Part shown: positions 1 through 64,000 of the stretch, piece after piece
Layout of the letters: each line of letters opens with the position of its first letter
Position numbering within the stretch: the first letter of the stretch is position 1
IMG/VR virus record: IMGVR_UViG_3300042398_001452
Direction: 5' to 3' (one strand)
From: a virus
Taxonomy: Duplodnaviria; Heunggongvirae; Uroviricota; Caudoviricetes
Length of the DNA stretch: 64,000 nucleotides
Program-made: the position numbers and the translations under genes
Notes under the pieces: model-generated
What the model was told of the DNA's origin: nothing
What the model saw: only the letters and a program-made list of their open reading frames with translations
Databases searched by the model: none

Positions 1-2
1 GT

Positions 3-278
3 TGCGACGGTAATCCTTTAACTAGTCTTGTGGGAGCGCCACAGGTGGTTAGCGGGTATTTCTCCTGCACAAATACCAAGCTCACAAGTCTAGAGGGAGC
101 TCCGCTGGAATGGAAGGGAAATTATTCCAATTTTTATCGTAACCCAATTTCAGAGGATACAGTGAATCTAGTTTGGAAGACGATGAGAAAAAATAAGATC
201 GATTATCGTACTGCTTTAATTTCTCTTAAGGGTGAGATACCCGCTAAGGATTGGAAGAAGATGTCTAGTGCATTATAA
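3..278 (+). CDS. C-terminal fragment (5' truncated by window edge) of a LTSLxGAP-repeat protein, paralogous to 1508..2350
   Basis: Reading frame is open from position 3 and contains the same about 22-aa repeat (F-C-x-N-x-LTSL-GAP) as 1508..2350. The track ORF 30..278 is its in-frame tail. Confidence 0.5.
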   Translation, partial: CDGNPLTSLVGAPQVVSGYFSCTNTKLTSLEGAPLEWKGNYSNFYRNPISEDTVNLVWKTMRKNKIDYRTALISLKGEIPAKDWKKMSSAL

Positions 279-329
279 GGAGACATTTAAAAAAATTTCG
301 ATCTAGTTTTTTCTACAACAAGATTCATA

Positions 330-372
330 AATCATTTTTTTCTTTAAATAGAATTTTCTACATTAGCTAAAC
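330..372 (+). promoter_or_regulatory. EPM: conserved early-promoter-like motif (consensus AAATCATTTTTTTATTTGTAGAAAATTCTATATATTAGCTATG)
   Basis: Motif copy about 20 nt upstream of the 394 ORF. Confidence 0.55.
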
Positions 373-393
373 AAACCAATTAAATCAAATAAT

Positions 394-591
394 ATGTCTC
401 CTAAAACAAAAGAAGTGGAAGTAACACCACAAGAAGAATTGAACCAAAGGATCGCTACTGCAATAGCAAATTGCGAGGAGCTAATTCACAACCTAAGATT
501 AAGCTACGATCTTCGGGCTAACAAAAGGATATCTGATATCATCGTAGCTCAAGAGTTATCCTTGATGGAACTAAAAGCCCTCTTAAGATAA
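394..591 (+). CDS. hypothetical small protein (65 aa)
   Basis: Track ORF. The early-promoter-like motif (EPM) ends about 20 nt upstream of the ATG. Confidence 0.55.
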   Translation: MSPKTKEVEVTPQEELNQRIATAIANCEELIHNLRLSYDLRANKRISDIIVAQELSLMELKALLR

Positions 592-592
592 G

Positions 593-634
593 CGGGGTCC
601 CTCCCAGGAGGCCGCGCATGTACGTGCGTAGCAG
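593..634. repeat. GC-rich hairpin element (GCH), copy 1 of 6
   Basis: GCGGGGTCCCTCCCAGGAGGCCGCGCATGTACGTGCGTAGC contains two stacked short hairpins (CCTCC/GGAGG and CGCA/TGCG). Lies immediately 5' of an EPM. Confidence 0.55.
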
Positions 635-648
635 TAAATAATACCAGG

Positions 649-691
649 AATCATTTTTTTAATTAGCTAGATTTTTCTACATTAGAATTAA
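649..691 (+). promoter_or_regulatory. EPM copy
   Basis: GAATCATTTTTTTAATTAGCTAGATTTTTCTACATTAGAATTA upstream of the 707 ORF. Confidence 0.55.
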
Positions 692-706
692 CAAACACAT
701 AAACCT

Positions 707-1027
707 ATGAAATATTTTGGAATTGCAGATGCACACGGAATCGAAAGCTTCATTAAAGGTGATCCAAACGAGGAAGAGCACTCACGTCAAGCTATGATCC
801 TAAACCTTAGAGCAGGAGCTAACCGTCACAGACACGCAGTAGTATACGTTGTTGACATCCCTGAAGACACTGCAGAAGAGGTAGACGATCTTATCATTGC
901 TGGTAATTACATAGGTGCTTTAGAACACCTTAAAAGCTCGATAAAGGAGCTTCAACTAACTAGTCTACCCGGCGCAGAAAAGAGCTGGGGACTTATCCCG
1001 AATCCAGATTTGGATCCTTATAATTAG
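707..1027 (+). CDS. hypothetical protein (106 aa)
   Basis: Track ORF with an EPM copy upstream and a terminator hairpin downstream. Confidence 0.6.
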   Translation: MKYFGIADAHGIESFIKGDPNEEEHSRQAMILNLRAGANRHRHAVVYVVDIPEDTAEEVDDLIIAGNYIGALEHLKSSIKELQLTSLPGAEKSWGLIPNPDLDPYN

Positions 1028-1046
1028 GCGGAACCTGTCCGCTGCG

Positions 1047-1074
1047 GCCTGGGTGATTCACCCAGGCTTTTTTG
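1047..1074 (+). terminator. rho-independent terminator
   Basis: GCCTGGGTG-ATTC-ACCCAGGC hairpin plus TTTTTT. Confidence 0.7.
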
Positions 1075-1111
1075 TGAGCTAAGGTTTCCGAATGATTCTT
1101 TGAATCTCCCT

Positions 1112-1126
1112 CTGAGGAACCCCAGG
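1112..1126. repeat. CTGGGGAACCCCAGG-family palindrome (PAL)
   Basis: CTGAGGAACCCCAGG, between a terminator and an EPM. Confidence 0.6.
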
Positions 1127-1140
1127 TGATTTGATCAGGA

Positions 1141-1181
1141 AATCATTTTTTTCTTTGTAGAAAAATCCATATATTAGCTAT
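1141..1181 (+). promoter_or_regulatory. EPM copy
   Basis: AATCATTTTTTTCTTTGTAGAAAAATCCATATATTAGCTAT directly abutting ATG 1182. Confidence 0.6.
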
Positions 1182-1511
1182 ATGAAAGATAAGGATATAT
1201 TACAAAGAATCAAACAACTATCGGTTGAAGATTGGTTTAAGAATGGTGATGATGCACCTGAAGAGATCTACGATGAGCTTTATGAAATAGAAGCTGAGAA
1301 CGATGATCTTGTGTATCTTCTCGAGTTAACTATTACAGGTCCAGGTCTCACCGATGTTTGGCTTTCCCGTGGTGTACTTATTGGTGATGTTTTTGCGTGG
1401 GGAGATGGATTAGAGGAAGGTGAGGAAGTTACTGAGGATGAGATCTACGAAGATAATCAAATGTTCATAGCGGAGAGAAGAGCTAATTTAATAGAGGAGA
1501 TCGTTTTATGA
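1182..1511 (+). CDS. hypothetical acidic protein (109 aa)
   Basis: Track ORF. EPM copy immediately upstream. Stop overlaps the start of the next gene (ATGA). Confidence 0.6.
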   Translation: MKDKDILQRIKQLSVEDWFKNGDDAPEEIYDELYEIEAENDDLVYLLELTITGPGLTDVWLSRGVLIGDVFAWGDGLEEGEEVTEDEIYEDNQMFIAERRANLIEEIVL

Positions 1512-2350
1512 AGTTAACTAATGAACAAATAGAATGGTTAAATAGCTGCCAAGGATGGGCTTACTTAAAAGCTAAATGGACATTTAACGAAGAAACCGGA
1601 CTAGTAGACGTAGATGGAGATTTTAAAACCCCAAATTCCCATAATTCTTGTAAAGCTTTAGGGAGGAACGGAGGTAAAAGATATGGAGGTATTTCTGATT
1701 TTATGGGTATTAAATTCGGTACTGTTACTGGTGATTTTGATTGCTCATATAACAATCTAACAAATCTAGAGGGAGCGCCTATTTACGTGGGAAAGAATTT
1801 TGATTGCTCATATAATGATCTCACAAGCTTAGTGGGAGCACCACAAGAAGTTGGAGGTTCCTTCAGTTGTATAGATAATAATCTCACAAGTCTTATTGGA
1901 TCTCCTCGAAGGGTTAATCGTCACTTCCACTGTGCTTACAACAAACTACCAAATCTAGTAGGAGCTCCTATGTACGTGGGAGAGAATTTCTGGTGCAGTG
2001 ATTTACCCAATGATCGTCATATAGAAAGTCTGCAGGGAGCAGAAGAATGTATAATACGGGGAGATTTCGATTGTCATTACAACAAATTGAAAGATTTAAA
2101 AGGTGCTCCTAGATTAATTTACGGTCAATTTAGGGTCTATGGTAATTATGAAGGAAATTACAAACGGATTAAAAAAGATACATTCGGGATAATAACCAGG
2201 ATAATGGAAGAAAAAAATCTAGGCTATTTTGGCGCTTTGTGCTATCTAAAAGACACCTTGGATAAGAAGGAATGGAACAAGCTAGCAAAAGGATATGATA
2301 TAACAGCCGAAGCTTTAAGAGCATATTCTATTATTTCAAGATATTCATAG
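1508..2350 (+). CDS. LRR-like repeat protein (about 7 tandem 22-23-aa repeats, F-C-x-Y-N-x-LTSL-x-GAP-x-V-G)
   Basis: Internal periodicity is visible in the translation: FDCSYNNLTNLEGAP / FDCSYNDLTSLVGAP / FSCIDNNLTSLIGSP and so on. LxxNxLxxL cores resemble leucine-rich repeats. Confidence 0.7.
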   Translation: MKLTNEQIEWLNSCQGWAYLKAKWTFNEETGLVDVDGDFKTPNSHNSCKALGRNGGKRYGGISDFMGIKFGTVTGDFDCSYNNLTNLEGAPIYVGKNFDCSYNDLTSLVGAPQEVGGSFSCIDNNLTSLIGSPRRVNRHFHCAYNKLPNLVGAPMYVGENFWCSDLPNDRHIESLQGAEECIIRGDFDCHYNKLKDLKGAPRLIYGQFRVYGNYEGNYKRIKKDTFGIITRIMEEKNLGYFGALCYLKDTLDKKEWNKLAKGYDITAEALRAYSIISRYS

Positions 2351-2392
2351 AATCATTTTTTTCTTTAAGTAGAATTTTCTACATTAGCTAAG
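2351..2392 (+). promoter_or_regulatory. EPM copy
   Basis: Upstream of the 2411 ORF. Confidence 0.6.
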
Positions 2393-2410
2393 TAACCAAA
2401 ATAAAAAAAT

Positions 2411-2887
2411 ATGAGAGATCACAGAAACCCACACGGAGCAAACACTCAAGAACTAAAAGAGCAAAAATTAGCGGATAATTTATTGTTCGCTGAATTCCAA
2501 TGGAACGATGCTAAGACATTAGAAGATAAGAAACGAGCTTTAGATCAGGTCAACCTCGCTATGAAAGAGATTGAAAAATTCGAAGCTGGTAGAAAGGACA
2601 ACAAGAAACCGAACCTTTACTTCGATGTGGATCCTTCGCTTATTCCTATGATGATGCAGGAGATGGAAGCTCGTATTATACGTCACGAAAGATTACAAAA
2701 TTGGCAGAACCCCGAATGGATGGACAAGCAATTGGATGAGTTAAGCAACTTGAAAGAGATGGGCTACTCCGAAAGTGAAGCATTGAAATATGTAGGTATC
2801 CTTGGTAATTCCGTTAGAGAGGTAAGAGAGATCCTAGATCTTGGTGTCGAATGGGACAACCAATCATGGGAAGAACAAAGAGGTTAA
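2411..2887 (+). CDS. hypothetical protein (158 aa)
   Basis: Track ORF with EPM upstream. Confidence 0.6.
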   Translation: MRDHRNPHGANTQELKEQKLADNLLFAEFQWNDAKTLEDKKRALDQVNLAMKEIEKFEAGRKDNKKPNLYFDVDPSLIPMMMQEMEARIIRHERLQNWQNPEWMDKQLDELSNLKEMGYSESEALKYVGILGNSVREVREILDLGVEWDNQSWEEQRG

Positions 2888-2894
2888 TTTACAA

Positions 2895-2938
2895 AATCAT
2901 TTTTTTTATTAAATAGAATTTTCTATATTAGCTAAGTA
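2895..2938 (+). promoter_or_regulatory. EPM copy
   Basis: Upstream of the 2959 ORF. Confidence 0.6.
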
Positions 2939-2958
2939 ACTAATTAAAACTAAAACCA

Positions 2959-3330
2959 ATGGCAAAATGTAACAACTGCGGGGACGAAAGAAAAATAGTA
3001 AGAGTCCTTTCATCTTGTGGATTAACAGGAGCGCGTCAATATGTAGAAATGGGAGAATGTGATTGTGACGACATCTCAGGAAGAATGGTAGACTTTGGTG
3101 AGAATCCCCACTACGAAGAGATTGAGGCTAAAAAAAAGTCCTATCCGCCTCATATTCAAAGAAAGATCGATCAGCTTGAAGAGCTAGAAGAAATGAATAT
3201 GGCATTGGGCTTTCACGACAAGATAGCTTCTGTTAGACATTTGATTGCTAAAGAAATAGAAGAAGAGGCAAAGAAAGAAGCGAGGGTTGCTAATAAAAGA
3301 GTAGAATCCGGATGGTTCATGTATACATGA
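2959..3330 (+). CDS. hypothetical protein with N-terminal Cys cluster (123 aa)
   Basis: Track ORF with EPM upstream. Contains CNNCG...C.CDD cysteines. A terminator follows. Confidence 0.6.
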   Translation: MAKCNNCGDERKIVRVLSSCGLTGARQYVEMGECDCDDISGRMVDFGENPHYEEIEAKKKSYPPHIQRKIDQLEELEEMNMALGFHDKIASVRHLIAKEIEEEAKKEARVANKRVESGWFMYT

Positions 3331-3384
3331 ACGTAACTATATAGCCGCTGCAAAACCGAGGGGTTAAGAGATGGCAAAACCAAG

Positions 3385-3410
3385 AGAGGACTTTTAAGTC
3401 CTCTTTTTTT
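3385..3410 (+). terminator. rho-independent terminator
   Basis: AGAGGACTTTTAAGTCCTCT plus T7. Confidence 0.7.
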
Positions 3411-3442
3411 GTGAAGAAAAAAATGAAAGCAATGGAGATACT

Positions 3443-3457
3443 CTGGGGAACCCCAGG
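3443..3457. repeat. PAL copy
   Basis: CTGGGGAACCCCAGG (perfect 6+2+6 palindrome). Confidence 0.65.
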
Positions 3458-3494
3458 AATCCTGATCAGGCTAAACCTATAGGTTGATTTCTGA

Positions 3495-3537
3495 AATCAT
3501 TTTTTTATCTGTAGAAAATTCTCTATATTAGCATTGT
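3495..3537 (+). promoter_or_regulatory. EPM copy
   Basis: Upstream of the 33-aa ORF at 3555. Confidence 0.55.
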
Positions 3538-3554
3538 AACCAAAATAAAATAAT

Positions 3555-3656
3555 ATGATGTTTTTAGTAATGATCGGAGAAGCCATCGCCGCTTCAAAAA
3601 GAAATAAATCAATATCTTCCGAGAGAGTAAGATATTATTCTTGGGGATCGGAGTAA
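3555..3656 (+). CDS. possible 33-aa peptide
   Basis: Short ORF (MMFLVMIGEAIAASKRNKSISSERVRYYSWGSE) placed exactly where the EPM copy at 3495 predicts a start. Terminator at 3688. Confidence 0.3.
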   Translation: MMFLVMIGEAIAASKRNKSISSERVRYYSWGSE

Positions 3657-3687
3657 GGTAAATTCACATATCGTAATTTTATTATAA

Positions 3688-3710
3688 AGAGGCTATACGC
3701 CTCTTTTTTT
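3688..3710 (+). terminator. rho-independent terminator
   Basis: AGAGGC-TATAC-GCCTCT plus T7. Confidence 0.7.
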
Positions 3711-3714
3711 CAGA

Positions 3715-3760
3715 AATCATTTTTTTATTTATGTAGAATTTTCTATATTTGTATTGTAAC
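3715..3760 (+). promoter_or_regulatory. EPM copy
   Basis: Upstream of the 3778 ORF. Confidence 0.6.
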
Positions 3761-3777
3761 CAATTAAAATAATTAAA

Positions 3778-4278
3778 ATGAAAAAGGGGGAACTAGAAAG
3801 AGTCGAAGGCATTATAGGAAGATATGGGGGTGCAAAAGAATGCGAGATTTGGGTCACTGCGGTAGAGCCAGACGGTGACTGGGAAGCTCCAGGACATTGG
3901 CCAATGTACACTCCAACCATTAAACTATCCATAGTATTAATAAAAGAATCTGGAGAGATCGACCTAATTCTAGATAAGCTTAGAAGCGGTGATTTTACAG
4001 TTGACCTTGACGGAGCAGATTTCTGCGATGAATTGACTAACAATGTTTTGGATAAAGATAGTATAATTTACGAAGCTAGTAAAGCTAAGGATCTTGATGA
4101 ATTTATAGAAAATCTCCAGGACGAAGTATACTCTGCTACTTTAGATTGGTATCGTGAAAATTATGAGTTAGATGAGGATGATGAAGATGCGGAGGATGCT
4201 TGGAATGGCGACGGTATTAACGATGATGCTTTATCAGAGATAACATATTCGGGAGGTAAAGGATTTAAAGTCGGATAG
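3778..4278 (+). CDS. hypothetical protein (166 aa), tandem paralog of 4305..4793
   Basis: N-terminus MKKGELERVEGIIGRYG matches MKKKELERVTSIIERYA of the next gene. EPM upstream. Confidence 0.65.
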   Translation: MKKGELERVEGIIGRYGGAKECEIWVTAVEPDGDWEAPGHWPMYTPTIKLSIVLIKESGEIDLILDKLRSGDFTVDLDGADFCDELTNNVLDKDSIIYEASKAKDLDEFIENLQDEVYSATLDWYRENYELDEDDEDAEDAWNGDGINDDALSEITYSGGKGFKVG

Positions 4279-4304
4279 AAATAATTAAATTAAAAAAGAT
4301 TAAA

Positions 4305-4793
4305 ATGAAAAAGAAAGAACTGGAAAGGGTCACATCGATTATAGAAAGATACGCACCAATGATAAATTGTACTATAAATTTAATGGGCATCATAATAACG
4401 GATCCAGAAAGACTCGATTGTGCAGATAGCTTTGACGGATCAATAGATGTTCAAATAATGGACTCTCGAATAGAAGAAATAAACAAAGAAAGAGTTCTTG
4501 AAAAAATAGCTAAAGGCGATTTCAAAGTTACCTGTGAAAGAGGACCAGATGGATTTATACGCCGTTTGGATGCTCTTTTAAATAAAAAGAATATAGCTAG
4601 TAAAGCGAATATGTCTGATAATTTAGAAGAATTTGTTGAAGAATTACAAGATGAGATGAATGATATATCATGTGATTACGCAGATAAGTTATTTGGCGAC
4701 GAATGGCATCCTGATATGTTCTATGAGCAGATAAGTATTTCTTACAAGTACTTCAGTGAAGATGGTGTTATAGTATTTGATAAAGAAAAATAA
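4305..4793 (+). CDS. hypothetical protein (162 aa), tandem paralog of 3778..4278
   Basis: Shared N-terminal and mid-region similarity with the preceding gene. Terminator at 4815. Confidence 0.65.
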   Translation: MKKKELERVTSIIERYAPMINCTINLMGIIITDPERLDCADSFDGSIDVQIMDSRIEEINKERVLEKIAKGDFKVTCERGPDGFIRRLDALLNKKNIASKANMSDNLEEFVEELQDEMNDISCDYADKLFGDEWHPDMFYEQISISYKYFSEDGVIVFDKEK

Positions 4794-4814
4794 TAATATT
4801 AATACTTTAACAAG

Positions 4815-4837
4815 AAGACCCTTCGGGGTCTTTTTTT
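4815..4837 (+). terminator. rho-independent terminator
   Basis: AGACCC-TTCG-GGGTCT plus T7. Confidence 0.75.
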
Positions 4838-4868
4838 GTGGAGAAAAAACTTAGGATGTCTAGATTTA

Positions 4869-4883
4869 CTGGGGAACCCCAGG
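4869..4883. repeat. PAL copy
   Basis: CTGGGGAACCCCAGG. Confidence 0.65.
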
Positions 4884-4898
4884 TGAATTAATTTCAGA

Positions 4899-4940
4899 AA
4901 TCATTTTTTTATTTGTAGAAAATTCCATACATTAGCTAAG
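4899..4940 (+). promoter_or_regulatory. EPM copy
   Basis: Upstream of the 4954 ORF. Confidence 0.6.
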
Positions 4941-4953
4941 TAAATCAATCAGA

Positions 4954-5301
4954 ATGAAATGTCAAAGATGCGGTAACGAAGTTAAGGAACACACGATGTC
5001 TATGTTTAATATCCAAACTATTTGTTTACCTTGTAAGAAGATCGAAAAGAAGCATCCGAAATATGAAGAAGCTTGTAAAACCGATCTCGAATATATTAGG
5101 GCAGGCGACTATAACTTTCCTGGTATCGGTTGGGACGCTTTGACGTATGAGGAAAGAATAGCTTGGTTCGTTAGCAAGTATTACGAGAGTGGTATGGAAT
5201 ACCAGAGCTTACTAGTTACTATGAAGGACGAAGACCTTGACAATTTCAAATGGTACGATGAGGTGATTAAGTTTCCTAAATATAGATGCGAAATTAAATA
5301 A
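4954..5301 (+). CDS. hypothetical zinc-ribbon protein (115 aa)
   Basis: CQRCGNEV...CLPCKK gives two CxxC pairs. EPM upstream. Confidence 0.6.
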   Translation: MKCQRCGNEVKEHTMSMFNIQTICLPCKKIEKKHPKYEEACKTDLEYIRAGDYNFPGIGWDALTYEERIAWFVSKYYESGMEYQSLLVTMKDEDLDNFKWYDEVIKFPKYRCEIK

Positions 5302-5302
5302 C

Positions 5303-5638
5303 ATGGCAGAGAAAATAGACCCACTAAAAATTGCAAGGTCCTCCAGAGACATGGACGTGAAAGGACTCGTAGGATTCTTTTATGCGCACCAAAGTAAATT
5401 CTGGTCGTGGGGACCGCATAATTTTGTAGATGTCAAAGGTAGAGGCTTACGCTTTAATGTTCAAGGACACCACCACACTGGACATGTGTATCTGTTCGTT
5501 AATGGATTGGACTTGTTCGATATTTACCTTACCTCATCTCATGGTACGATAAAAGAAACTATAAACGATGTTTACTTAGACGATTTGTTTGATACTCTTG
5601 ATAAGAAGATCGAATGGATTGATATTTATGAAGATTAA
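5303..5638 (+). CDS. hypothetical protein (111 aa)
   Basis: Track ORF, translationally coupled to the upstream gene. Confidence 0.55.
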   Translation: MAEKIDPLKIARSSRDMDVKGLVGFFYAHQSKFWSWGPHNFVDVKGRGLRFNVQGHHHTGHVYLFVNGLDLFDIYLTSSHGTIKETINDVYLDDLFDTLDKKIEWIDIYED

Positions 5639-5660
5639 AATAATTTCAATTATTTTCAGA

Positions 5661-5705
5661 AATCATTTTTTTCTTTAAGTAGAAATTTCTATATTTGTAA
5701 TGTTA
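5661..5705 (+). promoter_or_regulatory. EPM copy
   Basis: Upstream of the sigma-factor gene at 5725. Confidence 0.6.
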
Positions 5706-5724
5706 ATCAATTAAACAAAAGCAA

Positions 5725-6597
5725 ATGACAAATTTAAAGCACCACGTTTTCCAACAGTCAGTTACAGGACGTAACGAAGTAGTAGACGCTTACCTAAGCG
5801 AAATCAACAAAATCTCTCCGATCACTGCGGAAGAGGAAAAAACATTATGCAGTCGAATTATCAATGGTGGAGACGAAAGAGCTCGTCAAAGATTTGTCGA
5901 GGGTAACTTAAAAATCGTTGTATCAATCGCAAAGCAGTATCAAGGTACGGGTCTAGAATTAATGGACTTGATAAACGAAGGTAATGTCGGTTTGGTTAAG
6001 GCGTCACAGTTCTACGACCCTAGTGTTAAAGAAAAATACACCGACAGTGGTAAAACTGTTCGTTTTGTATCCTTCGCAGTTTGGTGGGTTCGTCAGGCAA
6101 TCTTAGAGGCGGTAAAAGAAAAAGGTCGTATAGTTAAAGTACCACAAAATCAACTAAACGCTCAAAGAAAGATCGCTAAGGAAATGGACCAAATCATGAA
6201 GACCGAAGGATACACCTCAGTCGAAATGGCAGCGGAATCTTTAGGTTTCGAACCGGACAAATACCAAACACAATCATCGGTTTCGCTAAGCACACCAATC
6301 GGAGAAGAAGACTTCACCCTAGGCGATACAATGTCTGACGGAACAGTTTCAGATGCGGGATTAGAAAAACTAAGTTTCATTAAACAAATCTCCGCAGTAC
6401 TAAGCACCTTAGACGAAAGAGAAAACTTCGTTATCTCCAACTGGTTCGGTATCAACGGTCAATCTATAAAAAGAAAAGATGAGATCGCAAAAGAACTCGG
6501 AGTATCTCAAGAACGTATAGAACAAATCTACCACAAAGGAATTCGAAAACTTAAAGCTTCGAGCCGATCACGATTATTAAAGCCTTTCGTTTCATAG
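5725..6597 (+). CDS. sigma-70 family RNA polymerase sigma factor (phage-encoded), 290 aa
   Basis: Region 2 signature (LINEGNVGLVKA...FVSFAVWWVRQAI) and region 4.2 HTH (KDEIAKELGVSQERIEQIYHKGIRKLK). EPM upstream. Confidence 0.8.
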   Translation: MTNLKHHVFQQSVTGRNEVVDAYLSEINKISPITAEEEKTLCSRIINGGDERARQRFVEGNLKIVVSIAKQYQGTGLELMDLINEGNVGLVKASQFYDPSVKEKYTDSGKTVRFVSFAVWWVRQAILEAVKEKGRIVKVPQNQLNAQRKIAKEMDQIMKTEGYTSVEMAAESLGFEPDKYQTQSSVSLSTPIGEEDFTLGDTMSDGTVSDAGLEKLSFIKQISAVLSTLDERENFVISNWFGINGQSIKRKDEIAKELGVSQERIEQIYHKGIRKLKASSRSRLLKPFVS

Positions 6598-6620
6598 GTT
6601 TGATTGATTAACAAAAAAGA

Positions 6621-6646
6621 GAGGAGACTTCGGTCTCCTTTTTTTG
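6621..6646 (+). terminator. rho-independent terminator
   Basis: GAGGAGAC-TTCG-GTCTCC plus T7. Confidence 0.75.
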
Positions 6647-6674
6647 TGTGATATTATTCACTGAATGATAAATT

Positions 6675-6689
6675 CTGAGGTTCCCCAGG
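6675..6689. repeat. PAL copy
   Basis: CTGAGGTTCCCCAGG. Confidence 0.55.
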
Positions 6690-6764
6690 AGATTTAGTCA
6701 GGTTTAAAAAAGAAGAAAATGAAAGATTGTATTTATTATATCCCCACGAGATTAATAAGATCTA

Positions 6765-6800
6765 GGGGTCCCCACCCGGAGGCCGCGCACGCGTAGGAGG
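6765..6800. repeat. GCH copy 2
   Basis: GGGGTCCCCACCCGGAGGCCGCGCACGCGTAGGAGG, 5' of EPM 6819. Confidence 0.55.
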
Positions 6801-6818
6801 TTTTTAGAAAAAACCAGG

Positions 6819-6858
6819 AATCATTTTTTTAATTAAATAAGATTACTTATATTAGCTA
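6819..6858 (+). promoter_or_regulatory. EPM copy
   Basis: Upstream of the 6860 ORF. Confidence 0.55.
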
Positions 6859-6859
6859 T

Positions 6860-7183
6860 ATGGAAACAATCGATAGAAAGGTATTTGAATCCCATGATCT
6901 ATTTGCAGAGATCATGAAGAAGGAATCACACCACGATCATGAGATTGTTGACGAAGGACATGGTTCAAGATGGAAGGAAGATCCAGATGTAGTTAAGCTT
7001 GTTGATGACATGGGAGGTTTAAATAACATTGTAAGACTATTCTTCTCACTTGGTATCACAAAGAATTCTGAAGAATGGAGGAAACTCTACAGAGATATAG
7101 GTTATTCACTCTATGGATATTGGGAGATATTCTATTGGGATATGAATAACGAAGATGCTGCTGATTATCGTTCAGATTGTTAG
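6860..7183 (+). CDS. hypothetical protein (107 aa)
   Basis: Track ORF with EPM upstream and terminator downstream. Confidence 0.55.
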   Translation: METIDRKVFESHDLFAEIMKKESHHDHEIVDEGHGSRWKEDPDVVKLVDDMGGLNNIVRLFFSLGITKNSEEWRKLYRDIGYSLYGYWEIFYWDMNNEDAADYRSDC

Positions 7184-7204
7184 TGGTTTGATTGATTAAC
7201 AAGA

Positions 7205-7231
7205 AAAGGTCGGATTCGCATCCGGCCTTTT
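7205..7231 (+). terminator. rho-independent terminator
   Basis: GGTCGGAT-TCGC-ATCCGGCC plus TTTT. Confidence 0.6.
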
Positions 7232-7271
7232 CCGTGCTCGAAAGTTTCTGGATGTTAGCTGTGGAGATGCA

Positions 7272-7286
7272 CTGGGGAACCGCAGG
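7272..7286. repeat. PAL copy
   Basis: CTGGGGAACCGCAGG. Confidence 0.55.
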
Positions 7287-7309
7287 AACTTTAGGATGTA
7301 CCAATTAAA

Positions 7310-7350
7310 AATCATTTTTTTTATCAATGTTTTATTACTATCTTTGCATC
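7310..7350 (+). promoter_or_regulatory. EPM copy (degenerate 3' half)
   Basis: AATCATTTTTTTTATCAATGTTTTATTACTATCTTTGCATC before ATG 7351. Confidence 0.4.
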
Positions 7351-7902
7351 ATGGGATACACAACAGAATTTGAAGGTCGATTTGACCTGGATAGAGAATT
7401 AAGCGAGGAGATGTTTAATTTTCTAAAATCATTCAACGAGACAAGGAGAATGAAAAGAAAGATTAGTGACGAATTTGGTGTGGAGGGTGAATTTTTCGTA
7501 AAAGGAGGTAGCTATTTTGGTCAAGGTCGTGAGGATAATATAATTGAGTATAATGAACCTCCGAGTACACAACCCGGGCTATGGTGTCAATGGACACCTA
7601 CGGAAGACCGAAAAGGAATTGAATGGGATGGGGGAGAGAAATTTTATGACTATACCGAATGGCTAGTATATCTTGTTAATAAGATACTTGCCCCGAATGG
7701 ATATGTCTTAAACGGAGCCGTTCAATGGGAGGGTGAAGAAAGAGGTGACAGAGGAAAAATTATAGTCGAGAACAATAAAGTCTATACTAAGAAGGGAAGG
7801 TTAAAAGACGAGATAACCCCAGAAAATGCTAGGAAGTACATAGCAGGTGAAGGATGGAAATACGATTTTATGATGGCCGAGACTGTTTTAAAATTGTCTT
7901 AA
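7351..7902 (+). CDS. hypothetical protein (about 183 aa; the track ORF 7327..7902 probably starts at the internal ATG 7351)
   Basis: A degenerate EPM copy ends just before 7351. Terminator at 7921. Confidence 0.55.
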   Translation: MGYTTEFEGRFDLDRELSEEMFNFLKSFNETRRMKRKISDEFGVEGEFFVKGGSYFGQGREDNIIEYNEPPSTQPGLWCQWTPTEDRKGIEWDGGEKFYDYTEWLVYLVNKILAPNGYVLNGAVQWEGEERGDRGKIIVENNKVYTKKGRLKDEITPENARKYIAGEGWKYDFMMAETVLKLS

Positions 7903-7920
7903 TCTATAGTACGATTCTTA

Positions 7921-7946
7921 AAGGCCGATGTAGTTCGGCCTTTTTT
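7921..7946 (+). terminator. rho-independent terminator
   Basis: AGGCCGA-TGTAG-TTCGGCCT plus T6. Confidence 0.7.
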
Positions 7947-7990
7947 GTGTGCCGTAAATTATTTTTAGAAAATTCTACCTTTTTCTCAGA

Positions 7991-8032
7991 AATCATTTTT
8001 TTATTAGTAGAAAAATCCATATATTTGCTATG
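7991..8032 (+). promoter_or_regulatory. EPM copy
   Basis: Upstream of the 8054 ORF. Confidence 0.6.
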
Positions 8033-8053
8033 TAACCAATTAAAAACAACCCC

Positions 8054-8359
8054 ATGAAAAACCAAATGACAGCAGAACAGAAGGCGAAAAAAGCAGCAGC
8101 TAACAAAGCTTACCGTGAGCGTAAAAAAATGAAAGCTCAAAACTGGATGGAGCTCGACAAGTTCGAAATGAGCTTTGAACATAAAATTCGCCTTTTCAAA
8201 AACCTTAAACTGGAAATCACAAACTCCTACTGTGCGAGTCCAGGTACGGTCTTAAAGTTTGAAAGAATATCGAACGAAGACAACTTGATAGTTTTCCGAG
8301 TACGCCGCACCGGACGAAGAACTTTCTTCACCACCTCTGAAGAACTAACCGTTAGTTAG
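8054..8359 (+). CDS. member A of a 4-copy paralogous family of basic about 100-aa proteins (KAKKAAANKAYRERKK...RVRRTGRRTFFTT)
   Basis: Paralogs at 11083, 14929 and 16281 share NWMELDKFEMSFEHKIRLFKNLKLE and RVRRTGRRTFFTT. EPM upstream. Confidence 0.7.
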   Translation: MKNQMTAEQKAKKAAANKAYRERKKMKAQNWMELDKFEMSFEHKIRLFKNLKLEITNSYCASPGTVLKFERISNEDNLIVFRVRRTGRRTFFTTSEELTVS

Positions 8360-8378
8360 TTCTTTGGAAACCCCGCGA

Positions 8379-8400
8379 AGGAGCTTAGGCTCCTTTTTTT
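8379..8400 (+). terminator. rho-independent terminator
   Basis: GGAGC-TTAG-GCTCC plus T7. Confidence 0.7.
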
Positions 8401-8431
8401 GTGAACCAAGGTTTTATGGATGTTGTATTTT

Positions 8432-8446
8432 CTGGGGAACCCCAGG
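8432..8446. repeat. PAL copy
   Basis: CTGGGGAACCCCAGG. Confidence 0.65.
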
Positions 8447-8460
8447 AATCTGGATACCAA

Positions 8461-8502
8461 AATCATTTTTTTATCTCGCTGGAAAATACTATATTTACTA
8501 TA
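8461..8502 (+). promoter_or_regulatory. EPM copy
   Basis: Upstream of the small ORF at 8503. Confidence 0.55.
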
Positions 8503-8609
8503 TGAAAAACAGGGAGTTAAACAAACAAATACTAATTAAGCTAGCACCATATCTTTTCATTGCTACTATATTAGGTGTATCATTTTTATTACTACATTAT
8601 CTTGGCTAA
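8503..8609 (+). CDS. possible 35-aa membrane peptide
   Basis: EPM copy at 8461 ends right before this ATG. The sequence is hydrophobic. Confidence 0.35.
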
Positions 8610-8649
8610 AACAAAAGTAAGATTCAATCTAAGCAGGGGTAAGAACTAC

Positions 8650-8976
8650 ATGAAGTGGAAGATTGCATACCCCGACGGTTCTATCGAATACATAGATCCA
8701 AATAAAAGCGATTTAACGCTTAAAAAATGCAGACTCAAGAATAATCCTAAAGCCGCTAATAAAATCCTGCTAGGAGCAAATAAAACGGTGTGTGCATGGA
8801 TTCTTTGTGACGATGTTATAATCGTTGAAAGAAATCATAAAGATATAGAAGAAGTGCAAAGACTCCGGTACAACCCCCGGGTAGCTGCAAACTGGAACTT
8901 TAGAGATGTCAATGTTGACGGTAAAGATTTCCATCTCATAGAAAGCCGAGGTAGCAAGCTGTATATTATTTACTAG
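8650..8976 (+). CDS. hypothetical protein (about 108 aa, start chosen at MKWK)
   Basis: Track ORF 8575..8976. Internal ATG at 8650 was chosen to avoid overlap with the small upstream ORF. Confidence 0.5.
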   Translation: MKWKIAYPDGSIEYIDPNKSDLTLKKCRLKNNPKAANKILLGANKTVCAWILCDDVIIVERNHKDIEEVQRLRYNPRVAANWNFRDVNVDGKDFHLIESRGSKLYIIY

Positions 8977-9020
8977 AATCATTTTTTTCTTTTCATAGAT
9001 TTTTCTACATTTGTTGTGTA
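8977..9020 (+). promoter_or_regulatory. EPM copy
   Basis: Upstream of the 9030 ORF. Confidence 0.55.
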
Positions 9021-9029
9021 AACAAAAGA

Positions 9030-9500
9030 ATGCCATCGTTATATTATCTTTCAAATGCACCATCAAATCTAAGAGACCTTGTAGCGTATTTGCCTGAGGA
9101 CTCTCGCATTTATTTAGTTGGCCACGGGCAAATGAATGCTTCAAAACTTTTGACTGCCTTTAAGAAATCATTAAAATTAAAAGGCGTATATTTAGGCTGT
9201 GTAGGCACCGGAAATTACCCGGGTGTTCAAGCAGCCAAAACATCATTGCCCCCTGGAGTTTACTATGGACCAATTAAATTTGATACGTATAATACTAAAG
9301 AACACCGGCATCTTAAAATGGTCCCCGCTTTTCTTGATTCTTATCTAGAGAGTATTAAATTAAAAGATCCCACTAGATATTCTTCTGCAATCTACGCTTT
9401 AAAAGAATCGGGTATTTCCCCTGATATTATAAGAAAGCATGAAGAAGAAAATAGACATATAATACGTTCAGGATCAATCCTTAGCAGATTCAGATTCTAA
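9030..9500 (+). CDS. hypothetical protein (156 aa) carrying the shared C-terminal module ...SAIYALKESGISPDIIRKHEE..RSGSILSRFRF
   Basis: C-terminal about 40 aa align with C-termini of 25482..26555, 29417..29989 and 31305..32828. EPM upstream. Confidence 0.65.
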   Translation: MPSLYYLSNAPSNLRDLVAYLPEDSRIYLVGHGQMNASKLLTAFKKSLKLKGVYLGCVGTGNYPGVQAAKTSLPPGVYYGPIKFDTYNTKEHRHLKMVPAFLDSYLESIKLKDPTRYSSAIYALKESGISPDIIRKHEEENRHIIRSGSILSRFRF

Positions 9501-9533
9501 GCATACTGCTGATCCTCCGGGTAAATAATAAGG

Positions 9534-9577
9534 AATCATTTTTTTATCTATGTAGAATTTTCTATATTAGCTATGTA
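9534..9577 (+). promoter_or_regulatory. EPM copy
   Basis: Upstream of the 9594 ORF. Confidence 0.6.
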
Positions 9578-9593
9578 ACCAACCATAATAATC

Positions 9594-9959
9594 ATGGAAG
9601 ACAAAAAGAAAATTACACCAGAGGAGAGGGTAGAGGGAATACTTAAAAGATATTCTCCTATAGACCATGAATACGAGAAAAGATTAGATAGAGCTGTTAG
9701 TAAATACTTTGCGGGGAGAAGATCTAACGATTCAGCTTTTGATGATGTTTTTGAATTCTATTACAATAAAGGAGACCTTTCAGCCGCTGATATAACTATC
9801 GAGGAATACGATGAATTAGATTGGAATCCTAGTGTCAGAATTCAGGCAGAGGTTGTACAATCTGCAGATCTTGACGATGAATTATTTTATTATCTAAGAG
9901 GGATTGTAGATCCTGATTGGTACGATGATGACGATGATGACGATGATGACGAATGGTAG
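9594..9959 (+). CDS. hypothetical acidic protein with poly-Asp tail (121 aa)
   Basis: Track ORF with EPM upstream. Ends in DDDDDDDDDEW. Confidence 0.6.
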   Translation: MEDKKKITPEERVEGILKRYSPIDHEYEKRLDRAVSKYFAGRRSNDSAFDDVFEFYYNKGDLSAADITIEEYDELDWNPSVRIQAEVVQSADLDDELFYYLRGIVDPDWYDDDDDDDDDEW

Positions 9960-9982
9960 AAAAAGAATCAAAAAAGATTTAA

Positions 9983-10023
9983 AATCATTTTTTTATCTGT
10001 AGAAGAATCCATATATTAGCTTA
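9983..10023 (+). promoter_or_regulatory. EPM copy
   Basis: Upstream of the 10047 ORF. Confidence 0.6.
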
Positions 10024-10046
10024 GTTAATCAATTAAACAAAACCAA

Positions 10047-10226
10047 ATGGAAAAGCTAGCAGAAAGAATCAATCTTACAATCGTATCACTTCTTCTTTTA
10101 GTGACAGCGGGAATCTTCTTCATCTCCGTAATAGGAGGGCACGTACTAATGGGAATCATCTCAGGGTGCCTAACTTGGATAGCAACAAGAATCTTAAAAA
10201 TCACATTGGATGAAACCAGAGGATAA
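10047..10226 (+). CDS. possible 59-aa membrane peptide
   Basis: ATG lies just after EPM copy 9983. Two hydrophobic stretches. Below the ORF-track size cut-off. Confidence 0.4.
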   Translation: MEKLAERINLTIVSLLLLVTAGIFFISVIGGHVLMGIISGCLTWIATRILKITLDETRG

Positions 10227-10440
10227 AACACCCGCTACGAAAAAACAATGGTGGGCTTTAGTAAGAAAGGACCTAGATGAATGGAACTCTAAAGCTCACC
10301 CGGAGGATCGGATGGGAATACAAGACTGGATAGGTGAGGTTGGACCTAACATCCACGGATGGATTGCCTTCAGAGATAGGTACGGTGATTGGGATGCTTC
10401 ACTAAGTGGCTTCCCTGATGATGAAGATGACGATTATTAG
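10210..10440 (+). CDS. hypothetical protein (76 aa)
   Basis: Track ORF overlapping the end of the preceding peptide. Confidence 0.5.
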   Translation: MKPEDKTPATKKQWWALVRKDLDEWNSKAHPEDRMGIQDWIGEVGPNIHGWIAFRDRYGDWDASLSGFPDDEDDDY

Positions 10441-10480
10441 TGGGGTCCCCGGCAGGAGGCCGCGTGCCTACGTGCGTACG
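10441..10480. repeat. GCH copy 3
   Basis: TGGGGTCCCCGGCAGGAGGCCGCGTGCCTACGTGCGTACG, 5' of EPM 10507. Confidence 0.55.
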
Positions 10481-10506
10481 AGAGAGATAAATCAGAAAAA
10501 AACTGG

Positions 10507-10547
10507 AATCATTTTTTTAAACAAAGCATTTTAAATACATTTACCTC
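10507..10547 (+). promoter_or_regulatory. EPM copy (degenerate)
   Basis: Abuts ATG 10548. Confidence 0.4.
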
Positions 10548-10811
10548 ATGAACACTTACAAATTTAGAGCAGAATGCCTTATTGATGTGATACAATTCAT
10601 GGGTCATGCACCAGAACTAATACAAAACATAGAGGTAGACAAGGATGAAAGGTTTCCTGATTGCTATGTCACTCTTAAAACCCTCTCAGATATGTCAGAG
10701 GTACTAAATAAAATACTTGAAATGAAAGGAGACGTTCATGTTATGTTTGAAAGCCTTCAACCAGAAGGAGAATACACAGGGCAAAGAATAAGAAGCTTCT
10801 TTCATTCATAA
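10548..10811 (+). CDS. hypothetical protein (87 aa)
   Basis: Track ORF with a degenerate EPM copy upstream. Confidence 0.55.
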   Translation: MNTYKFRAECLIDVIQFMGHAPELIQNIEVDKDERFPDCYVTLKTLSDMSEVLNKILEMKGDVHVMFESLQPEGEYTGQRIRSFFHS

Positions 10812-10882
10812 AAAGACCACTTCATAAAGAAGTAAAAGAAACTATTCTGTGATATGTTTAGTTTGATTAACACCCCTAAAAG

Positions 10883-10912
10883 GGATTCGGCTTCGGCTCG
10901 GATCCTTTTTTT
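10883..10912 (+). terminator. rho-independent terminator
   Basis: GGATTCGGC-TTCG-GCTCGGATCC (imperfect) plus T7. Confidence 0.6.
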
Positions 10913-10948
10913 GCGAGCCGAGGTTTTGACCAGGCCAGCTTGATTCAC

Positions 10949-10963
10949 CTGGGGAACCCCAGG
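10949..10963. repeat. PAL copy within a longer conserved element (GGCCAGCTTGATTCACCTGGGGAACCCCAGG..GATCCAGCC)
   Basis: The extended element recurs at 12371-12425 and 12921-12953. Confidence 0.65.
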
Positions 10964-11016
10964 AATCTTGATCCAGCCCTAGAATTTTTTTTTAGAAATT
11001 TCCACTTTTTTCCAAG

Positions 11017-11060
11017 AATCATTTTTTTATGTAGAATATTCTACTTATATTTGTATTGTT
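11017..11060 (+). promoter_or_regulatory. EPM copy
   Basis: Upstream of the 11083 ORF. Confidence 0.55.
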
Positions 11061-11082
11061 AATCAATTAAACACTTATAATT

Positions 11083-11394
11083 ATGAAAAAGGAAATGACA
11101 GCAGAACAAAAAGCAAAAAAGGCGGAGGCGAACAAGGCGTACAGAGAGCGCAAAAAAATGAAATCCCAAAACTGGATGGAATTGGATAAGTTCGAAATGA
11201 GTTTTGAACATAAAATCCGACTTTTTAAAAATCTTAAACTTGAGGATAGCAATTCCTACTGCGCTTCCCCGAACACGGTTTTGAGATTTGAAAAACTAAC
11301 CAATAACGATAATATAATCGTTTATCGGGTTCGCCGCACAGGTCGTCGAACTTTCTTCACCACATCCAACCACCTAGTCGCACCGGTTCAATAA
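11083..11394 (+). CDS. member B of the 4-copy basic-protein paralog family
   Basis: MKKEMTAEQKAKKAEANKAYRERKK...RVRRTGRRTFFTT. EPM upstream. Confidence 0.7.
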   Translation: MKKEMTAEQKAKKAEANKAYRERKKMKSQNWMELDKFEMSFEHKIRLFKNLKLEDSNSYCASPNTVLRFEKLTNNDNIIVYRVRRTGRRTFFTTSNHLVAPVQ

Positions 11395-11410
11395 CCGGGC
11401 ACTAGCCGAA

Positions 11411-11436
11411 AGGAACCTTAGGGTTCCTTTTTTACA
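11411..11436 (+). terminator. rho-independent terminator
   Basis: AGGAACC-TTAG-GGTTCCT plus T6. Confidence 0.75.
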
Positions 11437-11446
11437 TCCCAACCCA

Positions 11447-11461
11447 CTGCGGTTCCCCAGG
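11447..11461. repeat. PAL copy
   Basis: CTGCGGTTCCCCAGG, preceded by ACATCCCAACCCA as in the copy at 15311. Confidence 0.6.
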
Positions 11462-11486
11462 AGTTTTGATCAGAAATGATTTAAGA

Positions 11487-11527
11487 AATCATTTTTTTAT
11501 TCTAGATAAATCTCTTATATTTACTAT
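11487..11527 (+). promoter_or_regulatory. EPM copy
   Basis: Abuts ATG 11528. Confidence 0.5.
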
Positions 11528-12307
11528 ATGATATACAACCAAATATATGACTTCTGTAAGGTAAGAAATCTAGGAAGTGTTTTTGAAAATACTGATGTGC
11601 CTACACCGAGGGTGGAATTCCTACTAGAGCTTCTTGAGAAAGAAGGAGTCTCTTATGAGATCGATCGGTACAAGAAAACATTTAACTTTCTAGAGGAGCA
11701 AACAGATGTTTGGTGTTACAACATTATACTAAGGGGTGACTCAGATAAGATGCTAGTTGCTCATCATGATGTTGCTAACCATGAAATCGATAATGCTAAT
11801 GACAACTCCGCTTCCGTTATCAACGCAATAGCTTTAAAGAAAATGTTACCTAACATTCACGTTGTGTTATTAGACGGTGAGGAATTCGGAGGCATCGGAG
11901 CACAAAGAGTATCCGAACAAATCAATAAGGGAGACTTCGGTGATATCTCTTTTGTACTTAACCTTGAACTATCAGGTAAGGGAGGTAAACAATTTTTCGT
12001 CGGAGACGTTGGGGAATTCCCGAGTATACTCCATGAAAAAATTAAATCACAATTTCCATGTCCCACTGTTAGCACTCCGTTTAATGACTCGGTGGTGTTC
12101 AGAAGAAATGGTATAGACTCTTGCGTGATAAATCCTTTACCTAGCACGGATAATATTAATCCTCTCTCCCGAGCTATCTTTGAAGGAAGACAACTAGATA
12201 TGTCAATGCTTTACCACTGCCACACCTCGAAGGACACAATCGATACTATCGACCCAAATGATATGAAAGAATTCACCGAAGAGGTTGTTTTTAAAATTCT
12301 TGAATAA
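11528..12307 (+). CDS. hypothetical protein, possibly an M28/M20-like zinc peptidase fold (259 aa)
   Basis: HHDVANHEIDNANDNSASV followed by LLDGEEFGGIGAQ resembles the H-x-D...D-N-x-S-G and E-E-x-G motifs of M28/M20 aminopeptidases. Weak, motif-level only. Confidence 0.45.
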   Translation: MIYNQIYDFCKVRNLGSVFENTDVPTPRVEFLLELLEKEGVSYEIDRYKKTFNFLEEQTDVWCYNIILRGDSDKMLVAHHDVANHEIDNANDNSASVINAIALKKMLPNIHVVLLDGEEFGGIGAQRVSEQINKGDFGDISFVLNLELSGKGGKQFFVGDVGEFPSILHEKIKSQFPCPTVSTPFNDSVVFRRNGIDSCVINPLPSTDNINPLSRAIFEGRQLDMSMLYHCHTSKDTIDTIDPNDMKEFTEEVVFKILE

Positions 12308-12331
12308 GTAATCCTTCCATCCATAGAAGAG

Positions 12332-12358
12332 TCAGCATTTTATATGCTGGCTTTTTTT
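12332..12358 (+). terminator. rho-independent terminator
   Basis: CAGCAT-TTTATAT-GCTGG plus T7. Confidence 0.65.
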
Positions 12359-12392
12359 GTGGTCCAAAAAACTTAGGCCAGCTTGATTCACC

Positions 12393-12407
12393 TGGGGAAC
12401 CACAGCA
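12393..12407. repeat. PAL copy (degenerate)
   Basis: CTGGGGAACCACAGC within the extended GGCCAGCTTGATTCACCTG element. Confidence 0.5.
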
Positions 12408-12440
12408 AACCTGATCCAGCCTGTGCAAACTTTTTTCAGA

Positions 12441-12482
12441 AATCATTTTTATTTCTGTAGAATAATCTATACTTTAGCCTAG
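12441..12482 (+). promoter_or_regulatory. EPM copy
   Basis: Upstream of the 12504 ORF. Confidence 0.55.
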
Positions 12483-12503
12483 TTAATCAATCAAATAAAA
12501 ACA

Positions 12504-12866
12504 ATGACAAAAGAAACTTTAAATGCAGATTTGATAAATCAAATCATCAAGATGGATGGGGAACTTGATAAGGACCCAACGTACAAGAAGTATGAAAAAA
12601 TATTTGCAACTCAAAAAATAAAAGAGAGTATAGCAAAGAACTTCGGTATCGAGGCTGACCTTGTACCACAAGAGATGGTAGATGATCTACTAGTTTTCGC
12701 TGAAGAAAATAGCAGTGGCAACGGGCTAACTCCAGAGCTCGTAGTAAGCAGGAAAGATGAAGTGATGGAACTAGTTGAAGCTATAATCGATGTAGCCAAC
12801 TGGGATGAGGAATATGAACTAAGTCATAAACTTAAAGTGTTCGTAGACCTTCTTAAACAACTATAA
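12504..12866 (+). CDS. hypothetical acidic protein (120 aa)
   Basis: Track ORF with EPM upstream and terminator downstream. Confidence 0.55.
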   Translation: MTKETLNADLINQIIKMDGELDKDPTYKKYEKIFATQKIKESIAKNFGIEADLVPQEMVDDLLVFAEENSSGNGLTPELVVSRKDEVMELVEAIIDVANWDEEYELSHKLKVFVDLLKQL

Positions 12867-12884
12867 GAACTCAACAAAAAACAG

Positions 12885-12908
12885 AAGCCAGCAATGCTGG
12901 CTTTTTTT
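12885..12908 (+). terminator. rho-independent terminator
   Basis: AGCCAGCA-ATGC-TGGCT plus T7. Confidence 0.7.
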
Positions 12909-12938
12909 GTGCAACAAACCTAGGCCAGCATGATTCAC

Positions 12939-12953
12939 CTGAGGCTCCCCAGG
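12939..12953. repeat. PAL copy
   Basis: CTGAGGCTCCCCAGG within the extended element. Confidence 0.55.
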
Positions 12954-12976
12954 CTAGGAATCAAGAAAGATTCAGA

Positions 12977-13018
12977 AATCATTTTTTTGTTTGTGGAAAA
13001 ATCTATATATTAGCTATG
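12977..13018 (+). promoter_or_regulatory. EPM copy
   Basis: Upstream of the 13042 ORF. Confidence 0.6.
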
Positions 13019-13041
13019 TTAATCAATTAAAACACTAGCTT

Positions 13042-13197
13042 ATGTACTCTTTAGATTGTGACTATTACACAAAACAATTTTCATCCATCGATGAACTTCT
13101 AACAGATATTGTATTATCTGGTATGGACCCGAACTATGTAATAACATATAATGGTGTTACTATAGGATATCAAGCTATTGAACTAATACAATTTTAA
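13042..13197 (+). CDS. possible 51-aa protein
   Basis: ATG placed after EPM copy 12977. Next EPM copy follows immediately at 13200. Confidence 0.35.
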   Translation: MYSLDCDYYTKQFSSIDELLTDIVLSGMDPNYVITYNGVTIGYQAIELIQF

Positions 13198-13199
13198 GA

Positions 13200-13240
13200 A
13201 ATCATTTTTTTAATCAAATAGAATTTTCTACATTTACATT
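13200..13240 (+). promoter_or_regulatory. EPM copy
   Basis: Upstream of the 13256 ORF. Confidence 0.55.
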
Positions 13241-13255
13241 ATAAAACAAAATCAC

Positions 13256-13483
13256 ATGATACTCTTTATAACAATTTTCATCTTAGCTCTCCTGGTCCCC
13301 GTAATCACACAGACAGTAGGAATTGACCAATCCACAAATCAATATAAGGAGAGCTACATCGCGGAGGTGGGTGCCACCAGTTACTTTACCCTACCTCGAG
13401 GACAGCCCAAGTCACGGGCTTCTATTATAACAAACAAATCACTCCCACGCAACAAGGGAGAGCCCAAAGAAAACTCAAGTTAA
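13256..13483 (+). CDS. hypothetical protein with N-terminal transmembrane segment (75 aa)
   Basis: Track ORF with EPM upstream. Confidence 0.45.
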   Translation: MILFITIFILALLVPVITQTVGIDQSTNQYKESYIAEVGATSYFTLPRGQPKSRASIITNKSLPRNKGEPKENSS

Positions 13484-13487
13484 AAAA

Positions 13488-13512
13488 AAGACTCCACAAG
13501 GGTCTTTTTTTG
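13488..13512 (+). terminator. rho-independent terminator
   Basis: AGACTC-CACAA-GGGTCT (imperfect) plus T7. Confidence 0.6.
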
Positions 13513-13548
13513 TGGACCAAGTTTTTCAAATAGCATATGCTAGATTCT

Positions 13549-13564
13549 CTGAGGAACCACAGAG
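13549..13564. repeat. PAL copy (degenerate)
   Basis: CTGAGGAACCACAGAG. Confidence 0.45.
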
Positions 13565-13606
13565 AATCATTTTTTTATTTGTGGAAAAATCTTTATATTT
13601 GGATAT
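13565..13606 (+). promoter_or_regulatory. EPM copy
   Basis: Upstream of the 13634 ORF. Confidence 0.55.
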
Positions 13607-13633
13607 ATAAGTATAAATAAATAAAAAATTAAA

Positions 13634-14137
13634 ATGAAACACATTAAATTATTTGAGGGATTCATGAAGAATCCAAATCCTTATAAGGACATAACAGAAA
13701 GAGGTGAGTCTGTTTTCTTATTCCACGAAGAAGATTCTATTTGGTTTGGAATATTTCCAGATAATGTTGCGGAGGATCTTAAATATGCTTCTGAAGATTA
13801 TATGAAACATGCAATATCTAAAGGTTTAGGAGAGGAATATTACGATGTTTTTGTTGACCGAAGAGAAGGACTAGCTTATGTTGAATGGGAAGGTAAAAAT
13901 GGATGGAATGCTTGTACCCCAGGAGAAATTGATGTAAACGATTATAATTATGTTATGATGCCAGATGGAACTGAAATAGAAATTAATCCATCTGCTAAAT
14001 ATTCATCTCTTCCTTTATTTGCTTTAGAAAGAGGAATGATAACACACTATCAAGGAAACCACGGTAATGAACCTATGACTGTTCGAGAATACATGGATCA
14101 TTTAGAAAGTGGAAAATCAGATTGGTATTCTATGTAA
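13634..14137 (+). CDS. leader-family protein (N-terminus MKHIKLFEGF), 167 aa
   Basis: Carries the conserved N-terminal decapeptide shared by 17 proteins in this window. EPM upstream. Confidence 0.65.
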   Translation: MKHIKLFEGFMKNPNPYKDITERGESVFLFHEEDSIWFGIFPDNVAEDLKYASEDYMKHAISKGLGEEYYDVFVDRREGLAYVEWEGKNGWNACTPGEIDVNDYNYVMMPDGTEIEINPSAKYSSLPLFALERGMITHYQGNHGNEPMTVREYMDHLESGKSDWYSM

Positions 14138-14157
14138 GAAATAAAATATATCTAAAA

Positions 14158-14182
14158 AAAGACCCTACAAGGGTCTTTTTTT
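14158..14182 (+). terminator. rho-independent terminator
   Basis: AGACCC-TACAA-GGGTCT plus T8. Confidence 0.75.
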
Positions 14183-14222
14183 ATGCTCCAAGGTTTACAG
14201 TAAACAGTCTACTGTAAACCAA

Positions 14223-14237
14223 CTGAGGAACCTCAGG
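14223..14237. repeat. PAL copy
   Basis: CTGAGGAACCTCAGG, where both arms changed (G to A with C to T) and the palindrome is preserved. Confidence 0.65.
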
Positions 14238-14287
14238 AAAATAGATGTAGAGAAGGATTACATCTATAACTACATCTATAACTATAG

Positions 14288-14333
14288 CGGGCTCCCCCGG
14301 GGGACGCGTGCGTACGTGTGCACGCGTAGGCAC
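14288..14333. repeat. GCH copy 4
   Basis: GGGCTCCCCCGGGGGACGCGTGCGTACGTGTGCACGCGTAGGCAC carries a perfect 8-bp hairpin ACGCGTGC-gtacgtgt-GCACGCGT. 5' of EPM 14345. Confidence 0.6.
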
Positions 14334-14344
14334 TTTTTTTCAGA

Positions 14345-14388
14345 AATCATTTTTTTATTTGTAGAAAATTCCATACATTAGCTATGTT
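14345..14388 (+). promoter_or_regulatory. EPM copy
   Basis: Upstream of the 14409 ORF. Confidence 0.6.
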
Positions 14389-14408
14389 AATCAATTAAAT
14401 ATATACAA

Positions 14409-14543
14409 ATGGAAAGAACAATCAATTTTATCGCTTGGAGCCTTATCACTGTTTTAGCTTCACTTACAATCTATGGTATACTTTACGCAGCTATACAGAT
14501 AGTTATAGGTAATGTACATTCAACAGCAAGCTTTGAATTTTAA
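14409..14543 (+). CDS. possible 44-aa membrane peptide
   Basis: ATG immediately after EPM copy 14345. Hydrophobic. Confidence 0.3.
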   Translation: MERTINFIAWSLITVLASLTIYGILYAAIQIVIGNVHSTASFEF

Positions 14544-14547
14544 AAAA

Positions 14548-14709
14548 AATGAAAACTGTAATAACAAAATCACAACTTCTTAAGATAGAATCCGGGAGAG
14601 TCAGAGAAGACCAGAAAGCCCAAGGTTTCTTCGATGGAAGATTTGTTACAAGAGCTCAAGATTCAAAAAAGAAATACTCCCGCAAGGAGAAGCACAAGGG
14701 CATCAACTA
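14548..14709 (+). CDS. possible 53-aa basic peptide
   Basis: Small ORF between the preceding peptide and the terminator at 14730. Confidence 0.3.
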
Positions 14710-14729
14710 AGAAACAAAACCCTATCTAC

Positions 14730-14757
14730 CCCTTGTCCGTTCGGACAGGGGTTTTTT
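14730..14757 (+). terminator. rho-independent terminator
   Basis: CCTTGTCCG-TTCG-GACAGGGG plus T6. Confidence 0.7.
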
Positions 14758-14786
14758 GTGCGAATCCAAAATCCCTCTTAATCATC

Positions 14787-14802
14787 CTGGGGTTCCGCCG
14801 AG
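14787..14802. repeat. PAL copy (degenerate)
   Basis: CTGGGGTTCCGCCGAG. Confidence 0.4.
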
Positions 14803-14872
14803 TGGATTCAAAGAATCAGACCTCCTGAGATACCCCGAAAACTTTTTTCAAAAAAAATCAGAAATCATTTTT

Positions 14873-14914
14873 TTATTTGTAGAAAATTCTATATTTTAGC
14901 TAAGTTAATCAATT
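14873..14914 (+). promoter_or_regulatory. EPM copy
   Basis: Upstream of the 14929 ORF. Confidence 0.6.
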
Positions 14915-14928
14915 AAACAATATCAATT

Positions 14929-15249
14929 ATGAAAAAGGAAATGACAATGGAACAAAAAGCAAAAAAAGCAGCAGCGAACAAAGCTTACCGTGAGCGTAAG
15001 AAAAACCAAGCGGCAACTCCGAATTGGATGGAATTGGATAAGTTCGAAATGAGTTTCACTCACAAAATTCGACTTTTCAAAAACCTCAAATTGGAAATCA
15101 CAAATTCCTACTGCGCTTCCCCTGGTACAGTTTTGAGATTTGAAAAAATTAAAAACGAAGATAATAAAATTATCTTTCGAGTACGCCGCACCGGTCGTCG
15201 CACCTTCTTCACCACCTCGACTAACCTACACGCACCAGTCGAGGCGTGA
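14929..15249 (+). CDS. member C of the 4-copy basic-protein paralog family
   Basis: MKKEMTMEQKAKKAAANKAYRERKK...RVRRTGRRTFFTT. EPM upstream. Confidence 0.7.
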   Translation: MKKEMTMEQKAKKAAANKAYRERKKNQAATPNWMELDKFEMSFTHKIRLFKNLKLEITNSYCASPGTVLRFEKIKNEDNKIIFRVRRTGRRTFFTTSTNLHAPVEA

Positions 15250-15273
15250 TCGGGGTGGATGTAAAAAACCCAC

Positions 15274-15297
15274 GGGAATCTTCGGATTCCCTTTTTT
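15274..15297 (+). terminator. rho-independent terminator (paralogous hairpin GGGAATC-TTCG-GATTCCC)
   Basis: Hairpin plus T6. Same hairpin family as those at 15576 and 16604. Confidence 0.7.
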
Positions 15298-15310
15298 ACA
15301 TCCAAGCCCA

Positions 15311-15325
15311 CTGCGGTTCCGCAGG
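15311..15325. repeat. PAL copy
   Basis: CTGCGGTTCCGCAGG, where both arms changed (G to C with C to G) and the palindrome is preserved. Confidence 0.65.
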
Positions 15326-15357
15326 GAGACAGAAATTATTTTAAATAAAAATTCGAA

Positions 15358-15401
15358 AATCATTTTTTTATTTGTAGAAAATTCTATATATTAGCTATGT
15401 T
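15358..15401 (+). promoter_or_regulatory. EPM copy (exact consensus)
   Basis: Upstream of the 15422 ORF. Confidence 0.6.
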
Positions 15402-15421
15402 AATCAATCAAATAAAAACAT

Positions 15422-15571
15422 ATGAAATCAGAAACAAAAAAGAAATTAGAATTTCTAAAATCATTAGGATTGTCAGAAAATGAAATTAGTGAATTATTAG
15501 ATTCCCAATTCATCCTCGACCAATCCCAAGAATTTAAAAGGGAGGAAATTGAAGAAGAAGAAGAGTTTTAA
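15422..15571 (+). CDS. possible 49-aa acidic peptide
   Basis: ATG right after EPM copy 15358. Terminator at 15576. Confidence 0.35.
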   Translation: MKSETKKKLEFLKSLGLSENEISELLDSQFILDQSQEFKREEIEEEEEF

Positions 15572-15575
15572 AATT

Positions 15576-15600
15576 GGGGAATCTCCGGATTCCCTTTTTA
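15576..15600 (+). terminator. rho-independent terminator (GGGGAATC-TCCG-GATTCCC)
   Basis: Hairpin plus T5. Confidence 0.65.
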
Positions 15601-15613
15601 ATTTATATACCCT

Positions 15614-15630
15614 CTGCGGAACCCCAGAGG
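15614..15630. repeat. PAL copy
   Basis: CTGCGGAACCCCAGAGG. Confidence 0.55.
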
Positions 15631-15673
15631 GGCTCCATGGGGGACGCGTGCGTACGTGCGCCCGCGTAGAGGG
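15631..15673. repeat. GCH copy 5
   Basis: GGCTCCATGGGGGACGCGTGCGTACGTGCGCCCGCGTAGAGGG, 5' of EPM 15684. Confidence 0.55.
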
Positions 15674-15683
15674 TTTTTTCAGA

Positions 15684-15724
15684 AATCATTTTTTTATCTT
15701 CCCTAGATTTATTATATTTACACT
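15684..15724 (+). promoter_or_regulatory. EPM copy (degenerate)
   Basis: Abuts ATG 15725. Confidence 0.45.
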
Positions 15725-15928
15725 ATGTCACTAACACCACAACAATTAAAAGCTAATGCAGACTTCTTTAATAATGTAGCTGCAATGACCAAGATGTATG
15801 TGTGGCCTGATACTGGCCACATTTATAAAATAGAAGAAGGGATCTTTATCTGTGACTCCCCGGAATCATTTAATGATTTAAAAGATAACACTCCAGAAAC
15901 TTTCCATTATAAAATCAAAATGAAATAA
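15725..15928 (+). CDS. hypothetical protein (67 aa)
   Basis: Track ORF with EPM upstream. Confidence 0.5.
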   Translation: MSLTPQQLKANADFFNNVAAMTKMYVWPDTGHIYKIEEGIFICDSPESFNDLKDNTPETFHYKIKMK

Positions 15929-15981
15929 AATAAATCCTTATATTTGTATTATACATTTAAATTTTATTCCCATAAAATTTG

Positions 15982-16010
15982 AACCCTAGAAGAAATTCTA
16001 GGGTTTTTTT
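15982..16010 (+). terminator. rho-independent terminator
   Basis: AACCCTAGA-AGAAAT-TCTAGGGTT plus T7. Confidence 0.75.
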
Positions 16011-16072
16011 GTGTAATCAAAATACAAGCATATAGTAAGACACCGGAGTTTCCTCGATAGATCTTATACCCC

Positions 16073-16090
16073 ATAGCGGAACCCCAGGGG
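16073..16090. repeat. PAL copy (first of a 3-copy cluster)
   Basis: ATAGCGGAACCCCAGGGG. Confidence 0.55.
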
Positions 16091-16119
16091 ATAAAAAAAA
16101 ATTAAATATATAAAACCCC

Positions 16120-16134
16120 CTGCGGAACCCCCAG
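16120..16134. repeat. PAL copy (cluster)
   Basis: CTGCGGAACCCCCAG. Confidence 0.55.
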
Positions 16135-16156
16135 TTAAAATTTTAAAAAATACCTT

Positions 16157-16176
16157 GGAAGGTTCCGCAGGGAACC
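16157..16176. repeat. PAL-related palindrome in shifted register (cluster)
   Basis: GGAAGGTTCCGCAGGGAACC contains GGTTCC-gcag-GGAACC. Confidence 0.5.
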
Positions 16177-16215
16177 ATTAAAATAAATTTTTAGAAATTT
16201 CCACTTTTTTCCAAG

Positions 16216-16258
16216 AATCATTTTTTTGTTTGTAGAAAAATCCATATATTAGCTATGT
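16216..16258 (+). promoter_or_regulatory. EPM copy
   Basis: Upstream of the 16281 ORF. Confidence 0.6.
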
Positions 16259-16280
16259 TAATCAATTAAACAAAAACAAA

Positions 16281-16583
16281 ATGAAAAAGGAAACAGTAAA
16301 AAAACCAGTTGCTAAAAAATCAGTTAAAAATTCTAACACTCCAGAATGGTTAAATCTGGAAAAGTTTGAAATGAGTTTTGAACATAAAATCAGACTTTTT
16401 AGAAATCTGAAACTTGAAACTACAAACTCCTACTGTGCAACTCCGGGTACTCCTCTTAAATTTGAAAAAATTAAAAATGAGGATAACAAGATTGTTTATC
16501 GAGTTCGCCGCAACGGTCGTAGAACTTTCTTTACAACTTGCGACCATTTGAAAAATCAAGTTGAAACAATACCCGCGGAATAA
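16281..16583 (+). CDS. member D of the 4-copy basic-protein paralog family
   Basis: ...WLNLEKFEMSFEHKIRLFRNLKLE...RVRRNGRRTFFTT. EPM upstream. Confidence 0.7.
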   Translation: MKKETVKKPVAKKSVKNSNTPEWLNLEKFEMSFEHKIRLFRNLKLETTNSYCATPGTPLKFEKIKNEDNKIVYRVRRNGRRTFFTTCDHLKNQVETIPAE

Positions 16584-16603
16584 TCGGGTTTACAAAAAAT
16601 AAA

Positions 16604-16628
16604 GGGGGAATCTCCGGATTCCCTTTTT
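16604..16628 (+). terminator. rho-independent terminator (GGGGGAATC-TCCG-GATTCCC)
   Basis: Hairpin plus T5. Confidence 0.65.
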
Positions 16629-16641
16629 AATAAAAATTTCT

Positions 16642-16656
16642 CTGCGGAACCCCAGG
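16642..16656. repeat. PAL copy
   Basis: CTGCGGAACCCCAGG. Confidence 0.6.
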
Positions 16657-16680
16657 AACACTGATCAGAAAAGATTCAGA

Positions 16681-16722
16681 AATCATTTTTTTTATTTGGA
16701 AAAATCTATTATATTAGCTATG
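16681..16722 (+). promoter_or_regulatory. EPM copy
   Basis: Upstream of the 16741 ORF. Confidence 0.55.
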
Positions 16723-16740
16723 TAATCAAACTAAGAACAA

Positions 16741-16947
16741 ATGGACATTTTAGAAGTTTTCAAATCTATAAAACAAAGTAGAAAAAATCTTAAAGATTTA
16801 GAAGCCCAAGTGATTCTTTTATGGGGAGATCTCTATTGGCTTAATAGTGATTTTCAAAGTAGTAATGAAGCTGCTATGATGGAAAAGATTAGTACAGATA
16901 TTCAATATGATTTACAAAAATATAATTCATTTATTTCATTAAACTAG
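16741..16947 (+). CDS. hypothetical protein (68 aa)
   Basis: Track ORF with EPM upstream. Confidence 0.5.
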   Translation: MDILEVFKSIKQSRKNLKDLEAQVILLWGDLYWLNSDFQSSNEAAMMEKISTDIQYDLQKYNSFISLN

Positions 16948-17003
16948 AAAATAAATTCTTATATTTGTAGTTCATAAAATATTTATTCTTGGAATAAACA
17001 CTA

Positions 17004-17032
17004 AACCCTAGATTGATCATCTAGGGTTTTTT
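17004..17032 (+). terminator. rho-independent terminator
   Basis: AACCCTAGAT-TGATC-ATCTAGGGTT plus T6. Confidence 0.75.
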
Positions 17033-17065
17033 GTGTGTAAAAAAAATCTATACTATATGATTCCC

Positions 17066-17080
17066 CTGCGGCACCCCAAC
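17066..17080. repeat. PAL copy (CTGCGGCACCCC subtype)
   Basis: CTGCGGCACCCCAAC. Confidence 0.5.
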
Positions 17081-17122
17081 GAGATTTTTTATGTATTTAA
17101 TTTTTATATACTATTTTTACAT

Positions 17123-17137
17123 TGGGGGAACCGCAGG
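17123..17137. repeat. PAL copy
   Basis: TGGGGGAACCGCAGG. Confidence 0.5.
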
Positions 17138-17161
17138 AAGACTAATAAGAAAAGATTTAGA

Positions 17162-17205
17162 AATCATTTTTTTATATGTAGAAAAATCCATATATTTATA
17201 TAATC
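17162..17205 (+). promoter_or_regulatory. EPM copy with no ORF downstream (ATG-TAA immediately, then a terminator)
   Basis: The motif is intact. The downstream 17222..17297 region ends in a hairpin plus T-run. Confidence 0.5.
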
Positions 17206-17266
17206 AATAAAACAAAAAGAAATGTAATATTATCATTTAAAAAATAAAATCCCCAATCCCCCAATG

Positions 17267-17296
17267 GAAGAGTTGTATAACTCTTCTTTTTTTTGT
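17267..17296 (+). terminator. rho-independent terminator closing the ORF-less transcript from EPM 17162
   Basis: GAAGAGTT-GTAT-AACTCTTC plus T8. Confidence 0.65.
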
Positions 17297-17323
17297 GGAA
17301 AATTTTAAAACTATTTAAGCTCC

Positions 17324-17337
17324 CTGAGGAACCCCAC
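17324..17337. repeat. PAL copy
   Basis: CTGAGGAACCCCAC. Confidence 0.5.
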
Positions 17338-17417
17338 ATAAAAATTGTAGAGTATAATAGTAAAGTAATAGTAAGAATAGTAAGTAATAGTAGTAAAAAT
17401 GTATTACCATAATTCCT

Positions 17418-17432
17418 CTGCGGCACCCCAGG
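17418..17432. repeat. PAL copy (CTGCGGCACCCCAGG subtype)
   Basis: CTGCGGCACCCCAGG. Confidence 0.6.
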
Positions 17433-17462
17433 GTGGTAAATATATAATTAACTATTTTCAGA

Positions 17463-17505
17463 AATCATTTTTTTATATGTAGTATAATCCATATATTTAC
17501 TTAAT
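17463..17505 (+). promoter_or_regulatory. EPM copy
   Basis: Upstream of the 17519 ORF. Confidence 0.55.
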
Positions 17506-17518
17506 CAATCATTCAAAC

Positions 17519-17755
17519 ATGGCATCATCTAAAACATCTTCAAGCATTAGTATCACAACAGTACTATTTCTGATATTCCTAACTCTTAAACTAACTAACC
17601 TCATAGCATGGTCTTGGTGGTGGGTCACAGCTCCTTTATGGATACCTGTATTACTAGCAATAGCTATTATAGTGATAGCTGCATCAGTAATCATTATTGC
17701 ATTTGCTCTAGGATTCTCCGGAGATGACATTAAAAGAAGAATAAGAAGAAATTAA
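17519..17755 (+). CDS. hypothetical membrane protein (78 aa)
   Basis: Track ORF with EPM upstream. Hydrophobic W-rich core. Confidence 0.5.
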   Translation: MASSKTSSSISITTVLFLIFLTLKLTNLIAWSWWWVTAPLWIPVLLAIAIIVIAASVIIIAFALGFSGDDIKRRIRRN

Positions 17756-17771
17756 CTTAACACACAATATA

Positions 17772-18008
17772 ATGGAAAATCAAACAAAAGTAGATTATCT
17801 AAAAACACTCTTTACTGTAACAGAAGTACAAGATGAAGGATGTAGCTTTGAAGCTCCCGACTGCTATGAAGCATATATCTTATTTGAAGACTTTCAAGTA
17901 GGGGACACCGCGAATGATATATGTAGTGCTTCAGAATACTACTCATGCTGTGGAGACGTATTAGACAAAGACTATATGATGTGTCCAACTTGCTACGAAC
18001 ATTGCTAA
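17772..18008 (+). CDS. hypothetical Cys-rich protein (78 aa)
   Basis: Track ORF. CxxC...CC...CPTC cysteines. Terminator at 18041. Confidence 0.5.
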   Translation: MENQTKVDYLKTLFTVTEVQDEGCSFEAPDCYEAYILFEDFQVGDTANDICSASEYYSCCGDVLDKDYMMCPTCYEHC

Positions 18009-18040
18009 TTTCATAGTTCATAGATTAACAAAAAAAGAGA

Positions 18041-18062
18041 GGAGCTTTATGCTCCTTTTTTT
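18041..18062 (+). terminator. rho-independent terminator
   Basis: GGAGC-TTTAT-GCTCC plus T7. Confidence 0.7.
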
Positions 18063-18081
18063 ATGCACATCTCTTTTCCCT

Positions 18082-18096
18082 CTGCGGCACCCCAGG
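18082..18096. repeat. PAL copy (CTGCGGCACCCCAGG subtype)
   Basis: CTGCGGCACCCCAGG. Confidence 0.6.
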
Positions 18097-18128
18097 GAAT
18101 ACAATTAATATAATTAATTATTTTCAGA

Positions 18129-18172
18129 AATCATTTTTTTATTCGTGGAAAAATCCATATATTTATATAGTT
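18129..18172 (+). promoter_or_regulatory. EPM copy
   Basis: Upstream of the 18193 ORF. Confidence 0.55.
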
Positions 18173-18192
18173 AATCAATTAAACATATAAAC

Positions 18193-18372
18193 ATGAAAAA
18201 ACTAAATCTCTTCATCACACTAACTATCCTAGTATTACCAATAGGAACTATCCTAATGCTAGGAGGTAATCACATAGGAGAATACCTAGTATCAATAGGC
18301 TCTATTATGGGTCTTTATACATGCTACCTTCTAGACCAAGAAGAACAGAAAAAACCCGAAAACCAACCCTAA
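18193..18372 (+). CDS. possible 59-aa membrane peptide
   Basis: ATG after EPM copy 18129. Hydrophobic N-terminal two-thirds. Confidence 0.4.
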   Translation: MKKLNLFITLTILVLPIGTILMLGGNHIGEYLVSIGSIMGLYTCYLLDQEEQKKPENQP

Positions 18373-18415
18373 AAAATAGCCCCCTAAAAAGGGCTATATT
18401 TATATGGTAAAACCC

Positions 18416-18430
18416 CTGCGGCACCCCCTA
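18416..18430. repeat. PAL copy (subtype)
   Basis: CTGCGGCACCCCCTA. Confidence 0.5.
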
Positions 18431-18461
18431 GTGAAAAATGATAAATCTTTCATTTATCACA

Positions 18462-18478
18462 CTGAGGCACCCCCACAT
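18462..18478. repeat. PAL copy (subtype)
   Basis: CTGAGGCACCCCCACAT. Confidence 0.5.
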
Positions 18479-18510
18479 AAATACCTTTAAACTTAAAAAC
18501 TATAGCACAT

Positions 18511-18545
18511 TAAAAAGGCCCTTATTTTAAGGGCCTCTTCTTTTA
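18511..18545 (+). terminator. terminator-like hairpin at the end of the early block
   Basis: AGGCCCTTA-TTTT-AAGGGCCT followed by a T-rich stretch. Confidence 0.5.
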
Positions 18546-18880
18546 GATATGTAACCAACTAAAAGATATATGGAGAATATACAGCTAATATAGATATAAT
18601 TCACTATATAAAAAAATGATTCCAGGCCCCAAATATCACTAAAATAAGGGGCCTAAAATGAGCTTTTTAAAGGGCCCAAAATCTCTTAAAAAAGGCCCTA
18701 AAAACCCCCCATTTTAAGCCTTTTTGGCCCCCTCTAAAAGTGTGCTAATGCCCCGGGGGGTAATTCTAATTTTGGCCCCCGGCTTCGGGCTAGCAAAATT
18801 TTATGAGCCTACCAAAAGGGTCCTTTCTAGGATTTATCCCGGACTATCCAGGAGGTCTAGGTGAGTTACCTTTAAACATT

Positions 18881-18925
18881 CCTATGCGTACGCGCACACG
18901 CGTATAGGGGTGGGCCCAGGCCCTG
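18881..18925. repeat. GCH-related copy 6 inside the gene-free GC-island region
   Basis: CCTATGCGTACGCGCACACGCGTATAGGGGTGGGCCCAGGCCC. Confidence 0.45.
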
Positions 18926-19050
18926 AATATGGTGTGTGTTCTCGAATCAAAATTTTTTTTTATAGGGAAACTATAGCCTCCTAGGGCTCGCCTCGATATA
19001 CTATCTAATAGGGTGGGGTTGGGACCTAAATATGATGTGTGTTCATTTTT
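18903..19050. repeat. about 45-nt imperfect direct repeat, 2 copies (TATAGGGGTGGGCCCAGGCCCTGAATATGGTGTGTGTTC / TAATAGGGTGGGGTTGGGACCTAAATATGATGTGTGTTC)
   Basis: Copies at about 18903-18945 and about 19006-19046, each followed by an A/T tract. Confidence 0.6.
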
Positions 19051-19100
19051 GAAAATTTTACGTGCGGGGTAGAACTTGTGTTTCTAGGGCTTCGTATTAA

Positions 19101-19571
19101 TCAATTACCTGTCCAGATAGGAATTATTTTAGCATCTGAAGGTATTATTCTCTTGTATTTATCTGAAATCTGTAGGATATCATATTTAGATATTAGTCTT
19201 TGAAGTGGTGTAGATTCGCCTGATTTATTTCTTCTAATCACATTAGAGAAAGCTTTCTCTGGATCATTTTCGAAGTACATTATTTCTAGTTCAGCCCCGG
19301 AATCTTTTATTTTTTTTATTGTTGAATATGGAATATCTGTATATAATCTATAATCAAACATTATAGGACCATCTGATATTATCTGATTTTCCATTCCTGA
19401 ATTTTCTAATGCTTTTCTAATCTGATTATCATCATAGATCTTATAATCCATATTAGGGTTTTCCATCTGTATTTTCTTAGCAAGATATGATTTACCAGAT
19501 CCAGGAAGACCTAGTATTAGTATAGTTTTCTTTTTGTTGGTGTATTCTTCAAAAAGTTTAATCCTTCTCAT
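19101..19571 (-). CDS. P-loop NTPase / nucleotide-kinase-like protein with N-terminal leader MRRIKLFEEY (156 aa)
   Basis: Walker A motif ILILGLPGSGKSYLAKK directly follows the leader. Confidence 0.7.
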   Translation of the reverse strand: MRRIKLFEEYTNKKKTILILGLPGSGKSYLAKKIQMENPNMDYKIYDDNQIRKALENSGMENQIISDGPIMFDYRLYTDIPYSTIKKIKDSGAELEIMYFENDPEKAFSNVIRRNKSGESTPLQRLISKYDILQISDKYKRIIPSDAKIIPIWTGN

Positions 19572-19603
19572 CTTATCTATATTTATCTTTGAATATATAT
19601 ATT

Positions 19604-19629
19604 AAGCCAGCTTCTAGCTGGCTTTTTTG
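19604..19629 (+). terminator. rho-independent terminator (plus-strand sense) upstream of the minus-strand kinase gene
   Basis: AAGCCAGC-TTCT-AGCTGGCTT plus T6. Confidence 0.65.
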
Positions 19630-19746
19630 TGACCAATGGTTTGCCCTCCGGGCCTTAGATTTTTCTACAGTTCTTGTATGAGGCCCTGGGGGCCTTTAAT
19701 CTTAGATGGCTTTGGATTCTCTTTGATTTATGTGAATATATAATGT

Positions 19747-20862
19747 ATGAAACACCTTAAGTTATTTGAAGATTTTAATCCTTATGAGTATGAGCTTCCT
19801 AATTTCAGGGTAAGCCTAGTAAGTTCGGGCATGACTAACGGTAAATACCTTTTTAGCCTAGTTGATGGAGACGCCAATTCTTATTGGGGGATTTTCGATT
19901 TGGAAGGTCTTAAAGTCCTAGAGGATGAGATGAACACCATATGTGTCTTAGAAGAATTATTCAATGCTATAGCATACAACAAAAAAAATGATCCTGTTGT
20001 GTGGGCTACGAAAAAATGGACTAAACTTGTTATCAATAAGGTTCCAGAAGATTCTAAGCTTATTGTTCTTCTGAATAAGCTTGTGGTTGATAAAGACATA
20101 ATGGCGGATTGGGGGATTAGAAAAAATCTTAATATCTTAGGTGCTTTTCACGAATACATTGCAGATGTTGTCTCTGACGAGAATGAAATTCCAGAAGTTG
20201 ATTTTGGATTTTCGAAGGACGAGGGCATAATAATCGTTCCCGCTGAGGTGAACACTTTATACCATGAAGGAAACCATCTAGGAAGCTTCGATGACACCAC
20301 AGGGAAAATCATTAAAGACAAGAGAGATGAAAATTACTTTGCCATTGATTATGAAAACCCTTTAATGGTTAAACACGATAATAATTACACAGATCCTAAA
20401 TTCTGGAATGCTCCTCCTGATAACAAAGAATGGATTACTACCCCTATAAATTTTGATGACATAGAGCCTTATATGCCATCCATCATAGAAGGAGGAGCTC
20501 CTAAAGCATTTTTAAAGGTCATAGAAAAGTATAAGGGCATAAGAGACAGAAAGCCAACCATAAGAAAAATACCAACATTCATCGAAGGGGTTGAGAAGGG
20601 ACTTCTTAGGGATTATGGAAATGATTTAGAATTTAAGAAATTCCTAGAAGAGACCGATTACATTCAATTGGTGGACCAGATAGAGAAAGAAGAGACTAAA
20701 TTACGAAGAGAAAGATCACCGGAGAAATTATTGATCCTCAAATCCATATTGGATAAAAAAGAGGTGCTTATTAATTCATGGGAAGATAGACTTCCTATTG
20801 ACTTTATTAAAATGGAGAGAAGCGGTCTGGGTATAACCAGATTTAATTACGGTCTTAAATAG
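19747..20862 (+). CDS. leader-family protein (MKHLKLFEDF), 371 aa
   Basis: Track ORF. Leader decapeptide at N-terminus. C-terminus ..GITRFNYGLK loosely resembles the shared ..RF tail. Confidence 0.7.
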   Translation: MKHLKLFEDFNPYEYELPNFRVSLVSSGMTNGKYLFSLVDGDANSYWGIFDLEGLKVLEDEMNTICVLEELFNAIAYNKKNDPVVWATKKWTKLVINKVPEDSKLIVLLNKLVVDKDIMADWGIRKNLNILGAFHEYIADVVSDENEIPEVDFGFSKDEGIIIVPAEVNTLYHEGNHLGSFDDTTGKIIKDKRDENYFAIDYENPLMVKHDNNYTDPKFWNAPPDNKEWITTPINFDDIEPYMPSIIEGGAPKAFLKVIEKYKGIRDRKPTIRKIPTFIEGVEKGLLRDYGNDLEFKKFLEETDYIQLVDQIEKEETKLRRERSPEKLLILKSILDKKEVLINSWEDRLPIDFIKMERSGLGITRFNYGLK

Positions 20863-20986
20863 ATTATTTTAATGACTATGCTGAAAAGAGTCCCTATGGA
20901 CCTTGAACACTGGATGCTTTGATTCTCTTTAGGATGTGCATATGGTTAGCCTAGATATAATGGATATATAATATAAAACAAAAGAG

Positions 20987-21487
20987 ATGGCATTATTTGA
21001 CACTTTTCAAGGAGGTACAATCGTATATTATCTTCAGCCGGGTGATCCTGGATTCACTGCACCAGATACTAATGGATTAATAGTTTATCCGCAATTATTA
21101 GGAACAGCAGAATGGGGTTGTTATGGTACACAGTTAGATGTTTTCGGTACTGCTTTAGGAACTGGGAGTGCTAACACTGCTAGTATAGTAGCTGGATGTA
21201 CTCAAGCTGGTACAGCTGCAAAGATATGTTCAGATTTAAATGTTGGTGGATATTCAGATTGGTATCTTCCTTCTAAGGATGAATTAAACAAAGTTTATCT
21301 TGTTCAGTCTAGTCTTTCTTTCTTAAACATCACTGCTGGTTATTGGAGTTCTTCTGAGACTGCAGTTGATGTAAACTTTACTGTTCTGAACACTGCTTAT
21401 GCTCAGTTATTTGCTCAGACTTCAAATTCACAGGTTTCCACTAGTAAGTCGAATCCTTATTATGTTATTGCAATGAGATCGTTCTAA
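20987..21487 (+). CDS. hypothetical protein, DUF1566-like (W-x-LP-x-x-x-EL) motif
   Basis: GYSDWYLPSKDELNKVY resembles the conserved core of DUF1566-type domains. Ends ..NPYYVIAMRSF, similar to the tails of 21490 and 47622. Confidence 0.5.
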   Translation: MALFDTFQGGTIVYYLQPGDPGFTAPDTNGLIVYPQLLGTAEWGCYGTQLDVFGTALGTGSANTASIVAGCTQAGTAAKICSDLNVGGYSDWYLPSKDELNKVYLVQSSLSFLNITAGYWSSSETAVDVNFTVLNTAYAQLFAQTSNSQVSTSKSNPYYVIAMRSF

Positions 21488-21489
21488 TA

Positions 21490-21864
21490 ATGAAGAGTTT
21501 CAAGTGTGGGTTTATTGAGGTGATGGATCACGATTACTATAAGAATCAGAGGCAACGTGGAAGTATTCATATGAATTGGAATGATTATATTCATAATGGA
21601 TGGGATCCTTTTTTAAAATCTTTGAAAGAGGACGGATGGAGAGCTCCTTACATACAGGAGATCAAATATCTTTATAGTCTACACCTTATGAACATTGGAG
21701 CTTTTAGTTACGAGCTTCCTCCTTATAGTTATTATATAACAGAGCCTTATAGGAGAACTACTTGGAATGACAAATGTAGTTTTTTCGATTTTCATAATGG
21801 TAGGCTTTCTAATGATGTTGGTGATAAGTCGCTAGGTCATCTCAGATTAGTTAGAAATATATAG
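21490..21864 (+). CDS. hypothetical protein (124 aa), paralog of 47622..47948
   Basis: GWRAPYIQEIKYLY and terminal HLRLVRNI match GWRLPYESEFLTIY and YYVRLVRNI of the 47622 ORF. Confidence 0.55.
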   Translation: MKSFKCGFIEVMDHDYYKNQRQRGSIHMNWNDYIHNGWDPFLKSLKEDGWRAPYIQEIKYLYSLHLMNIGAFSYELPPYSYYITEPYRRTTWNDKCSFFDFHNGRLSNDVGDKSLGHLRLVRNI

Positions 21865-21867
21865 ATA

Positions 21868-22380
21868 ATGACTTACTTTGTTAATCTATTACAAACATCT
21901 TACGGACAGGCTGGAAGATACTACTCATATCGTTTATATTCAGGAGAATCTGTTGAGGATATAAAAATGAATATACTTAATGGTATAAAAGATGAGTGGG
22001 GTGATTATATAGATGGATTTGAAAGAAATCTTGATATTATAAGTGATAAGCCTTTGAAAGATTTAGTTACCAGAATCAATGATTTAATACAGGATTATAT
22101 GGATGAGGACTATGGAGATATAACAGATTATGATTTGATTTTAGATGATCCTTATACAGATCTTGGTAAGTCTTTTGATTTTTATAGTGACTATCTTGAA
22201 TTATTGGAGGGGGATATTGAAGACTACGAAGATGCTAGCTTTTATTTCTATGGAGATTATGCTATAAAAATACAGGATGTATTTCCCATTCTTTCAGATA
22301 TTAGAGATGAGTATAACGTGAGTATTCCTACTGGATATGCTGAGAAGATGTCTAGATATTTATTTGGGGCATATAATTAA
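21868..22380 (+). CDS. hypothetical acidic protein (170 aa), paralog of 26573..27094
   Basis: YSGESVEDIKMNILNGIKDEWGDY and DDPYTDLGKSFDFYSDYLELL match YSGEDIERIKSEIVEDIKDEWENEF and SDEPYTDIRQAIDFYFEYLSI. Confidence 0.6.
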   Translation: MTYFVNLLQTSYGQAGRYYSYRLYSGESVEDIKMNILNGIKDEWGDYIDGFERNLDIISDKPLKDLVTRINDLIQDYMDEDYGDITDYDLILDDPYTDLGKSFDFYSDYLELLEGDIEDYEDASFYFYGDYAIKIQDVFPILSDIRDEYNVSIPTGYAEKMSRYLFGAYN

Positions 22381-22381
22381 G

Positions 22382-22420
22382 AATCATTTTTTTTATCTCT
22401 TTGAATTTTCTATCTTTGGT
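22382..22420 (+). promoter_or_regulatory. EPM copy outside the early block
   Basis: AATCATTTTTTTTATCTCTTTGAATTTTCTATCTTTGG before ATG 22433. Confidence 0.45.
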
Positions 22421-22432
22421 AAAAACAGAGAT

Positions 22433-22780
22433 ATGGCTTTAAATTATGATCTTAATGAGATAAAGGGGTTTAAAAGACTTTACGAGAAATCTATTGAAAC
22501 TAGCGGATTTAAAATCAAAGATATCCCTCAGACTATTATACTTAGCACTATGAGTGTGGGTATGAGGGAAATCACCAAAGACAATTACATTAAATTCTAC
22601 AATCGTCTCAGTCTACTTGAGAATGTTTATGGACCTATCTTCTATGTGAGAAAGAGAGGTAAGATGATTCCTCGCCCTATTAAATTAGAAGAAGTCGAGC
22701 GTATGATTGGGTTGAAGACTAATGCTTCAGAGATTTCAAGAACTAAATTTATGTCGAGAATCGATAAGGATAAATTTTAA
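22433..22780 (+). CDS. hypothetical protein (about 115 aa; track ORF 22337..22780 trimmed to the ATG after the EPM copy)
   Basis: EPM copy 22382 ends just before ATG 22433. Confidence 0.5.
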   Translation: MALNYDLNEIKGFKRLYEKSIETSGFKIKDIPQTIILSTMSVGMREITKDNYIKFYNRLSLLENVYGPIFYVRKRGKMIPRPIKLEEVERMIGLKTNASEISRTKFMSRIDKDKF

Positions 22781-22830
22781 AATCCTTTTTTTAATCAGAA
22801 ATAGGTTTCTAACTTAGCAAAAAAATCAAG

Positions 22831-23172
22831 ATGAAAAATAAACAAGCACGGGTGCTTAACGCAATCCCAGAGAACATGACACTAACTGAATATTTTGACT
22901 CATTAGATGTCTTCGAAAAAAGAGAGTTGATTGACGAGCTAAAATACATGGGGGATGTTTATTCTAAGAATTTCACTAGAAATATCATTCTTGCAGTGGT
23001 ATCTTGGTTGTGTTCATTCTTGTGTTACTTCGGAGTTCAAGAAACTTGGTTCATTTACTACTTAATTTTGATCAATGTGCCTTTAACTATTTTCTTATGG
23101 TTGAATATTCGAAACTACACCAATTATAGTGGGGTTGCTAAGCATTTAGAAAAACGAATGAGAGAACAATAA
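22831..23172 (+). CDS. hypothetical membrane protein (113 aa)
   Basis: Track ORF with two hydrophobic segments. Confidence 0.55.
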   Translation: MKNKQARVLNAIPENMTLTEYFDSLDVFEKRELIDELKYMGDVYSKNFTRNIILAVVSWLCSFLCYFGVQETWFIYYLILINVPLTIFLWLNIRNYTNYSGVAKHLEKRMREQ

Positions 23173-23182
23173 AAATAGCATA

Positions 23183-23401
23183 ATGGTAAAAAGAGGATTA
23201 TCTGGAATTTACTTCCGAGCAAAAAACGAAGAGACTGGAAAATTTGAGAATTTTGTATTTGAGGACTTGTCCGAAGAGAAACAAGATGAAATGATGAATG
23301 GAAGGTCTGAAGAGTGGCTAAAGAGCTTAGCTAAGCAATTAGCAAGCACACTACGGGCTATTGGTGATCAATTTGATATTGCAGTTGGATCAGATGAGTA
23401 A
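23183..23401 (+). CDS. hypothetical protein (72 aa)
   Basis: Track ORF. Confidence 0.5.
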   Translation: MVKRGLSGIYFRAKNEETGKFENFVFEDLSEEKQDEMMNGRSEEWLKSLAKQLASTLRAIGDQFDIAVGSDE

Positions 23402-23445
23402 TTTAACGGAACTTTTGGTTACTTTTGTATATATAATAAAATAAT

Positions 23446-23866
23446 GGGCCCGCTTTGGATTTGACAGGCGGAGGTAGTTCTTTGAAATGATGCAGGCAGG
23501 GTTAGATTGGAAATCCTTAATCACCTATCGAACAATAAACGCAAACGTTTACAACACCGAGGATATCATGAGTATCCCAACTTCTCTTACTCGCGTAGCG
23601 GTAGCAGAGGAGGCTGAGTTGCTAATGGCAGCTTAACCGGCGGGCCGCACCGGCCTAGGAACAGAAAGGTGATGGTGGAGTCTGGTCTTACCTTAAAGAC
23701 CGAAACGGAAATTCGGCTCATACCGAAGAGTACACAGACTGAGCATTAAGTTTGTAATAAAAGAAATGCAAAAAAGTTTGTCCGTGTCGAACAACGGACT
23801 AAGCCTGTGAATGAGTTTCCTGAGCATTCGATCTGGACGAGGGTTCGACTCCCTCCGGGTCCACCA
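23446..23866 (+). ncRNA. ssrA: tmRNA (transfer-messenger RNA), about 421 nt, with encoded CCA
   Basis: 5' end GGGCCCGCUUUGGAUUUGACAGG resembles the canonical tmRNA 5' end GGGGCUGAUUCUGGAUUCGACGGG. The 3' end has T-arm GAGGGUUCGACUCCCUC and acceptor CGGGUCC-ACCA pairing with the 5' GGGCCCG. An internal reading frame ends with TAA at 23634-23636 (..AEEAELLMAA) followed by a GC hairpin, as in tmRNA tag regions. A terminator follows the CCA. Confidence 0.75.
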
Positions 23867-23870
23867 AAAA

Positions 23871-23900
23871 TAAATCCCACTCTTATAGGGTGGGATTTTT
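23871..23900. terminator. bidirectional terminator between tmRNA and the convergent GGCT gene
   Basis: AAATCCCAC-TCTTATAG-GGTGGGATTT with an A-run on the left and a T-run on the right. Confidence 0.7.
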
Positions 23901-24335
23901 ATTGATTATTGATGTCAACATCTTTTGGTAATCTGGTGAAAGTAATGATGATCCTTCTATCAAGAATTTCATGTAATCGTCAGTGGGTTTAAGACCTTCT
24001 ACTATGTAATCGTTCTGAGCTATGTACGTTATACATTCTATTTTATTACCACATGAGCTCACATTAATTTTTTCTCTTCTATAATGTACAGGAGCTCCCT
24101 CGAATTTATCTAGTTTTTCAAGGTGTGACTCTCTTATTTCAAAGATTATTCCTTCTACTGCATCTCCTTCGCTTTCTTCTATGTTTGCAAAAGACCAATC
24201 ACCTTTAGAAGATTTTTTATTGAATTTTAATACATAATTATTAAGAATTCCTTGAGTTCTAGAAAGTGGTGTTACTCCCCTTTTTATCATTCTAGTAACA
24301 CTCATATTAGATCCATATGCAAAATATTTTATCAT
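23883..24335 (-). CDS. gamma-glutamyl cyclotransferase (GGCT/AIG2)-like protein, 150 aa
   Basis: N-terminal YFAYGSNM and downstream GxxxEGxxVxGxxFE..LDxxEG pattern typical of the GGCT/AIG2 fold. Confidence 0.65.
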   Translation of the reverse strand: MIKYFAYGSNMSVTRMIKRGVTPLSRTQGILNNYVLKFNKKSSKGDWSFANIEESEGDAVEGIIFEIRESHLEKLDKFEGAPVHYRREKINVSSCGNKIECITYIAQNDYIVEGLKPTDDYMKFLIEGSSLLSPDYQKMLTSIINKNPTL

Positions 24336-24388
24336 TCTAATTATTAATCTTATAAAATATATATAATAAAGAAAATTAATAGATTAAA

Positions 24389-24898
24389 TTGGAAGATAAG
24401 GTTTATGCTATATTAAAATTAGAGGTAGAGAGTTCGTATCAAATGGTATATCTTTATTTCTATTGTTATGTTGCTAATAGTGAGGAAGATATAGTTAAGA
24501 ATTTCAGAGACGATCTTTATTCCTATTTTGACAGGATACCTAGGGGATTAAGTAAAATATCAGATTTTAAGGAAAAGCTTGGCTCCTATAATTATGATCT
24601 TAATGAAGAGACAGGAGATGTAGAGTTAATTGATTTTAAAATATATTCAGATCCTTTGGAGTTTTACATAGATATGAAGGGGTGCTGGACGATTGAGAAA
24701 AATCCAGAAGAAACAAAAAATGAAAGGGACCTTGAGGATATAAATTTCATCTATAGAGATCTAACAGTTAATGATGATTATAATACAGCTAGAGTTATTA
24801 TGGTTAGGGATTTAGCCGATAATATATTCCAGTATAATATGGATTTTATGACCGAGTATCGTGTATCTTACGATCCTTATAAAATCCCCTCTAAATAG
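24389..24898 (+). CDS. hypothetical protein (169 aa)
   Basis: Track ORF. Confidence 0.55.
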   Translation: MEDKVYAILKLEVESSYQMVYLYFYCYVANSEEDIVKNFRDDLYSYFDRIPRGLSKISDFKEKLGSYNYDLNEETGDVELIDFKIYSDPLEFYIDMKGCWTIEKNPEETKNERDLEDINFIYRDLTVNDDYNTARVIMVRDLADNIFQYNMDFMTEYRVSYDPYKIPSK

Positions 24899-25490
24899 AT
24901 TTCAATCTATCTATTGGAAATTTATCAACAGAATATTTAGTTATAATAGCATTAGAGATATTTAGTCCTAATTCGTTATATATGTCTGTGATGTCTGTGG
25001 TTTTTGTGATAATCATTCCAGATTCTTGTGCTTTCTTCATTATGAAGTGATTGTATATTCTAGATCTTCTATCATCGCCTAGTGATTCTGATTTTGCAAC
25101 CACTATAATAGATATTAAGTTTCCGCCTTTACTTCTCTCTTTAGCCCATTCCTTTACCGCCCACCACACACTGCCCATAACATCTTGCATATTGTTTCTT
25201 CCTGTGAGCGAGTCTGAGTATTCTGTATCGGACGGATCAGCTTTAGACGAGAAATGTATTTCTAGAGTTACTGTGTTGTCTTCCCATCTTCTTACCAGAA
25301 TAAAAACTTTATATGGAGCTCCGTCTATTTCAAATTCATAGGTCATATCTTCATCCCTTGCTGGAATTTTGTTTATAACCTTGATGTCTGGGATTGTGTC
25401 CCACATCTCATTAAGAAACTGGTAGTATTTAAGAATTGATCTCATTCTTTTTATATATCGTTGTTTTTGATATATAGATATATGAAACAT
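24891..25490 (-). CDS. hypothetical protein (199 aa; alternative start at 25445 gives 184 aa)
   Basis: Track ORF on the minus strand, convergent with 24389..24898. Confidence 0.55.
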   Translation of the reverse strand: MFHISIYQKQRYIKRMRSILKYYQFLNEMWDTIPDIKVINKIPARDEDMTYEFEIDGAPYKVFILVRRWEDNTVTLEIHFSSKADPSDTEYSDSLTGRNNMQDVMGSVWWAVKEWAKERSKGGNLISIIVVAKSESLGDDRRSRIYNHFIMKKAQESGMIITKTTDITDIYNELGLNISNAIITKYSVDKFPIDRLKSI

Positions 25491-26555
25491 ATTAAATATT
25501 TCTCTGAGATCAATGAATCTAAAGAAGAATCAACAGAGATATTAGATTTTATAAAATCTTCACCAGAGGGTATTGATCTTTCTAGAATAAACGACAGGGG
25601 TACAGATATAAACAATATGTTTGAATTAGTAAGAACAGGGAGGGTATATTGTATTGGATTTGGCTCTAAAACTTATATAGATAAAAATCACAATGGAAAT
25701 TATTGCTGGCAAAGCCTATCTAACGGTAAGATATTTGCTCAAGAGTGCTATTCCACACTAAAAGAATGTATTAGAGAATTTTTTGTTACTGTGGTAAGTA
25801 GACAAATATCAGGAATGTATGGGGTTAAAAAGGAGGAAATGAGAAACTGGGTTTCTTCTAATATTCCTGTCGGTATGGGATTAACTATGTCTGATATAAT
25901 AGAAAAATATAAGGAATTAGAGGGAAAGAAAAAAGTGGATTTCTTAGAACTTTCTAAGGATAGTAGGGCTTTAAATATTATTGTTAATGCTTTTGGTGGA
26001 ATATTTGAAAAGCAACCTTATGATTATGACAGATATGACGAATACACATTAACTTTTAATATTTTTAAACCATTTGGGTTAGATATATGCGAATATGGTG
26101 ATAGAGCAAGACCTATTAGTGTCGTTATTAGAGCTGGTATGAAGGGAAAAAATAGCATTAAATCAGATTGGCACGGTGAGATTGTAAGTTTAGGAGATCA
26201 TGATACCGCTTTAAAATATTTCGATACTTCCTTACCTAAACTTCTAATTAATAAGTTATCAGGTAATAATAATAATGGGTATGGTTATTATATTCAGGGA
26301 GTAGATAATCTTTGTCCAGAATTATTGGAGTTGGTAAAATATATTTTTAGGGGAGATTATGATGTTAATAATAATCTTTCAGATATACTGGATTCATATC
26401 TTTCTAAAATTAAAACAAAAAATCCTATAATTTTTTCATCAGCAATACAATCATTAGAATCTAGTGGTAAATTCCCGGAATTGGTTGATAAGTATATTAA
26501 AAGCGATAAAGCTACTATCAAAGCAGGATCTATTTTAAAAAGATTTGAGCTTTAA
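25482..26555 (+). CDS. leader-family protein (MKHIKYFSEI) with shared C-terminal module (..SAIQSLESSGKFPELVDKYIK..KAGSILKRFEL), 358 aa
   Basis: Track ORF 25461..26555 trimmed to the ATG that begins the leader. The C-terminal about 40 aa align with 9030, 29417 and 31305 ORFs. Confidence 0.7.
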   Translation: MKHIKYFSEINESKEESTEILDFIKSSPEGIDLSRINDRGTDINNMFELVRTGRVYCIGFGSKTYIDKNHNGNYCWQSLSNGKIFAQECYSTLKECIREFFVTVVSRQISGMYGVKKEEMRNWVSSNIPVGMGLTMSDIIEKYKELEGKKKVDFLELSKDSRALNIIVNAFGGIFEKQPYDYDRYDEYTLTFNIFKPFGLDICEYGDRARPISVVIRAGMKGKNSIKSDWHGEIVSLGDHDTALKYFDTSLPKLLINKLSGNNNNGYGYYIQGVDNLCPELLELVKYIFRGDYDVNNNLSDILDSYLSKIKTKNPIIFSSAIQSLESSGKFPELVDKYIKSDKATIKAGSILKRFEL

Positions 26556-26572
26556 TATAGGATATATAATGA

Positions 26573-27094
26573 ATGATGAATTTTATTAATTTTAATCAGG
26601 AATATACTGTAGGTAACCTAACATATAAAAAATATATTCTATATTCTGGAGAAGATATAGAAAGAATAAAATCTGAAATAGTAGAAGACATAAAAGACGA
26701 GTGGGAGAATGAATTTGATGACATATCTGACATTTACTCAAGTTTTGATTTAGATAGTATTTCTTACGATACCAATGATATTATTAATGAGTATATAAAA
26801 AGCCGTAATACTGAACTTACTAGTTATAGATTACTTTTGAGTGACGAACCTTATACAGATATAAGACAAGCAATAGATTTTTATTTTGAATACCTTTCTA
26901 TAAGGCAGGAGGATTTAAATGATATCATTTATAATACTAAATTCTTTTTTGCTGGTTATTATGAGGATGTTAATCAGCTAATAGGTATAGTAAATAAGAA
27001 TGCTTTAAGCTATCTAATGGGATTTAAGGAAGACTATAAGATTTCATTGTCTAATCATTATATCGATAAGATAACTAAAATCCTAGCATATTAA
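26573..27094 (+). CDS. hypothetical acidic protein (173 aa), paralog of 21868..22380
   Basis: See the paralog alignment described for 21868..22380. Confidence 0.6.
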   Translation: MMNFINFNQEYTVGNLTYKKYILYSGEDIERIKSEIVEDIKDEWENEFDDISDIYSSFDLDSISYDTNDIINEYIKSRNTELTSYRLLLSDEPYTDIRQAIDFYFEYLSIRQEDLNDIIYNTKFFFAGYYEDVNQLIGIVNKNALSYLMGFKEDYKISLSNHYIDKITKILAY

Positions 27095-27100
27095 AAAAAT

Positions 27101-27913
27101 ATGAAATACATTAAACTATTTGAAGCTTTTTTAGCTAGTGATAATAAATCAACTATAATTTTATTTGGACCTCAAGGAGTGGGAAAAAGCACACTGGCTA
27201 AACAGTTAGGGAACGAGTTAAACATGGGAGTTATTGGCTCAGATGATTTTATAGATCAAGGGAATTGGTCAGCAGAGGAAATATGGAGTAAAGGATGGCA
27301 AGTTAGAAAACAAAATGAATATAAAGGAATGGTTAATTATCTTAATGATAATTTAGGTAAGCCTGTTATATTGGATGTTGGCGGTAGTCATGGAGTATGG
27401 GATGGAAAAATGCTAGAAGATATTATTGGTATGCTAGAGTCATATCCTAATAGATTCTTAATAATACCTTCTGAGAACGAAATAGAAAATCAGGAGTTTT
27501 TAAGAGGAAGATTATTAAAAAGGGAATTAGATATGCACCCTTCCAATATTAAATACTGGGAGGCTATTTTGAAGGGGGATACAAGCTTTGCAAAAGATTT
27601 TGATCACGAAAAAAGAAGTGAATTTTTAGAGAGAATAGAATTAGTAAAAAAAGAAGAAAAATATAGAACTATGGCTATGAATATGCTTAAATCTAGCCAG
27701 AATAGATATAACTCTCTAAAGAGAGGGGTTGAATGGATGGTGTATGATGATTCACCTGAACAAAAATTCGATTTTGAAATGAATAAGATGGAAGATTATT
27801 CAAAGTTCTTTATAGACACAATGAAAAATTCAGGGATAGCTAATCATATAATTTACAATAAAGAAAAGTCCTCTGATTTATTAGTTGGTGAAATAACAAA
27901 ATTATTAAAATGA
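27101..27913 (+). CDS. P-loop kinase-like protein with leader MKYIKLFEAF (270 aa)
   Basis: Walker A IILFGPQGVGKSTLAKQ after the leader. First 39 nt of this gene are identical to those of 27915..28637. Confidence 0.7.
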   Translation: MKYIKLFEAFLASDNKSTIILFGPQGVGKSTLAKQLGNELNMGVIGSDDFIDQGNWSAEEIWSKGWQVRKQNEYKGMVNYLNDNLGKPVILDVGGSHGVWDGKMLEDIIGMLESYPNRFLIIPSENEIENQEFLRGRLLKRELDMHPSNIKYWEAILKGDTSFAKDFDHEKRSEFLERIELVKKEEKYRTMAMNMLKSSQNRYNSLKRGVEWMVYDDSPEQKFDFEMNKMEDYSKFFIDTMKNSGIANHIIYNKEKSSDLLVGEITKLLK

Positions 27914-27914
27914 T

Positions 27915-28637
27915 ATGAAATACATTAAACTATTTGAAGCTTTTTTAGCTAAAAAAAATCCAAGGTATAAAAAACCGGAATATGAATTTAAGGAGTTCTA
28001 TAGGGTTTTTAAGGGTTATCCCGAGTTAAGAGCTCTTCTCCCTTCTGATATTGATCAGGATGTATTTTCTATTAAATCAGACGGATTTGGTGGGGAACCT
28101 AAATGGTTAGATAAACACTTAGATCCACCTAGTAAGTCTGACGAGATCACTACTGATGCTCTTTTAAGAATAGCAGAAGAGATGGATCCAAGATTTGTTC
28201 CTCTTATTCTTTGGTGTTGTGATTTATTTGAAAAGGGTGAGATGGAGAAGATGACTTTAGATTATATACGTCCAAGATTAAGATCTGATTTTAAGAATCA
28301 CGATTGGGCGGAGTTAGAAAAAAATCCGGATCTTTTAGACCAATGCGAGAAAGAATACAATAAAGCAATTGATGTAGGATTAGATGATGATATTCTTAAT
28401 AATACAGAAGGACTTGTACAAGAGTATCCTGATATCACTATATGGAAGGCTCAATTCTGGACTTATGTTAAGGGATCAATAGCACATTTTAATCGTGTCG
28501 AAGCCAGCGGAGGTGAATTACCTTGTACTCAGTTTATATTGTATAGAGGTAAATATTACACTGTGGGTGGTAGAAGAAGAATGTTCTGGCACTTCTATAA
28601 TCATGTGGATCCTACTGTATGGATAATGGAATTATAA
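27915..28637 (+). CDS. leader-family protein (MKYIKLFEAF), 240 aa
   Basis: Leader is identical at DNA level to the preceding gene. Rest of the protein is unrelated. Confidence 0.65.
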   Translation: MKYIKLFEAFLAKKNPRYKKPEYEFKEFYRVFKGYPELRALLPSDIDQDVFSIKSDGFGGEPKWLDKHLDPPSKSDEITTDALLRIAEEMDPRFVPLILWCCDLFEKGEMEKMTLDYIRPRLRSDFKNHDWAELEKNPDLLDQCEKEYNKAIDVGLDDDILNNTEGLVQEYPDITIWKAQFWTYVKGSIAHFNRVEASGGELPCTQFILYRGKYYTVGGRRRMFWHFYNHVDPTVWIMEL

Positions 28638-28685
28638 GGAAATACCAATACACTAGAATATATACAACAAATAGAAATTAAATAG

Positions 28686-29414
28686 ATGAAACATCTTAGA
28701 CCATTTAACGAAATAAACGAGCATTTAGGCGGAAAAGATATTAGTAGTATCGATAGAATGAAAAATAAATACCCTAAAGGTATAGAGATTCCTAAAGAAA
28801 TAAAAGCTACAGGATCTGGTAATTTCTCTATTGGCGTTGATTCGTTAGATCCTGAGTCTAAAAAATTCATGGAAATTGTCGAGATTATTAATGATCTATT
28901 ACAAAACTCAAAAGGAGATGTTAAAGTAAAAGTTAGCGCTGGTGCTTCTGCTGTAGGGCAGGGAAGATATGATAATCAGGGTCTTGCTGAAAGAAGAAGA
29001 GATAACACAATAGAGGCTCTTAAAAAATATCCTTTTATAGATCCTAAGAGAATTGTTTTTATACCAGGAAAAGCAACAGTCGGAAAATCAACAGTTAAAG
29101 GATCTAAAGAAGCTGAGGGTGAACAATATGTTATCGTTGAAGTTTCAGGAACTGGTAGTTTAAATGTTCCTATTACCGGTGTTCAGGGTGATAATACTAA
29201 TGTATATAGACCTGAGTTATTTAAATTTGACGGGAAGAAAAATAACAGCGATGACGACGACTTTGATTTTACTAAAACAAAGATAAAAAGAATATGTTTA
29301 CAGCTTCCTGAGCCTTATGTAGATAAATTTATCGAGATGCTAGGAAAATTCAGAAGGGATAATGGATTTGAAAAGATCCCTTATGGAATCTATGATATAG
29401 AGCCTAAGAAATAA
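28686..29414 (+). CDS. leader-family protein (MKHLRPFNEI) with OmpA-like peptidoglycan-binding-type motif, 242 aa
   Basis: VKVSAGASAVGQGRYDNQGLAERRRDNTIEAL resembles the OmpA_C core (G-x-T/A-D..G...YN..LS..RA..V). Confidence 0.55.
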   Translation: MKHLRPFNEINEHLGGKDISSIDRMKNKYPKGIEIPKEIKATGSGNFSIGVDSLDPESKKFMEIVEIINDLLQNSKGDVKVKVSAGASAVGQGRYDNQGLAERRRDNTIEALKKYPFIDPKRIVFIPGKATVGKSTVKGSKEAEGEQYVIVEVSGTGSLNVPITGVQGDNTNVYRPELFKFDGKKNNSDDDDFDFTKTKIKRICLQLPEPYVDKFIEMLGKFRRDNGFEKIPYGIYDIEPKK

Positions 29415-29416
29415 TA

Positions 29417-29989
29417 ATGAAATATATTAAGATTTTTGAATATTTCCCGCCTGATACAAAATTTGAGGTGGTTGAAAAATATCCAATGAATATTGAGAAG
29501 TTTTTTATCGATGCACCTTTTCAGGATTTTATTTCATTTATAAGTAAAAATTACCCAAAGAGTAGTTTTCTACATGCTTTTGTTAATTCTACCTGGGATT
29601 CCTACAATAAGGAAAAAATATTTATTTTATTGAGTCAATCTACACTTTGGTCTAAAAACGGTGTAATAGAATCTGAGCCAGTTGAAAGACTATTAGGTAT
29701 TACTATGTCTTACGATGGTAATATAAAAGCATCCGGATGGGACAATAATAAATTAGCAACAGACGAAGAACTAAATCAGGCTTCATCCGTTATATCTAAT
29801 AGTGGTTTAATGGATGAAAAACTTAAAGAGTATTTAGAAGAAGTAAGATCTAAAGATGCAGTATTATTTTCCCGTACTATTAACAAATTAGATACCAATG
29901 GAATTTTTCAAAATATTTCTAAATATTTTAAAGAGAAATATCCAGCTTTTTTTAAAGCAGGAAGTATACTGTCAAGATTTTCGAACTAA
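29417..29989 (+). CDS. leader-family protein (MKYIKIFEYF) with shared C-terminal module (..RTINKLDTNGIFQNISKYFKEKYPAFFKAGSILSRFSN), 190 aa
   Basis: Conserved at both termini. Overlapping start/stop with the upstream gene. Confidence 0.65.
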   Translation: MKYIKIFEYFPPDTKFEVVEKYPMNIEKFFIDAPFQDFISFISKNYPKSSFLHAFVNSTWDSYNKEKIFILLSQSTLWSKNGVIESEPVERLLGITMSYDGNIKASGWDNNKLATDEELNQASSVISNSGLMDEKLKEYLEEVRSKDAVLFSRTINKLDTNGIFQNISKYFKEKYPAFFKAGSILSRFSN

Positions 29990-30534
29990 TTTTTAAAAAA
30001 TTCTATGGTTGCCCATCTAGAGGGGGATTCTGCTAAAATCATTCTTCTTGATTTCCAATGATTTATATTCCCTAATTTTTTATCAGCAACTCCCCATATG
30101 TAATCATAGTTTAAATTGCTAACCCAATCTTTTAGCATGTTGCCAAATCCCATGTTTCTGTATTCAGGGTATACTGAAAGTGCTATCCCTTGTAATCCTT
30201 TCCCGTATAGATTCTCCATATATATTTTGGTTTCATCTGGCGGAAAATCTTTTATTTCGTCCATTTTTATTTGTTCTATAAAAGTGGTTGCAGATTTTTC
30301 GTTTAATAAATAACAACCCACTATTTTTTCATTTATAGAAAGGTATATCGATAACCCGTTTGAAAGTCTTGGCTGTATTCTTTTTCTTAATGATTCTTTG
30401 CTATCTTCTAAAAATCCAAAGGATGAATATAAAACATCTATAACATCTTCTTCCTTATCTGGTGTAATCACATCTATTAGGACATCATTTTTTGATTCAG
30501 AAATAAATGAATAGAAAGAATTTAGGTATTTCAT
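29986..30534 (-). CDS. GNAT-family acetyltransferase-like protein (about 183 aa from ATG at 30534; track ORF extends to 30645)
   Basis: IVGCYLL...GIALSVYPEYRNMGFGNMLKD resembles GNAT motif A (Q/R-x-x-G-x-G/A). Only minus-strand gene in this plus-strand run. Confidence 0.5.
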   Translation of the reverse strand: MKYLNSFYSFISESKNDVLIDVITPDKEEDVIDVLYSSFGFLEDSKESLRKRIQPRLSNGLSIYLSINEKIVGCYLLNEKSATTFIEQIKMDEIKDFPPDETKIYMENLYGKGLQGIALSVYPEYRNMGFGNMLKDWVSNLNYDYIWGVADKKLGNINHWKSRRMILAESPSRWATIEFFKN

Positions 30535-30573
30535 ATATCTTATATATTCCCAATTATTTAAGATATATAAAGG

Positions 30574-31308
30574 ATGAATCATATTAAGTCTATAGAGGAA
30601 TTCATATTTGAAAAAAAGAATCCTTGTTGGCCGGGATACAAGCAAATAGGAATGAAAAATAAGAACGGTAAAAAAGTTCCTAATTGTGTAAAGGTTAACG
30701 AGCAGCTTTTTTCCGATGCTAGAAAGTTTTCACAAATGTTAGGTGTGGGAAATCAAGATTCTCAGCAAGCCCCGTATGTTAACACTCCTACTGGACCTAT
30801 ACAAACATCAAGAAACGATGAAGCATCCTGTCCTAATAATGATTGTTGGTCACACTTTGGTAAGGAAGCTTTTTGGAATGGCGACAGTAAAATAAATAAT
30901 ATAACAGTACCTAAAATTACAATACAAAAATCACCCACTCTTTTTAAAATAACATACAGTGGACAGGTATCGGGATTTTTATTAAAACATGCTAAAGGAG
31001 GAAAGGGTGATACTATACATCAATTATTAAATGTATTAACTCTAGAATTAAATGAATACCTGAAAGGAGTTTCTGCAAAACCAGATGTAAATAGAATAAA
31101 AATGACAAAATCTGGTAATGTATTGGAGATTGAAGTACCATTGGTTAGTGGGAATGGTAAAAAATATATGATAGCTAGAAGAGGAGGATTAGGTCACGGT
31201 GGTGATTTTACTGGACTTAGAAAATATAAAAAAATGGAGGGTTACGAAGAAGCTGTACATAAAAGCGAGAATCTAACTGAAAAGTTTGTAACTGTGGTTG
31301 TATCATGA
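30574..31308 (+). CDS. leader-family protein (MNHIKSIEEF), 244 aa
   Basis: Track ORF with leader at N-terminus. Confidence 0.65.
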   Translation: MNHIKSIEEFIFEKKNPCWPGYKQIGMKNKNGKKVPNCVKVNEQLFSDARKFSQMLGVGNQDSQQAPYVNTPTGPIQTSRNDEASCPNNDCWSHFGKEAFWNGDSKINNITVPKITIQKSPTLFKITYSGQVSGFLLKHAKGGKGDTIHQLLNVLTLELNEYLKGVSAKPDVNRIKMTKSGNVLEIEVPLVSGNGKKYMIARRGGLGHGGDFTGLRKYKKMEGYEEAVHKSENLTEKFVTVVVS

Positions 31309-32828
31309 GTAGGATAAAAGGATTTAGCAATTTTATGGATGAAGGGATATATTGGGAAACATTAAAAGAATCCTATAGACGTGTTAAAGGTGTAGCTGTT
31401 AAGGTTTTCAATGCTTTTAAGAATGAGGGGAAAGAAACTTCGGAGATGATGAGAGTTTTTAATTACCAGCTGAGAAAGAAATTAAAACTTGATACAAGAG
31501 GAGACAATCCAACACAAGAGGAAATTAATATGGCCTTAGAGCAATTAAAAGATATTCCAAGATTAGCTCCTTATGCAATTATTCTACTTTCATCACCTAT
31601 ACCTTTTTCGAGTGTTATGTATACTGCTTTAGGAGTATATCTAAAGAGGATAAGCGGGGGATATATAAATCTTCTACCAGGATCTTTCAATAATATATTT
31701 AATGATCCTATTAAGGACGAAAAAATAGATGAAAAAAATATGAAATTTTTAAAATACTTCCATTTATTTGAATCGAGTAATTGGAAATTTACTTTTCCTA
31801 AAACAGATTCTGAATTGAACTCTATGCTAGAAGGACCCGCTGGAAAAAGCCTAAGGGAAATAAAGCAATTTCCTGATGAAATGAGATATGGTACTCCTTC
31901 AATTAGTCAAGGAAAAAGTATACAAATTTGGTCAGGAGCGGGTTACAATCTTATAGCTTCACTTCAAGGAAATATAGTATATGGAACAATGAGAGTATAT
32001 CCTTCAGTGATGCCAGTTCACCAAAGCTTAGAGATACTTATTGACTTTCTAACAATTTATCTTTTCTGTATATCTAAAAGAATTACTTATCATTCAGTGG
32101 AGGAATTTGTTTATTTAGGTAAGCCTCTTAGTTTATCAATATACAATAAGTGTATTCCTAGACCTAAACAATTCGAGGTAATAATTGGAATTGCTAAAAA
32201 ATATAACGGGAATTCTAATATTGAATCCATTATATCTAAAATAAAATCTGATTCTGATAGCAATGTACCATTTAGCCAGGAAACCTTAAATAAGAGTAGG
32301 GCCTATAGATTTTTCGATGAGGTATTTAAATTTAGTATAGGAGATGATAATTCAGATTTTTATCAGATAAATGGCGAGTATTTTGTTCCCTTCGGTATAA
32401 AGGGGACAGGTCGCGATTATAACAGGGGTATGGTTATATACATTCCTAAGAATAAATTTAATTATAAAAAGGAAGATAATGCTATAAAATTTATAGATAA
32501 ACAAATAATAGATAAGGTAAGAGAAAATTTAAGATATAACTATCGGACTCTTAATTCAGATGAAAATGGAGAACTTATTAAAAATCTGACCGAAGCTTTA
32601 TTAGAAGTTTATAATAGTGGAACGGAATTATTATATAGTGGTGGTGATTTATATAGTAGAATAAGAGATATATTAGATTCTGTAAGATTAAAAAATCCGG
32701 TATTATTCTCTGAATTTTTACAAGGACTATCCAATATAGCTGAATTTAAAGAACTAGCAGATGAATATATCGAAAAATATCAATCTTCTTTCAGAAGTGG
32801 TAATATATTAAGTAGATTTAGAAAGTAA
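31305..32828 (+). CDS. large leader-family protein (MSRIKGFSNF) with shared C-terminal module (..FRSGNILSRFRK), 507 aa
   Basis: Conserved at both termini. C-terminal ..SEFLQGLSNIAEFKELADEYIEKYQSSFRSGNILSRFRK aligns with the other tails. Confidence 0.7.
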   Translation: MSRIKGFSNFMDEGIYWETLKESYRRVKGVAVKVFNAFKNEGKETSEMMRVFNYQLRKKLKLDTRGDNPTQEEINMALEQLKDIPRLAPYAIILLSSPIPFSSVMYTALGVYLKRISGGYINLLPGSFNNIFNDPIKDEKIDEKNMKFLKYFHLFESSNWKFTFPKTDSELNSMLEGPAGKSLREIKQFPDEMRYGTPSISQGKSIQIWSGAGYNLIASLQGNIVYGTMRVYPSVMPVHQSLEILIDFLTIYLFCISKRITYHSVEEFVYLGKPLSLSIYNKCIPRPKQFEVIIGIAKKYNGNSNIESIISKIKSDSDSNVPFSQETLNKSRAYRFFDEVFKFSIGDDNSDFYQINGEYFVPFGIKGTGRDYNRGMVIYIPKNKFNYKKEDNAIKFIDKQIIDKVRENLRYNYRTLNSDENGELIKNLTEALLEVYNSGTELLYSGGDLYSRIRDILDSVRLKNPVLFSEFLQGLSNIAEFKELADEYIEKYQSSFRSGNILSRFRK

Positions 32829-32837
32829 TTTTAAAAA

Positions 32838-33410
32838 ATGGTAAGATTATTAAAATTTGAATCTTTTCTAAATGAATCATCAAATTCTGTGATAGATCTA
32901 GTTAAGGATTTAGCTATAAGATTACATGGAGATCAGAAGAGAAAATATAGCGGTGATCCTTATTACACACATCTCTTTAGAGTTTCCGATACTGTTAGAG
33001 AATACGGAGGCGATGATTCTATGATTATGGCAGCCTTGTTACACGATGTTATAGAAGATACACCAACAACAGACGAGGAGCTTATCTTAGAATTAGAAAC
33101 AATAGTAGATCCACAAATGGCTAGGGACATTGTTAATTTAGTTGTTGAATTAACTGATGTGTATACGAAGGAAAATTTTCCAGATTTAAACAGAAGAGCT
33201 AGAAAAGAAATGGAAGCCAAAAGACTTGGAGAGATTTCTTCTAGAGCACAAACTATAAAATATGCAGATCTTTTAGATAACGGTGAGGATATAATGAAGA
33301 ATGATCCCTCGTTTGGTAGGGTTTATATCAAGGAGAAAGAAAGAATACTTAATTATATGAACTTTGGCGATAGGACATTATATAATAAGTGCTTGGATTC
33401 AATATATTAG
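32838..33410 (+). CDS. HD-domain (p)ppGpp-hydrolase-like protein (small alarmone hydrolase-like) with leader MVRLLKFESF, 190 aa
   Basis: LHGDQKRKYSGDPYYTHLFRVSDTV...MIMAALLHDVIEDT matches the Rel/SpoT HD hydrolase core (H..Q.R.SG.PY..H...VA......D....AALLHDv.EDT). Confidence 0.75.
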   Translation: MVRLLKFESFLNESSNSVIDLVKDLAIRLHGDQKRKYSGDPYYTHLFRVSDTVREYGGDDSMIMAALLHDVIEDTPTTDEELILELETIVDPQMARDIVNLVVELTDVYTKENFPDLNRRARKEMEAKRLGEISSRAQTIKYADLLDNGEDIMKNDPSFGRVYIKEKERILNYMNFGDRTLYNKCLDSIY

Positions 33411-33416
33411 AAATAT

Positions 33417-33839
33417 ATGAAGAAATTAAATATAGGTTCATTTGAAGTCTTACCTAAAGATAAAGAATATTCAAGTCCCTCGGAATTTCTTAATAATTAC
33501 TCTAGAAAAACACCCAATAGTGAGGGTATAATAATAGCGGATAGTAGATTGGCAAATTATCTAATATCGCAATTTAAACAATTAAAAGTTGGAGATTATC
33601 TTAAAAACTATTACTATACATTCACTACTGAAATAACTATAGTCTATGATCCTTTTGGAACAGGTAATTATAAGGAAGCTATTATAGATGATCCTGAGGA
33701 GGTTATAAATTTTCAAAATGGAGAGCCAGCAATGGGATACGACGAGGATGGGGATAATGAAGAATTTTTCAAAGGTGCTGGTAAGATAGAGGATTGGAGA
33801 GAGGAGAAATCAATATTTTTCTTAGTTAGAGTGATATGA
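33417..33839 (+). CDS. hypothetical protein (140 aa)
   Basis: Track ORF in the same-strand run. Confidence 0.55.
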   Translation: MKKLNIGSFEVLPKDKEYSSPSEFLNNYSRKTPNSEGIIIADSRLANYLISQFKQLKVGDYLKNYYYTFTTEITIVYDPFGTGNYKEAIIDDPEEVINFQNGEPAMGYDEDGDNEEFFKGAGKIEDWREEKSIFFLVRVI

Positions 33840-34267
33840 ATTTAGAGGAGTCGCTATATAAGTGGATAGTAAAAATAGCTTCTAAAGATTTTGGTCCTGC
33901 TTGTCCCTATGCTTTAAAAGCGCTAACCAATAATCAGGTTATTCTTACCGATGATGGGGTTCCTATTCCAGATGTATTACCCCTTAAAGATGGAGTATCT
34001 GTTTGCGTTGTTCCTAGATTAGGTATCGATTATGATGATCTGGTAATGGTTTGCTATTACTACAATAAAATATTTTCTGATTATATATTTTTAGATACAC
34101 ACCCAGATGAGACTCTAAGACTTAATGGAAAAAAGACCGTATGGGAATATCCCGCTATAATTATACAAAATAAAGTGGAGCTATTAGAAGCAAGATCCCA
34201 GCTGAATAAGATCGGATTCTATAAAAACTGGGATAAGGATCTTTTAGACGATTTAGGCATACCATGA
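33836..34267 (+). CDS. hypothetical protein (143 aa)
   Basis: Track ORF with ATGA overlap with the upstream gene. Confidence 0.55.
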   Translation: MNLEESLYKWIVKIASKDFGPACPYALKALTNNQVILTDDGVPIPDVLPLKDGVSVCVVPRLGIDYDDLVMVCYYYNKIFSDYIFLDTHPDETLRLNGKKTVWEYPAIIIQNKVELLEARSQLNKIGFYKNWDKDLLDDLGIP

Positions 34268-34602
34268 AGGATATTGTTATGTTCAAAACAGAATCGGACG
34301 ACTATTCAAAATTCATAGTAAACTTTGGCATCGTCCCAACATTGGTTTTGTTAGAAAAATTTGAAAAATTAGAGCTATATGAGGAATGTCAAAAGATTCT
34401 TAAGGGAATATCAAAATTAAACGCAAAAGCTAACATCTATAAGGAAACAAAGCTCACTGAGGAGCTAATAAATGACGTTATAGACGATTATAAGAAAATG
34501 GGAATGGTAGATATGGACAGGGAGAAATTAATGCAGCGTGCGGAAAGATACGCATCTTCTTTTATAACTAATAATTCCTTCCTAATTTATAGAACCAAAT
34601 AG
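34264..34602 (+). CDS. hypothetical protein (112 aa)
   Basis: Track ORF with ATGA overlap. Confidence 0.55.
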   Translation: MKDIVMFKTESDDYSKFIVNFGIVPTLVLLEKFEKLELYEECQKILKGISKLNAKANIYKETKLTEELINDVIDDYKKMGMVDMDREKLMQRAERYASSFITNNSFLIYRTK

Positions 34603-34621
34603 GATATATATTTAATCCTAC

Positions 34622-34828
34622 GTGAATAAAATTATGGGTTTTAACGAAGATTTTTTTTATCATGTGTATAATGAAGTTCATGAGAAAGATATTTCTAATG
34701 AGTTTTATAAACAGCTGGACAAAATGAAGTATCAGGATAAGCATAAACATAAAACTGTAAAAGAACAATGGGAATATGCTTATTTAAAAATTATCAATAA
34801 TAAAAATGAAGCACATAAAACTATTTGA
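34622..34828 (+). CDS. hypothetical protein (68 aa)
   Basis: Track ORF. End overlaps the start of the next gene. Confidence 0.4.
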   Translation: MNKIMGFNEDFFYHVYNEVHEKDISNEFYKQLDKMKYQDKHKHKTVKEQWEYAYLKIINNKNEAHKTI

Positions 34829-35309
34829 AAACTTTGATTCGATTAACGAGTCAGAATTTATTGCGGGAGACTATAAGATGTCAGCAACAAAGGACGGAGA
34901 AATACAAGTTGTTGACTCTGCTAATAATAAAACTTATATCTACCTTGTTAGCGCAGGTATGGTTGGTATAAAGGTTAAGGATTTCCCCGAAGGAAATTCT
35001 ATATTAGTTACCGCTTTAGGTAAAAGTATAAAAAGCCCTTTGTCTAAGGACGGATCAACTATAAAAGCAATTAAGGATAATATAGGAAAATCAAAAATAA
35101 AATTTGAACTTCCTGCTGCTTCACTTACTTTAAGCTGTAAATCAGGTTGTGATAAAGGAGCAGAGAACGTTGCAAATATTAAAATATCTAAAGAGGAATT
35201 TGATATCGATTTAGATGATATTATAGATACAGCAAAAGATGCAGGTCACAATATTATTAAAGCAGTTGAAGGCGGTGCAGAGAAACTTAAATCGCTCCTT
35301 AAGTGGTAA
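34806..35309 (+). CDS. leader-family protein (MKHIKLFENF), 167 aa
   Basis: Track ORF with leader at N-terminus. Confidence 0.65.
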   Translation: MKHIKLFENFDSINESEFIAGDYKMSATKDGEIQVVDSANNKTYIYLVSAGMVGIKVKDFPEGNSILVTALGKSIKSPLSKDGSTIKAIKDNIGKSKIKFELPAASLTLSCKSGCDKGAENVANIKISKEEFDIDLDDIIDTAKDAGHNIIKAVEGGAEKLKSLLKW

Positions 35310-35361
35310 ATCTTTTTTTTTAATAATTCTTTATTTCTACATTTGTTTTAAATAAAAACAG

Positions 35362-35523
35362 ATGTATATTAAGCAAATCCTAATTTTAATTTTTACCGCT
35401 GGAATAATCCTAGGTATATTATCGATTGTTAATAATCTATCCTATGGGTATGGAATTACTATAACATCGTTTATTTTCTTTATATTAGTAATAATTATAT
35501 TAAACGAAAAAAACAACAAATGA
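35362..35523 (+). CDS. possible 53-aa membrane peptide
   Basis: Hydrophobic small ORF after a T-run motif variant. Overlaps the next small membrane ORF (ATGA). Confidence 0.35.
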   Translation: MYIKQILILIFTAGIILGILSIVNNLSYGYGITITSFIFFILVIIILNEKNNK

Positions 35524-35708
35524 GACTACACTTAATTGCTTTTCTAATTTTTTTGTTAATAACCAGTACTATTTGGTATTTTTTAACAAGCCCAGAAATA
35601 ATTACATGGATTTTGGGTATGGCGATATTATTTTTCACAATTCTTGGAATGATAGAGCTATACAAATTTATTTATAGATCTGTTAAAAATATATTTGGAA
35701 ATGAGTAA
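35520..35708 (+). CDS. small membrane protein (62 aa)
   Basis: Track ORF with two hydrophobic segments. Confidence 0.45.
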   Translation: MRLHLIAFLIFLLITSTIWYFLTSPEIITWILGMAILFFTILGMIELYKFIYRSVKNIFGNE

Positions 35709-35979
35709 AGCTAAAGGAACATGGATTAAATCCAGCGGGAAGGTTATAGAAATGGAGTTTTCTAAAAAAATGATAACTCTAAAAGAACTTCAGGATTGCG
35801 TAGATGGATATATTGAATTTATCTGGCTTAGAGAGGGTAAGATCCTAGTAGTTAATGAGGATGGCAAAATTAACGGGATGGAGACGAATTCTTTTGCAAG
35901 TGCTCTTATACAAAATGAAGGTATAAATGACTATATAGTCGGAAATGCACTTTTAATAGATTCAAAATACGTAGACTAA
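35695..35979 (+). CDS. hypothetical protein (94 aa)
   Basis: Track ORF. Confidence 0.5.
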   Translation: MEMSKAKGTWIKSSGKVIEMEFSKKMITLKELQDCVDGYIEFIWLREGKILVVNEDGKINGMETNSFASALIQNEGINDYIVGNALLIDSKYVD

Positions 35980-35985
35980 ATTAAA

Positions 35986-36153
35986 TGGATAAGAAAGAAA
36001 AACCTAAACAACCTAATTCTTTTTACGCTTACAATTCTTTAAGAAAGAAAGTTATGAAAAATCCTAACCCAGAAGAAAAAGACTGGATAAGATTAAAGTA
36101 TGAAGATAAAATGGATTGGATAAACAAATACGGAAAAATTTTAGAATTTTAAT
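35986..36153 (+). CDS. possible 55-aa basic protein
   Basis: MDKKEKPKQPNSFYAYNSLRKKVMKNPNPEEKDWIRLKYEDKMDWINKYGKILEF. Loose HMG-box-like composition. Low confidence. Confidence 0.3.
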
Positions 36154-36232
36154 AAATCTTTTTTTTATAAAAATTTTAATATCTACCTTTGTTTCTGTAT
36201 AATTAATTTATTAATAATTTAAATTTTAGCTT

Positions 36233-36574
36233 ATGGCTGTTAAAATGACATCATCAGATTTGATGAAAGAGTACTTCAATGGGGTTCTAAGTAGAGCCGA
36301 TCATCACGCACAAGGGGTTCAAGAAATATCTTTAGCTCTAATGGGTGCAGTAATTTGGAAGAGTGAAGGGGATATAGAGGTTAAGTCCGTAAAAGACGGA
36401 GGAATGGGAAACATCTTATGGTTTAATACAGGGAGTGAAAGATACGCAATGTATTACAATCACGAGACCATTAGTATTGAAATGAGAGCTAGAACAATGA
36501 ATGGTGATACACTACACGTGTTTAATAACGAAACACCAATCTCTGAGGTTTTTGAAATCTTTAAAAATCTTTAG
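36233..36574 (+). CDS. hypothetical protein (113 aa)
   Basis: Track ORF. Confidence 0.55.
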   Translation: MAVKMTSSDLMKEYFNGVLSRADHHAQGVQEISLALMGAVIWKSEGDIEVKSVKDGGMGNILWFNTGSERYAMYYNHETISIEMRARTMNGDTLHVFNNETPISEVFEIFKNL

Positions 36575-36596
36575 TCTAGAAAAAAATAAAAAATGT

Positions 36597-36827
36597 ATGA
36601 AGATTCAACTTAGAAATCTTGGACTGTGGACTATTATCGGGATGATAATGGTATACATCCTATCAATGAATTTATTCTTTGAATATGTTATCAATAGAGA
36701 GGTGCCTCAAATTATTCAAGCAGCCGGACTATTGATATCAATGGCTTACACCGTGTTCATGATAAGGATAATCGTTTGGAACGTATCCAGATTAATAAAC
36801 ATAAAAAAAGAAAAACAAAATGATTAG
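36597..36827 (+). CDS. small membrane protein (76 aa; track ORF 36501..36827 trimmed to ATG 36597)
   Basis: MKIQLRNLGLWTIIGMIMVYIL... is hydrophobic. Confidence 0.5.
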   Translation: MKIQLRNLGLWTIIGMIMVYILSMNLFFEYVINREVPQIIQAAGLLISMAYTVFMIRIIVWNVSRLINIKKEKQND

Positions 36828-37722
36828 TTTAGTTATAATAGTAATATCCCTAATAGTAGCAGGGATTAAATTTTTAAATGCTTTTAGAAATGATGATTCA
36901 AAAGGCAAAACTTTTGCAATCGTTATAGCGGTTGTTGGTATTTTAGTAGGATTAGTACAGCCTTTCTCATTCGAAAGAATTGATGCGGGGAACAAGGGAC
37001 TAAAAGTTAATTTAACGGGATCTGAAAGAGGAGTATCTTCATACCAATATAAAACAGGTTGGGTATTTTATAATGTTTGGACAGAGCAGGTAAAAGAATT
37101 CCCTTTATTCCAACAACACATCGAATACGATGCTCAAACTGTAATTACAAAAGGAGGATTTGCAGCTACCATTAAACCCTCGTTTAATTATTCATTACGT
37201 GAAGATGCTATTGGTGAGATGTTTGTCAACTTGAGATTAGACATTAAGGAAGTTGAACAAGGATGGTTAAAGAATGCTATCGTTTCATCTGTTAATGATG
37301 TTGCTAACCGATGGGAAGTTGATGCTATCTTTAATAAAAGGGAAGAGTTTGAATCTGCAATTATTTTAGAATGTAACAAAAGAGTTTCTAAATGGTTTAC
37401 AGTATCTCAGTTAAGAACTAACATTATTCCACCGAAGTCATTACAACAAGCAATTGAAGGTAAAACAAAGGCTGTACAAGAAGCACAAGCTGCACAACAA
37501 AGAACGTTGGTTGCTCAGGCTGAGGCTTTAGAAAAAATGGCAATTGCAAGAGGTGACTCAGCAAAGACTATTATCAACGCAAATGCAGCTGCACTTGCAA
37601 TGAAGATCAAGCAAAAGGAATTAACTCCTTTATATGTAGAGTTTATTAAAGCTTCGGCTTGGGACGGAAAACTTCCTACAACTGTAGCAGGAGGATCCGG
37701 AACATTTTTGAATATTAAATAA
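36820..37722 (+). CDS. SPFH/band-7 (stomatin/HflK-C/prohibitin-like) membrane protein, 300 aa
   Basis: N-terminal TM helix, then a long region with a coiled-coil (QEAQAAQQRTLVAQAEALEKMAIARGDSAKTIINANAAALAM) typical of SPFH proteins. Confidence 0.6.
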   Translation: MISLVIIVISLIVAGIKFLNAFRNDDSKGKTFAIVIAVVGILVGLVQPFSFERIDAGNKGLKVNLTGSERGVSSYQYKTGWVFYNVWTEQVKEFPLFQQHIEYDAQTVITKGGFAATIKPSFNYSLREDAIGEMFVNLRLDIKEVEQGWLKNAIVSSVNDVANRWEVDAIFNKREEFESAIILECNKRVSKWFTVSQLRTNIIPPKSLQQAIEGKTKAVQEAQAAQQRTLVAQAEALEKMAIARGDSAKTIINANAAALAMKIKQKELTPLYVEFIKASAWDGKLPTTVAGGSGTFLNIK

Positions 37723-37805
37723 TATTAAGGTGCCGGTATAATAGGCAAGGCTTAATTGAGATAAGCCCTTCCCATCTCGAAGGATAAAATCTCAGCCTTA
37801 ATTTT

Positions 37806-37946
37806 AGTCAGGTGGCGGAATGATGGTACAAAGAGTAATTGTATGTACTTGATACGGAAGACGCTCATTAGAAGGTTCCTATAAAGCAATGGTTAATATC
37901 GTGGAGCTTTGGTATTAACATACAGGTTCGAATCCTGTCCTGACTA
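37806..37946 (+). tRNA. tRNA-like element: 7-bp acceptor stem (AGTCAGG/CCTGACT) plus canonical T-arm (ACAGG-TTCGAAT-CCTGT), but 141 nt long (about 65 nt more than a tRNA)
   Basis: Perfect acceptor pairing and GGTTCGAATCC T-loop seen directly. No clean D/anticodon arms could be drawn by eye, so it may be an interrupted or insertion-bearing tRNA or another tRNA-like RNA. Confidence 0.3.
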
Positions 37947-37960
37947 CTTAAAAAAATAAG

Positions 37961-38275
37961 ATGCCATACAAGACAGAAAAATTGAAGCTTGATTCGCCAT
38001 TCTTAGATAAGAGAGTAAAGCTATTACCTTGTCAGAAAGAAATGATTTTGTACTGGACTAAAGAAGGATTAAGCCAAAGAAAGATTGCAGCTATGTTTAA
38101 AGTTTCAAGAAGACTTATAACCTTTATACAAGATCCAAAGAAGAAAGAAAGGGATTTGGAAAATAGAGCAGCTCGTGGAGGTAGTATGGCTTATTATAAA
38201 GGCGGCGAAGAATGGAATGAAACTATGAAGAAACATAGAAGAAGAAAGAATGAACTATTAAAACATTTAGTATGA
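37961..38275 (+). CDS. small basic protein with helix-turn-helix (GLSQRKIAAMFKVSRRLI), 104 aa
   Basis: HTH-like segment. Lies directly downstream of the tRNA-like element. Confidence 0.5.
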   Translation: MPYKTEKLKLDSPFLDKRVKLLPCQKEMILYWTKEGLSQRKIAAMFKVSRRLITFIQDPKKKERDLENRAARGGSMAYYKGGEEWNETMKKHRRRKNELLKHLV

Positions 38276-38829
38276 AAGGTAAGCTGTATAAAACTAATAA
38301 TGATACTTATATTCTCGTAGACCCAACCAAAGAAACTTACGATAAAGGACATCTTCTCGGAACATCAAGAGAAAGTGATGTAAATAAACTATTCATTAAA
38401 AACTGTCAAGCAATTGAAAATGGCTATGACTTGGATAATTTGGCTGACAGTTGGGTCTTTGAAAAAAACGGACACAAGTGGTCAAATAACGATGGAACTG
38501 CGGGGGATAACTATGGATCTTTCAAAGCTGGTTTTGAAAGAGCACTTGAGTTGATGGAAGAAAGGTATTACACTAAGGATCAAATGATGATGTTAGCTGG
38601 ATATGTAGCAGGAATGTTATCAAGAAATAAAGAAATCCCTGCCCTTGATATAAAAAAAGAGTCTTTAGATTTTATCGACTCTATGGAACAAAAAGAATGG
38701 GACGTTGAGATTGAGATGGAGCCTTATCACGATGGTGAATTTGTAGATGATGGTAAAACACATATTTTTGAACCAAAATGGAAACCATTATTAGATGAAA
38801 ATGGATGTTTAATTCTTAAAAGATTATGA
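38272..38829 (+). CDS. hypothetical protein (185 aa)
   Basis: Track ORF with ATGA overlap. Confidence 0.55.
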   Translation: MKGKLYKTNNDTYILVDPTKETYDKGHLLGTSRESDVNKLFIKNCQAIENGYDLDNLADSWVFEKNGHKWSNNDGTAGDNYGSFKAGFERALELMEERYYTKDQMMMLAGYVAGMLSRNKEIPALDIKKESLDFIDSMEQKEWDVEIEMEPYHDGEFVDDGKTHIFEPKWKPLLDENGCLILKRL

Positions 38830-39152
38830 AACAAGAGAAATGGGATAAACTCCACAAAGAACTTGATGATGCTTTAGATTCAGAATTTGGAAAAGCTAAA
38901 TTAGCACTTAGAAAATATATTTCCGATAATAAAGAAAAAGTTACTAGCGATTTAGAACAAATGAGGGAACTGTCAAATAGAGATAAACAAGGATCATTAG
39001 AAGAAATTGCAGCTAATCTTGCTGATCCTAATATATGTAAAACTGATAATTGGATAGCAGGCGCTAAATGGATGCAGGAACAGATGGAAAAGTTAAAATA
39101 CTTTGATACTTGGAAAGAATGGAAAAGCAGCGGTATAATTAAATCTGAATAG
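38826..39152 (+). CDS. hypothetical protein (108 aa)
   Basis: Track ORF. Confidence 0.55.
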   Translation: MKQEKWDKLHKELDDALDSEFGKAKLALRKYISDNKEKVTSDLEQMRELSNRDKQGSLEEIAANLADPNICKTDNWIAGAKWMQEQMEKLKYFDTWKEWKSSGIIKSE

Positions 39153-39153
39153 A

Positions 39154-39492
39154 ATGAGAGCAAGAGTCGAATACATTTTTCATAGAGAATTTAAAAATGA
39201 TACATCTTTTACAGAAAAGCCTACATTATTGCAGGCAATGTTCCCTAGGAAATATTCTGATACTGAGATGAGAGAAACATTTCATAGGGGTGCTAGAATT
39301 GGTATTGAAATAGGATTAAACGAATCATCTCCACAGGGACAGAGAATACAATTGGATAGAAATACCGATTCTAAACATAAAGAGTTTCTTGAAAAAATGT
39401 ATGCACTTTGTGACGAATATAAATGCTCAATCGAATATCACCCGGAAGTGGGAATGATTGTTTTAGATAAAATGAATAGTTATGAAAGATAA
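39154..39492 (+). CDS. hypothetical protein (112 aa)
   Basis: Track ORF. Confidence 0.55.
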   Translation: MRARVEYIFHREFKNDTSFTEKPTLLQAMFPRKYSDTEMRETFHRGARIGIEIGLNESSPQGQRIQLDRNTDSKHKEFLEKMYALCDEYKCSIEYHPEVGMIVLDKMNSYER

Positions 39493-39685
39493 TAAACAAA
39501 CACCAGTGGAAAGAATATTTGAACAATTTAATCTGCTATCGGATGCTGAGTTTAAATCGTGGATGCTAAATCAGCATGATAATTTACACGAAGCAGAAAG
39601 AAGAATTCTTATAGAAGAATATACGAAAGGAAAAAGGGAGGGTAAAAGATTAACAACAACAAGCACTTTAGTAAGAGGAAAATGA
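39482..39685 (+). CDS. hypothetical protein (67 aa)
   Basis: Track ORF. Confidence 0.45.
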   Translation: MKDNKQTPVERIFEQFNLLSDAEFKSWMLNQHDNLHEAERRILIEEYTKGKREGKRLTTTSTLVRGK

Positions 39686-39927
39686 ATAGATTAATTTTAA
39701 TTGTAATTTCATCGGTATCGATTTTAACATCTTGCTCTGAGAGAAGAGGAAATAAAGCTCCTGAGTCAAAAAGAATGGAACTAGATTCTACATCACAATA
39801 CTACGATCAAAACTATGAAGTTTATAATCTTGAAGGCTGTGAGTATGTTGTATTTGGGTATGGTAATACTAGATGGGGATCTCACAAAGGAAACTGTAAA
39901 AATCCGATTCATAATGGAAACAAATAG
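39682..39927 (+). CDS. putative lipoprotein (81 aa)
   Basis: MNRLILIVISSVSILTSCSE is a signal peptide plus lipobox-like LTSC. Confidence 0.5.
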   Translation: MNRLILIVISSVSILTSCSERRGNKAPESKRMELDSTSQYYDQNYEVYNLEGCEYVVFGYGNTRWGSHKGNCKNPIHNGNK

Positions 39928-40120
39928 AATAGTAACTTTTAGCTGTAGTAATAAGATACACATCTATGAAAAAGGATGTGGAAAAATACCAAATCCACCT
40001 TATAAAAGACACGAGAATATAGATTCCGCTGTTTTTTATATGTCTCAAATATTAGGTGTTAATGATATAGAAATAGTTCTAGAGGAAAAAATTAAGAAAG
40101 AAGATTATGGAATTAACTAA
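39914..40120 (+). CDS. hypothetical protein (about 68 aa; track ORF 39815..40120 trimmed to avoid a 110-nt overlap)
   Basis: Internal ATG (METNRIV..) gives a coupled start. Confidence 0.4.
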   Translation: METNRIVTFSCSNKIHIYEKGCGKIPNPPYKRHENIDSAVFYMSQILGVNDIEIVLEEKIKKEDYGIN

Positions 40121-40328
40121 AGATCAGAAGGATTTTATTGTAAAAAAATACAAATCCGTAGACATGGAGAATTTTCCATTTGAAGAGAAAGTAGAGATCA
40201 TTGTTGATTATATGCTAGATGATAATATAGAAGACCTCTCTGATGACGAAAATGGTGACGCGCACGAAGATCTATATAATGCAGTTTGGGAATATTTAGA
40301 AGAAAATATGGTAGGGCCTATTAATTAG
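40107..40328 (+). CDS. hypothetical acidic protein (73 aa)
   Basis: Track ORF. Confidence 0.5.
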   Translation: MELTKDQKDFIVKKYKSVDMENFPFEEKVEIIVDYMLDDNIEDLSDDENGDAHEDLYNAVWEYLEENMVGPIN

Positions 40329-40381
40329 AAATAGGTGTTCTCGAAATAAAGAACCTCAAATTTATTGTTGATATCAATCAG

Positions 40382-40420
40382 AATCGTTTTTTATAAAGAT
40401 CTGATATCCCTACATTAGCT
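40382..40420 (+). promoter_or_regulatory. EPM variant
   Basis: AATCGTTTTTTATAAAGATCTGATATCCCTACATTAGCT upstream of the 40435 ORF. Confidence 0.4.
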
Positions 40421-40434
40421 TAAAATAAGAAAAT

Positions 40435-40734
40435 ATGGATCTAAAAAAATATTTAAAAACTCAAGGATATTACGAGATAAAAGAAATATCAGGGAGGGGA
40501 ATATGTGGTCTTAATGATTTCGTTTTTACTACTGGTCTTATAATAGGAATGAATGAGATAGGATACTTTGGAAGATACTGTTATAAAACTAGACAAGAGG
40601 CATTGGATGCTATTAACTCTTGGAACGGGAAAAAAGATCCTCCTGGAAATTGGATAAAGTATAAAGGAGAAGGAGGAGAGAGAGAAAATCCCAATAATAT
40701 TAACGGATGTTTAAATTGTTCTAAAAATGGATAA
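40435..40734 (+). CDS. hypothetical protein (99 aa)
   Basis: Track ORF with an EPM-variant upstream. Confidence 0.55.
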   Translation: MDLKKYLKTQGYYEIKEISGRGICGLNDFVFTTGLIIGMNEIGYFGRYCYKTRQEALDAINSWNGKKDPPGNWIKYKGEGGERENPNNINGCLNCSKNG

Positions 40735-41332
40735 GATTTTTTTACCTGAGAATTTAGTAGGAATGGTTTCAAAAGGAAGAGATTCTTTGTCTCATCTTAT
40801 GATGCTTAGAGAATCAGCTCCTGATATTGTTGAAAGATATGATTCTAGAGAGAAATTCAGAACCGGAGTGTCGTGGCATGTTCCTACACAATCTCTTATA
40901 GACTTATTGAAGACACATTCACCGCTAGTCTCTGTCGGAAGTGGATTTGCTTATACAGAAAGTATTGCTAAAGAACAAGGGGCTGATATAATACCAACTG
41001 ATTTAAAACCTAATTCTAGCAATGGGTGGTGTAGAGATGGCCAATTTTTTTGTGATGTAGAAGAGATAGAATCTGTTGATGCTGTTAAAAAATATAAAGA
41101 CAGGAACGTTTTTATGGCTTGGCCTCCTTATGATACATCTATGGCTTATGATGTAGCTTTAGCTATGACTCCAGGAACACATTTAATATATGTTGGAGAA
41201 GGATGGGGAGGATGTAACGGGGATGATGAATTTTTTCAATGTTTACGAGACCAATTTGAAGAGATTGATGATTTAGAAATACCAAAATGGTTTGGACTGA
41301 ATGATGCTTGTTCGGTTTATCGAAAAAAATAA
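40727..41332 (+). CDS. hypothetical protein (201 aa)
   Basis: Track ORF. Confidence 0.6.
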   Translation: MDKIFLPENLVGMVSKGRDSLSHLMMLRESAPDIVERYDSREKFRTGVSWHVPTQSLIDLLKTHSPLVSVGSGFAYTESIAKEQGADIIPTDLKPNSSNGWCRDGQFFCDVEEIESVDAVKKYKDRNVFMAWPPYDTSMAYDVALAMTPGTHLIYVGEGWGGCNGDDEFFQCLRDQFEEIDDLEIPKWFGLNDACSVYRKK

Positions 41333-41415
41333 AAAAATAAAATAATCCTTTTTTTATAAGGATTTAATAAACTACCTTAGAGGACAATTTTAAAACTAAT
41401 AAGAATTAAGAAAAA

Positions 41416-42279
41416 ATGAGGCAACTTAAAATTACAACATCGATTACAAATAGATCTGATAGATCCCTAGAGAAATATCTTCAAGATATTTCAAAGGAGG
41501 AAATGATTACCGCAGACGAAGAGACAAGATTGACTAGATTAATTAGAGAGGGTGATACACGGGCTCTAGATAAGATGGTTAAAGCAAATCTAAGATTCGT
41601 TGTTTCTGTAGCTAAACAATATCAACACCAAGGACTTACTCTTACAGATCTTATTAACGAGGGTAATCTTGGTCTGATAAAAGCTGCAAAGAAGTTCGAC
41701 GAAACAAGGGGGTTCAAATTTATATCATATGCTGTTTGGTGGATCAGACAAGCTATATTAGAAGCTCTTTCCGATAAAGCAAGAGTTATTCGTATACCAC
41801 TCAATCAAGTAGGTGTTCTTGGAAAAATAAACAAGGCTTATTCTAAATTAGAACAAGATCTTGGGAGAGCTCCTACAACAGAAGAGATATCAGAAGAAAT
41901 TGACATTGCAGATCATAAGATAAAAGAAACCTTAATGACCTCAAGAAATCATGTTTCTTATGATGCTCCTATGGGTGGTGACGATGAAAATTCATCGATG
42001 ATAGATCTATTGACCAATAAGGATTTCCCGTCAACAGATTCAGTTGTAATTGAAGAGTCACTAAGAATTGATATAGAAAGAACATTAGACACTTTAGATC
42101 CTAAATGCCGTGAGATTATAAAATTAAATTATGGTATAGGATATACACACCCAAGGTCTCTTGATGAAATAGGTGAAAAATATTCATTGACTAGAGAAAG
42201 GGTTAGACAAATAAAAGAAAAAGGATTAAAAAAATTAAGAGCACAAGCTCGTACTAAGATATTAAAACAATATCTATAG
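41416..42279 (+). CDS. sigma-70 family sigma factor (RpoD/RpoS-like, with regions 1.2, 2, 3 and 4), 287 aa
   Basis: YLQDISKEEMITADEE (region 1.2), LINEGNLGLIKAAKKFD..FISYAVWWIRQAI (region 2), EIGEKYSLTRERVRQIKEKGLKKLR (region 4.2). Confidence 0.85.
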   Translation: MRQLKITTSITNRSDRSLEKYLQDISKEEMITADEETRLTRLIREGDTRALDKMVKANLRFVVSVAKQYQHQGLTLTDLINEGNLGLIKAAKKFDETRGFKFISYAVWWIRQAILEALSDKARVIRIPLNQVGVLGKINKAYSKLEQDLGRAPTTEEISEEIDIADHKIKETLMTSRNHVSYDAPMGGDDENSSMIDLLTNKDFPSTDSVVIEESLRIDIERTLDTLDPKCREIIKLNYGIGYTHPRSLDEIGEKYSLTRERVRQIKEKGLKKLRAQARTKILKQYL

Positions 42280-42291
42280 GATAAATAATAT

Positions 42292-42492
42292 GTGAAAGAT
42301 TTTTTAAAATACCTTGTTGTTTGGATAAGTGAAAACTTATCCATTCCTTTTTGGATAGTTGGACATATACACCTTACTATGAATATCTACGAGGATCTCT
42401 ATGAGATCCTCGCTTCTTTTTCTATGAACATTATTGTATTTGTTGGTTTTTTTATTTCCTATAAGGAATGGAAAAAGAATAAGGATATATAA
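42292..42492 (+). CDS. small membrane protein (66 aa)
   Basis: Track ORF. Hydrophobic. Confidence 0.4.
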   Translation: MKDFLKYLVVWISENLSIPFWIVGHIHLTMNIYEDLYEILASFSMNIIVFVGFFISYKEWKKNKDI

Positions 42493-42507
42493 GAAGAACA
42501 ATAAAAT

Positions 42508-44184
42508 ATGAATATGAATTACGTTGACTCTTTTTATAACTTTACTCCTAATGACGGATCAATAAATTTTGAGGAGCTATTTACTTTTAACGAGAATAGA
42601 ACATCTGCTAAATATTCTAAAGATGAATTTAAGGATCTTTTTAGAGATTCTTTAATGGAATCTGATGGATATGCAGACGAGGAAATTCTAGAAAATGCAC
42701 ACGCTCATTATGAGCTTGGTATGTTATATGAAGCAAAATCACATTGGTTTGAATCTAACGTAAATTTTAAATATTTAGATTGTGAATCCCATATCATACT
42801 TATTAAAGAGGGTGAGGGCTATATAATAGATAAAAGCACATTTACGAGATCTAAATCTATTAATGAGGGAGAGGGATTTTGGAGTGACCCTATGGGTTCT
42901 ATATCTGCAGGATGGCAAAAAGTAAAAAGTGTTGCTAAGGCGGTGGTTAAAAAAACAGTAAGTACTGTTAAAGACGGATGGGATAAACTAAGTTACGGAG
43001 CTAAAAAAGCTTGGGAATTTGTTAAAACATGTGGTAAAGTAATTGTTGAATTTGTTAAAGGAATGACTATGATAGAATGGGCAGCTTTAACGATGAGTGT
43101 TTTATCAGCAATATTAGGTATATTAGGTGGAATTGCAGCAGGAAGCGTAGCTTTTTCTGTAGCAGCTCCTTTTCTTACTGGTGCTGCTGGAGTATTTCAG
43201 GGAGTTGGTGGAATCTTACATATATACGAGGGATTTATGAAATATAAGCACTCGGTAGAACTTATAAACAAAGCAAATGTAACATTAACACCAATGTCTA
43301 AAGTAGCTACTGTAGCTATTAAAGTCCTACCGGAATTTACTGTTGGAGGATGTATGCTTCTTCTTGGAATAAATGACATAGTTAAAGGTGCTACAACTAC
43401 GATAAATCCTGCGGGTGGAGCAGAGAGTGTTGCTACAAACACAGCAGCAAAATCCGGTGCAAAAAATGCAGTAAAAGAATTTAAACCTGGTGCTGCTATA
43501 GAGCATAAGATAGAAGAAGTTGGAGTGAAGGTTATAAAATCTATGGGAATAGATATAGCCAAAAAAGAGTCTAAAGAAGCTGTTGGTAAGGTTCTTACAA
43601 GTATAGTCACTACCGTATCTTCCGCAATTCTTTCAGGAGTACTTGGATGGGTATGGGAAGGGATTCTTAAAATAGGACAGGGAATAACTAAAGGTATTGA
43701 TTTTATGATAAATATACCTAAAAAAATATCCTCCATGATAGATTCATTTAATAAGAAAGCGGAGGGTACTTTTTTGAAAATGATAGCAAAGGGGTTAAAT
43801 ACATTGGTTAAACCAATGACTGATGCAGCTGCTAAAGTTATATCTAAATATATACAGCCTATTGTAGACTCTGTTAAGAGATTTTTTACAAGGGAGCTTG
43901 AATCTTATAAACAAGCAGATAAATTACTAGGAGCATTAAAAAAAGAATTACATGGACATGGATCTAAACATGCTCCGCCTAAACCGAGTGGAAAAACTGA
44001 AATGCCTAATGCACCTAAACATAAAATAGACCCGGATAAAGTAAAAAAGAGCGACGTAAAGGTTATTAAAAAAGCGGTTGCTAAATCTAAGGGTAAAGAG
44101 GTTGACAAAAAGAAAAAAGTTAAGGAATCTTTAGTATGGGAGAGAAAGCACGTTCAATCTTTTAACGATCTAAATTTTATTTAA
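42508..44184 (+). CDS. large hypothetical protein with Gly/Ala-rich hydrophobic segments and Lys-rich C-terminal tail (558 aa)
   Basis: Track ORF. Segments AAGSVAFSVAAPFLTGAAGVFQGVGGIL and a C-terminal KHAPPKPSGK...KKKKVKE tail. Function not recognisable from sequence. Confidence 0.65.
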   Translation: MNMNYVDSFYNFTPNDGSINFEELFTFNENRTSAKYSKDEFKDLFRDSLMESDGYADEEILENAHAHYELGMLYEAKSHWFESNVNFKYLDCESHIILIKEGEGYIIDKSTFTRSKSINEGEGFWSDPMGSISAGWQKVKSVAKAVVKKTVSTVKDGWDKLSYGAKKAWEFVKTCGKVIVEFVKGMTMIEWAALTMSVLSAILGILGGIAAGSVAFSVAAPFLTGAAGVFQGVGGILHIYEGFMKYKHSVELINKANVTLTPMSKVATVAIKVLPEFTVGGCMLLLGINDIVKGATTTINPAGGAESVATNTAAKSGAKNAVKEFKPGAAIEHKIEEVGVKVIKSMGIDIAKKESKEAVGKVLTSIVTTVSSAILSGVLGWVWEGILKIGQGITKGIDFMINIPKKISSMIDSFNKKAEGTFLKMIAKGLNTLVKPMTDAAAKVISKYIQPIVDSVKRFFTRELESYKQADKLLGALKKELHGHGSKHAPPKPSGKTEMPNAPKHKIDPDKVKKSDVKVIKKAVAKSKGKEVDKKKKVKESLVWERKHVQSFNDLNFI

Positions 44185-44267
44185 TCAAATCTATCTATTA
44201 ACCATATTCCAATCCACATTAGGATAGACAGGAATAATAAAATAGCTAAAGACTCCATATATTATAT

Positions 44268-44474
44268 ATGATATCGTATACAATTATTATTATCTTAACT
44301 ACTTTGATGTTTTCATCAGGTACTTTATTTTGGATAATATCTATGTTTACTGGTAAAATGGAAAGACCCATATTATCACTATTCGGATATTTATTTTGGC
44401 CTGTTAGTATTTTACTAATTATTTTTTATGTTTATTTATTAAATAGATATAATTCTAGAAAATCTATTTTTTAA
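44268..44474 (+). CDS. small membrane protein (68 aa)
   Basis: Track ORF with two hydrophobic helices. Confidence 0.4.
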   Translation: MISYTIIIILTTLMFSSGTLFWIISMFTGKMERPILSLFGYLFWPVSILLIIFYVYLLNRYNSRKSIF

Positions 44475-44516
44475 TTGAATAATATTTTCTACCTTTATAA
44501 AAGAATATATAATAGT

Positions 44517-45179
44517 ATGAGAGCTATTAAGACATTTGAGAATTTTTCTCCTGATAATTATTTATGGAACGATGCTTCTTTTTGGATAGAGGAACTATAT
44601 CCAGAGGAGATATGCTTCCTTTCGATCTATTCAAAATATATAGATGATTTAAAAACAAAAAAAAATAACGAGTCACCTTTATTTAAGGTAAAACTTGAAT
44701 CGCCTTCTGAGGTAGATTTAGAACTGAATCATGATGATGGAGACGAAGCTTCAACTGGTTTTGAAATGTTTTATAGTATTCCTGCTAAAAAAGGCGAGGC
44801 CACTCTATCATTTGAAGTGACAGCTTCTGGTCATTTTACTCCAGTAAGAAGTTATGGATATTATGATCCAGAGGAGGGTGGAGAACCTATATTAGATGAT
44901 ATAAATATAGAATCCATATATTATCTAGATTCGGAAGAGAATTTAGAGATTGATTTTTCTTATACTTATAATTTTAGCTCAGAATTTATAACAGAAAAGA
45001 TGCTAATGGATATCATGGTTTTTGTTGCAGAAGATCGAATGGTATACGAGGAATCAAGGGTACAAGCTGATCTCCCTTCAATTCCACAAGGTCTTTTAGA
45101 TAAATGCGAAAAAATTAGAAAAAAAAATCCTTCTATATCAAAGGGATATGATATAATTAATAGATTTAATCTTAAATAG
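44517..45179 (+). CDS. leader-family protein (MRAIKTFENF), C-terminus ..GYDIINRFNLK, about 220 aa
   Basis: Track ORF 44475..45179 trimmed to the ATG that begins the leader. Confidence 0.6.
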   Translation: MRAIKTFENFSPDNYLWNDASFWIEELYPEEICFLSIYSKYIDDLKTKKNNESPLFKVKLESPSEVDLELNHDDGDEASTGFEMFYSIPAKKGEATLSFEVTASGHFTPVRSYGYYDPEEGGEPILDDINIESIYYLDSEENLEIDFSYTYNFSSEFITEKMLMDIMVFVAEDRMVYEESRVQADLPSIPQGLLDKCEKIRKKNPSISKGYDIINRFNLK

Positions 45180-45225
45180 ATAAGGAACAAAATATATTTT
45201 TTAATCTATAAAAGTTAAAAAAAAT

Positions 45226-45471
45226 ATGAGAATTTTATTTGCTTTTTTTCTATCTTTTCAAATTAGTATAGGATATTCACAGATGGAAAAAGTTTCGGTA
45301 GTATCAACAAATAGAGATACTTTATGGTTAAGAAATAATGATATAGGACTATTAATAGCTAGATCTTGGGAGATGGGAAATTTACCACCGGAGGAAAAAG
45401 TACCAGTAATATTAATAGTAGATGCACTTCCGGATAATACTAGAAATGGAAAAAGAAAATCTGGAGAATAA
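45226..45471 (+). CDS. secreted small protein with signal peptide (81 aa)
   Basis: MRILFAFFLSFQISIGYSQ is signal-peptide-like. Confidence 0.5.
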   Translation: MRILFAFFLSFQISIGYSQMEKVSVVSTNRDTLWLRNNDIGLLIARSWEMGNLPPEEKVPVILIVDALPDNTRNGKRKSGE

Positions 45472-45615
45472 TAATTTTTGTCACTATTGTGGAGAATCCC
45501 ATTGCAGATCAGGATGTAAACCGGTAGGTAGACTATTAGAAACTATAATTTTTATTCTGTCATTGGCTTTATTTTTTTCCGTAGGATTTTTGATATATAT
45601 AGTAAATAGATAATA

Positions 45616-46017
45616 ATGATGAGATATATAAAACTTTTTGAATCGTTTGATCAAGTAAATGAAGCCGAAGGAATTTCGGAAGATTTAATATTCGATTGGC
45701 TACCTTTTGATGATCAGATAAATAATCCAGTAAATTCTAGAGTACCTATTGAAGTTAAATATTCTGAACTTGCTCAAGTTTGTAATGAGATGGGAAAAGA
45801 CTTTAATGGTGTTGGTCTTTATATAGCTCACCAGAAACTAAGTGATGGCGGATTTGTTAGATTCGTAGTAGGAAACCCTTCACCAGTACTTTTTGACGTA
45901 GCAGTATTTGACAGAGAATTTAAGAAGTCTTCAGAACAAAAAGGCATATCAGCTGATAAATTTAATTTCAAATCATATTTAAGAGGAACAGAAATTCTTA
46001 ATAGATTCAAATTTTAA
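45616..46017 (+). CDS. leader-family protein (MMRYIKLFESF), C-terminus ..GTEILNRFKF, 133 aa
   Basis: Leader and an ..NRF tail. Terminator at 46039. Confidence 0.65.
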   Translation: MMRYIKLFESFDQVNEAEGISEDLIFDWLPFDDQINNPVNSRVPIEVKYSELAQVCNEMGKDFNGVGLYIAHQKLSDGGFVRFVVGNPSPVLFDVAVFDREFKKSSEQKGISADKFNFKSYLRGTEILNRFKF

Positions 46018-46038
46018 TAAAACCCGCATTTTTAAAAA

Positions 46039-46070
46039 GTCCGAAAAATATTTCGGACTTTTTTTTTGAT
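46039..46070 (+). terminator. rho-independent terminator
   Basis: AGTCCGAAA-AATA-TTTCGGACT plus T9. Confidence 0.75.
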
Positions 46071-46152
46071 TTTTTTTCCAAAATCGTAAACTTTTTTAAA
46101 ACCCTCGCATATAAACTATGTATAATATAAAAAACAATTAAATTTAAAAATT

Positions 46153-46644
46153 ATGGAAAAACAAGAAACAATGGAGAGAAGAGAAGCTACTATCGAGGCA
46201 GTTTTAGCTTTAAAAAACGACAAATCAGTAAAAGCTTGGATTGGACCAAATCACTTATTATTTGGTAAAAGCTTAGAGAACAGGGATATGTTTTTGACAA
46301 CATATCGTATAAGAAATTCATACGAGGAGCTGTTATTAAAACTTGATGTTAACGAGGAGGTTACTGATGAGAGAGATCTTATTCTAATTAAAAGATTTTT
46401 TGATATGATGTTTTATCCCCCAAGAAAAATGAGTATTAGCGATTGGAAAAATCAGAGAGACCCTATTGTGAAAATAGTTAAAGCTTATAAGGATGTAAGA
46501 TGGAAAGGTAACAGAAGAAGAAAGCACGAAATAACTTTATTGTTAGATGACGGGAAAAAGATCCAGATTAATCCTGGAGATGTATTAAACCGATTTTTTC
46601 ATATATGGGGTAATTTTGATTCCCTTATAAATTCCAAGTTATAA
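46153..46644 (+). CDS. hypothetical protein (163 aa)
   Basis: Track ORF with terminator at 46669. Confidence 0.6.
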   Translation: MEKQETMERREATIEAVLALKNDKSVKAWIGPNHLLFGKSLENRDMFLTTYRIRNSYEELLLKLDVNEEVTDERDLILIKRFFDMMFYPPRKMSISDWKNQRDPIVKIVKAYKDVRWKGNRRRKHEITLLLDDGKKIQINPGDVLNRFFHIWGNFDSLINSKL

Positions 46645-46668
46645 GGCTCCCTTTGTTAATAAATTATT

Positions 46669-46697
46669 AGCCGGCTTTTCCCAAAGCCGGCTTTTTT
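46669..46697 (+). terminator. rho-independent terminator
   Basis: AGCCGGCTTT-TCCC-AAAGCCGGCT plus T6. Confidence 0.75.
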
Positions 46698-46754
46698 GTG
46701 GTTTTTTTTAAGGGAAGGGGGATATATAATCCATAAATAAATAATTAGAAAGAA

Positions 46755-47126
46755 ATGGAAGAATTCGGCCCTCACATCACAATAGATCTAAAAGGATGCC
46801 CTAAAGAAACACTATCGAATTACGATTTACATTTTAATTACTTAAAGTCTCTTCCTGAACTAATTAATATGACCCCGATAACACAACCCTATGTTTTTCC
46901 TTATTCTGGATTAGTACCAGAGGATAAAGGAATAACAGGAATAGTTATAATAGCAGAAAGTCATATATCAATACATTCTTTTGAAGAAAAGGGATATTCT
47001 TTTATTGATATATTTTCTTGTAAGGATATGGACGTTGAAAGAGCTATACAGATAACTCTAGATATGTTTAAGCCTGCTGACTACGAAATAAATATAGTTA
47101 AAAGAGGTAAAGATTTTCCTAGATAA
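46755..47126 (+). CDS. speH: S-adenosylmethionine decarboxylase proenzyme, small class-1 (SpeH-like, pyruvoyl-dependent), 123 aa
   Basis: Full-length resemblance to Bacillus-type SpeH, including HITIDLKGC near the N-terminus and the self-processing site ESHISIHSF followed by GYSFIDIFSC. Confidence 0.75.
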   Translation: MEEFGPHITIDLKGCPKETLSNYDLHFNYLKSLPELINMTPITQPYVFPYSGLVPEDKGITGIVIIAESHISIHSFEEKGYSFIDIFSCKDMDVERAIQITLDMFKPADYEINIVKRGKDFPR

Positions 47127-47600
47127 TTAGTGTTTTATCTTCTTCTTTAAGTTATCTATTTCGTTTATAATATTACCCATATCATTTTTAACTATAATAG
47201 TTGATTGAGTCGGAGGTTCTGGTGAATATAATAAAGAATCACTAACTGATATTACTGGGAAAAATTCCATATTTGTTTGACTTATTATCTTATTGTTATC
47301 TTTTTTAGCTTTATTCTGCAAATAATCTAGCATTGCTACAAACTCTTTTTCCCTTTCTAATATTTGATTTGTACAGCTTTTTTGCTCCGATCTTATCTTA
47401 GTATCTTTTTCGTTTAATTCGCTCTCTAAAGCCTTTATTTTAATAGTTTTAGCATCTATTTCTTCCTTTAATTCGTCGTTGCTTTCTATCATAGAAGGAC
47501 CTATAGTTATTATCACTATGGACAATAAAATTAAAGAAAGAGCTATTACTTTCTGTGGTGTAGAAAATTGTGCTATGATTTCTGAAATATATCTAAACAT
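47127..47600 (-). CDS. membrane-anchored coiled-coil protein (157 aa)
   Basis: Track ORF on the minus strand. N-terminal TM (IALSLILLSIVIITIG), then Glu/Lys-rich helical region. Confidence 0.55.
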   Translation of the reverse strand: MFRYISEIIAQFSTPQKVIALSLILLSIVIITIGPSMIESNDELKEEIDAKTIKIKALESELNEKDTKIRSEQKSCTNQILEREKEFVAMLDYLQNKAKKDNNKIISQTNMEFFPVISVSDSLLYSPEPPTQSTIIVKNDMGNIINEIDNLKKKIKH

Positions 47601-47621
47601 ATTTTATACCTTATTTGGACT

Positions 47622-47948
47622 TTGTTAATATATACTCATATGATCAATATAATCAAAGGAAATTTAGAAATAATGTCCCAGGATTTACCAGGAAAAATGA
47701 CTTGGACTTCTGTTCCTTCGCAGATAGAATCATTTGGTGGATTCGGATGGAGATTACCTTATGAATCCGAATTTCTTACTATTTATGAGCTTTATAATTT
47801 GGGGATAGGGGGATTTAAGCCATCAAGATATTGGTCTTATTCATCCTATATTAATAAAGCTTGGTACTACGATCTTAGTGTTGGGTATTCACCACACATA
47901 GCAGATCAATCTAATCTTTACTATGTCAGACTTGTTAGAAATATCTAA
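47622..47948 (+). CDS. hypothetical protein (108 aa), paralog of 21490..21864 (DUF1566-like WRLPY core; tail YYVRLVRNI)
   Basis: See the paralog alignment described for 21490..21864. Confidence 0.5.
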   Translation: MLIYTHMINIIKGNLEIMSQDLPGKMTWTSVPSQIESFGGFGWRLPYESEFLTIYELYNLGIGGFKPSRYWSYSSYINKAWYYDLSVGYSPHIADQSNLYYVRLVRNI

Positions 47949-48144
47949 TTATCCAGATAAGGATGAGGAGAAAGCAGATATAATTTTTTGTGATCTTGTT
48001 AAAATAAAGAGAGCATTAGATTATTCGATCGAAAGAGAAATGGAACATGAATTTATTTATAGCATGATAAAATTTGCTAGAAATAATCCAGATTCTAAGG
48101 TAGAAGAAATTATAGACCTTGCTTTATCTGATTGGAAATATTAA
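47923..48144 (+). CDS. hypothetical protein (73 aa)
   Basis: Track ORF. Confidence 0.45.
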   Translation: MSDLLEISNYPDKDEEKADIIFCDLVKIKRALDYSIEREMEHEFIYSMIKFARNNPDSKVEEIIDLALSDWKY

Positions 48145-48147
48145 ATT

Positions 48148-49410
48148 CTATTTCTTTTTAAAAAAATCCTTCCAATCAACTTCCACTGGGGAATATCCAG
48201 AAGCTACTAATTTTCTAACTTCCTGTAGAGCTTTATCTGTAGAGCTTCCTTTTTTGTAAAGTCTATCCCAAGATCCGTCTTTTTTCCTACTCTGATTGTT
48301 CATTAGATCTATAGCAGTTACAGCTCCCTGTGCATTTGGATTTTTACCAACTAATTTTTTAATAGATTCCTTTTGCTTCCATAATGTTTCCTGTATAATA
48401 ACCGTCCACTTATTAGCAACAATAGTTTCTGCATTTTTTATAACATATTTAGGATCTTTATATTCTTCAGGTACTGCTATATCAAGTCTGTCGCCTATGT
48501 TCATTATTTTTACTCCGGTTTTTCTTTCTTCGTATCTTCCAGAATAATATGACTTTATTTTTTTAAATCCTAATGTTGGTAATACTCCAGTAATAGCACG
48601 CATATCGAAAAGGGTAGATCTAACCGTATGTTGTGTACAGTTAGAAAAAAGAAGATTGTAACTTTTATTGCTAGCTCCTATTACTGCAGTTGGTACATCC
48701 TTAACCTTTTTTTTCGCCCAATCACCAACTATTTTTTTAAAGTTGTCGTATTCTTTTTTGTTCATTTTTATTACGACTGATTGTTTTTTGAGATGATTTA
48801 ATTCGGAGCATACTTGATTATACATTGTTTGAGAATACTCTGGGTATATCTTTTCCCCTGTTTTAGTATCACCAACACCACCTAAAAGAACTTTATCTAT
48901 ATCAGCTTTCTCGGGCATTGCATTTATTTGATATTTAGGCTCTTTTAAAGACCAAGCTTGTAGGTGACCGAATCCTCCTCCTGCATCTTTTTGGCCCATC
49001 TCGAAGTAATCAACTACTACCGGATACTGGAACTCTTTTTTAGCATACGCCTTAATTTCTTGTTCCATTGGCATATCAGTTTCTGTGTTGTACCAATTAC
49101 CTCCCCAAACAAAATAATTACATCCTTGTTTTTTAGCTGCTAAGAAAGCTTCCTTTCTAGTTTTTTTGGATGACATATTACAAGATTTCCCTTGCTTTAT
49201 TGAATTGTAATAGAAATCTTTTAATATTCCTTTTCCCCAATTAAAAGAATCGTCGCCTTTCTTTTTTAAATTGGAGACGGTTTTTTTCCCTGTATCCAAA
49301 AGCTTATTTGCAAAATCTTTATAATCATCAAAATTCCAATATTCATTTATATCTTCACTAGATGATTCACTGATATTATTCCAATCTTTAAAAGATTTAA
49401 GATGCTTCAT
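48148..49410 (-). CDS. leader-family protein (MKHLKSFKDW), 420 aa
   Basis: Track ORF on the minus strand with leader at N-terminus. Confidence 0.7.
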   Translation of the reverse strand: MKHLKSFKDWNNISESSSEDINEYWNFDDYKDFANKLLDTGKKTVSNLKKKGDDSFNWGKGILKDFYYNSIKQGKSCNMSSKKTRKEAFLAAKKQGCNYFVWGGNWYNTETDMPMEQEIKAYAKKEFQYPVVVDYFEMGQKDAGGGFGHLQAWSLKEPKYQINAMPEKADIDKVLLGGVGDTKTGEKIYPEYSQTMYNQVCSELNHLKKQSVVIKMNKKEYDNFKKIVGDWAKKKVKDVPTAVIGASNKSYNLLFSNCTQHTVRSTLFDMRAITGVLPTLGFKKIKSYYSGRYEERKTGVKIMNIGDRLDIAVPEEYKDPKYVIKNAETIVANKWTVIIQETLWKQKESIKKLVGKNPNAQGAVTAIDLMNNQSRKKDGSWDRLYKKGSSTDKALQEVRKLVASGYSPVEVDWKDFFKKK

Positions 49411-49415
49411 TTATT

Positions 49416-49631
49416 TTAATCATTTCTTCTCATTTTAGCTAGGTTTTTTCTAACAGAAGAATCTAGATCGTCGAATGTTCTTTTTAGGCCCTTATCATAA
49501 ATATTAGATAATGATCTAGCAACACTGTTTTGCTCCAGTATTATTTCCCATTTAGGATCTTTCTCTTTGTTAATAATCTCCTCTGCTATCTCTCTCCCCA
49601 TTTCCTCAATTTTCTTTTCGTATGTTTTCAT
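49416..49631 (-). CDS. hypothetical protein (71 aa)
   Basis: Track ORF. Confidence 0.5.
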   Translation of the reverse strand: MKTYEKKIEEMGREIAEEIINKEKDPKWEIILEQNSVARSLSNIYDKGLKRTFDDLDSSVRKNLAKMRRND

Positions 49632-49656
49632 AATATTTCTATCAATAAAATGCTTT

Positions 49657-49971
49657 TTATTTCATTTGATTATATATTTTTTCCAGTTCATCAAATATTA
49701 ATTCCTCTGGATATCCATCATCTATTGATGTTTCTATAGCATCACTTATAAGGGATATGTATTTATATTCATCGCTTTGTCTATGAAATTTAGATTGATC
49801 AGCCCATCCTTTGTAGTGATTTAATATTTCTTTTATCATATTTTTTATAGCATATGGATCTGCTCCCATAGCTAAAGCATTGTTTATCTTATTAGAAATA
49901 GTAGTATAAGGGTCTTCTGATCCTGGATGAAATTCGTATAATCTCAAGAAATCTGTATATTTTTTTATCAC
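49657..49971 (-). CDS. hypothetical protein (104 aa)
   Basis: Track ORF. Confidence 0.55.
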   Translation of the reverse strand: MIKKYTDFLRLYEFHPGSEDPYTTISNKINNALAMGADPYAIKNMIKEILNHYKGWADQSKFHRQSDEYKYISLISDAIETSIDDGYPEELIFDELEKIYNQMK

Positions 49972-50026
49972 TTCTTATATATCTGGAAATAAATACTGTT
50001 TTATTACTATAATTAATAAAAATAAA

Positions 50027-51007
50027 ATGGTAAAGAAAAAAGGACCCATATGTATGTTTATAGAGAGAAACTATAAACACTTTAATGCAGCTGCCTTAAA
50101 AGATGCAGCTATAGGATACGAAAAACATATAGATAGCGGAGGAAAGATGCTCGTGTCTCTAGCAGGTGCAATGAGTACAGCAGAGCTTGGTATTTCACTT
50201 GCTGAAATGATAAGAGAAGGAAAAATTGATATAATATCTTGTACAGGAGCAAACTTAGAGGAGGATTTAATGAACCTAGTAGCTCACTCTCACTACAAGA
50301 GAATACCTAACTACCGCGATTTAACTCCTCAGCAAGAAAGGGATCTTTTAGATAAGGGACTGAATAGAGTTACAGATACATGTATACCCGAGGAAGAAGC
50401 TTTTAGAAGACTACAGACCCACATATATGATATTTGGAAAGAAGCTGAAGATAAAGGAGAAAGATATTTTCCGCATGAATACATGTACAAATTAATCAAT
50501 AGTGGAATACTAGCTCAATATTATGAGATAGATCCTAAGGATTCTTGGATGATTGAAGCAGCTAAAAGAAATCTACCGATGGTTGTTCCTGGATGGGAGG
50601 ATTCAACAATGGGAAATATATTTGCTTCTTATGTTATTAAAGGTGAACTAAAAGCTGAAACAGTTAAAAGTGGTATAGAGTATATGGTAGATCTTAGCCA
50701 TTGGTACAGAAATAATTGTTCACCGATGGGTGTCGGTTTCTTTCAAATAGGAGGGGGAATTGCTGGGGATTTTCCTATATGTGTTGTTCCTATGATGTAT
50801 CAGGATCTTGAATGGGAGGATGTTCCTTTCTGGTCTTATTTCTGTCAGATCTCTGATTCGACTACATCATACGGTTCTTATTCAGGAGCAGTACCAAACG
50901 AGAAGATTACATGGGGAAAATTGGATGCAGATACACCAAAATTTGTTATTGAGTCCGATGCAACAATAGTTGCTCCTCTAATGTTCGCTTGGATATTAAA
51001 TAAGTGA
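50027..51007 (+). CDS. deoxyhypusine synthase-like / homospermidine synthase-like NAD-dependent aminobutyl transferase, 326 aa
   Basis: KIDIISCTGANLEEDL (cf. DHS V-D-V-L-V-T-T-A-G-G-V-E-E-D-L), FFQIGGGIAGD, and C-terminal GAVPNEKITWGKLDADTPKFVIESDATIVAPLMFAWIL (cf. DHS [35 protein letters not shown]). Confidence 0.75.
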   Translation: MVKKKGPICMFIERNYKHFNAAALKDAAIGYEKHIDSGGKMLVSLAGAMSTAELGISLAEMIREGKIDIISCTGANLEEDLMNLVAHSHYKRIPNYRDLTPQQERDLLDKGLNRVTDTCIPEEEAFRRLQTHIYDIWKEAEDKGERYFPHEYMYKLINSGILAQYYEIDPKDSWMIEAAKRNLPMVVPGWEDSTMGNIFASYVIKGELKAETVKSGIEYMVDLSHWYRNNCSPMGVGFFQIGGGIAGDFPICVVPMMYQDLEWEDVPFWSYFCQISDSTTSYGSYSGAVPNEKITWGKLDADTPKFVIESDATIVAPLMFAWILNK

Positions 51008-51102
51008 TTTAGGATATATAAACAGTGAAATGTATCTTAGTATTATGTGTTGTAACCATATTAACAATACCTATGGGATACATACATCTAAATAAACAAA
51101 AA

Positions 51103-51840
51103 ATGAGGCATCTAAAAAGTATAGAAGAATTTAAAAAAGTAAATGAGCAGTTATTTAAAAGCGAAGGATCTTTTTTTAATAAGATGTTAAATCTAGGAGA
51201 CACAAAGAATGATAATACAGCATCCGCGGGTGGTACAGGTTCTTCTTCAGGTTCTTCTTCAGGTTCTACTGGAACTATAGACAATAAAGTCGATATATCA
51301 GATTATGGAAAATTCAGTGAGGCTAAGGACAAAAAAGCTCCTTTAGTAGTTGTATATGGTGGAATAGATGTTGGTGGTAAGAAAAGTGGCGTATATATGT
51401 ATGACTATTTAAATACCCTAGGAAATTCAGTAAATTTGTTTGTAGCTAAAGATGCTAGTATTAACGGAAAATCTGCATATACATCTTTAAAAAATAAATT
51501 ATCAGATCTATCAATAACACCATCTAAAAAGATATTATATCTTTTCTCCGGAGGATGGAGTCCAGGTAAAGATCTATTGAGCTCTGTTTCTGCATCTGAA
51601 TTTGATACAATATACCTAGTAGATATATGGATGGGTAAAGATGCTTCTTCTAGTTTTTATAAAAAATTAGCAGCAGACAACAGAAGCAAAGTTAAGTATT
51701 TCTACACTAGCTTTGGTGCTAATGATAAATCTGCTAGCGATGCAATTATTAAGACAGTAAACACTTCTAAATTAAATGGAAATAACGATCATATGTCTAC
51801 TAACACAGATGCAGTTTCAGATTTAAAAGGAATAATATAA
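51103..51840 (+). CDS. leader-family protein (MRHLKSIEEFKKVNEQLF) with Gly/Ser linker, about 245 aa
   Basis: Track ORF 51025..51840 trimmed to the leader ATG. Shares EQLF after the leader with the next gene. Confidence 0.6.
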   Translation: MRHLKSIEEFKKVNEQLFKSEGSFFNKMLNLGDTKNDNTASAGGTGSSSGSSSGSTGTIDNKVDISDYGKFSEAKDKKAPLVVVYGGIDVGGKKSGVYMYDYLNTLGNSVNLFVAKDASINGKSAYTSLKNKLSDLSITPSKKILYLFSGGWSPGKDLLSSVSASEFDTIYLVDIWMGKDASSSFYKKLAADNRSKVKYFYTSFGANDKSASDAIIKTVNTSKLNGNNDHMSTNTDAVSDLKGII

Positions 51841-51849
51841 TATAAAAAA

Positions 51850-52626
51850 ATGAAGCATTTAAAAAATATAAAGGAGTTCGGATTGGTTTACGAGCAGCTA
51901 TTTAGTCAAGAGCTTGCAGCATTTAATAAACTTATGGGTATATCTGTTGAAGAAACAGGAATGGCTGAGCCAAATATGATTTCAGCTGAGAACCCTTCCG
52001 GATTAGGAACTGCTCCAGTATCTGTTGTTAAACTGAACACTAATCAATTAGATAATTACGGATCTACTGTTGGGATAACAGAGAAGGGAGACTCTTCCAG
52101 CTTAAACCAGCCATCAAGGGGTCCTTTAGGAAATATAGTAAACTCAGCTTATGCAAATTTAAATGTTTCAACAAGAAGAATCCCTGGAACAATGGGGGGA
52201 AATCTTGGATGTGCAGCTGCTGTTTCTATTATATTTTACAGAGCTACTGGATATGCAATAGCAGGATCAGGAGCTATAACTTTGGGAACTTCAAGTATGT
52301 GGAGCCACATGGATGCAGAAAGCAAAAAATCCGATGGAGTTTGGCAAAAAATAACTAATTGGAAAACAGATTCTCAGCCTGGTGATATAATATTAACATC
52401 TAGAGCAACTAAAGCAGGACACGTGGGAGTTGTAGTAGAGGGAGGAAATATTATATCTAATTCTTCTGGAGGGTTTCAAGGAGACAGAAAAGGTCAAATA
52501 GAATTAAATTATAATCTAAATACTTGGCAAAGCGTAGCAAACAGAAATCCTACACAAACAGCATCTTTTAGATATAGAGGTCCTTACAAATCAACATGGG
52601 GTAAAGAACAAGCTCCGATAGCATAA
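51850..52626 (+). CDS. CHAP-domain (cysteine/histidine amidohydrolase-peptidase) protein with leader MKHLKNIKEF, 258 aa
   Basis: GNLGCAAAVSIIFYRATG (catalytic Cys context) followed by GDIILTSRATKAGHVGVVVEG (catalytic His context), matching the CHAP/NlpC-P60 topology. Confidence 0.7.
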   Translation: MKHLKNIKEFGLVYEQLFSQELAAFNKLMGISVEETGMAEPNMISAENPSGLGTAPVSVVKLNTNQLDNYGSTVGITEKGDSSSLNQPSRGPLGNIVNSAYANLNVSTRRIPGTMGGNLGCAAAVSIIFYRATGYAIAGSGAITLGTSSMWSHMDAESKKSDGVWQKITNWKTDSQPGDIILTSRATKAGHVGVVVEGGNIISNSSGGFQGDRKGQIELNYNLNTWQSVANRNPTQTASFRYRGPYKSTWGKEQAPIA

Positions 52627-52668
52627 ATCGTTTTTTTATCCAAATAATAATATCTAATTTTACACTGT
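52626..52668 (+). promoter_or_regulatory. EPM variant
   Basis: AAATCGTTTTTTTATCCAAATAATAATATCTAATTTTACAC upstream of 52729. Confidence 0.35.
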
Positions 52669-52728
52669 TATGAAAACGTATCTACTAAATAAATCTCTAA
52701 AGCTCTGCTAACTATAAGTTAGTAGTAT

Positions 52729-53433
52729 ATGAAAAAGAGAAACAAAAAGTGGGCTAAGAAAAAAGATTACCTTAGACTCAGAAGAGAACTTGATAAAAAT
52801 CACGATTCTCAAAAAAACCTAGGATGGATCGAACTAGAAGAACCAATATTCATTGGTTGGAAAGCAAAAATAGAACCTCGTAAGGATATACAAAACAGGG
52901 ACGATTCTTGGGTCTTTTGGAAAATTTGTGAAAGTTTTTCAACTGATGTTTTTGCAAAAAGGATCAAAGATTTCGATTGGAATAGAAAAAAACCAATAAA
53001 TAATTGGTGTGTACATCGACCCCCACATGTAAAGTGTATAAATGATTTAGTCTATAATAGTCTTCATCCACAGGTACAAAAATATTTTACAGAAGATCCT
53101 TTTTTATCTAAAGATTACAAATATAGATTTGGTACTTGGTATTCTTGTAACATCCCAGATTTTTTCTGGGATATTGTTTATGTAAAAGAATACAAGAATA
53201 AAGTCAGAGTTCTAGACGAGATTATTTTACAAGAGGAAGATGATATTGAGAAGGAAATATATCAGAATCACTACTGGTCATATAAATGGTTTAAAGGAGC
53301 GCCTAAGCACTTTCGAAACACATTGAATAGAATACAAAGGGCTAGGTCAAAAGAGGACCTTAGAAATCAAATAAATGGGGAAGATCCTTATTGGACGCCT
53401 AATTATAAAAATGCAAAATGGCTTTGGTGGTAG
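52729..53433 (+). CDS. hypothetical basic Trp-rich protein (234 aa)
   Basis: Track ORF with an EPM-variant upstream. Confidence 0.6.
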   Translation: MKKRNKKWAKKKDYLRLRRELDKNHDSQKNLGWIELEEPIFIGWKAKIEPRKDIQNRDDSWVFWKICESFSTDVFAKRIKDFDWNRKKPINNWCVHRPPHVKCINDLVYNSLHPQVQKYFTEDPFLSKDYKYRFGTWYSCNIPDFFWDIVYVKEYKNKVRVLDEIILQEEDDIEKEIYQNHYWSYKWFKGAPKHFRNTLNRIQRARSKEDLRNQINGEDPYWTPNYKNAKWLWW

Positions 53434-53475
53434 AATCATTTTTTTATTGTGAATGTAATCTCTACATTTGAAAAA
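53434..53475 (+). promoter_or_regulatory. EPM copy
   Basis: AATCATTTTTTTATTGTGAATGTAATCTCTACATTTG upstream of 53487. Confidence 0.5.
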
Positions 53476-53486
53476 AATTTTAATTT

Positions 53487-53711
53487 ATGACAGAAAAAGT
53501 AATTAAGGTAAAGGACAATTATCGAACAAATCCTGAAAGCCACATTCCTGGTGGCTCCGTAGTAGAGACCTTTAATGATAAAGGTATAAGACTCGTTTAT
53601 GATAAGATTAAAAATCCGGGGGCTTATATCCGGAGAATAACCAAGGATGAGTCCATAATTAGGGTTTATGTAGATGGTGAGCTTAAATTCGATAGGAATG
53701 GAGAGCAGTAA
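53487..53711 (+). CDS. hypothetical protein (74 aa)
   Basis: Track ORF with a good EPM copy upstream. Confidence 0.5.
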   Translation: MTEKVIKVKDNYRTNPESHIPGGSVVETFNDKGIRLVYDKIKNPGAYIRRITKDESIIRVYVDGELKFDRNGEQ

Positions 53712-54057
53712 ATTTACGGATCTAGTTTATTTTGGCTACGATCATTATGGAGAGGAAGCAGACAATGCCCAAAAAGACGAAAAGGAATTTATAGAAACCC
53801 TCAGTAAAAGGTTTCCTTCCGTAGAGTTTAAGGATGCTTACGATCAAATTAAAGGATTTAGACGAGAGGTTATCCTAGATGGGTCATTACAGGACCAATA
53901 TTATTCTTGGATATTTGCTTTTGGTTGGCACAATTACTCCTTGAGCGTATCTCTAATGATGGCTAGCATAGACGGAAAAGATGATGCTATAAAATATATC
54001 GATTTAGCAAAAACAGAATATCCACAAAATTTTAAAAACGAAGAAAATGGAAAATAA
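53698..54057 (+). CDS. hypothetical protein (about 119 aa; track ORF 53674..54057 trimmed to ATG 53698)
   Basis: Coupled with the upstream stop. Confidence 0.5.
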   Translation: MESSKFTDLVYFGYDHYGEEADNAQKDEKEFIETLSKRFPSVEFKDAYDQIKGFRREVILDGSLQDQYYSWIFAFGWHNYSLSVSLMMASIDGKDDAIKYIDLAKTEYPQNFKNEENGK

Positions 54058-54463
54058 AGAAATTAAAAACGAAAGAAATCCGGAATCAAACTCTTTTTTA
54101 TTGGATATACAAATGCACAATAGCATAGAACCAGAAATTGCAAGCTCTCTTGCAAAAGATATAGCCAAATATGTATCAGATAGAGAAAAAGTAGAATCGT
54201 GCCTTATTAGTTACATGAATCATAAAAAAGGGGAGGTTTCGTTTGTTATATGTAATAACGAAATTAGAAGAATGATAGATTTTAGCTGGGATGATGATAG
54301 GATAACGGAAGGATCCATTCTTTATACCGATGGAGAACATTTTCCATTAAATAAAAAAGATATCTCTAGAATTAATAAGGAAATATATTCAATACCTGGA
54401 TCTTTTATAGAGTCAGCAATGGATACAGTAACATTAAATTTTATTGACCATCTAATAAAATAA
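54047..54463 (+). CDS. hypothetical protein (138 aa)
   Basis: Track ORF. Confidence 0.55.
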   Translation: MENKEIKNERNPESNSFLLDIQMHNSIEPEIASSLAKDIAKYVSDREKVESCLISYMNHKKGEVSFVICNNEIRRMIDFSWDDDRITEGSILYTDGEHFPLNKKDISRINKEIYSIPGSFIESAMDTVTLNFIDHLIK

Positions 54464-54481
54464 TATCTCTAAGAATTTAAA

Positions 54482-55078
54482 ATGAAAGATCCAATAGAGA
54501 TATGGAAAGATGTTAATCATCCAATATTTTGGAAGTATTATCAAGTAAGTAATTTAGGTAGAATAAAGACCAAAGGAAGATATGTAACCAGGGGAGGCCC
54601 AGAGAATGAATACACTTTCTGGTTAGATGAAAGAATAGTTTCTTGTAGAAGATCTAAAGAAAACCCACACCTTTTTTGTTCACTTTACGCTACTAAAGTT
54701 CTTCTTAAGAATAAAACATCATATTTACATAAGTTGGTTGCTGAGGCCTTTATAAAAAAACCAAGCAAAGATCATGTTTATGTTACTCACATAGACGGAG
54801 ATTATGATAATAATATGGCTATAAATCTTAAGTGGATAACTGCATCAGAGAATTCAAAAAGAAATCTAGAAAAATATCCAGAGAACAGAAATAAATTAAA
54901 AGACCACAACGATAAAGTGGGATATTACGAAAAACTAAGACATCCAATATGGGAGGATAAGAATATTAAAAAGGTTGATAAGATGATTTCTTGGGGGGTT
55001 TCGTATAAGGAGATACAAAGGATATATGGATGCTCAGAAGCAACACTTTATAAAGTAATTAAAAAATTAAAAAAATGA
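54482..55078 (+). CDS. HNH homing endonuclease (NUMOD4 + HNH_3 type, with C-terminal HTH), 198 aa
   Basis: IWKDVNHPIFWKYYQVSNLGRIKT (NUMOD4-like) followed by LHKLVAEAFI..P....VTHIDGDYDNNMAINLKWITASEN (HNH_3), then GVSYKEIQRIYGCSEATLYKVIKK (HTH). Confidence 0.8.
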   Translation: MKDPIEIWKDVNHPIFWKYYQVSNLGRIKTKGRYVTRGGPENEYTFWLDERIVSCRRSKENPHLFCSLYATKVLLKNKTSYLHKLVAEAFIKKPSKDHVYVTHIDGDYDNNMAINLKWITASENSKRNLEKYPENRNKLKDHNDKVGYYEKLRHPIWEDKNIKKVDKMISWGVSYKEIQRIYGCSEATLYKVIKKLKK

Positions 55079-55581
55079 AGTATTTAGATTATGAAGTTAC
55101 TAAACTTCCAGACAGTGTAGAAAATTTGTTCTGCAAACCTTTAGACGAAAATGGGGAGATACAAAGGGCTAGCGATGACCAGATGAGAATTATATTATTT
55201 TCTATGACCTCCGGTAGCCAAGAGATAGATGAAATGTATGATAAGCTAAAGAAAGAATATATGATTCTTCCTATATTGGATGATAGGCTTAGATCTTTTG
55301 GGTGTAAATTAGATAAAGCTTCAAGGATACTAATTTCCCTTTCATGTAAAACCCCAGGGGAGGCTGTTATGTATTCTTGTTATCTAGCTTATAAAATGAA
55401 AAAATTAGGGATTGACTTTTTAGATATTGAAAAAATTTGCACAGATATATTTCCCACTGGTTTTTTTACAGAAAAATCCCTTCATGACCACTGGGATATA
55501 CAAAAAGTAAAAACTGAAGGTAATTATGGATCTGATAATTTATTGGATTATAGATCAGCATCAGAAAGTTTAATGAAATAA
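55075..55581 (+). CDS. hypothetical protein (168 aa)
   Basis: Track ORF. Confidence 0.55.
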   Translation: MKYLDYEVTKLPDSVENLFCKPLDENGEIQRASDDQMRIILFSMTSGSQEIDEMYDKLKKEYMILPILDDRLRSFGCKLDKASRILISLSCKTPGEAVMYSCYLAYKMKKLGIDFLDIEKICTDIFPTGFFTEKSLHDHWDIQKVKTEGNYGSDNLLDYRSASESLMK

Positions 55582-55737
55582 ATTTATAATACCTTTCTAT
55601 AATAATTAAAAGAAACATGGAAAGTAATGAATATATCATTAAGGAAATTGTAAATCTTATAAAGGATTATCCTAATGATTACGAACTAGGTAAAAAAGTT
55701 AGAGAAATATTTAGAGACAAAGTAAAGGAGGAGAAAG

Positions 55738-56142
55738 ATGATAATGGGGATTGATTTTGACGGAACTTGTGTATCTCACGAATTTCCACTGGTAGGAAAC
55801 GATATAGGAGCGGTTTCTGTTCTTAAAGATATTGTAGAAAGTGGAAATAGTCTTATTTTATGGACAATGAGATCTGATAATAATAAAGGTCTTTTCTTAG
55901 CTGCCGCTGTAAAATGGTTTTCTGATAATGATATACCACTATGGGGAATACAAAGAAATCCCTTACAAGATAGTTGGACTAGTTCTCCTAAAGCTTATTG
56001 TGAGATGTATATAGATGACGCAGCTTTAGGATGTCCACTAAAAACAGATTTAGTAATATCTTCTAGACCTTTTGTAGATTGGGAAGAAGTTAGAAAAATC
56101 CTAACAAATCAGGGGGTTATTAAAATAAAGGGAGCTCAATGA
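55738..56142 (+). CDS. HAD-superfamily hydrolase-like (nucleotidase-like) protein, 134 aa
   Basis: N-terminal GIDFDGTCV is a DxDGT motif I. Confidence 0.45.
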   Translation: MIMGIDFDGTCVSHEFPLVGNDIGAVSVLKDIVESGNSLILWTMRSDNNKGLFLAAAVKWFSDNDIPLWGIQRNPLQDSWTSSPKAYCEMYIDDAALGCPLKTDLVISSRPFVDWEEVRKILTNQGVIKIKGAQ

Positions 56143-56654
56143 TCAAGTATTATGCTGGTATAGGTTCTAGAGAAACTCCTCCCGGTATAGAACCAATGAT
56201 AGAGGAGATATCCAAGATTCTTAATAAGTTCGGATATGTTCTTAGATCAGGAGGGGCAGATGGATCTGACTATATGTTTGAAAAATATTTTGATGGCGAA
56301 AAAGAAATATATCTTCCTTGGAAAGGATTTAACAAAAATGATTCAGATTTATATCTAGATAATATAGATCTGGATTTAATAGAAAAATCTAAAGAAATAG
56401 CTAAAAAATTCCATCCATCATGGAATTTTTTATCTGATGGGGGTAGAAAGCTTATGATTCGAAACACTTTTCAAATTCTAGGTAAAGATTTAGAGACTCC
56501 TTCTTCTTTCGTTGTCTGTTGGACCCCAGGAGGTAAAATAACAGGAGGGACTGGGCAGGCTTTAAGAATAGCTAAGAGTTTATCTATACCAATATTTAAT
56601 CTCTACGATAAAGATTGCTTACATAAAATAAAATTACACATAACAAATAATTAA
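56139..56654 (+). CDS. DprA/SLOG-superfamily Rossmann-like protein, 171 aa
   Basis: YAGIGSRETPP...GYVLRSGGADGSDYMFEK resembles the GSR...SGGA.G.D core of DprA/Smf-like proteins. Confidence 0.5.
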   Translation: MIKYYAGIGSRETPPGIEPMIEEISKILNKFGYVLRSGGADGSDYMFEKYFDGEKEIYLPWKGFNKNDSDLYLDNIDLDLIEKSKEIAKKFHPSWNFLSDGGRKLMIRNTFQILGKDLETPSSFVVCWTPGGKITGGTGQALRIAKSLSIPIFNLYDKDCLHKIKLHITNN

Positions 56655-56658
56655 AAAA

Positions 56659-57231
56659 ATGGCAGAAACAGTTAATTTACCCAATCCAAAAGACCGGAAT
56701 CTTTTCTTCAATAGACAAGTAAACCAAAGCTCGGTAAATGATCTTTGTAAGAATCTAGTAGATATTTCAGAGCATGACCAGTATATCAAAAAGATATATG
56801 AAGCACATGATCTTATATACGTACCAAAGCCTATTAAAATATATGTAGATTCTTATGGTGGATACGTATATCAATGTCTAGGTCTTATAGGGATAATGGA
56901 AACATGTAAAACCGAGATTCATACAATTGTAACTGGATGTGCTATATCTTGCGGATTTTTAATAGCCATATCAGGACACAAAAGATTCGGATATGATAGA
57001 TCAACTTATTTATATCATCAGGTAGCAGGAGGAGCTTTTGGAAAGGTTAAGGATATAGAAGAGGAACTTTTAGAGATCTTAAGATTACAAGAAACTACAG
57101 AGGATATAACCCTAAGAAAAACTTCAATAAGTAAAAAAATGCTAGAGAAAGTTTATAAAGGCAAAAAAGACTGGTATATGGATAGTAGAGAGGCATTAAA
57201 ATTAGGTGTAATAGACGAAATAATAAAATAA
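56659..57231 (+). CDS. ClpP-family serine protease, 190 aa
   Basis: IYVDSYGGYVYQCLGLIGIME...IVTGCAISCGFLIAISG...YLYHQVAGGAFG follows the ClpP pattern (nSpGG....aIyD.m......T...G.AaSmg..ll..G.....p.s.imiHQp.gg). Confidence 0.75.
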   Translation: MAETVNLPNPKDRNLFFNRQVNQSSVNDLCKNLVDISEHDQYIKKIYEAHDLIYVPKPIKIYVDSYGGYVYQCLGLIGIMETCKTEIHTIVTGCAISCGFLIAISGHKRFGYDRSTYLYHQVAGGAFGKVKDIEEELLEILRLQETTEDITLRKTSISKKMLEKVYKGKKDWYMDSREALKLGVIDEIIK

Positions 57232-58658
57232 TGTCCGAGGATAAAATTATATCTAAGTCTATAGTAGATCTTTCAACTCTAAACGAGGATCAGAGAAAAT
57301 CATTTGATTTAATGAAAGATTTCATTTATGACAGGAATGATGACGATATTTATGTTTTAAAGGGATGGGCAGGTACTGGTAAAACATATTGTGTAAGCAT
57401 ACTTGTTAGATATGTTCTTGATGTAATATATCCAGACAAAAATTGGTACAAAATAGCTGTTACTGGTCCAACGAATAAATCGGTTAGGGTTATTAAAAAA
57501 AGTACAGGTATAAAAAATCCTAGGGTTGTTTTTCAGACTATACATAAAATGTTAGGTCTAACAGAGAGAATAACACAGGACGGGCAACAGGAATTTGTTA
57601 ATCAGGGTGATTTTGTTCCACCTATTGAGAAAACAAAATTGCTTATAATAGATGAGGTTTCTATGCTCAATGATGATCTATTCCACGAGATATTGAGATA
57701 TAGGGATAAGGTTAAAATTATATGTATGGGAGATCCTGCTCAGATCCCACCAGTCGGTAAGCCTGATTGCATACCATTCAGAGATGAATTTTCTGAAATG
57801 TATGGTATAAAAACAATAGAGCTTAAAACTATAATGAGACAGAAGGGAGATAATCCAATTATAAGCACTTCTGTTACTATAAGAAATGATCTAGAAAATC
57901 CTTACGTTGATACAGGAAATGATTCTAGATTAAATGATAGAGGCGAAGGGATAGAAATAATAAATCTAAATTCCAGCGACAAAAGAGTTACCTTCTCTGA
58001 TATATTATCCAGCTATTTTAAAACTGAAGAATTTAAAGAAGATTCAGAATATTCTAAGATTATAGCTTGGAGAAATAAAACGGTTGAAACTATGAATAAT
58101 CTTGTTAGAAAGGTTATTTATGGAGAGGAGAATATAGGATCTAAAATATTGATAGGAGAGAAGCTTATAGCTAATAATCCAATAATGGATATGAATCAAA
58201 TACTTTTTAATACTAACGACGAATTCAGTGTTGAGGAGTTTGAGATAAAAAAAGAAAAGGTTAGAGTTGGAGATGATGAGGGTATACTAAAATATTATGA
58301 AGCAAGGGTCAGTTACTTAAATGATGACGACAAAAAGATTTATTATTATATAGATATACTACACGAGGATAGCGAATCCTATTTTAATGTTCTAGCAGGG
58401 AAACTTAAAAAAATAGCTATAGAGAAAAGAGGAAAAGAAAAATCCTGGATAAAGTACTACGAATTTATTAGAAGATTTGCAGATGTTAGTTATGCTTATG
58501 CAATAACAGCTCATAAATCTCAAGGGAGTACATATAATACAGCTTTTGTTCTCGAAGACGATATAGATGTTAATACTAATATAGTTGAGAGAAATAGAAT
58601 AAAATACACAGCATACACAAGATCAAGTAAAAAATTATATGTACTTAAACGATTTTAA
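57231..58658 (+). CDS. Dda/RecD-like superfamily-1 DNA helicase, 475 aa
   Basis: Walker A GWAGTGKT, Walker B LLIIDEVSM, GDPAQIPPV, and C-terminal AITAHKSQGST motif. Confidence 0.85.
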   Translation: MSEDKIISKSIVDLSTLNEDQRKSFDLMKDFIYDRNDDDIYVLKGWAGTGKTYCVSILVRYVLDVIYPDKNWYKIAVTGPTNKSVRVIKKSTGIKNPRVVFQTIHKMLGLTERITQDGQQEFVNQGDFVPPIEKTKLLIIDEVSMLNDDLFHEILRYRDKVKIICMGDPAQIPPVGKPDCIPFRDEFSEMYGIKTIELKTIMRQKGDNPIISTSVTIRNDLENPYVDTGNDSRLNDRGEGIEIINLNSSDKRVTFSDILSSYFKTEEFKEDSEYSKIIAWRNKTVETMNNLVRKVIYGEENIGSKILIGEKLIANNPIMDMNQILFNTNDEFSVEEFEIKKEKVRVGDDEGILKYYEARVSYLNDDDKKIYYYIDILHEDSESYFNVLAGKLKKIAIEKRGKEKSWIKYYEFIRRFADVSYAYAITAHKSQGSTYNTAFVLEDDIDVNTNIVERNRIKYTAYTRSSKKLYVLKRF

Positions 58659-59013
58659 TCTAAGACACCTATTAGCAATATTTTTTGCTATTGGTATAGC
58701 ACACGAGGCTAATATTTTATTAGGATTATCATTTCCTATTTTGTCCCTAATTTATACAGTTGGGCTACTATTAATAATATTTAATTTTACACAGCTAAAA
58801 AACTATGTTTGGCCTCCTGGATTAGGTATAATTGGTATTTTTTCACTGATCTATTTTATATTTCTTTTAATTGGATATGGTGAGAAATTTTTTAGAGATC
58901 TTTCTTCCGTCATATCCATATTGGTTTGGTTTAAATGTATATCATATCTAACAGATAATAATAGCGAGGAGGATCAAGATGACGGGTGGGAAATAAACGA
59001 AGAAAATGAATAA
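58639..59013 (+). CDS. hypothetical membrane protein (124 aa)
   Basis: Track ORF with three hydrophobic segments and an acidic tail. Confidence 0.5.
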   Translation: MYLNDFNLRHLLAIFFAIGIAHEANILLGLSFPILSLIYTVGLLLIIFNFTQLKNYVWPPGLGIIGIFSLIYFIFLLIGYGEKFFRDLSSVISILVWFKCISYLTDNNSEEDQDDGWEINEENE

Positions 59014-59446
59014 AAAAATGAAGACATCAGAAAAGTATAGACATATAGGATATTCATACCCAGGGGTACCAAATCCATGGAAACCTATAGTTGAAAAAGC
59101 AATAGTAGAGATAGAAAAAGAAATGTGGCCTAGATGGATACCTCTTTTTATAAAAAGATTGATACATTACTTAGCAACTGGAAATAGTGTGGTTAGAGTT
59201 AGAAGTTGGTTCTGGTATAGAATAAGAACAAAATTAACCAAAGGACAAATTATAACCGATATTAAAGATAAGTTTGCTACTCTAAGAATTTATGGGCATT
59301 TTGGAGAGGAGATAGAAAAAATAATAGAGCAAGCTGAAGACGAATGTTACAAAACATGTGAAAGGTGTGGTGGTAAAGAAAAAGTTAGAAGCGTCGGTAA
59401 AGGATGGATATACAATCTATGCAAAACGTGTAGAAAACCAAAATAA
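59006..59446 (+). CDS. hypothetical protein with C-terminal zinc ribbon (146 aa)
   Basis: CERCGG...CKTCRK. Confidence 0.55.
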   Translation: MNKKMKTSEKYRHIGYSYPGVPNPWKPIVEKAIVEIEKEMWPRWIPLFIKRLIHYLATGNSVVRVRSWFWYRIRTKLTKGQIITDIKDKFATLRIYGHFGEEIEKIIEQAEDECYKTCERCGGKEKVRSVGKGWIYNLCKTCRKPK

Positions 59447-59485
59447 TCATTTTTTATATCAATAAAAAATTCCTATCTTTATAAT
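59445..59485 (+). promoter_or_regulatory. EPM variant
   Basis: AATCATTTTTTATATCAATAAAAAATTCCTATCTTTATAAT abutting ATG 59486. Confidence 0.45.
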
Positions 59486-60304
59486 ATGAAAGTACTAACA
59501 TTAGGAGATGTACATGGTCGTGATAGGTGGATGTTTCATACACACGGAAGCCCTTACGAGTTCAATCACTGGATGACATTGGTTGAGAATGGAGTACCTG
59601 CGGACGAAGCCGAATTTTGGAAAGAAATGCCTTATATGCAATACGATAAGATTGTATTCGTTGGCGATTATGTTGATAGCTTCGATATTAGCAATGCCGT
59701 TATATTAGACAATCTTAAAAAAATACTTTTCTTTAAAAAAGCATTACCTGATAAGGTTGTACTTTTACTTGGAAATCATGATATTCAATATTTCGTTCCT
59801 AACGAAGTATGTAGCGGATATAGAGCAGAAATGAAACCAGATCTTTATCAGTTATTTACGGAGAATAAAGAATGTTTTAAAGTGGCTCACTTAGAGAAGG
59901 ATAATACGGGGGTTAAGTATTTATGGACACATGCAGGTGTTACCAATGGATGGCTAAAAGATGTTTGTAAAGATATTAATAATCCAAGATATAGACATTA
60001 CGAAATAGCTAAGGATTTTGATCCAAATGACCTAGATAAATTTATAAACGATCTATTTGAGCTTCGGGTTGACAATATATTTAACGTTGATGCTCACAGT
60101 GGTGGATATAACTTATGGGCAGGACCATTTTGGATTAGACCCACAATATTAAATGATTATCCTCTAGAAGGTGTTAATCAAATAGTAGGACACACACCAC
60201 AAAAAACGGTTAAAGATATCATCTGTGGAAAAGTTACTCATTATTTAGTAGATTGCCTTTTCGATGACTGTGACGAAGTTCTAGTTTTAGATATAGAAAA
60301 ATGA
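59486..60304 (+). CDS. calcineurin-like metallophosphoesterase (Ser/Thr phosphatase-like), 272 aa
   Basis: GDVHG, GDYVD and GNHD motifs in canonical order. EPM-like motif upstream. Confidence 0.8.
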   Translation: MKVLTLGDVHGRDRWMFHTHGSPYEFNHWMTLVENGVPADEAEFWKEMPYMQYDKIVFVGDYVDSFDISNAVILDNLKKILFFKKALPDKVVLLLGNHDIQYFVPNEVCSGYRAEMKPDLYQLFTENKECFKVAHLEKDNTGVKYLWTHAGVTNGWLKDVCKDINNPRYRHYEIAKDFDPNDLDKFINDLFELRVDNIFNVDAHSGGYNLWAGPFWIRPTILNDYPLEGVNQIVGHTPQKTVKDIICGKVTHYLVDCLFDDCDEVLVLDIEK

Positions 60305-60624
60305 CAAGAAAATTTAAATTTTATAAGGAAGATGATAATAGATGGTTTGTAGATCTACCTGAATGGGAAGGTGAAAAAGACGATCTTGAAATGGTTCTAG
60401 GAGCAGATACTCTTTTAGAGATATTATCCGGAGAATCTGACTATTGCTTTGTCACTTTTTCTGATGAACCATTTGAAGATTCTAAGATACTTTCTTATGA
60501 TCATAATGAATCTACACAAGGATATTATAACAATGACGCATGGCACGGACCATCTACAATCTGGCTCTGTTACGTTACAGAATTTGTATTTGGTAAATAT
60601 CCAGAAAAGATCTACTATAAATAG
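60301..60624 (+). CDS. hypothetical protein (107 aa)
   Basis: Track ORF with ATGA overlap. Confidence 0.55.
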   Translation: MTRKFKFYKEDDNRWFVDLPEWEGEKDDLEMVLGADTLLEILSGESDYCFVTFSDEPFEDSKILSYDHNESTQGYYNNDAWHGPSTIWLCYVTEFVFGKYPEKIYYK

Positions 60625-60679
60625 ATAATTCCATATCAATTTTTCATCACAGGGGGATATATAAAAGAAAATATTCTCA

Positions 60680-62305
60680 GTGAAATATAGTTTAAGAATA
60701 AAAATCACACTAGCCATTGCTTCTATCCTAATGATTTGTTATATGTGTGTTAAAATTGCGGTTCTTGCTGAATTACGAGAATCTACAGAAACTACTAGAT
60801 GGATAGAATTTTTTGGCGTTATTTCGTTAATTCCTATATCAATCCTGTTAATCAAAGACTTTATTAATTCTACTAAAGATTCAGTATCTAAAGATTCTGT
60901 GAATAAGATGATTGAACTTGAGAATTTTTTAGATTCATCTGCTATTATTTCTAAAGCTGATAAAAACGGAAAGATAACTTATGTGAATAATAAATTTACG
61001 GAAGTCTCTGGTTATTCATTAGAAGATGTAATTGGTAAAGATCATAATATCGTAAACAGTGGAACACATCCGAAAGAATTCTGGACAGACATGTATCGTA
61101 CTGTTGTTAAAGAAAGAAAGATCTGGAACTCTGTATGTACTAATCGCACAAAAGATGGTTCTTTATACTATGTAGATACATTCATTAAATGTGAGTTTGA
61201 CGAAAAAGGCAATCTTCAGGGGTTTATGTCAATACGTCAAGACGTAACAGAGATAAAAAGAAAAGAGATAGAGATATCTAATAGAATGAATGCTATTAAC
61301 AGATCAAATGCTGTTATTGAATTTGATTTAGAGGGCAATATAAGATTTGCAAACGATTCATTTCTAAATGTATTAGGATATTCGCAGGAAGAAATCGTAG
61401 GGAAGCATCATAGTATATTTATTGAAGATGATGTAAAAGCGACTGATGAATATCATAATTTTTGGAAAACTTTAGGTAAAGGCGAATTCTTCAGTGGTGA
61501 AATCACAAGAAAGAAAAAAGACGGTACGTTAATTTATCTACAAGCAACATATAACCCTATCATAGGACCCGATGGAAAACCATATCGAGTAATGAAAATT
61601 GCTACTGATATTACTGAAAGTTATAATCAACAGAAAGAGATAGAAAAGAAAAATACATATCTTGAGCATGCTGCTAAAATACTTAGACACGATATGCACA
61701 GTGGAATTAACACATATATGCCTAGAGGTCTAAGCTCTTTAGATAGAAGATTATCAGAAGAACAAATAAAGGAACTTAAAATTGAAGCTCCTATTAAAAT
61801 GATTAAGGAAGGCCTTCGACACACACAAAAAGTTTATAAAGGGGTTTATGAGTTTACAAATCTTGTAAAGAAAGACGTAGTTCTCAATAGAGAAAAATGT
61901 AATCTAAAAAATATTCTTGAAGACTACTTATCAGCAACTGCATATAGACCGCAGGTTGATTTAGGAGATTTGGGAGAATTAAGCGTTAATGAGGCTCTTT
62001 TTTGTACTGCATTAGATAATTTAATAAGAAACGGATTAAAATACAATGACAGTAATAATAAGATAGTAAAAATATACAGAATAGATGATATATTATATGT
62101 AGAAGATAACGGTAGAGGATTAAGCTCTGAGGAGTTTAAATTACTTTCCCAACCATATACTCGTAAGGAAGGGCAGAAAGAATCTGGTACTGGATTAGGA
62201 TTAAATATATGTATAGCAATATTAGAGGAACACGGATTTAGTGTCTCATGTGATAGACTTCCTGAAATTGGAAGCCAAATAAAAATAAATTTAAAAAATG
62301 ATTGA
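60680..62305 (+). CDS. sensor histidine kinase with N-terminal TM anchor, two PAS domains, HisKA and HATPase_c, 541 aa
   Basis: Two PAS-like segments (GKITYVNNKFTEVSGYSLEDVIGKDHNIV...; GNIRFANDSFLNVLGYSQEEIVGKHHSIF...), H-box LRHDMHSGIN, and ATPase motifs LIRNGLKYN / VEDNGRGL / GTGLGLNI. Confidence 0.8.
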   Translation: MKYSLRIKITLAIASILMICYMCVKIAVLAELRESTETTRWIEFFGVISLIPISILLIKDFINSTKDSVSKDSVNKMIELENFLDSSAIISKADKNGKITYVNNKFTEVSGYSLEDVIGKDHNIVNSGTHPKEFWTDMYRTVVKERKIWNSVCTNRTKDGSLYYVDTFIKCEFDEKGNLQGFMSIRQDVTEIKRKEIEISNRMNAINRSNAVIEFDLEGNIRFANDSFLNVLGYSQEEIVGKHHSIFIEDDVKATDEYHNFWKTLGKGEFFSGEITRKKKDGTLIYLQATYNPIIGPDGKPYRVMKIATDITESYNQQKEIEKKNTYLEHAAKILRHDMHSGINTYMPRGLSSLDRRLSEEQIKELKIEAPIKMIKEGLRHTQKVYKGVYEFTNLVKKDVVLNREKCNLKNILEDYLSATAYRPQVDLGDLGELSVNEALFCTALDNLIRNGLKYNDSNNKIVKIYRIDDILYVEDNGRGLSSEEFKLLSQPYTRKEGQKESGTGLGLNICIAILEEHGFSVSCDRLPEIGSQIKINLKND

Positions 62306-62729
62306 TTCGATTTTATTAGTGGATGATGAGAGTTTATTTCATCTTGTATTTGAAGACGCTTGTAGTCTTTTAGATATCTCGCTTTCTTTAGAAAGTCTTG
62401 ATAGCTCAGACCAAGCTGCTAAACTTTTTGAGGGGTTTCAAAAAGATCCTGACGGTAAGCCAGAGTGTGTATTCGTAGATCTAAATATAATTGGTTCTTC
62501 TTATGATGGTATTGAATTAATACGTAAGATCAATTTTGAATATGGTAATAATGTTGTAATCGGTATAATATCCTCATCTAATGAACCAGAAGAACAAGCT
62601 AAAGCGGTTAAAGCTGGTGCTCAATTTTGGATTATAAAATCTGATGATATCGAGCCAAGATTGGAGGATTTTAAAAATGATTTTCCAGGATACAAAAATA
62701 GAACAAATCCTTTTAAGATCTATAAATAA
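62298..62729 (+). CDS. stand-alone response-regulator receiver (REC) domain protein, 143 aa
   Basis: LLVDDE, phospho-acceptor context VFVDLNI, and conserved K in AVKAGA. Overlaps the kinase stop and is co-oriented. Confidence 0.65.
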   Translation: MIDSILLVDDESLFHLVFEDACSLLDISLSLESLDSSDQAAKLFEGFQKDPDGKPECVFVDLNIIGSSYDGIELIRKINFEYGNNVVIGIISSSNEPEEQAKAVKAGAQFWIIKSDDIEPRLEDFKNDFPGYKNRTNPFKIYK

Positions 62730-63301
62730 TGAAGATAGAAAAATCAGTTAGGGATTGCTTATTAGAAATTCAAAAAACGAAGAGAATAAGCTTAGAGGGT
62801 AATATACTGAAGATAATTGAGGCTGATGAGGAGGATACTGAATTTAAAAATTATCTCACTAGCTCCATAGAAAAAGATAAAGAAGGTAGAAGGAAAAGAC
62901 TTGAGATAACTAAGCAAGTACAGGAAAGAAATAAAGAATTGCAAGCTTCAGAAGAGGAAAATATAAGAATAAACGAAGAACTAAAGATTGCATTAGAGGA
63001 AGCTGAAATCGCTAAAAATGAAGCACTAGAAGCAAAAGATATTGCATTGAATGATTTAGATGTAATACAAAAAAAATCTCAAACTGAACTTATAGGAACT
63101 ATAGTAAAGGTTGCTCTTCTTGTTATTATCAGTGTTGGTGTTATCACTACTATTATGTATGCAATTGCAATGATGACAGGGAAAGATACTCAGATAATAG
63201 GATCTACGTGGAGTAATATGTTCGGGATACTCCTAACCAACGCATTCTCTATAGTTGGTACTATCATGGGGGTTAAATACGCTAGCGAAAAAAAGGAATG
63301 A
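62729..63301 (+). CDS. coiled-coil protein with C-terminal transmembrane anchor (190 aa)
   Basis: Track ORF with Glu/Lys-rich heptads, then IGTIVKVALLVIISVGVITTIMYAIAMM. Confidence 0.55.
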   Translation: MKIEKSVRDCLLEIQKTKRISLEGNILKIIEADEEDTEFKNYLTSSIEKDKEGRRKRLEITKQVQERNKELQASEEENIRINEELKIALEEAEIAKNEALEAKDIALNDLDVIQKKSQTELIGTIVKVALLVIISVGVITTIMYAIAMMTGKDTQIIGSTWSNMFGILLTNAFSIVGTIMGVKYASEKKE

Positions 63302-63369
63302 CAAAAAAAGAGAGCCAGGATGGTTGCGATTCTCCTGACTCTCGATGATACTTGCGTAACATCACGGTC

Positions 63370-63855
63370 CTAAGCCGTGTAAGATCTTAATTTTCTTTGT
63401 TTCTGTATTCTATTATATCTTAATAATTCATGTAAATGAAACAAACAAAGAATAGTTATTGCAAATATTTCAGCATATAATATACTATGGAATAAAAATA
63501 ATATAGAAGCGGAATAAGGTACTATCGCCCAGTTTATTTTTTTGTTTAATAAAATTGGATAAAAATTAAACAAAAAGAAACCTATAGCAAATATATTATG
63601 TAGGTTTTCGTTGGTATTAAAAGAGAATGCAGTCAAAAGCAATAGCATTACTGCAGGAATTCTCCATCTATTTAGAGAGAATAGAAAATATGATGTTGAA
63701 GCATTTACTATTATAAACATTGGTTGCATAGATGTAATCCAATAAGAAGATATAGATGGAAGTTCTCCTATTGATCCTATGTATATAAAAGGAGCTATAG
63801 CTGCCATTAAAATTACAAGAAACCTTAGAATGAAATCTTTCCGATTATTGAACAT
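63370..63855 (-). CDS. polytopic membrane protein (161 aa)
   Basis: Track ORF on the minus strand with 4-5 hydrophobic helices. Confidence 0.55.
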   Translation of the reverse strand: MFNNRKDFILRFLVILMAAIAPFIYIGSIGELPSISSYWITSMQPMFIIVNASTSYFLFSLNRWRIPAVMLLLLTAFSFNTNENLHNIFAIGFFLFNFYPILLNKKINWAIVPYSASILFLFHSILYAEIFAITILCLFHLHELLRYNRIQKQRKLRSYTA

Positions 63856-63882
63856 ATAATATGTATTCGATATGGCTAGAAA

Positions 63883-64000
63883 AAAAATAGAAATCGTCGG
63901 GGAATATGAGGAAGATATTTCTACTTTAACGGGTAAAAGAAAAATTCTATTTAATAATATGAGAAAACTACACCCTAAAGGAAATGAAAAAGCACAAATG
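63883..64000 (+). CDS. 5' part of an ORF running off the window end (MARKKIEIVGEYEEDIS...)
   Basis: Open frame from ATG 63883 to the window edge. Confidence 0.3.

Follow-up and report, generated by a model that had tools for sequence, protein, structure and literature searches.

Does a small HD-domain enzyme of an uncultured phage, opening with a short leader peptide that recurs on many neighbouring proteins, act as an ordinary intracellular protein, or could it be carried in the phage head and injected with the DNA? The gene in question lies near the middle of the window, by which we mean the whole 64-kb stretch of viral DNA analysed here. The first-pass annotation had read its product as a Rel/SpoT-type alarmone hydrolase with a putative capsid-targeting leader, possibly shutting down stringent-response or toxSAS-type defences upon DNA entry. 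Phage alarmone hydrolases and the T4 capsid-targeting sequence (CTS) are already known separately; their combination in a widespread uncultured lineage would be new, as would one leader on an unusually large and diverse protein set.

Identity and likely chemistry of the HD protein

The ORF at 32838..33410 (+) starts with ATG and encodes 190 aa, M1 being the sole in-frame methionine upstream of residue 62. Its features are as follows.

32838..33410 (+), small alarmone hydrolase (SAH; Mesh1/SpoT-type HD_4) with an N-terminal leader, 190 aa (sequence, profiles, homologs, predicted fold)
32838..32876 (+), leader, residues 1-13, MVRLLKFESFLNE, a divergent MKHIKLFExF[ILV]NE with L4 and F7 at both T4 CTS targeting positions (pLDDT below 50-68 at residues 1-14; T4 CTS data)
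32868..32879 (+), predicted prohead-protease site L11-N12-E13/S14 (phi-x-E, then a small residue; the slash marks the putative cut)
32889..33407 (+), folded HD domain, residues 18-190, all-helical (pLDDT 93-99; TM 0.74-0.81 to Mesh1)
32925..32972 (+), H30-G-D-Q-K-R35-K36-Y...Y42..H45, R/K for substrate binding and the first metal-binding His (invariant in 43 homologs; Mesh1 alignment)
33042..33059 (+), H69-D70-V-I-E73-D74, HD metal dyad and catalytic ED pair (homologs, Mesh1 alignment)
33267..33281 (+), D144-L-L-D-N148, final metal-binding Asp and conserved Asn (homologs, Mesh1 alignment)

The annotated Rel/SpoT HD core is indeed found (LHGDQKRKYSGDPYYTHLFRV...AALLHDVIEDT), well past chance, and the catalytic residues and predicted fold agree with it. 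Profile searches of the 190-aa ORF matched Pfam HD_4 (PF13328; 45.3 bits, cut-off 27.2, E 9.7e-12), Pfam HD (PF01966; score 34, cut-off 22, E 3.9e-8) and PHROG 990 (3.4e-33), and the TIGR00691 match is confined to the hydrolase region at the start of that model (positions 4-118 of 687). The protein comprises one domain, with synthetase, TGS and ACT domains absent. The top sequence match among solved structures is Drosophila Mesh1 (3nqw, 1.7e-11), and alignment to it bears out the metal-binding His and Asp residues: H45, H69, D70 and D144 are intact and constant in 43 homologs. H30, R35, K36, Y42, E73, D74 and N148 are likewise free of variation among these homologs and align with Mesh1. Identity to catalogued phage homologs does not exceed 43%, and the best IMG/VR relative of the gene reaches just 49%, which places the lineage of the window outside that collection.

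The AlphaFold2 (AF2) model (pLDDT 92.9, pTM 0.87) retrieved Mesh1 or an SAH in all 18 of the top 18 Foldseek matches (TM 0.53-0.81), the closest being Mesh1 (0.74-0.81) and bacterial SAHs (0.65-0.81 for the two groups together). On sequence and model, the assignment as a single-domain Mesh1/SpoT-type SAH with a complete catalytic set is solid, and alarmone hydrolase activity of the Mn2+-dependent 3'-pyrophosphohydrolase type would be expected.

Whether (p)ppGpp would be the main physiological substrate is separate from the question of the leader. The enzyme may instead act chiefly on (p)ppApp, on toxSAS-made 3'-pyrophosphorylated tRNA or, following the Mesh1 precedent, on NADPH, a shift of substrate that we consider doubtful. 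Metazoan Mesh1 is the best match by both sequence and structure, the structure matches include its NADPH and PAPS complexes, and a (p)ppApp hydrolase of Bacteroides caccae (7smg) is matched in both ways as well; however, the whole SpoT/Mesh1 catalytic set is retained, and the sequence does not separate these substrates. SAHs neutralise toxSAS toxins of both mechanisms, published phage SAHs did so with every toxSAS toxin tried, and the idea that phage SAHs counter stringent-response or toxSAS defences is already in print (Jimmy et al. 2020, PMC7229694); the enzyme by itself and its proposed defence-blocking role are therefore not new. The ORFs flanking the HD gene yielded zero Pfam domains, and neither a toxSAS gene nor a RelA_SpoT synthetase domain adjoins it. 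A toxin–antitoxin module with a type IV SAH antitoxin was rejected because the gene has no synthetase-gene neighbour.

The leader peptide and the proteins that carry it

The leader annotated on the HD protein is present: the N-terminus (MVRLLKFESFLNE) fits the consensus M-[KR]-[HY]-[IL]-K-x-F-E-x-F-[ILV]-N-E at 8 of 13 positions (1, 4, 7, 8 and 10-13), and the common Ser follows at position 14. It is a divergent copy, in which the remaining five positions depart from the consensus, with V2, R3, L5 and K6 off it and K and L exchanged at 5/6. AF2 confidence is low over residues 1-14. Some 100 homologs with 55-70% identity have no leader and start one residue past the predicted cut, and cleavage after E13 would yield an N-terminus one residue longer than theirs. 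On sequence and predicted structure, the first 13 residues are separate from the enzyme, an add-on.

Such an add-on could be a decaying, functionless leftover of recombination at leader sequences, the protein being merely a phage SAH, which we regard as very unlikely. The five departures from the consensus would suit it, a GTG at codon 18 could start a leaderless product, and deletions and fusions in relatives join a module of the upstream gene (module A, listed below) straight to the HD domain via an internal leader, which implies that leaders serve as recombination junctions. Yet the pattern phi4..F7..[FY]10-L-[NK]-E-[SN] is kept in the diverged relatives P0002, P0003 and P0005 while its surroundings change, and the internal leaders of fusions keep L-K-E/S and L-A-E/S, a sign that purifying selection acts on precisely those residues that would serve targeting and cleavage.

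Counting the HD gene, some 19 ORFs bear the leader, approximately 15% of the genes of the window, and they lie between 13.6 and 52.6 kb. The others are listed here, together with one promoter-like motif heading a gene string; leader-tagged ORFs are assigned by the leader, with any further evidence in brackets.

13634..14137 (+), leader-tagged ORF, MKHIKLFEGF
19101..19571 (-), P-loop protein, leader MRRIKLFEEY (P-loop match)
19747..20862 (+), leader-tagged ORF, MKHLKLFEDF
24891..25445 (-), leader-tagged ORF, MRSILKYYQFLNE (motif GATATATAA 5 nt upstream of the start)
25482..26555 (+), leader-tagged ORF, MKHIKYFSEINE
27101..27913 (+), P-loop kinase/ATPase-like leader-tagged ORF, MKYIKLFEAF (profile matches)
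27915..28637 (+), leader-tagged ORF, MKYIKLFEAF
28686..29414 (+), leader-tagged ORF, MKHLRPFNEINE
29417..29989 (+), leader-tagged ORF, MKYIKIFEYF
29986..30534 (-), leader-tagged ORF, MKYLNSFYSFISE (motif AATATATAA 5 nt upstream of the start)
30562..30570 (+), promoter-like motif GATATATAA, 3 nt before the ATG of 30574, heading a tightly packed + gene string that includes the HD gene (motif search)
30574..31308 (+), leader-tagged ORF, MNHIKSIEEFIFE
31305..32828 (+), upstream 507-aa ORF with leader MSRIKGFSNFMDE, module A (~145 aa), an internal leader MKFLKYFHLFE from 31740, and module B (homologs)
34806..35309 (+), leader-tagged ORF, MKHIKLFENFDSINE
44517..45179 (+), leader-tagged ORF, MRAIKTFENF
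45619..46017 (+), leader-tagged ORF, MRYIKLFESFDQVNE
48148..49410 (-), leader-tagged ORF, MKHLKSFKDWNNISE
51103..51840 (+), leader-tagged ORF, MRHLKSIEEFKKVNE
51850..52626 (+), leader-tagged ORF, MKHLKNIKEFGLVYE

Beyond the window, the leader MKHIKLFExF[ILV]NE occurs in at least 120 IMG/VR stretches and is nearly missing from bacteria, with just 5 stretches in GTDB genomes (596 Gb). Approximately 1 Mb of leader-bearing loci from uncultured viral contigs holds at least 127 unrelated tagged families, and the tagged proteins include P-loop kinases, NMNAT-like and PolX-like proteins and GNATs. Position 4 is I/V/L in 211 and position 7 F/Y in 207 of 212 tagged ORFs, which makes phi4 and F7 the best-kept hydrophobic positions; in 125 of the 212, residue 13 is the Glu of an [ILVM]-x-E, the next residue being mostly A or S, and a prohead-protease-type motif stands at the leader end in 70% of tagged ORFs versus 22% of controls. 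The median pI of tagged proteins is 5.8 (4.8 for the HD protein), and a membrane-type segment is found in 1 of 175 of them versus 55 of 667 others. A secretion signal was rejected by inspection because the leader is charged and its hydrophobic core is missing. No cultured relatives of the leader-bearing loci were found, and a megablast search with 20 kb of window sequence against 50,697 phage records gave zero matches. A literature search found the leader string in no paper, and no paper that ties capsid targeting to Bacteroidota phages.

The mature parts of tagged proteins contain fewer phi-x-E motifs, with an observed/expected ratio of 0.91 versus 1.14 in untagged ORFs of matched length (p = 3e-9, a value inflated by the relatedness of the sequences), and no such contrast is seen for phi-x-D, K or Q. 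Within the window the ratios are 1.00 for tagged versus 1.13 for untagged ORFs, which is not significant (p = 0.43), and the HD protein itself has no depletion (6 motifs, 3.8 expected), its leaderless homologs being similar. Among the head proteins, the portal holds 347 motifs with 528 expected, and the scaffold part 1887 with 753 expected.

The promoter-like motif RATATATAR precedes 43 of 43 portal genes, 52 of 53 protease genes and 26 of 53 leader ORFs, compared to 101 of 762 other ORFs; since it stands before 13% of these untagged genes, it may not be late-specific. A sigma-70 promoter scan around the HD gene gave chance-level matches. Synonymous codons are mixed at every leader position and the upstream DNA is unconserved, so the conserved element is the peptide and not the DNA. 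T4-type phages have promoter-stem-loop cassettes; a DNA-level cassette was rejected here because of the unconserved upstream DNA and the variable codons.

The start of these genes could also matter to translation alone, the leader being an AT-rich, unstructured aid, with no role for the peptide, to mRNAs devoid of a Shine–Dalgarno sequence or 5' leader in a Bacteroidota host. This we judge highly improbable. It would sit well with the AT-rich codons at all 13 residues, with the slight codon bias at positions 3, 5 and 6, and with the end of RATATATAR, which often falls just 3-4 nt ahead of the ATG and suggests leaderless transcripts. But the amino acids are kept while synonymous codons mix everywhere, leader copies survive internally in fusion proteins, the genes with the highest expression (those of capsid, portal and protease) carry no leader, and both the phi-x-E depletion and the scarcity of membrane proteins among tagged ORFs would go unexplained.

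Head genes and the case for packaging

In the T4 CTS, MKTYQEFIAE, residues 4 and 7 govern targeting, whereas processing depends on residues 8 and 10; cleavage by gp21 follows L/I-x-E. The resemblance of the leader to this tag suggests that the enzyme may be head-packed and injected. From the sequence and by analogy, we tentatively favour a leader that acts as a T4-like capsid-targeting, protease-cleaved propeptide, with the HD enzyme packed into the head and injected with the DNA, and put its chances slightly short of even.

Genes for a portal, for a Peptidase_S77 protease (5e-13) and for a gp23-like capsid protein are found on contigs that bear the leader, and the propeptide of this capsid protein contains INE/A and LNE/S; scaffold repeats, with a unit of 14 residues, occur there too. 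On one such contig (L089) the protease gene (3186..5063, with a homolog in L323) is flanked by four leader-tagged ORFs. The protease gene lies immediately upstream of the capsid gene in 79 of 80 capsid loci; leader ORFs are found in 27 of 118 such head-gene loci versus 0 of 46 control phage loci. Prohead protease and scaffold genes are absent from the 64-kb window. On a same-lineage contig, however, a Gp23-family gene is located 5.3 kb past the 3' end of the window, and a syntenic relative encodes Portal_T4 (2e-59) as well as an S80/S77 protease within 10 kb; the link from the window to a T4-type head consists of this adjacent contig and of a relative only 63% identical in a marker protein. 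A 92%-identical locus (L304) ends short of the Gp23-family gene. In Tenacibaculum phage PTm1, of the same capsid lineage, the leader is absent from the first 100 kb of the genome, which makes PTm1 unusable as a test of the packaging idea.

The capsid-targeting role that the first-pass annotation had tentatively ascribed to the leader gains partial, circumstantial support from several independent lines: residues shared with the T4 CTS at the same positions, the T4-type head genes of leader-bearing phages and of relatives of the window, the phi-x-E depletion of the class and the promoter-like motif shared with head genes. The HD protein itself is without the depletion. Also counting against packaging are the divergence of the HD leader, the null phi-x-E result within the window, the acidic pI, the absence of prohead protease and scaffold genes from the window, and the tagged share of window genes, which is large for a set of cargo.

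An ordinary intracellular SAH made after infection is the main alternative; its leader would then have a non-capsid function, perhaps as a helix that docks onto a different phage assembly or as an N-terminal tag for timed turnover by a phage ClpP. Most homologs in related huge phages have no leader, the window encodes a ClpP homolog (56659..57231) with its Ser-His-Asp triad intact, tagged metabolic-type enzymes (P-loop kinases, NMNAT-like, PolX-like, GNATs) are not classical virion cargo, and the HD protein lacks the depletion. We hold this to be somewhat unlikely, as it leaves unexplained why tagged proteins specifically avoid phi-x-E, why the leader agrees with the T4 CTS position by position, why tagged genes are inserted between those for protease and capsid, and why leader ORFs have a motif in common with portal and protease genes.

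The gene belongs to a large uncultured Bacteroidota phage, probably with a T4-like head. Under the packaging reading, an amphipathic N-terminal helix with its hydrophobic residue 4 and Phe7 would dock the protein on the prohead scaffolding core, and a gp21-family prohead protease would cut behind E13 in L11-N12-E13/S14. The mature 20.5-kDa enzyme would remain in the head and be ejected with the DNA into the next host, where it could strip (p)ppGpp/(p)ppApp-type 3'-pyrophosphates ahead of phage gene expression and thereby blunt the stringent response or toxSAS-type abortive infection.

More broadly, MKHIKLFExF[ILV]NE might serve for capsid targeting and cleavage throughout an abundant clade of uncultured Bacteroidota phages with T4-type heads, kin to Lak megaphages and other huge phages, as their universal tag, and might mark more than 100 families, and in the window ~15% of the genes, as injected cargo; we offer this with reserve, at rather less than an even chance. 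If true, the phages would come pre-loaded with an arsenal for counter-defence and takeover, in which the present alarmone hydrolase would be joined by GNATs, P-loop kinases, an NMNAT-like enzyme and a 2H/Acb1-like phosphodiesterase, and the leader would be a sequence-only handle to list the injected proteins of never-grown phages. If the leader directs packaging, enzymes that erase immune or stress signals such as (p)ppGpp or (p)ppApp would act at DNA entry, before phage transcription, a timing that is important against abortive infection; metagenomes would suffice to predict injected proteins and so to catalogue candidate anti-defence factors, and the leader would be a portable tag to load foreign proteins into Bacteroidota phages, including gut megaphage relatives. 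If it does not, what is left is one more phage SAH with a striking, unexplained virus-specific N-terminal motif.

Likeness to known systems

As an enzyme, the HD protein shares its fold (TM 0.65-0.81), metal and ED residues and size with Mesh1 (Drosophila CG11900, human HDDC3), RelH of Corynebacterium glutamicum, and the Leptospira and Pseudomonas aeruginosa SAHs, but is only 19-27% identical to these, viral, and longer by an N-terminal extension of 13-17 residues. The type IV toxSAS antitoxin SAH of Cellulomonas marina (ATfaRel) is the same enzyme type and would share the detoxifying chemistry; in contrast to it, the HD gene lies outside any toxin–antitoxin operon and has no adjacent synthetase-domain gene. 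Closest in setting are PbcSpo and PaSpo of the Salmonella phages PVP-SE1 and SSU5, which are likewise single-domain RelA/SpoT-type hydrolases of lytic phages with no toxSAS gene beside them, and the suggestion, made for them in print, of a bypass of alarmone-based abortive infection fits the HD protein equally (PMC7229694). They have no N-terminal leader, whereas the HD protein carries one.

Large phages such as phiKZ, 201phi2-1 and SPN3US also hold dozens of head-internal ejection or inner-body proteins, with propeptides cut after Glu by a gp21-related S80 protease; unlike the leader, these propeptides are long, have no common leader sequence, end in an S/A-x-E motif and belong to a lineage unrelated to the leader-bearing phages (PMC9026906, PMC5694885).

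The T4 CTS and the leader coincide at M1, K2, hydrophobic residue 4 and F7, both end in the hydrophobic-x-Glu motif of gp21, and each is a short N-terminal tag common to unrelated, fast-evolving proteins; the cargo of the T4 CTS has been described as diverse anti-defence proteins. They differ in that the leader has 13 residues with LFE plus [ILV]NE, compared to the 10 residues of other sequence in T4, and sits on at least 127 families and ~15% of window genes as opposed to a handful. T4 internal proteins are small and basic, whereas the putative leader cargo, known here from sequence alone, consists largely of acidic or neutral proteins, enzymes among them. The leader-bearing phages, whose hosts are Bacteroidota, encode gp20-, gp21- and gp23-type head genes as T4 does but, unlike in T4, their protease is fused to a scaffold-like repeat region.

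The HD-domain protein and its phage genome

The window has a GC content of 33%, holds nearly all of its genes on one strand, consists in its majority of ORFans and comes from a large, uncultured phage. No DNA-level match was found among catalogued phages; the gene block that includes the HD gene recurs in identical or near-identical copies in several metagenomes, and homologues of the HD protein reside on contigs that are rich in ORFans and as long as 551 kb. Recognisable genes encode a Dda-like helicase, a DprA-like protein, an SPFH/Band 7 protein and an S-adenosylmethionine decarboxylase homologue (6.4e-27), in addition to those listed here.

Window features, in order of position
5725-6597 and 41416-42279 (+): two sigma-70 family factors, full-length, with regions 1.2, 2, 3 and 4
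8054-8359, 11083-11394, 14929-15249 and 16281-16583 (+): four paralogous ORFs of ~100 aa, beginning MKKEMTAEQKAKKAAANKAYRERKK...NWMELDKFEMS
23446-23866 (+): tmRNA gene (ARAGORN), tag peptide ANVYNTEDIMSIPTSLTRVAVAEEAELLMAA
32838..33410 (+): HD ORF, 190 aa
50027-51007 (+): deoxyhypusine synthase homologue (1.5e-41)
56659-57231 (+): ClpP homologue (Pfam CLP_protease, 8.4e-28), catalytic positions occupied by Ser, His and Asp
60731-62729 (+): PAS-PAS histidine kinase, then response-regulator receiver protein

A third sigma-70 family factor lies just past the window in a same-lineage contig. The deoxyhypusine synthase and decarboxylase homologues represent polyamine/hypusine-type metabolism genes carried by a phage, the synteny of the kinase/regulator pair is kept in dozens of related metagenomic contigs, and the four paralogues are ~1.3-3.8 kb apart with ORFans interleaved. 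Huge phages are known to have tmRNAs.

The HD ORF starts with its own ATG 9 nt past the stop codon of the upstream gene, and the downstream gene begins 6 nt past its own stop. The first-pass annotation had recognised a Rel/SpoT HD core; the motif that it quoted is present, and the database matches lie well beyond chance, including Pfam HD_4 (E 9.7e-12; 45.3 bits against a cut-off of 27.2) and HD (E 3.9e-8), PHROG 990 ('metal-dependent phosphohydrolase', 3.4e-33) and NCBIfam TIGR00691 (RelA/SpoT), which covers the protein by model positions 4-118 of 687 only, i.e. the hydrolase part. The top sequence match among solved structures is Drosophila Mesh1 (1.7e-11), and others include Listeria Lmo0812, human HDDC3/MESH1, bacterial small alarmone hydrolases (SAHs) and a Bacteroides (p)ppApp hydrolase. 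The alignment to Mesh1 that had been proposed for the metal-binding His and Asp residues pairs H45, H69, D70 and D144 as well as E73/D74. All of these are amongst the residues invariant in 43 homologues of 46-87% identity (H30, G31, Q33, R35, K36, Y37, Y42, H45, H69, D70, E73, D74, D144 and N148), which HMMER alignments place opposite the residues of Mesh1 that bind metal or form its catalytic ED pair. An AlphaFold2 model built on the same alignment has a mean pLDDT of 92.9 and a pTM of 0.87, and the known structures most similar to it are without exception Mesh1 or SAHs (TM 0.65-0.81). The assignment as a small alarmone hydrolase is therefore solid, and we hold it with high confidence. The protein is a single domain and no synthetase-type gene was found among the flanking ORFs, indicating a stand-alone SAH; a toxin-antitoxin component was rejected on the same two grounds. 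Stand-alone homologues of at most 43% identity occur in 183 catalogued phage genomes.

The leader peptide and the T4 capsid targeting sequence

The claim that the HD protein bears a leader is borne out: its N-terminus (MVRLLKFESFLNE) is a divergent copy of a peptide, M-[KR]-[HY]-[IL]-K-x-F-E-x-F, often continued by [ILV]-[NS]-E, that heads ~19 window ORFs between 13.6 and 52.6 kb. Conservation does not extend to the DNA upstream of these ORFs, and each leader position is encoded by a mixture of synonymous codons (His CAC 54%/CAT 46%; Leu CTA 43%/TTA 45%), which argues for selection on the peptide. The structure model is of low confidence over residues 1-14, and the fold begins near residue 18. 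About 100 leaderless homologues (55-70% identity) start in alignment with S15; the leader is confined to the closest relatives. A GTG is found at codon 18 (32889-32891), where leaderless homologues begin, and judging from the sequence could give rise to a second, untagged isoform.

Further leader genes of the window
24891-25445 (-): gene with a probable internal-Met start giving the leader MRSILKYYQFLNE
29986-30534 (-): gene with a probable internal-Met start giving the leader MKYLNSFYSFISE
31305-32828 (+): 507-aa ORF just upstream of the HD gene, composed of module A (its N-terminal ~145 aa), an internal leader (31740) and module B; a RATATATAR motif lies at 31660

In both minus-strand genes the promoter-like motif RATATATAR lies 5 nt upstream of the internal Met, and the longest-ORF starts, 25490 and 30582, are probably wrong. 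In four further relatives (P0004, P0006, P0007 and P0009) an internal leader links module A to the HD domain, and this leader has kept the ending L-K-E|S, L-A-E|S or M-N-E|N. Given these fusions and the internal leader of the 507-aa ORF, the leader appears to be a site at which modules are shuffled and joined by recombination.

Outside the window, a degenerate DNA pattern for MKHIKLFExF retrieved at least 120 stretches from IMG/VR and only five from 596 Gb of genomes of bacteria and archaea. Of the five, three lie in Bacteroidota MAGs; a longer pattern had no match in those 596 Gb. In ~1 Mb of leader-bearing viral loci 259 leader ORFs represent 127 unrelated families, mostly without a Pfam match; those with one include GNATs, PolX-like and cytidylyltransferase/NMNAT-like proteins, an ATP-grasp protein and a weak 2H/Acb1-like match. 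No cultured phage was found to carry the leader, and a literature text search for the string returned no paper.

The capsid targeting sequence (CTS) of phage T4, MKTYQEFIAE, shares with the leader M1, K2, a hydrophobic residue 4 and F7. In T4, residues 4 and 7 mainly determine targeting and residues 8 and 10 processing, and the prohead protease gp21 cuts after L/I-x-E. At position 4 of the leader, 211 of 212 tagged ORFs have I/V/L, and at position 7, 207 have F/Y; [ILVM]-x-E ends exactly at residue 13 in 125 of the 212, and within residues 11-18 in 70% as opposed to 22% of control ORFs, most often followed by A or S. In the HD protein the cleavage site predicted from sequence would be L11-N12-E13|S14, leaving a product that extends one residue further at the N-terminus than leaderless homologues do.

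Head genes, indirect tests of protease exposure and a promoter-like motif

A leader-bearing viral locus, L089, encodes in order a gp2-like end protector, a portal, a leader ORF, a Peptidase_S77 protease (gp21 family, 5e-13), three leader ORFs and a gp23-like capsid protein with the propeptide MYANQLINE|AEV...NLNE|SV.

Protease genes of the compared loci
L089 3186-5063 (-): gp21-family protease with a ~400-aa extension; likewise 71 other protease genes in the loci L180-L297, found by capsid N-terminus

Scanning for capsid N-termini of the L089 type yielded 120 further loci; the protease gene is directly upstream of the capsid gene in 79 of the 80 with enough upstream DNA, and leader ORFs are present in 27 of 118 capsid loci compared to none of 46 controls (unrelated phage loci with HD homologues). 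The capsid protein shares 60% identity with its counterpart in a 462-kb metagenomic phage and 40% with those of the Lak megaphages of Prevotella, and has further matches in phages of Tenacibaculum, Chryseobacterium and Flavobacterium, relatives that place the lineage among Bacteroidota phages. A 59-kb same-lineage contig overlapping the 3' end of the window has a Pfam Gp23-domain gene 5.3 kb past it. The syntenic relative L323 keeps the window's order of histidine kinase, response regulator and marker (63% identity in the protein encoded by the last). No more than 10 kb from this marker lie genes for a T4-type portal (1.9e-59) and for an S80/S77 protease that shares 48% identity with the L089 enzyme.

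Most of the scaffold-like C-terminal extension of the protease is built from 14-residue repeats (Y-[AS]-E-Y-[LV]-A-E-[NK]-...), each with [LVI]-[AG]-E; the extension is presumably a self-destructing scaffold. Hydrophobic-x-Glu (phi-x-E) motifs are enriched in it (1887 against 753 expected from composition) and depleted in the portal (347 against 528). The observed/expected ratio is 0.91 in the mature parts of tagged proteins and 1.14 in length-matched untagged ORFs of the same loci (p = 3e-9, although the sequences are related and non-independent, so that p-values overstate significance); phi-x-D, phi-x-K and phi-x-Q show no such difference between these sets. A weakness of the case is that, for the window taken by itself, the ratio shows no significant difference between proteins with and without the tag. 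A membrane-type segment is predicted in 1 of 175 tagged proteins versus 55 of 667 others.

The motif RATATATAR, probably a phage promoter element, precedes 43 of 43 portal genes, 52 of 53 protease genes and 26 of 53 leader ORFs with an upstream spacer, as against 101 of 762 other ORFs. The window holds 24 copies versus 13.4 expected (e.g. at 13602, 19735, 25469, 26561, 30562, 42484 and 44504), often ending 3-25 nt before a start codon; one ends 3 nt ahead of the first gene in the string containing the HD gene. Copies ending 3-4 nt before the start suggest leaderless mRNAs. The motif is absent from the 70 nt upstream of capsid genes in L180-L297, where its place is taken in many loci by a conserved, hairpin-like short element (e.g. 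GGAATATTAATAGTATTCC), then AAATGCGAAAAATAA.

Possible packaging of the hydrolase and comparison with known phage systems

The capsid-targeting role attributed to the leader is better supported for the tagged class than for the HD protein itself. The positional match to the T4 CTS, the T4-type head genes, the phi-x-E depletion of tagged proteins and the promoter-like motif shared with portal and protease genes are circumstantial evidence for a prohead-targeting, protease-cleaved propeptide, which for the canonical leader is the best-supported reading and a reasonably probable one. The HD protein, however, has six phi-x-E motifs against 3.8 expected, much as in leaderless homologues, with several at constrained positions (e.g. 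V-I-E in the HDxxED motif). The leader may instead play a part in regulated proteolysis, given that the catalytic triad of the window's ClpP homologue is intact; flanked by the DprA-like gene and the Dda-like helicase, outside any head module, this could be a true ClpP and not a prohead protease. Returning to the propeptide reading, that the divergent leader of the HD protein is functional, and the hydrolase packaged and injected, is a tentative proposal to which we give slightly less than even weight.

Two phage SAHs neutralise all toxSAS (alarmone-synthetase) toxins tested by Jimmy et al. (2020; PMC7229694), who proposed that phages bypass alarmone-based abortive infection by means of SAHs. 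An anti-toxSAS or anti-stringent role of the HD protein would, by analogy, follow this published work, and the enzyme alone is another member of an already known kind of phage SAH. T4 internal proteins are basic; the HD enzyme, by contrast, is acidic (pI 4.8), a point against its packaging. CTS-type cargo is likewise a known kind; what would be new, if the proposed packaging and injection hold, is that an alarmone hydrolase travels as such cargo, and that it does so in a new, very large phage lineage.

What the first reader, a model, noticed from the sequence alone, without database searches (positions are those of the whole stretch)
46755..51007. Phage-encoded polyamine pair: SpeH-type S-adenosylmethionine decarboxylase plus deoxyhypusine-synthase-like (homospermidine-synthase-like) enzyme
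46755..47126 matches class-1 pyruvoyl AdoMetDC throughout (self-cleavage site AESHISIHSF). 50027..51007 matches DHS/homospermidine synthase motifs (IDIISCTGANLEEDL, GGG NAD motif, C-terminal GAVPNEKITWGKLDADTPKF..APLMFAWIL). Together they could make decarboxy-SAM and aminobutyl-transfer products (homospermidine, or deoxyhypusination of a target). Polyamine genes are well known in chloroviruses, but a DHS-like enzyme in a bacteriophage is unusual. Phage SpeH homologues can also be arginine decarboxylases.
Basis: partly seen in the sequence, partly recalled or inferred. Interest (0 to 1): 0.7.

Follow-up and report, generated by a model that had tools for sequence, protein, structure and literature searches.

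The report
Huge-phage arginine-to-homospermidine enzyme pair
A huge bacteriophage that probably infects Bacteroidota carries two real, well-conserved polyamine genes, most likely a small arginine decarboxylase and a host-derived SpeY enzyme, which together would drive production of the polyamine homospermidine through a route not previously reported in any virus.

Summary
Both ORFs exist exactly as described. 46755..47126 is an AdoMet_dc-fold protein (Pfam 6e-27) and 50027..51007 is a deoxyhypusine-synthase-fold protein (Pfam 1.5e-41). All catalytic residues are present. The proposed chemistry (decarboxy-SAM plus aminobutyl transfer) is probably wrong.

The DHS-like protein is a standard orthologue of Bacteroidota SpeY. 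It is about 80% identical to them and keeps 150 of 150 invariant columns. Its bacterial orthologues sit in ADC–speB–speY operons. Published work shows that such SpeY enzymes couple two agmatines into bis-guanidino-homospermidine (G44G), which a SpeB-type ureohydrolase converts to homospermidine.

The "SpeH" protein lacks the proline that is invariant in true AdoMetDCs. It falls in the clade of an experimentally verified arginine decarboxylase (54.5% identity, against 23–35% to verified AdoMetDCs). Its nearest cellular relatives are followed by agmatinase genes (59 of 80) and often by speY.

The best reading is therefore: phage arginine decarboxylase makes agmatine, phage SpeY makes G44G, and a host ureohydrolase makes homospermidine. 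The pair co-occurs in nine IMG/VR huge-phage contigs and is under strong purifying selection. A 2023 survey found no viral SpeY, so this is a new member of a known class. Interest is moderate. Enzyme activities are inferred, not measured.

The parts
46669..46692 (+). Terminator-like hairpin (10-bp stem, 6 G-C pairs, T-run) between the upstream ORF (46153..46644) and the SpeD-like gene. It suggests the decarboxylase gene starts its own transcription unit.
   Evidence: 7 terminator-like sites found in the region against 2.4 +/- 2.0 in shuffles; this is the strongest one; sequence shown. Function is inferred.
46755..47126 (+). speDA-like gene: a 123-aa class-1b AdoMetDC-fold pyruvoyl proenzyme, predicted to be an L-arginine decarboxylase (SpeDA) and not an AdoMetDC.
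   Evidence: Pfam PF02675 at 94.5 bits. 54.5% identical to the verified ADC V. chlorellavorus SpeD2, against 23-35% to verified AdoMetDCs. Clade support 223/300. 59 of the 80 nearest cellular homologues are followed by an agmatinase gene and 14 of 80 also by speY. dN/dS 0.03-0.18.
46956..46961 (+). Codons for Glu68-Ser69, the predicted autocatalytic cleavage site. Ser69 would become the pyruvoyl cofactor.
   Evidence: Aligns with T. maritima ES63H. Residue roles from PMC10407285. Coordinates.
46974..46985 (+). His74-Ser-Phe-Glu77, the 'HSFE' motif. His74 is the catalytic histidine. Glu77 occupies the position of the Pro in 'HTWPE', which is invariant in bona fide AdoMetDCs and lost in SpeDA enzymes.
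47019..47021 (+). Codon for Cys89, the catalytic/processing cysteine (T. maritima C83 equivalent).
47127..49971 (.). Spacer of six small or orphan ORFs, mostly on the minus strand, that varies between related phages. It is not part of the enzymatic module. Its length ranges from about 50 bp to 2.9 kb in close relatives, and the 420-aa ORF 48148..49410 is absent from the 344-kb relative.
   Evidence: There are no informative family hits apart from a weak Lcl_C match (47622..47948).
50027..51007 (+). speY gene: a 326-aa deoxyhypusine-synthase-fold, NAD-dependent enzyme orthologous to Bacteroidota SpeY. It is predicted to couple two agmatines into N1,N9-bis(guanidino)homospermidine (G44G).
   Evidence: Pfam PF01916 at 143 bits. 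80-83% identical to Bacteroidota proteins. Keeps 150/150 columns that are invariant in 78 bacterial orthologues. Orthologues lie in ADC-speB-speY operons. Biochemistry of Bacteroidota SpeY from PMC13625781. dN/dS 0.03-0.11.
50750..50758 (+). Codons for Gly242-Gly243-Gly244, the glycine motif of the DHS-family dinucleotide site (GGGIAGDF, invariant in the Bacteroidota/phage group).
50900..50920 (+). Codons for Glu292...Trp296-Gly-Lys298. Lys298 aligns with the catalytic lysine of DHS (human Lys329), which forms the enzyme-imine intermediate.
   Evidence: Alignment to solved DHS chains. Invariant across 13 diverse SpeY sequences. Coordinates. Human residue numbering is from my own knowledge.

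Best explanation
The window comes from a huge phage (relatives on contigs of 344 kb and larger) that most likely infects Bacteroidota. It carries the first two steps of the agmatine-dependent homospermidine pathway. Step 1 (inferred): the 123-aa SpeD-fold proenzyme cleaves itself between Glu68 and Ser69, which creates an N-terminal pyruvoyl group, and it decarboxylates L-arginine to agmatine. That makes it a 'SpeDA' enzyme and not an AdoMet decarboxylase. Step 2 (inferred from orthology to characterised enzymes): the NAD-dependent SpeY oxidises one agmatine, carries the 4-guanidinobutyl group on Lys298 as an imine, transfers it to the amino group of a second agmatine and reduces it. The product is N1,N9-bis(guanidino)homospermidine (G44G). 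Step 3 (inferred): no ureohydrolase gene was found in the window or on the related phage contigs searched, so the host's SpeB-type G44G ureohydrolase would remove both guanidino groups to give homospermidine. The module is a mosaic. speY was captured from a Bacteroidota host. The decarboxylase comes from a clade that is otherwise found in Omnitrophota, Planctomycetota, Melainabacteria and Desulfobacterales and in other huge phages. It replaces the host's 466-477-aa PLP-dependent ADC with a cofactor-free 123-aa enzyme. The likely benefit is a boosted polyamine supply during replication, translation and packaging of a very large genome.
For: SpeY identity. The protein is 80-83% identical to Bacteroidota 'deoxyhypusine synthase family' proteins and keeps 150/150 columns that are invariant in 78 bacterial orthologues. 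It is as close to Weeksellaceae and Saprospiraceae proteins as those are to each other (80.2%). The orthologues lie in PLP-ADC - agmatinase-family - SpeY operons with overlapping ORFs; the SpeB there passes the agmatinase equivalog at 212 bits against a cut-off of 174. This is the architecture of the W. algicola cluster, whose SpeY makes G44G in E. coli and whose SpeB acts on G44G but not on agmatine (PMC13625781).

Decarboxylase identity. The catalytic S69/H74/C89 are conserved, while the Pro that is invariant in AdoMetDCs is replaced. The protein is 54.5% identical to V. chlorellavorus SpeD2, a verified ADC that is inactive as an AdoMetDC (PMC10407285), against 23-35% to five verified AdoMetDCs and T. 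maritima. In an NJ tree the phage clade is monophyletic in 270/300 bootstraps and lies inside the SpeD2-type clade, which separates from bona fide enzymes in 223/300. Of the 80 closest cellular homologues, 59 are immediately followed by an agmatinase gene (TIGR01230, 240 bits against 174), 14 also by a canonical G44G-synthase SpeY (NF002699, 593 bits against 500), and 18 have a separate canonical speD directly upstream. Li et al. report that speDA genes typically cluster with speY, and that the SpeY pathway depends on agmatine and not putrescine.

Linkage. 9 of 25 IMG/VR contigs carrying this decarboxylase also carry speY, in three different arrangements. Both genes have dN/dS of 0.03-0.18 with saturated dS.

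Missing third step. There is no speB, speE or PLP-ADC in the window, within 10 kb of any viral copy, or on the 154-465-kb contigs of these lineages.
Against: No enzyme activity was measured, so substrate specificity rests on phylogeny, one diagnostic residue and gene context. The protein marginally passes NCBI's AdoMetDC equivalog (77.5 bits against a cut-off of 75.65), whereas the verified ADC scores 66.5. My tree is NJ on 136 columns, contains only one verified ADC of this clade and contains no verified ODC sequences. The two genes are not an operon in this window: they are 2.9 kb apart with opposite-strand ORFs between them. Related huge phages carry the decarboxylase without speY, so the decarboxylase has a role of its own. 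I could not obtain the W. algicola SpeY sequence, so orthology to the assayed enzyme is inferred from phylum, operon architecture and the roughly 80% conservation across Bacteroidota classes. The Bacteroidota/phage SpeY type fails every NCBIfam equivalog, including the G44G-synthase model (82-87 bits against 500). Only 64 kb of the phage genome was available, and the SpeB census used just two peptide patterns. The host is inferred, not shown.
Confidence: 0.68

Rival explanations
1. The small protein is a genuine S-adenosylmethionine decarboxylase that makes decarboxy-SAM for the host spermidine synthase. The DHS-like enzyme separately makes homospermidine from spermidine/putrescine or deoxyhypusinates a protein.
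For: Pfam AdoMet_dc hit and a marginal pass of the NCBIfam AdoMetDC equivalog, 77.5 bits against 75.65. Automated source annotation names it 'S-adenosylmethionine decarboxylase'. Solo bona fide speD genes are common in cyanophages and occur in a Bacteroidota phage, Croceibacter P2559S.
Against: The Pro that is invariant in all bona fide AdoMetDCs is replaced by Glu77. Identity to verified AdoMetDCs is only 23-35%, including 23% to the Bacteroidota-phage enzyme P2559S. The protein lies in the clade of a verified ADC that failed to complement delta-speD. In 18 cellular genomes its homologue sits next to a separate canonical speD, which implies a different function. No speE accompanies any viral copy. 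Bacterial SpeY enzymes tested so far use agmatine; only eukaryotic DHS needed spermidine.
Confidence: 0.1
2. The small protein is a pyruvoyl ornithine decarboxylase (SpeDC) that makes putrescine, as several freshwater phage SpeD homologues do.
For: Phage SpeD homologues with ODC activity exist. SpeDC enzymes may have evolved from the same broad SpeDA group, and one verified SpeDC is from Omnitrophota.
Against: All verified SpeDC enzymes form a single clade together with pelagiphage HTVC201P. The window protein is only about 21% identical to pelagiphage homologues and separates from them in the tree. It has Glu-Ser-His and Phe-Ser-Cys where the pelagiphage/SpeDC-like sequences have Thr-Ser-His and Tyr-Thr-Cys (mapping these to the paper's diagnostic residues is my inference). 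Its nearest cellular relatives are followed by an agmatinase-equivalog gene, not an arginase. Putrescine is not the SpeY substrate.
Confidence: 0.07
3. The two genes are functionally independent auxiliary genes that merely lie in the same variable genome region. The decarboxylase feeds agmatine into whatever host pathway exists, and speY is a separately useful host-derived gene.
For: The genes are not co-transcribed here: opposite-strand ORFs lie between them and a terminator precedes speDA. Many related huge phages have the decarboxylase alone. About 49 IMG/VR contigs have a SpeY-type gene without it. In one lineage the genes are 15-47 kb apart.
Against: Nine contigs carry both genes, against about 0.0005 expected if the 25 and 58 contigs were independent draws from 2.9 million (relatedness inflates this). 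Proximity survives rearrangement, from 2.9 kb down to about 50 bp in convergent orientation. The product of one enzyme is the known substrate of the other. Even under this rival, the enzymes would still act in series in the infected cell.
Confidence: 0.1
4. The DHS-like enzyme modifies a protein (a deoxyhypusine-like lysine modification of a phage or host translation factor) and does not make a free polyamine.
For: The DHS fold and the catalytic lysine are conserved. Giant viruses encode eIF5A homologues. Huge phages carry many translation-related genes, including a tmRNA in this window.
Against: The protein is indistinguishable from bacterial SpeY orthologues that sit in ADC-speB-speY operons. 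It fails all DHS equivalogs. The position of DHS His288 is not conserved (GDF against KHH). A class-II aaRS-like gene near speY in one lineage proved to be only a weak AsnRS fragment, not an EF-P-modifying EpmA.
Confidence: 0.03

Closest known systems
Bacterial and archaeal speDA-speB-speY homospermidine clusters (for example Capsulimonas corticalis, Ca. Marinimicrobia, DPANN archaea; Li et al. 2023 JBC PMC10407285; Li et al. 2026 JBC PMC13625781)
   Same: They combine a SpeD-fold pyruvoyl arginine decarboxylase with a DHS-fold SpeY. The closest cellular relatives of the phage decarboxylase (63-66% identity) are themselves in speDA-speB-speY clusters.
   Different: The phage has no speB. Its genes are not contiguous. 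Its SpeY is the Bacteroidota type, only about 24% identical to the canonical SpeY of those clusters. The phage module is therefore assembled from two unrelated sources.
Bacteroidota ADC-speB-speY operon (Winogradskyella algicola, characterised in PMC13625781; Saprospiraceae and Weeksellaceae loci L110, L112, L004)
   Same: The SpeY is orthologous (about 80% identity, all invariant residues kept). The pathway logic is the same: arginine to agmatine to G44G to homospermidine.
   Different: The host uses a 466-477-aa PLP-dependent 'ancestral AR-fold' ADC, whereas the phage uses an unrelated 123-aa pyruvoyl enzyme. The host operon includes the G44G ureohydrolase; none was found on the phage sequence examined.
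Pelagiphage HTVC201P SpeD-derived arginine decarboxylase (Li et al. 2023 PNAS PMC9992855)
   Same: A phage-encoded, SpeD-fold enzyme of about 120 aa, mis-annotated as AdoMetDC, that makes agmatine for a host whose own pathway includes SpeY.
   Different: It represents a different evolutionary emergence. The window protein is about 21% identical to pelagiphage homologues and belongs to the V. chlorellavorus-type SpeDA clade. Pelagiphages carry no speY.
Virus-encoded homospermidine synthase HSS (chlorovirus PBCV-1, Ralstonia phage phiRSL1, Imitervirales)
   Same: A virus-encoded route to homospermidine.
   Different: HSS is non-homologous (related to carboxyspermidine dehydrogenase) and condenses two putrescines. 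SpeY has the DHS fold and uses agmatine.
Eukaryotic/archaeal deoxyhypusine synthase
   Same: Same fold (PF01916), the GGG dinucleotide motif, and the catalytic Lys in the ...E...WGK motif.
   Different: E-values against solved DHS chains are only 1e-8 to 1e-11. It fails every DHS equivalog (about 100 bits against 300-430). The His288 and Asp316 equivalents differ. There is no eIF5A substrate context.
Cyanophage / Croceibacter phage SpeD (bona fide AdoMetDC)
   Same: Same superfamily and size, and also a solo auxiliary gene in phages.
   Different: These keep the HTWPE proline and complement delta-speD. The window protein is 23-28% identical to them and lacks the proline.

Membership tests
Class 1b AdoMetDC/SpeD superfamily (PF02675) | Full-length match to the family profile | tested here: met
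   94.5 bits, E 6.4e-27, profile 1-107/107; phrog_3125
Class 1b AdoMetDC/SpeD superfamily (PF02675) | Self-processing Ser (T. maritima S63) plus catalytic His (H68) and Cys (C83) | tested here: met
   Ser69, His74 and Cys89 with identical spacing
Bona fide S-adenosylmethionine decarboxylase (SpeD/SpeH) | Invariant Pro of the HTWPE motif (diagnostic in PMC10407285 Fig. 8) | tested here: not met
   HSFEE: Glu77 occupies the Pro position
Bona fide S-adenosylmethionine decarboxylase (SpeD/SpeH) | Groups with experimentally verified AdoMetDCs | tested here: not met
   23-35% identity to six reference enzymes; separated from them in 223/300 NJ bootstraps
Bona fide S-adenosylmethionine decarboxylase (SpeD/SpeH) | Passes the curated equivalog model TIGR03330 | tested here: inconclusive
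   77.5 bits against a cut-off of 75.65, a marginal pass. A verified ADC of the same clade scores 66.5. Canonical SpeD1 scores 143.5 on Pfam against 94.5 here.
Bona fide S-adenosylmethionine decarboxylase (SpeD/SpeH) | Decarboxylates AdoMet / complements delta-speD | not testable with these tools
   Requires an enzyme assay
SpeDA (SpeD-derived pyruvoyl arginine decarboxylase), V. chlorellavorus-type clade | Groups with a verified member (WP_181385235) | tested here: met
   54.5% identity. Shares the ITQPYVFPY.GL.PEDKGITG, HSF and RG.DFPR motifs. Lies in the same clade.
SpeDA (SpeD-derived pyruvoyl arginine decarboxylase), V. chlorellavorus-type clade | Genomic association with agmatine-consuming enzymes (speB/aguA, speY) | tested here: met
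   59/80 nearest cellular homologues have an agmatinase gene immediately downstream and 14/80 also have speY. In phages the gene is paired with speY on 9 contigs.
SpeDA (SpeD-derived pyruvoyl arginine decarboxylase), V. chlorellavorus-type clade | Decarboxylates L-arginine, not L-ornithine, L-lysine or AdoMet | not testable with these tools
   Requires an enzyme assay
SpeDC (SpeD-derived pyruvoyl ornithine decarboxylase) | Member of the single SpeDC clade (which includes pelagiphage HTVC201P) | tested here: not met
   About 21% identity to pelagiphage homologues, which fall outside the phage protein's clade. No verified SpeDC sequence was available for the tree.
SpeDC (SpeD-derived pyruvoyl ornithine decarboxylase) | Four diagnostic residues (Gln, Thr, Phe, Tyr) in the central region | tested here: inconclusive
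   The figure was not readable. By comparison with pelagiphage sequences, the window protein has E-S-H and F-S-C rather than T-S-H and Y-T-C.
Deoxyhypusine synthase superfamily (PF01916) | Full-length profile match, GGG dinucleotide motif, catalytic Lys in the WGK motif | tested here: met
   143.1 bits, profile 11-286/288; GGG at 242-244 and Lys298 aligned to the DHS catalytic Lys
Deoxyhypusine synthase proper (eIF5A/aIF5A-modifying) | Passes a DHS equivalog model; conserved spermidine-site residues (human His288, Asp316) | tested here: not met
   97-106 bits against cut-offs of 304-434. GDF aligns where DHS has KHH, and Tyr aligns where DHS has Asp316 (human numbering is from my own knowledge).
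SpeY (agmatine-coupling G44G synthase), Bacteroidota type | Orthology to Bacteroidota SpeY | tested here: met
   80-83% identity; 150/150 invariant columns kept; nested inside the Bacteroidota radiation
SpeY (agmatine-coupling G44G synthase), Bacteroidota type | Orthologues are encoded with an arginine decarboxylase and a SpeB-type ureohydrolase | tested here: met
   L110 and L112: ADC - Arginase-family - DS. L004: ADC - DS with a 4-nt overlap.
SpeY (agmatine-coupling G44G synthase), Bacteroidota type | Direct sequence comparison with the assayed W. algicola SpeY | not tested
SpeY (agmatine-coupling G44G synthase), canonical type (NCBIfam NF002699) | Passes the equivalog cut-off | tested here: not met
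   82.5 bits against 500. The bacterial Bacteroidota orthologue also fails (87 bits), whereas the SpeY next to cellular speDA genes passes (593 bits). The model does not cover the Bacteroidota subfamily.
SpeY (any type) | Forms G44G from two agmatines | not testable with these tools
   Requires expression in E. coli delta-speB and LC-MS, as in PMC13625781
Huge phage (>200 kb) genome | Viral hallmark genes and genome size | tested here: inconclusive
   A syntenic 344-kb contig. IMG/VR classifies related contigs as viral. ORFans match only the 636-kb phage LR756504. PHROG hits to a sigma factor, Dda helicase, HNH endonuclease and a tail-lysin-like CHAP protein. No capsid, portal or terminase gene lies in this 64-kb window.

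The most novel reading that the evidence does not exclude
The phage deliberately stops at G44G. It encodes the decarboxylase and SpeY, but no ureohydrolase was found on any contig examined. It may therefore flood the cell with the doubly guanidinylated polycation N1,N9-bis(guanidino)homospermidine as its own end product, for example as a counter-ion to condense and package a genome of 344 kb or more, or to perturb host physiology. That would be the first virus-specific polyamine and a new biological role for G44G in mesophiles.
Probability: 0.1. Interest if true: 0.75.

Novelty: new member of a known kind. Interest (0 to 1): 0.45.

Why it matters
Virus-encoded polyamine enzymes are an established topic, but the most thorough survey (Li et al. 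2023, PNAS) explicitly failed to find any SpeY in viruses or phages. The SpeY route was shown to run through agmatine and G44G across diverse bacteria only in 2026. This locus fills that gap and shows several things.

- Phages can encode the DHS-fold homospermidine route as well as the HSS route.
- A phage built a two-step pathway from parts of different ancestry: a host-derived SpeY plus a small, cofactor-free arginine decarboxylase from an unrelated lineage that is widespread in huge phages.
- Both automatic annotations ('S-adenosylmethionine decarboxylase' and 'deoxyhypusine synthase') are functionally misleading.
- Homospermidine or agmatine supply is probably limiting for huge-phage replication in Bacteroidota.

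The hypothesis is directly testable with the E. coli deletion strains and LC-MS assays that already exist. It is not a new kind of biology, because the enzymes, the pathway and the concept of viral polyamine genes are all known.

Tried and rejected
1. I first judged the IMG/VR speY contigs L014-L028 to be bacterial fragments, because of their long ORFs and shared synteny. This was wrong for L014-L016 and L026. The same contigs (465, 178 and 40 kb) also carry the SpeD-like gene 15-47 kb away and are huge-phage-like. The status of the other roughly 49 speY contigs remains undetermined.
2. A class-II aaRS-like ORF near speY in L015 suggested an EpmA-type EF-P modification link. NCBIfam shows only a weak AsnRS fragment (22.8 bits), so I dropped the idea.
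3. 'Microcystis phage MaAM05' looked like the closest cultured-phage relative. Its speH_2-speH_1-speE-speB region is essentially the Vampirovibrio chlorellavorus cluster: the SpeD2 proteins differ by one residue. It therefore adds no independent phage evidence.
4. The first NJ bootstrap runs were invalid, once because of a timeout and once because of NaN distances. I repeated the analysis with a corrected distance cap.
5. I tried to obtain the W. algicola SpeY sequence or accession from the paper and its supplement, without success.
6. Sigma-70-type promoter scan: sites were fewer than in shuffles (17 against 25.8), so I made no promoter claim.
7. Megablast of 20 kb of the window against GenBank phages gave no match.
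8. I considered structure prediction and fold search but did not run them. Full-length Pfam matches and residue-level alignments already establish the folds, and a model would not resolve substrate specificity.

Full report
OBSERVATION. 46755..47126 (+) encodes 123 aa and 50027..51007 (+) encodes 326 aa. The first protein matches Pfam AdoMet_dc over the whole profile (94.5 bits, E 6.4e-27). The second matches Pfam DS (deoxyhypusine synthase) over positions 11-286 of 288 (143.1 bits, E 1.5e-41). All the quoted motifs are present at the residue positions listed.

WHAT KIND OF GENOME. The window has about 32% G+C, and almost all genes lie on one strand. Most ORFs have no Pfam or PHROG match. Those that do are phage-typical or typical of huge phages: two sigma-70-family factors, a Dda-like helicase, ClpP, an HNH endonuclease, a CHAP 'tail lysin'-like protein and an HD phosphohydrolase. 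There is also a tmRNA, confirmed by Rfam at 92.7 bits against a gathering score of 47. Megablast finds nothing in 50,697 GenBank phage records. The large ORFans hit only LR756504, a 636-kb uncultured phage. A 344-kb metagenomic contig is syntenic with the window across sigma factor, SpeD-like, DS, CHAP, ClpP, helicase and Metallophos genes. IMG/VR classifies related contigs of up to 206 kb as viral. I conclude that this is a huge phage. That conclusion is inferred, because no capsid or terminase gene lies in the 64 kb.

THE DHS-LIKE GENE IS A BACTEROIDOTA SpeY. A search of 5.8 billion proteins returns a block of 87-100% identical proteins. The ones I checked (P0001, and the IMG/VR loci L009-L013) lie in this phage lineage. 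Below that block come thousands of proteins at about 80-84% identity. The named ones are 'deoxyhypusine synthase family protein' from Saprospiraceae, Weeksellaceae and other Bacteroidota.

In those bacteria the gene is the last in an operon. In Saprospiraceae-type loci the order is PLP-dependent Orn/Arg decarboxylase (466 aa), Arginase-family protein (290-298 aa), then DS, with overlapping or closely spaced ORFs. In a Weeksellaceae locus the order is decarboxylase (477 aa) then DS, with a 4-nt overlap. The middle gene passes the agmatinase equivalog (212 bits against 174), and the decarboxylase best matches biosynthetic arginine decarboxylase.

This is the 'ancestral AR-fold ADC + SpeB + SpeY' cluster that Li et al. 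(2026, PMC13625781) describe for the Bacteroidota species Winogradskyella algicola. They showed that its SpeY makes N1,N9-bis(guanidino)homospermidine (G44G) from agmatine in E. coli. Homospermidine appears only when a SpeB is present, and the W. algicola SpeB hydrolyses G44G but not agmatine.

The phage protein keeps all 150 alignment columns that are invariant in 78 bacterial orthologues. It is as similar to Weeksellaceae and Saprospiraceae proteins (about 80%) as those are to each other (80.2%). The core phage sequences form their own clade (199/200 bootstraps) nested in the Bacteroidota radiation.

Against solved DHS structures the match is remote (E 1e-8 to 1e-11), but the ...E...WGK motif with the catalytic lysine (Lys298) and the GGG motif align. 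The protein fails every NCBIfam DHS or SpeY equivalog (about 80-107 bits against cut-offs of 300-500). So does its bacterial orthologue, which means the curated models simply do not cover this subfamily. I could not obtain the W. algicola sequence itself, so the link to the assayed enzyme is an inference from phylum, operon architecture and the very high conservation of the family.

THE 'SpeH' GENE IS MOST LIKELY AN ARGININE DECARBOXYLASE. The processing and catalytic residues Ser69, His74 and Cys89 align with T. maritima S63, H68 and C83. The canonical HTWPE motif, however, reads HSFEE here. Li et al. (2023, PMC10407285) report that this proline is completely conserved in bona fide AdoMetDCs and is lost in SpeD-derived arginine decarboxylases (SpeDA).

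A scan of one genome per GTDB species finds the closest cellular relatives (50-66% identity) in Omnitrophota, Planctomycetia, Vampirovibrionales/Melainabacteria and Desulfobacterales, and almost none in Bacteroidota. Their gene contexts break down as follows.
- 59 of the 80 loci are followed directly (about +50 bp) by a gene that passes the agmatinase equivalog (240 bits against 174) and fails the arginase equivalog.
- 18 loci have a separate canonical speD immediately upstream (HTWPE motif, 143 bits on Pfam), and 11 have speE.

One of these loci is the Vampirovibrio chlorellavorus speD1-speD2-speE-speB cluster. Its SpeD2 (WP_181385235) was shown experimentally to be an arginine decarboxylase that cannot replace AdoMetDC. 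The phage protein is 54.5% identical to that enzyme. It is only 23-35% identical to five verified AdoMetDCs (phages phiN3, phiYS40, S-PM2 and P2559S, and V. chlorellavorus SpeD1) and to the T. maritima enzyme.

In a bootstrapped NJ tree the phage sequences are monophyletic (270/300). They lie within the SpeD2-type clade, which separates from the bona fide enzymes and the pelagiphage homologues (223/300). Ornithine decarboxylase is unlikely, because all verified SpeDC enzymes form one clade with pelagiphage HTVC201P, and the phage protein is only about 21% identical to pelagiphage homologues. One caveat is that the protein just passes NCBI's AdoMetDC equivalog (77.5 bits against 75.65), while the verified ADC scores 66.5.

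LINKAGE AND SELECTION. Every IMG/VR contig with a close speY (77% identity or more) also has the decarboxylase gene nearby. The spacer between them varies from 2.9 kb (this window) through 1.2-1.8 kb down to about 50 bp in convergent orientation (L029).

A wider census finds 25 viral contigs with the decarboxylase and 59 loci with a SpeY-type gene. Nine contigs have both, including a second huge-phage lineage (465-, 178- and 40-kb contigs) in which the genes are 15-47 kb apart. Other huge-phage contigs of 436 and 508 kb, a lineage on contigs up to 633 kb, and the 735-kb LR756501 (within the roughly 10 kb I read) carry the decarboxylase without a detected speY. The decarboxylase is therefore the older and more widespread huge-phage gene. 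SpeY was added in some lineages from Bacteroidota hosts, possibly more than once, because the L029 SpeY does not group with the core clade (10/200) although its decarboxylase does.

Among the phage copies, non-synonymous divergence is 0.04-0.16 while synonymous divergence is saturated (0.55-0.77). That gives dN/dS of about 0.03-0.18 for both genes. These are long-maintained functional genes.

No speB, speE, canonical speD or PLP-ADC is found in the window, within 10 kb of any viral copy, or (by a two-pattern profile scan) on the 154-465-kb contigs of these lineages.

MECHANISM (inferred). The sequence shows intact catalytic residues. Literature on orthologues and clade members, together with the family mechanism, gives the following steps.
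1. The proenzyme cleaves itself at Glu68|Ser69 to form a pyruvoyl enzyme that converts L-arginine to agmatine.
2. SpeY uses bound NAD to oxidise agmatine, carries the 4-guanidinobutyl group on Lys298, transfers it to a second agmatine and reduces the product to G44G.
3. The host's G44G-specific SpeB releases homospermidine.

The phage thus replaces the host's large PLP-dependent ADC with a 123-aa cofactor-free enzyme and duplicates the committed step. From my own knowledge, homospermidine is the major polyamine of many Flavobacteriia, Cytophagia and Saprospiria, which fits the inferred host range. I put the whole chain at 0.68, the SpeY assignment at about 0.85 and the ADC assignment at about 0.75.

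COMPARISON WITH WHAT IS KNOWN, AND NOVELTY. The enzymes, the pathway and the idea of viral polyamine genes are all known: bacterial speDA-speB-speY clusters, the Bacteroidota ADC-speB-speY operon, the pelagiphage SpeDA, and viral HSS. Four things are new.
- A phage-encoded SpeY. Li et al. [quoted passage not shown] GenBank phages still contain none. Full-text searches find no report.
- A phage member of the V. chlorellavorus-type SpeDA clade, distinct from the pelagiphage emergence.
- The combination of the two as a mosaic two-step module with no speB found.
- The module's distribution across huge-phage lineages.

I classify this as a new member of a known kind, with moderate interest (0.45). 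A polyamine or phage-AMG specialist would find it a useful and readily testable extension, but not a surprise. The most novel reading that I cannot exclude is that G44G itself is the phage's end product (probability about 0.1).

The families, the intact active sites, the polyamine role and the rarity in phages are correct. The decarboxy-SAM / aminobutyl-transfer mechanism and deoxyhypusination are not supported.

Noticed in passing
window 23446-23866 (+): A full-length tmRNA gene (ARAGORN; Rfam RF00023 at 92.7 bits against a gathering score of 47). ARAGORN predicts an unusually long tag peptide, ANVYNTEDIMSIPTSLTRVAVAEEAELLMAA. No tRNA genes are present in the 64 kb.
   Followed up: partly
window 5725-6597 (+) and 41416-42279 (+): Two sigma-70-family factor genes (phrog_351, E 1e-52 and 2.6e-68). 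The second one is conserved upstream of the polyamine genes in the 344-kb relative. This suggests phage-directed transcription with its own promoter specificity.
   Followed up: no
L116 (GenBank MW495066.1 'Microcystis phage MaAM05', 246315-249093): The speH_2-speH_1-speE-speB cluster of this 274-kb 'phage' record encodes proteins almost identical to Vampirovibrio chlorellavorus SpeD1 and SpeD2 (SpeD2 differs by one residue). guaD and purL lie nearby. The record may be a mis-assigned or contaminated bacterial sequence, or a very recent transfer.
   Followed up: partly
L029 10272-12721 (IMGVR_UViG_3300020172_005598): In the relative where the two genes lie convergently about 50 bp apart, a phosphoribosyltransferase gene and a NAPRTase-family gene (NAD salvage) lie 7.5-10 kb from speY. 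SpeY needs NAD.
   Followed up: no
L018, L025, L028 and about 49 further IMG/VR loci (L190-L240): Many IMG/VR 'viral' contigs carry SpeY-type genes (37-66% identical) without the SpeD-like gene. Three have a speB-like gene directly next to speY. A marine group sits at about 46% identity. I did not determine whether these are true phages, proviruses or bacterial fragments.
   Followed up: partly
window 47622-47948 (+): A small ORF with a weak Lcl_C (DUF1566-like) match (30.3 bits, below the cut-off) lies between the two polyamine genes. It is conserved at the same place in the 133- and 344-kb relatives (L126, L127).
   Followed up: no
window 48148-49410 (-): This 420-aa orphan ORF on the opposite strand is present here and in the identical contigs but absent from the 344-kb relative. 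It accounts for most of the spacer-length difference (2.9 kb against 1.4 kb).
   Followed up: partly
window 56659-62305 (+): A run of ClpP protease (PF00574, 97.9 bits), a Dda/PIF1-like helicase, a Metallophos phosphoesterase and a 541-aa protein. The identical gene in a related contig carries PAS domains and a HATPase_c domain, so it is sensor-kinase-like, which is unusual cargo for a phage.
   Followed up: no
L015 11947-12831 (465-kb contig IMGVR_UViG_3300023174_000033): A 294-aa class-II aaRS-like ORF lies two genes downstream of speY. NCBIfam shows only a weak AsnRS fragment (22.8 bits), not an EF-P-modifying EpmA.
   Followed up: yes
window 11528-12307 (+); L015 15689-16834: An M28-family peptidase gene occurs both in this window and near speY in the 465-kb lineage, along with Metallophos genes. 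These may be shared core genes of a broader huge-phage clade.
   Followed up: no
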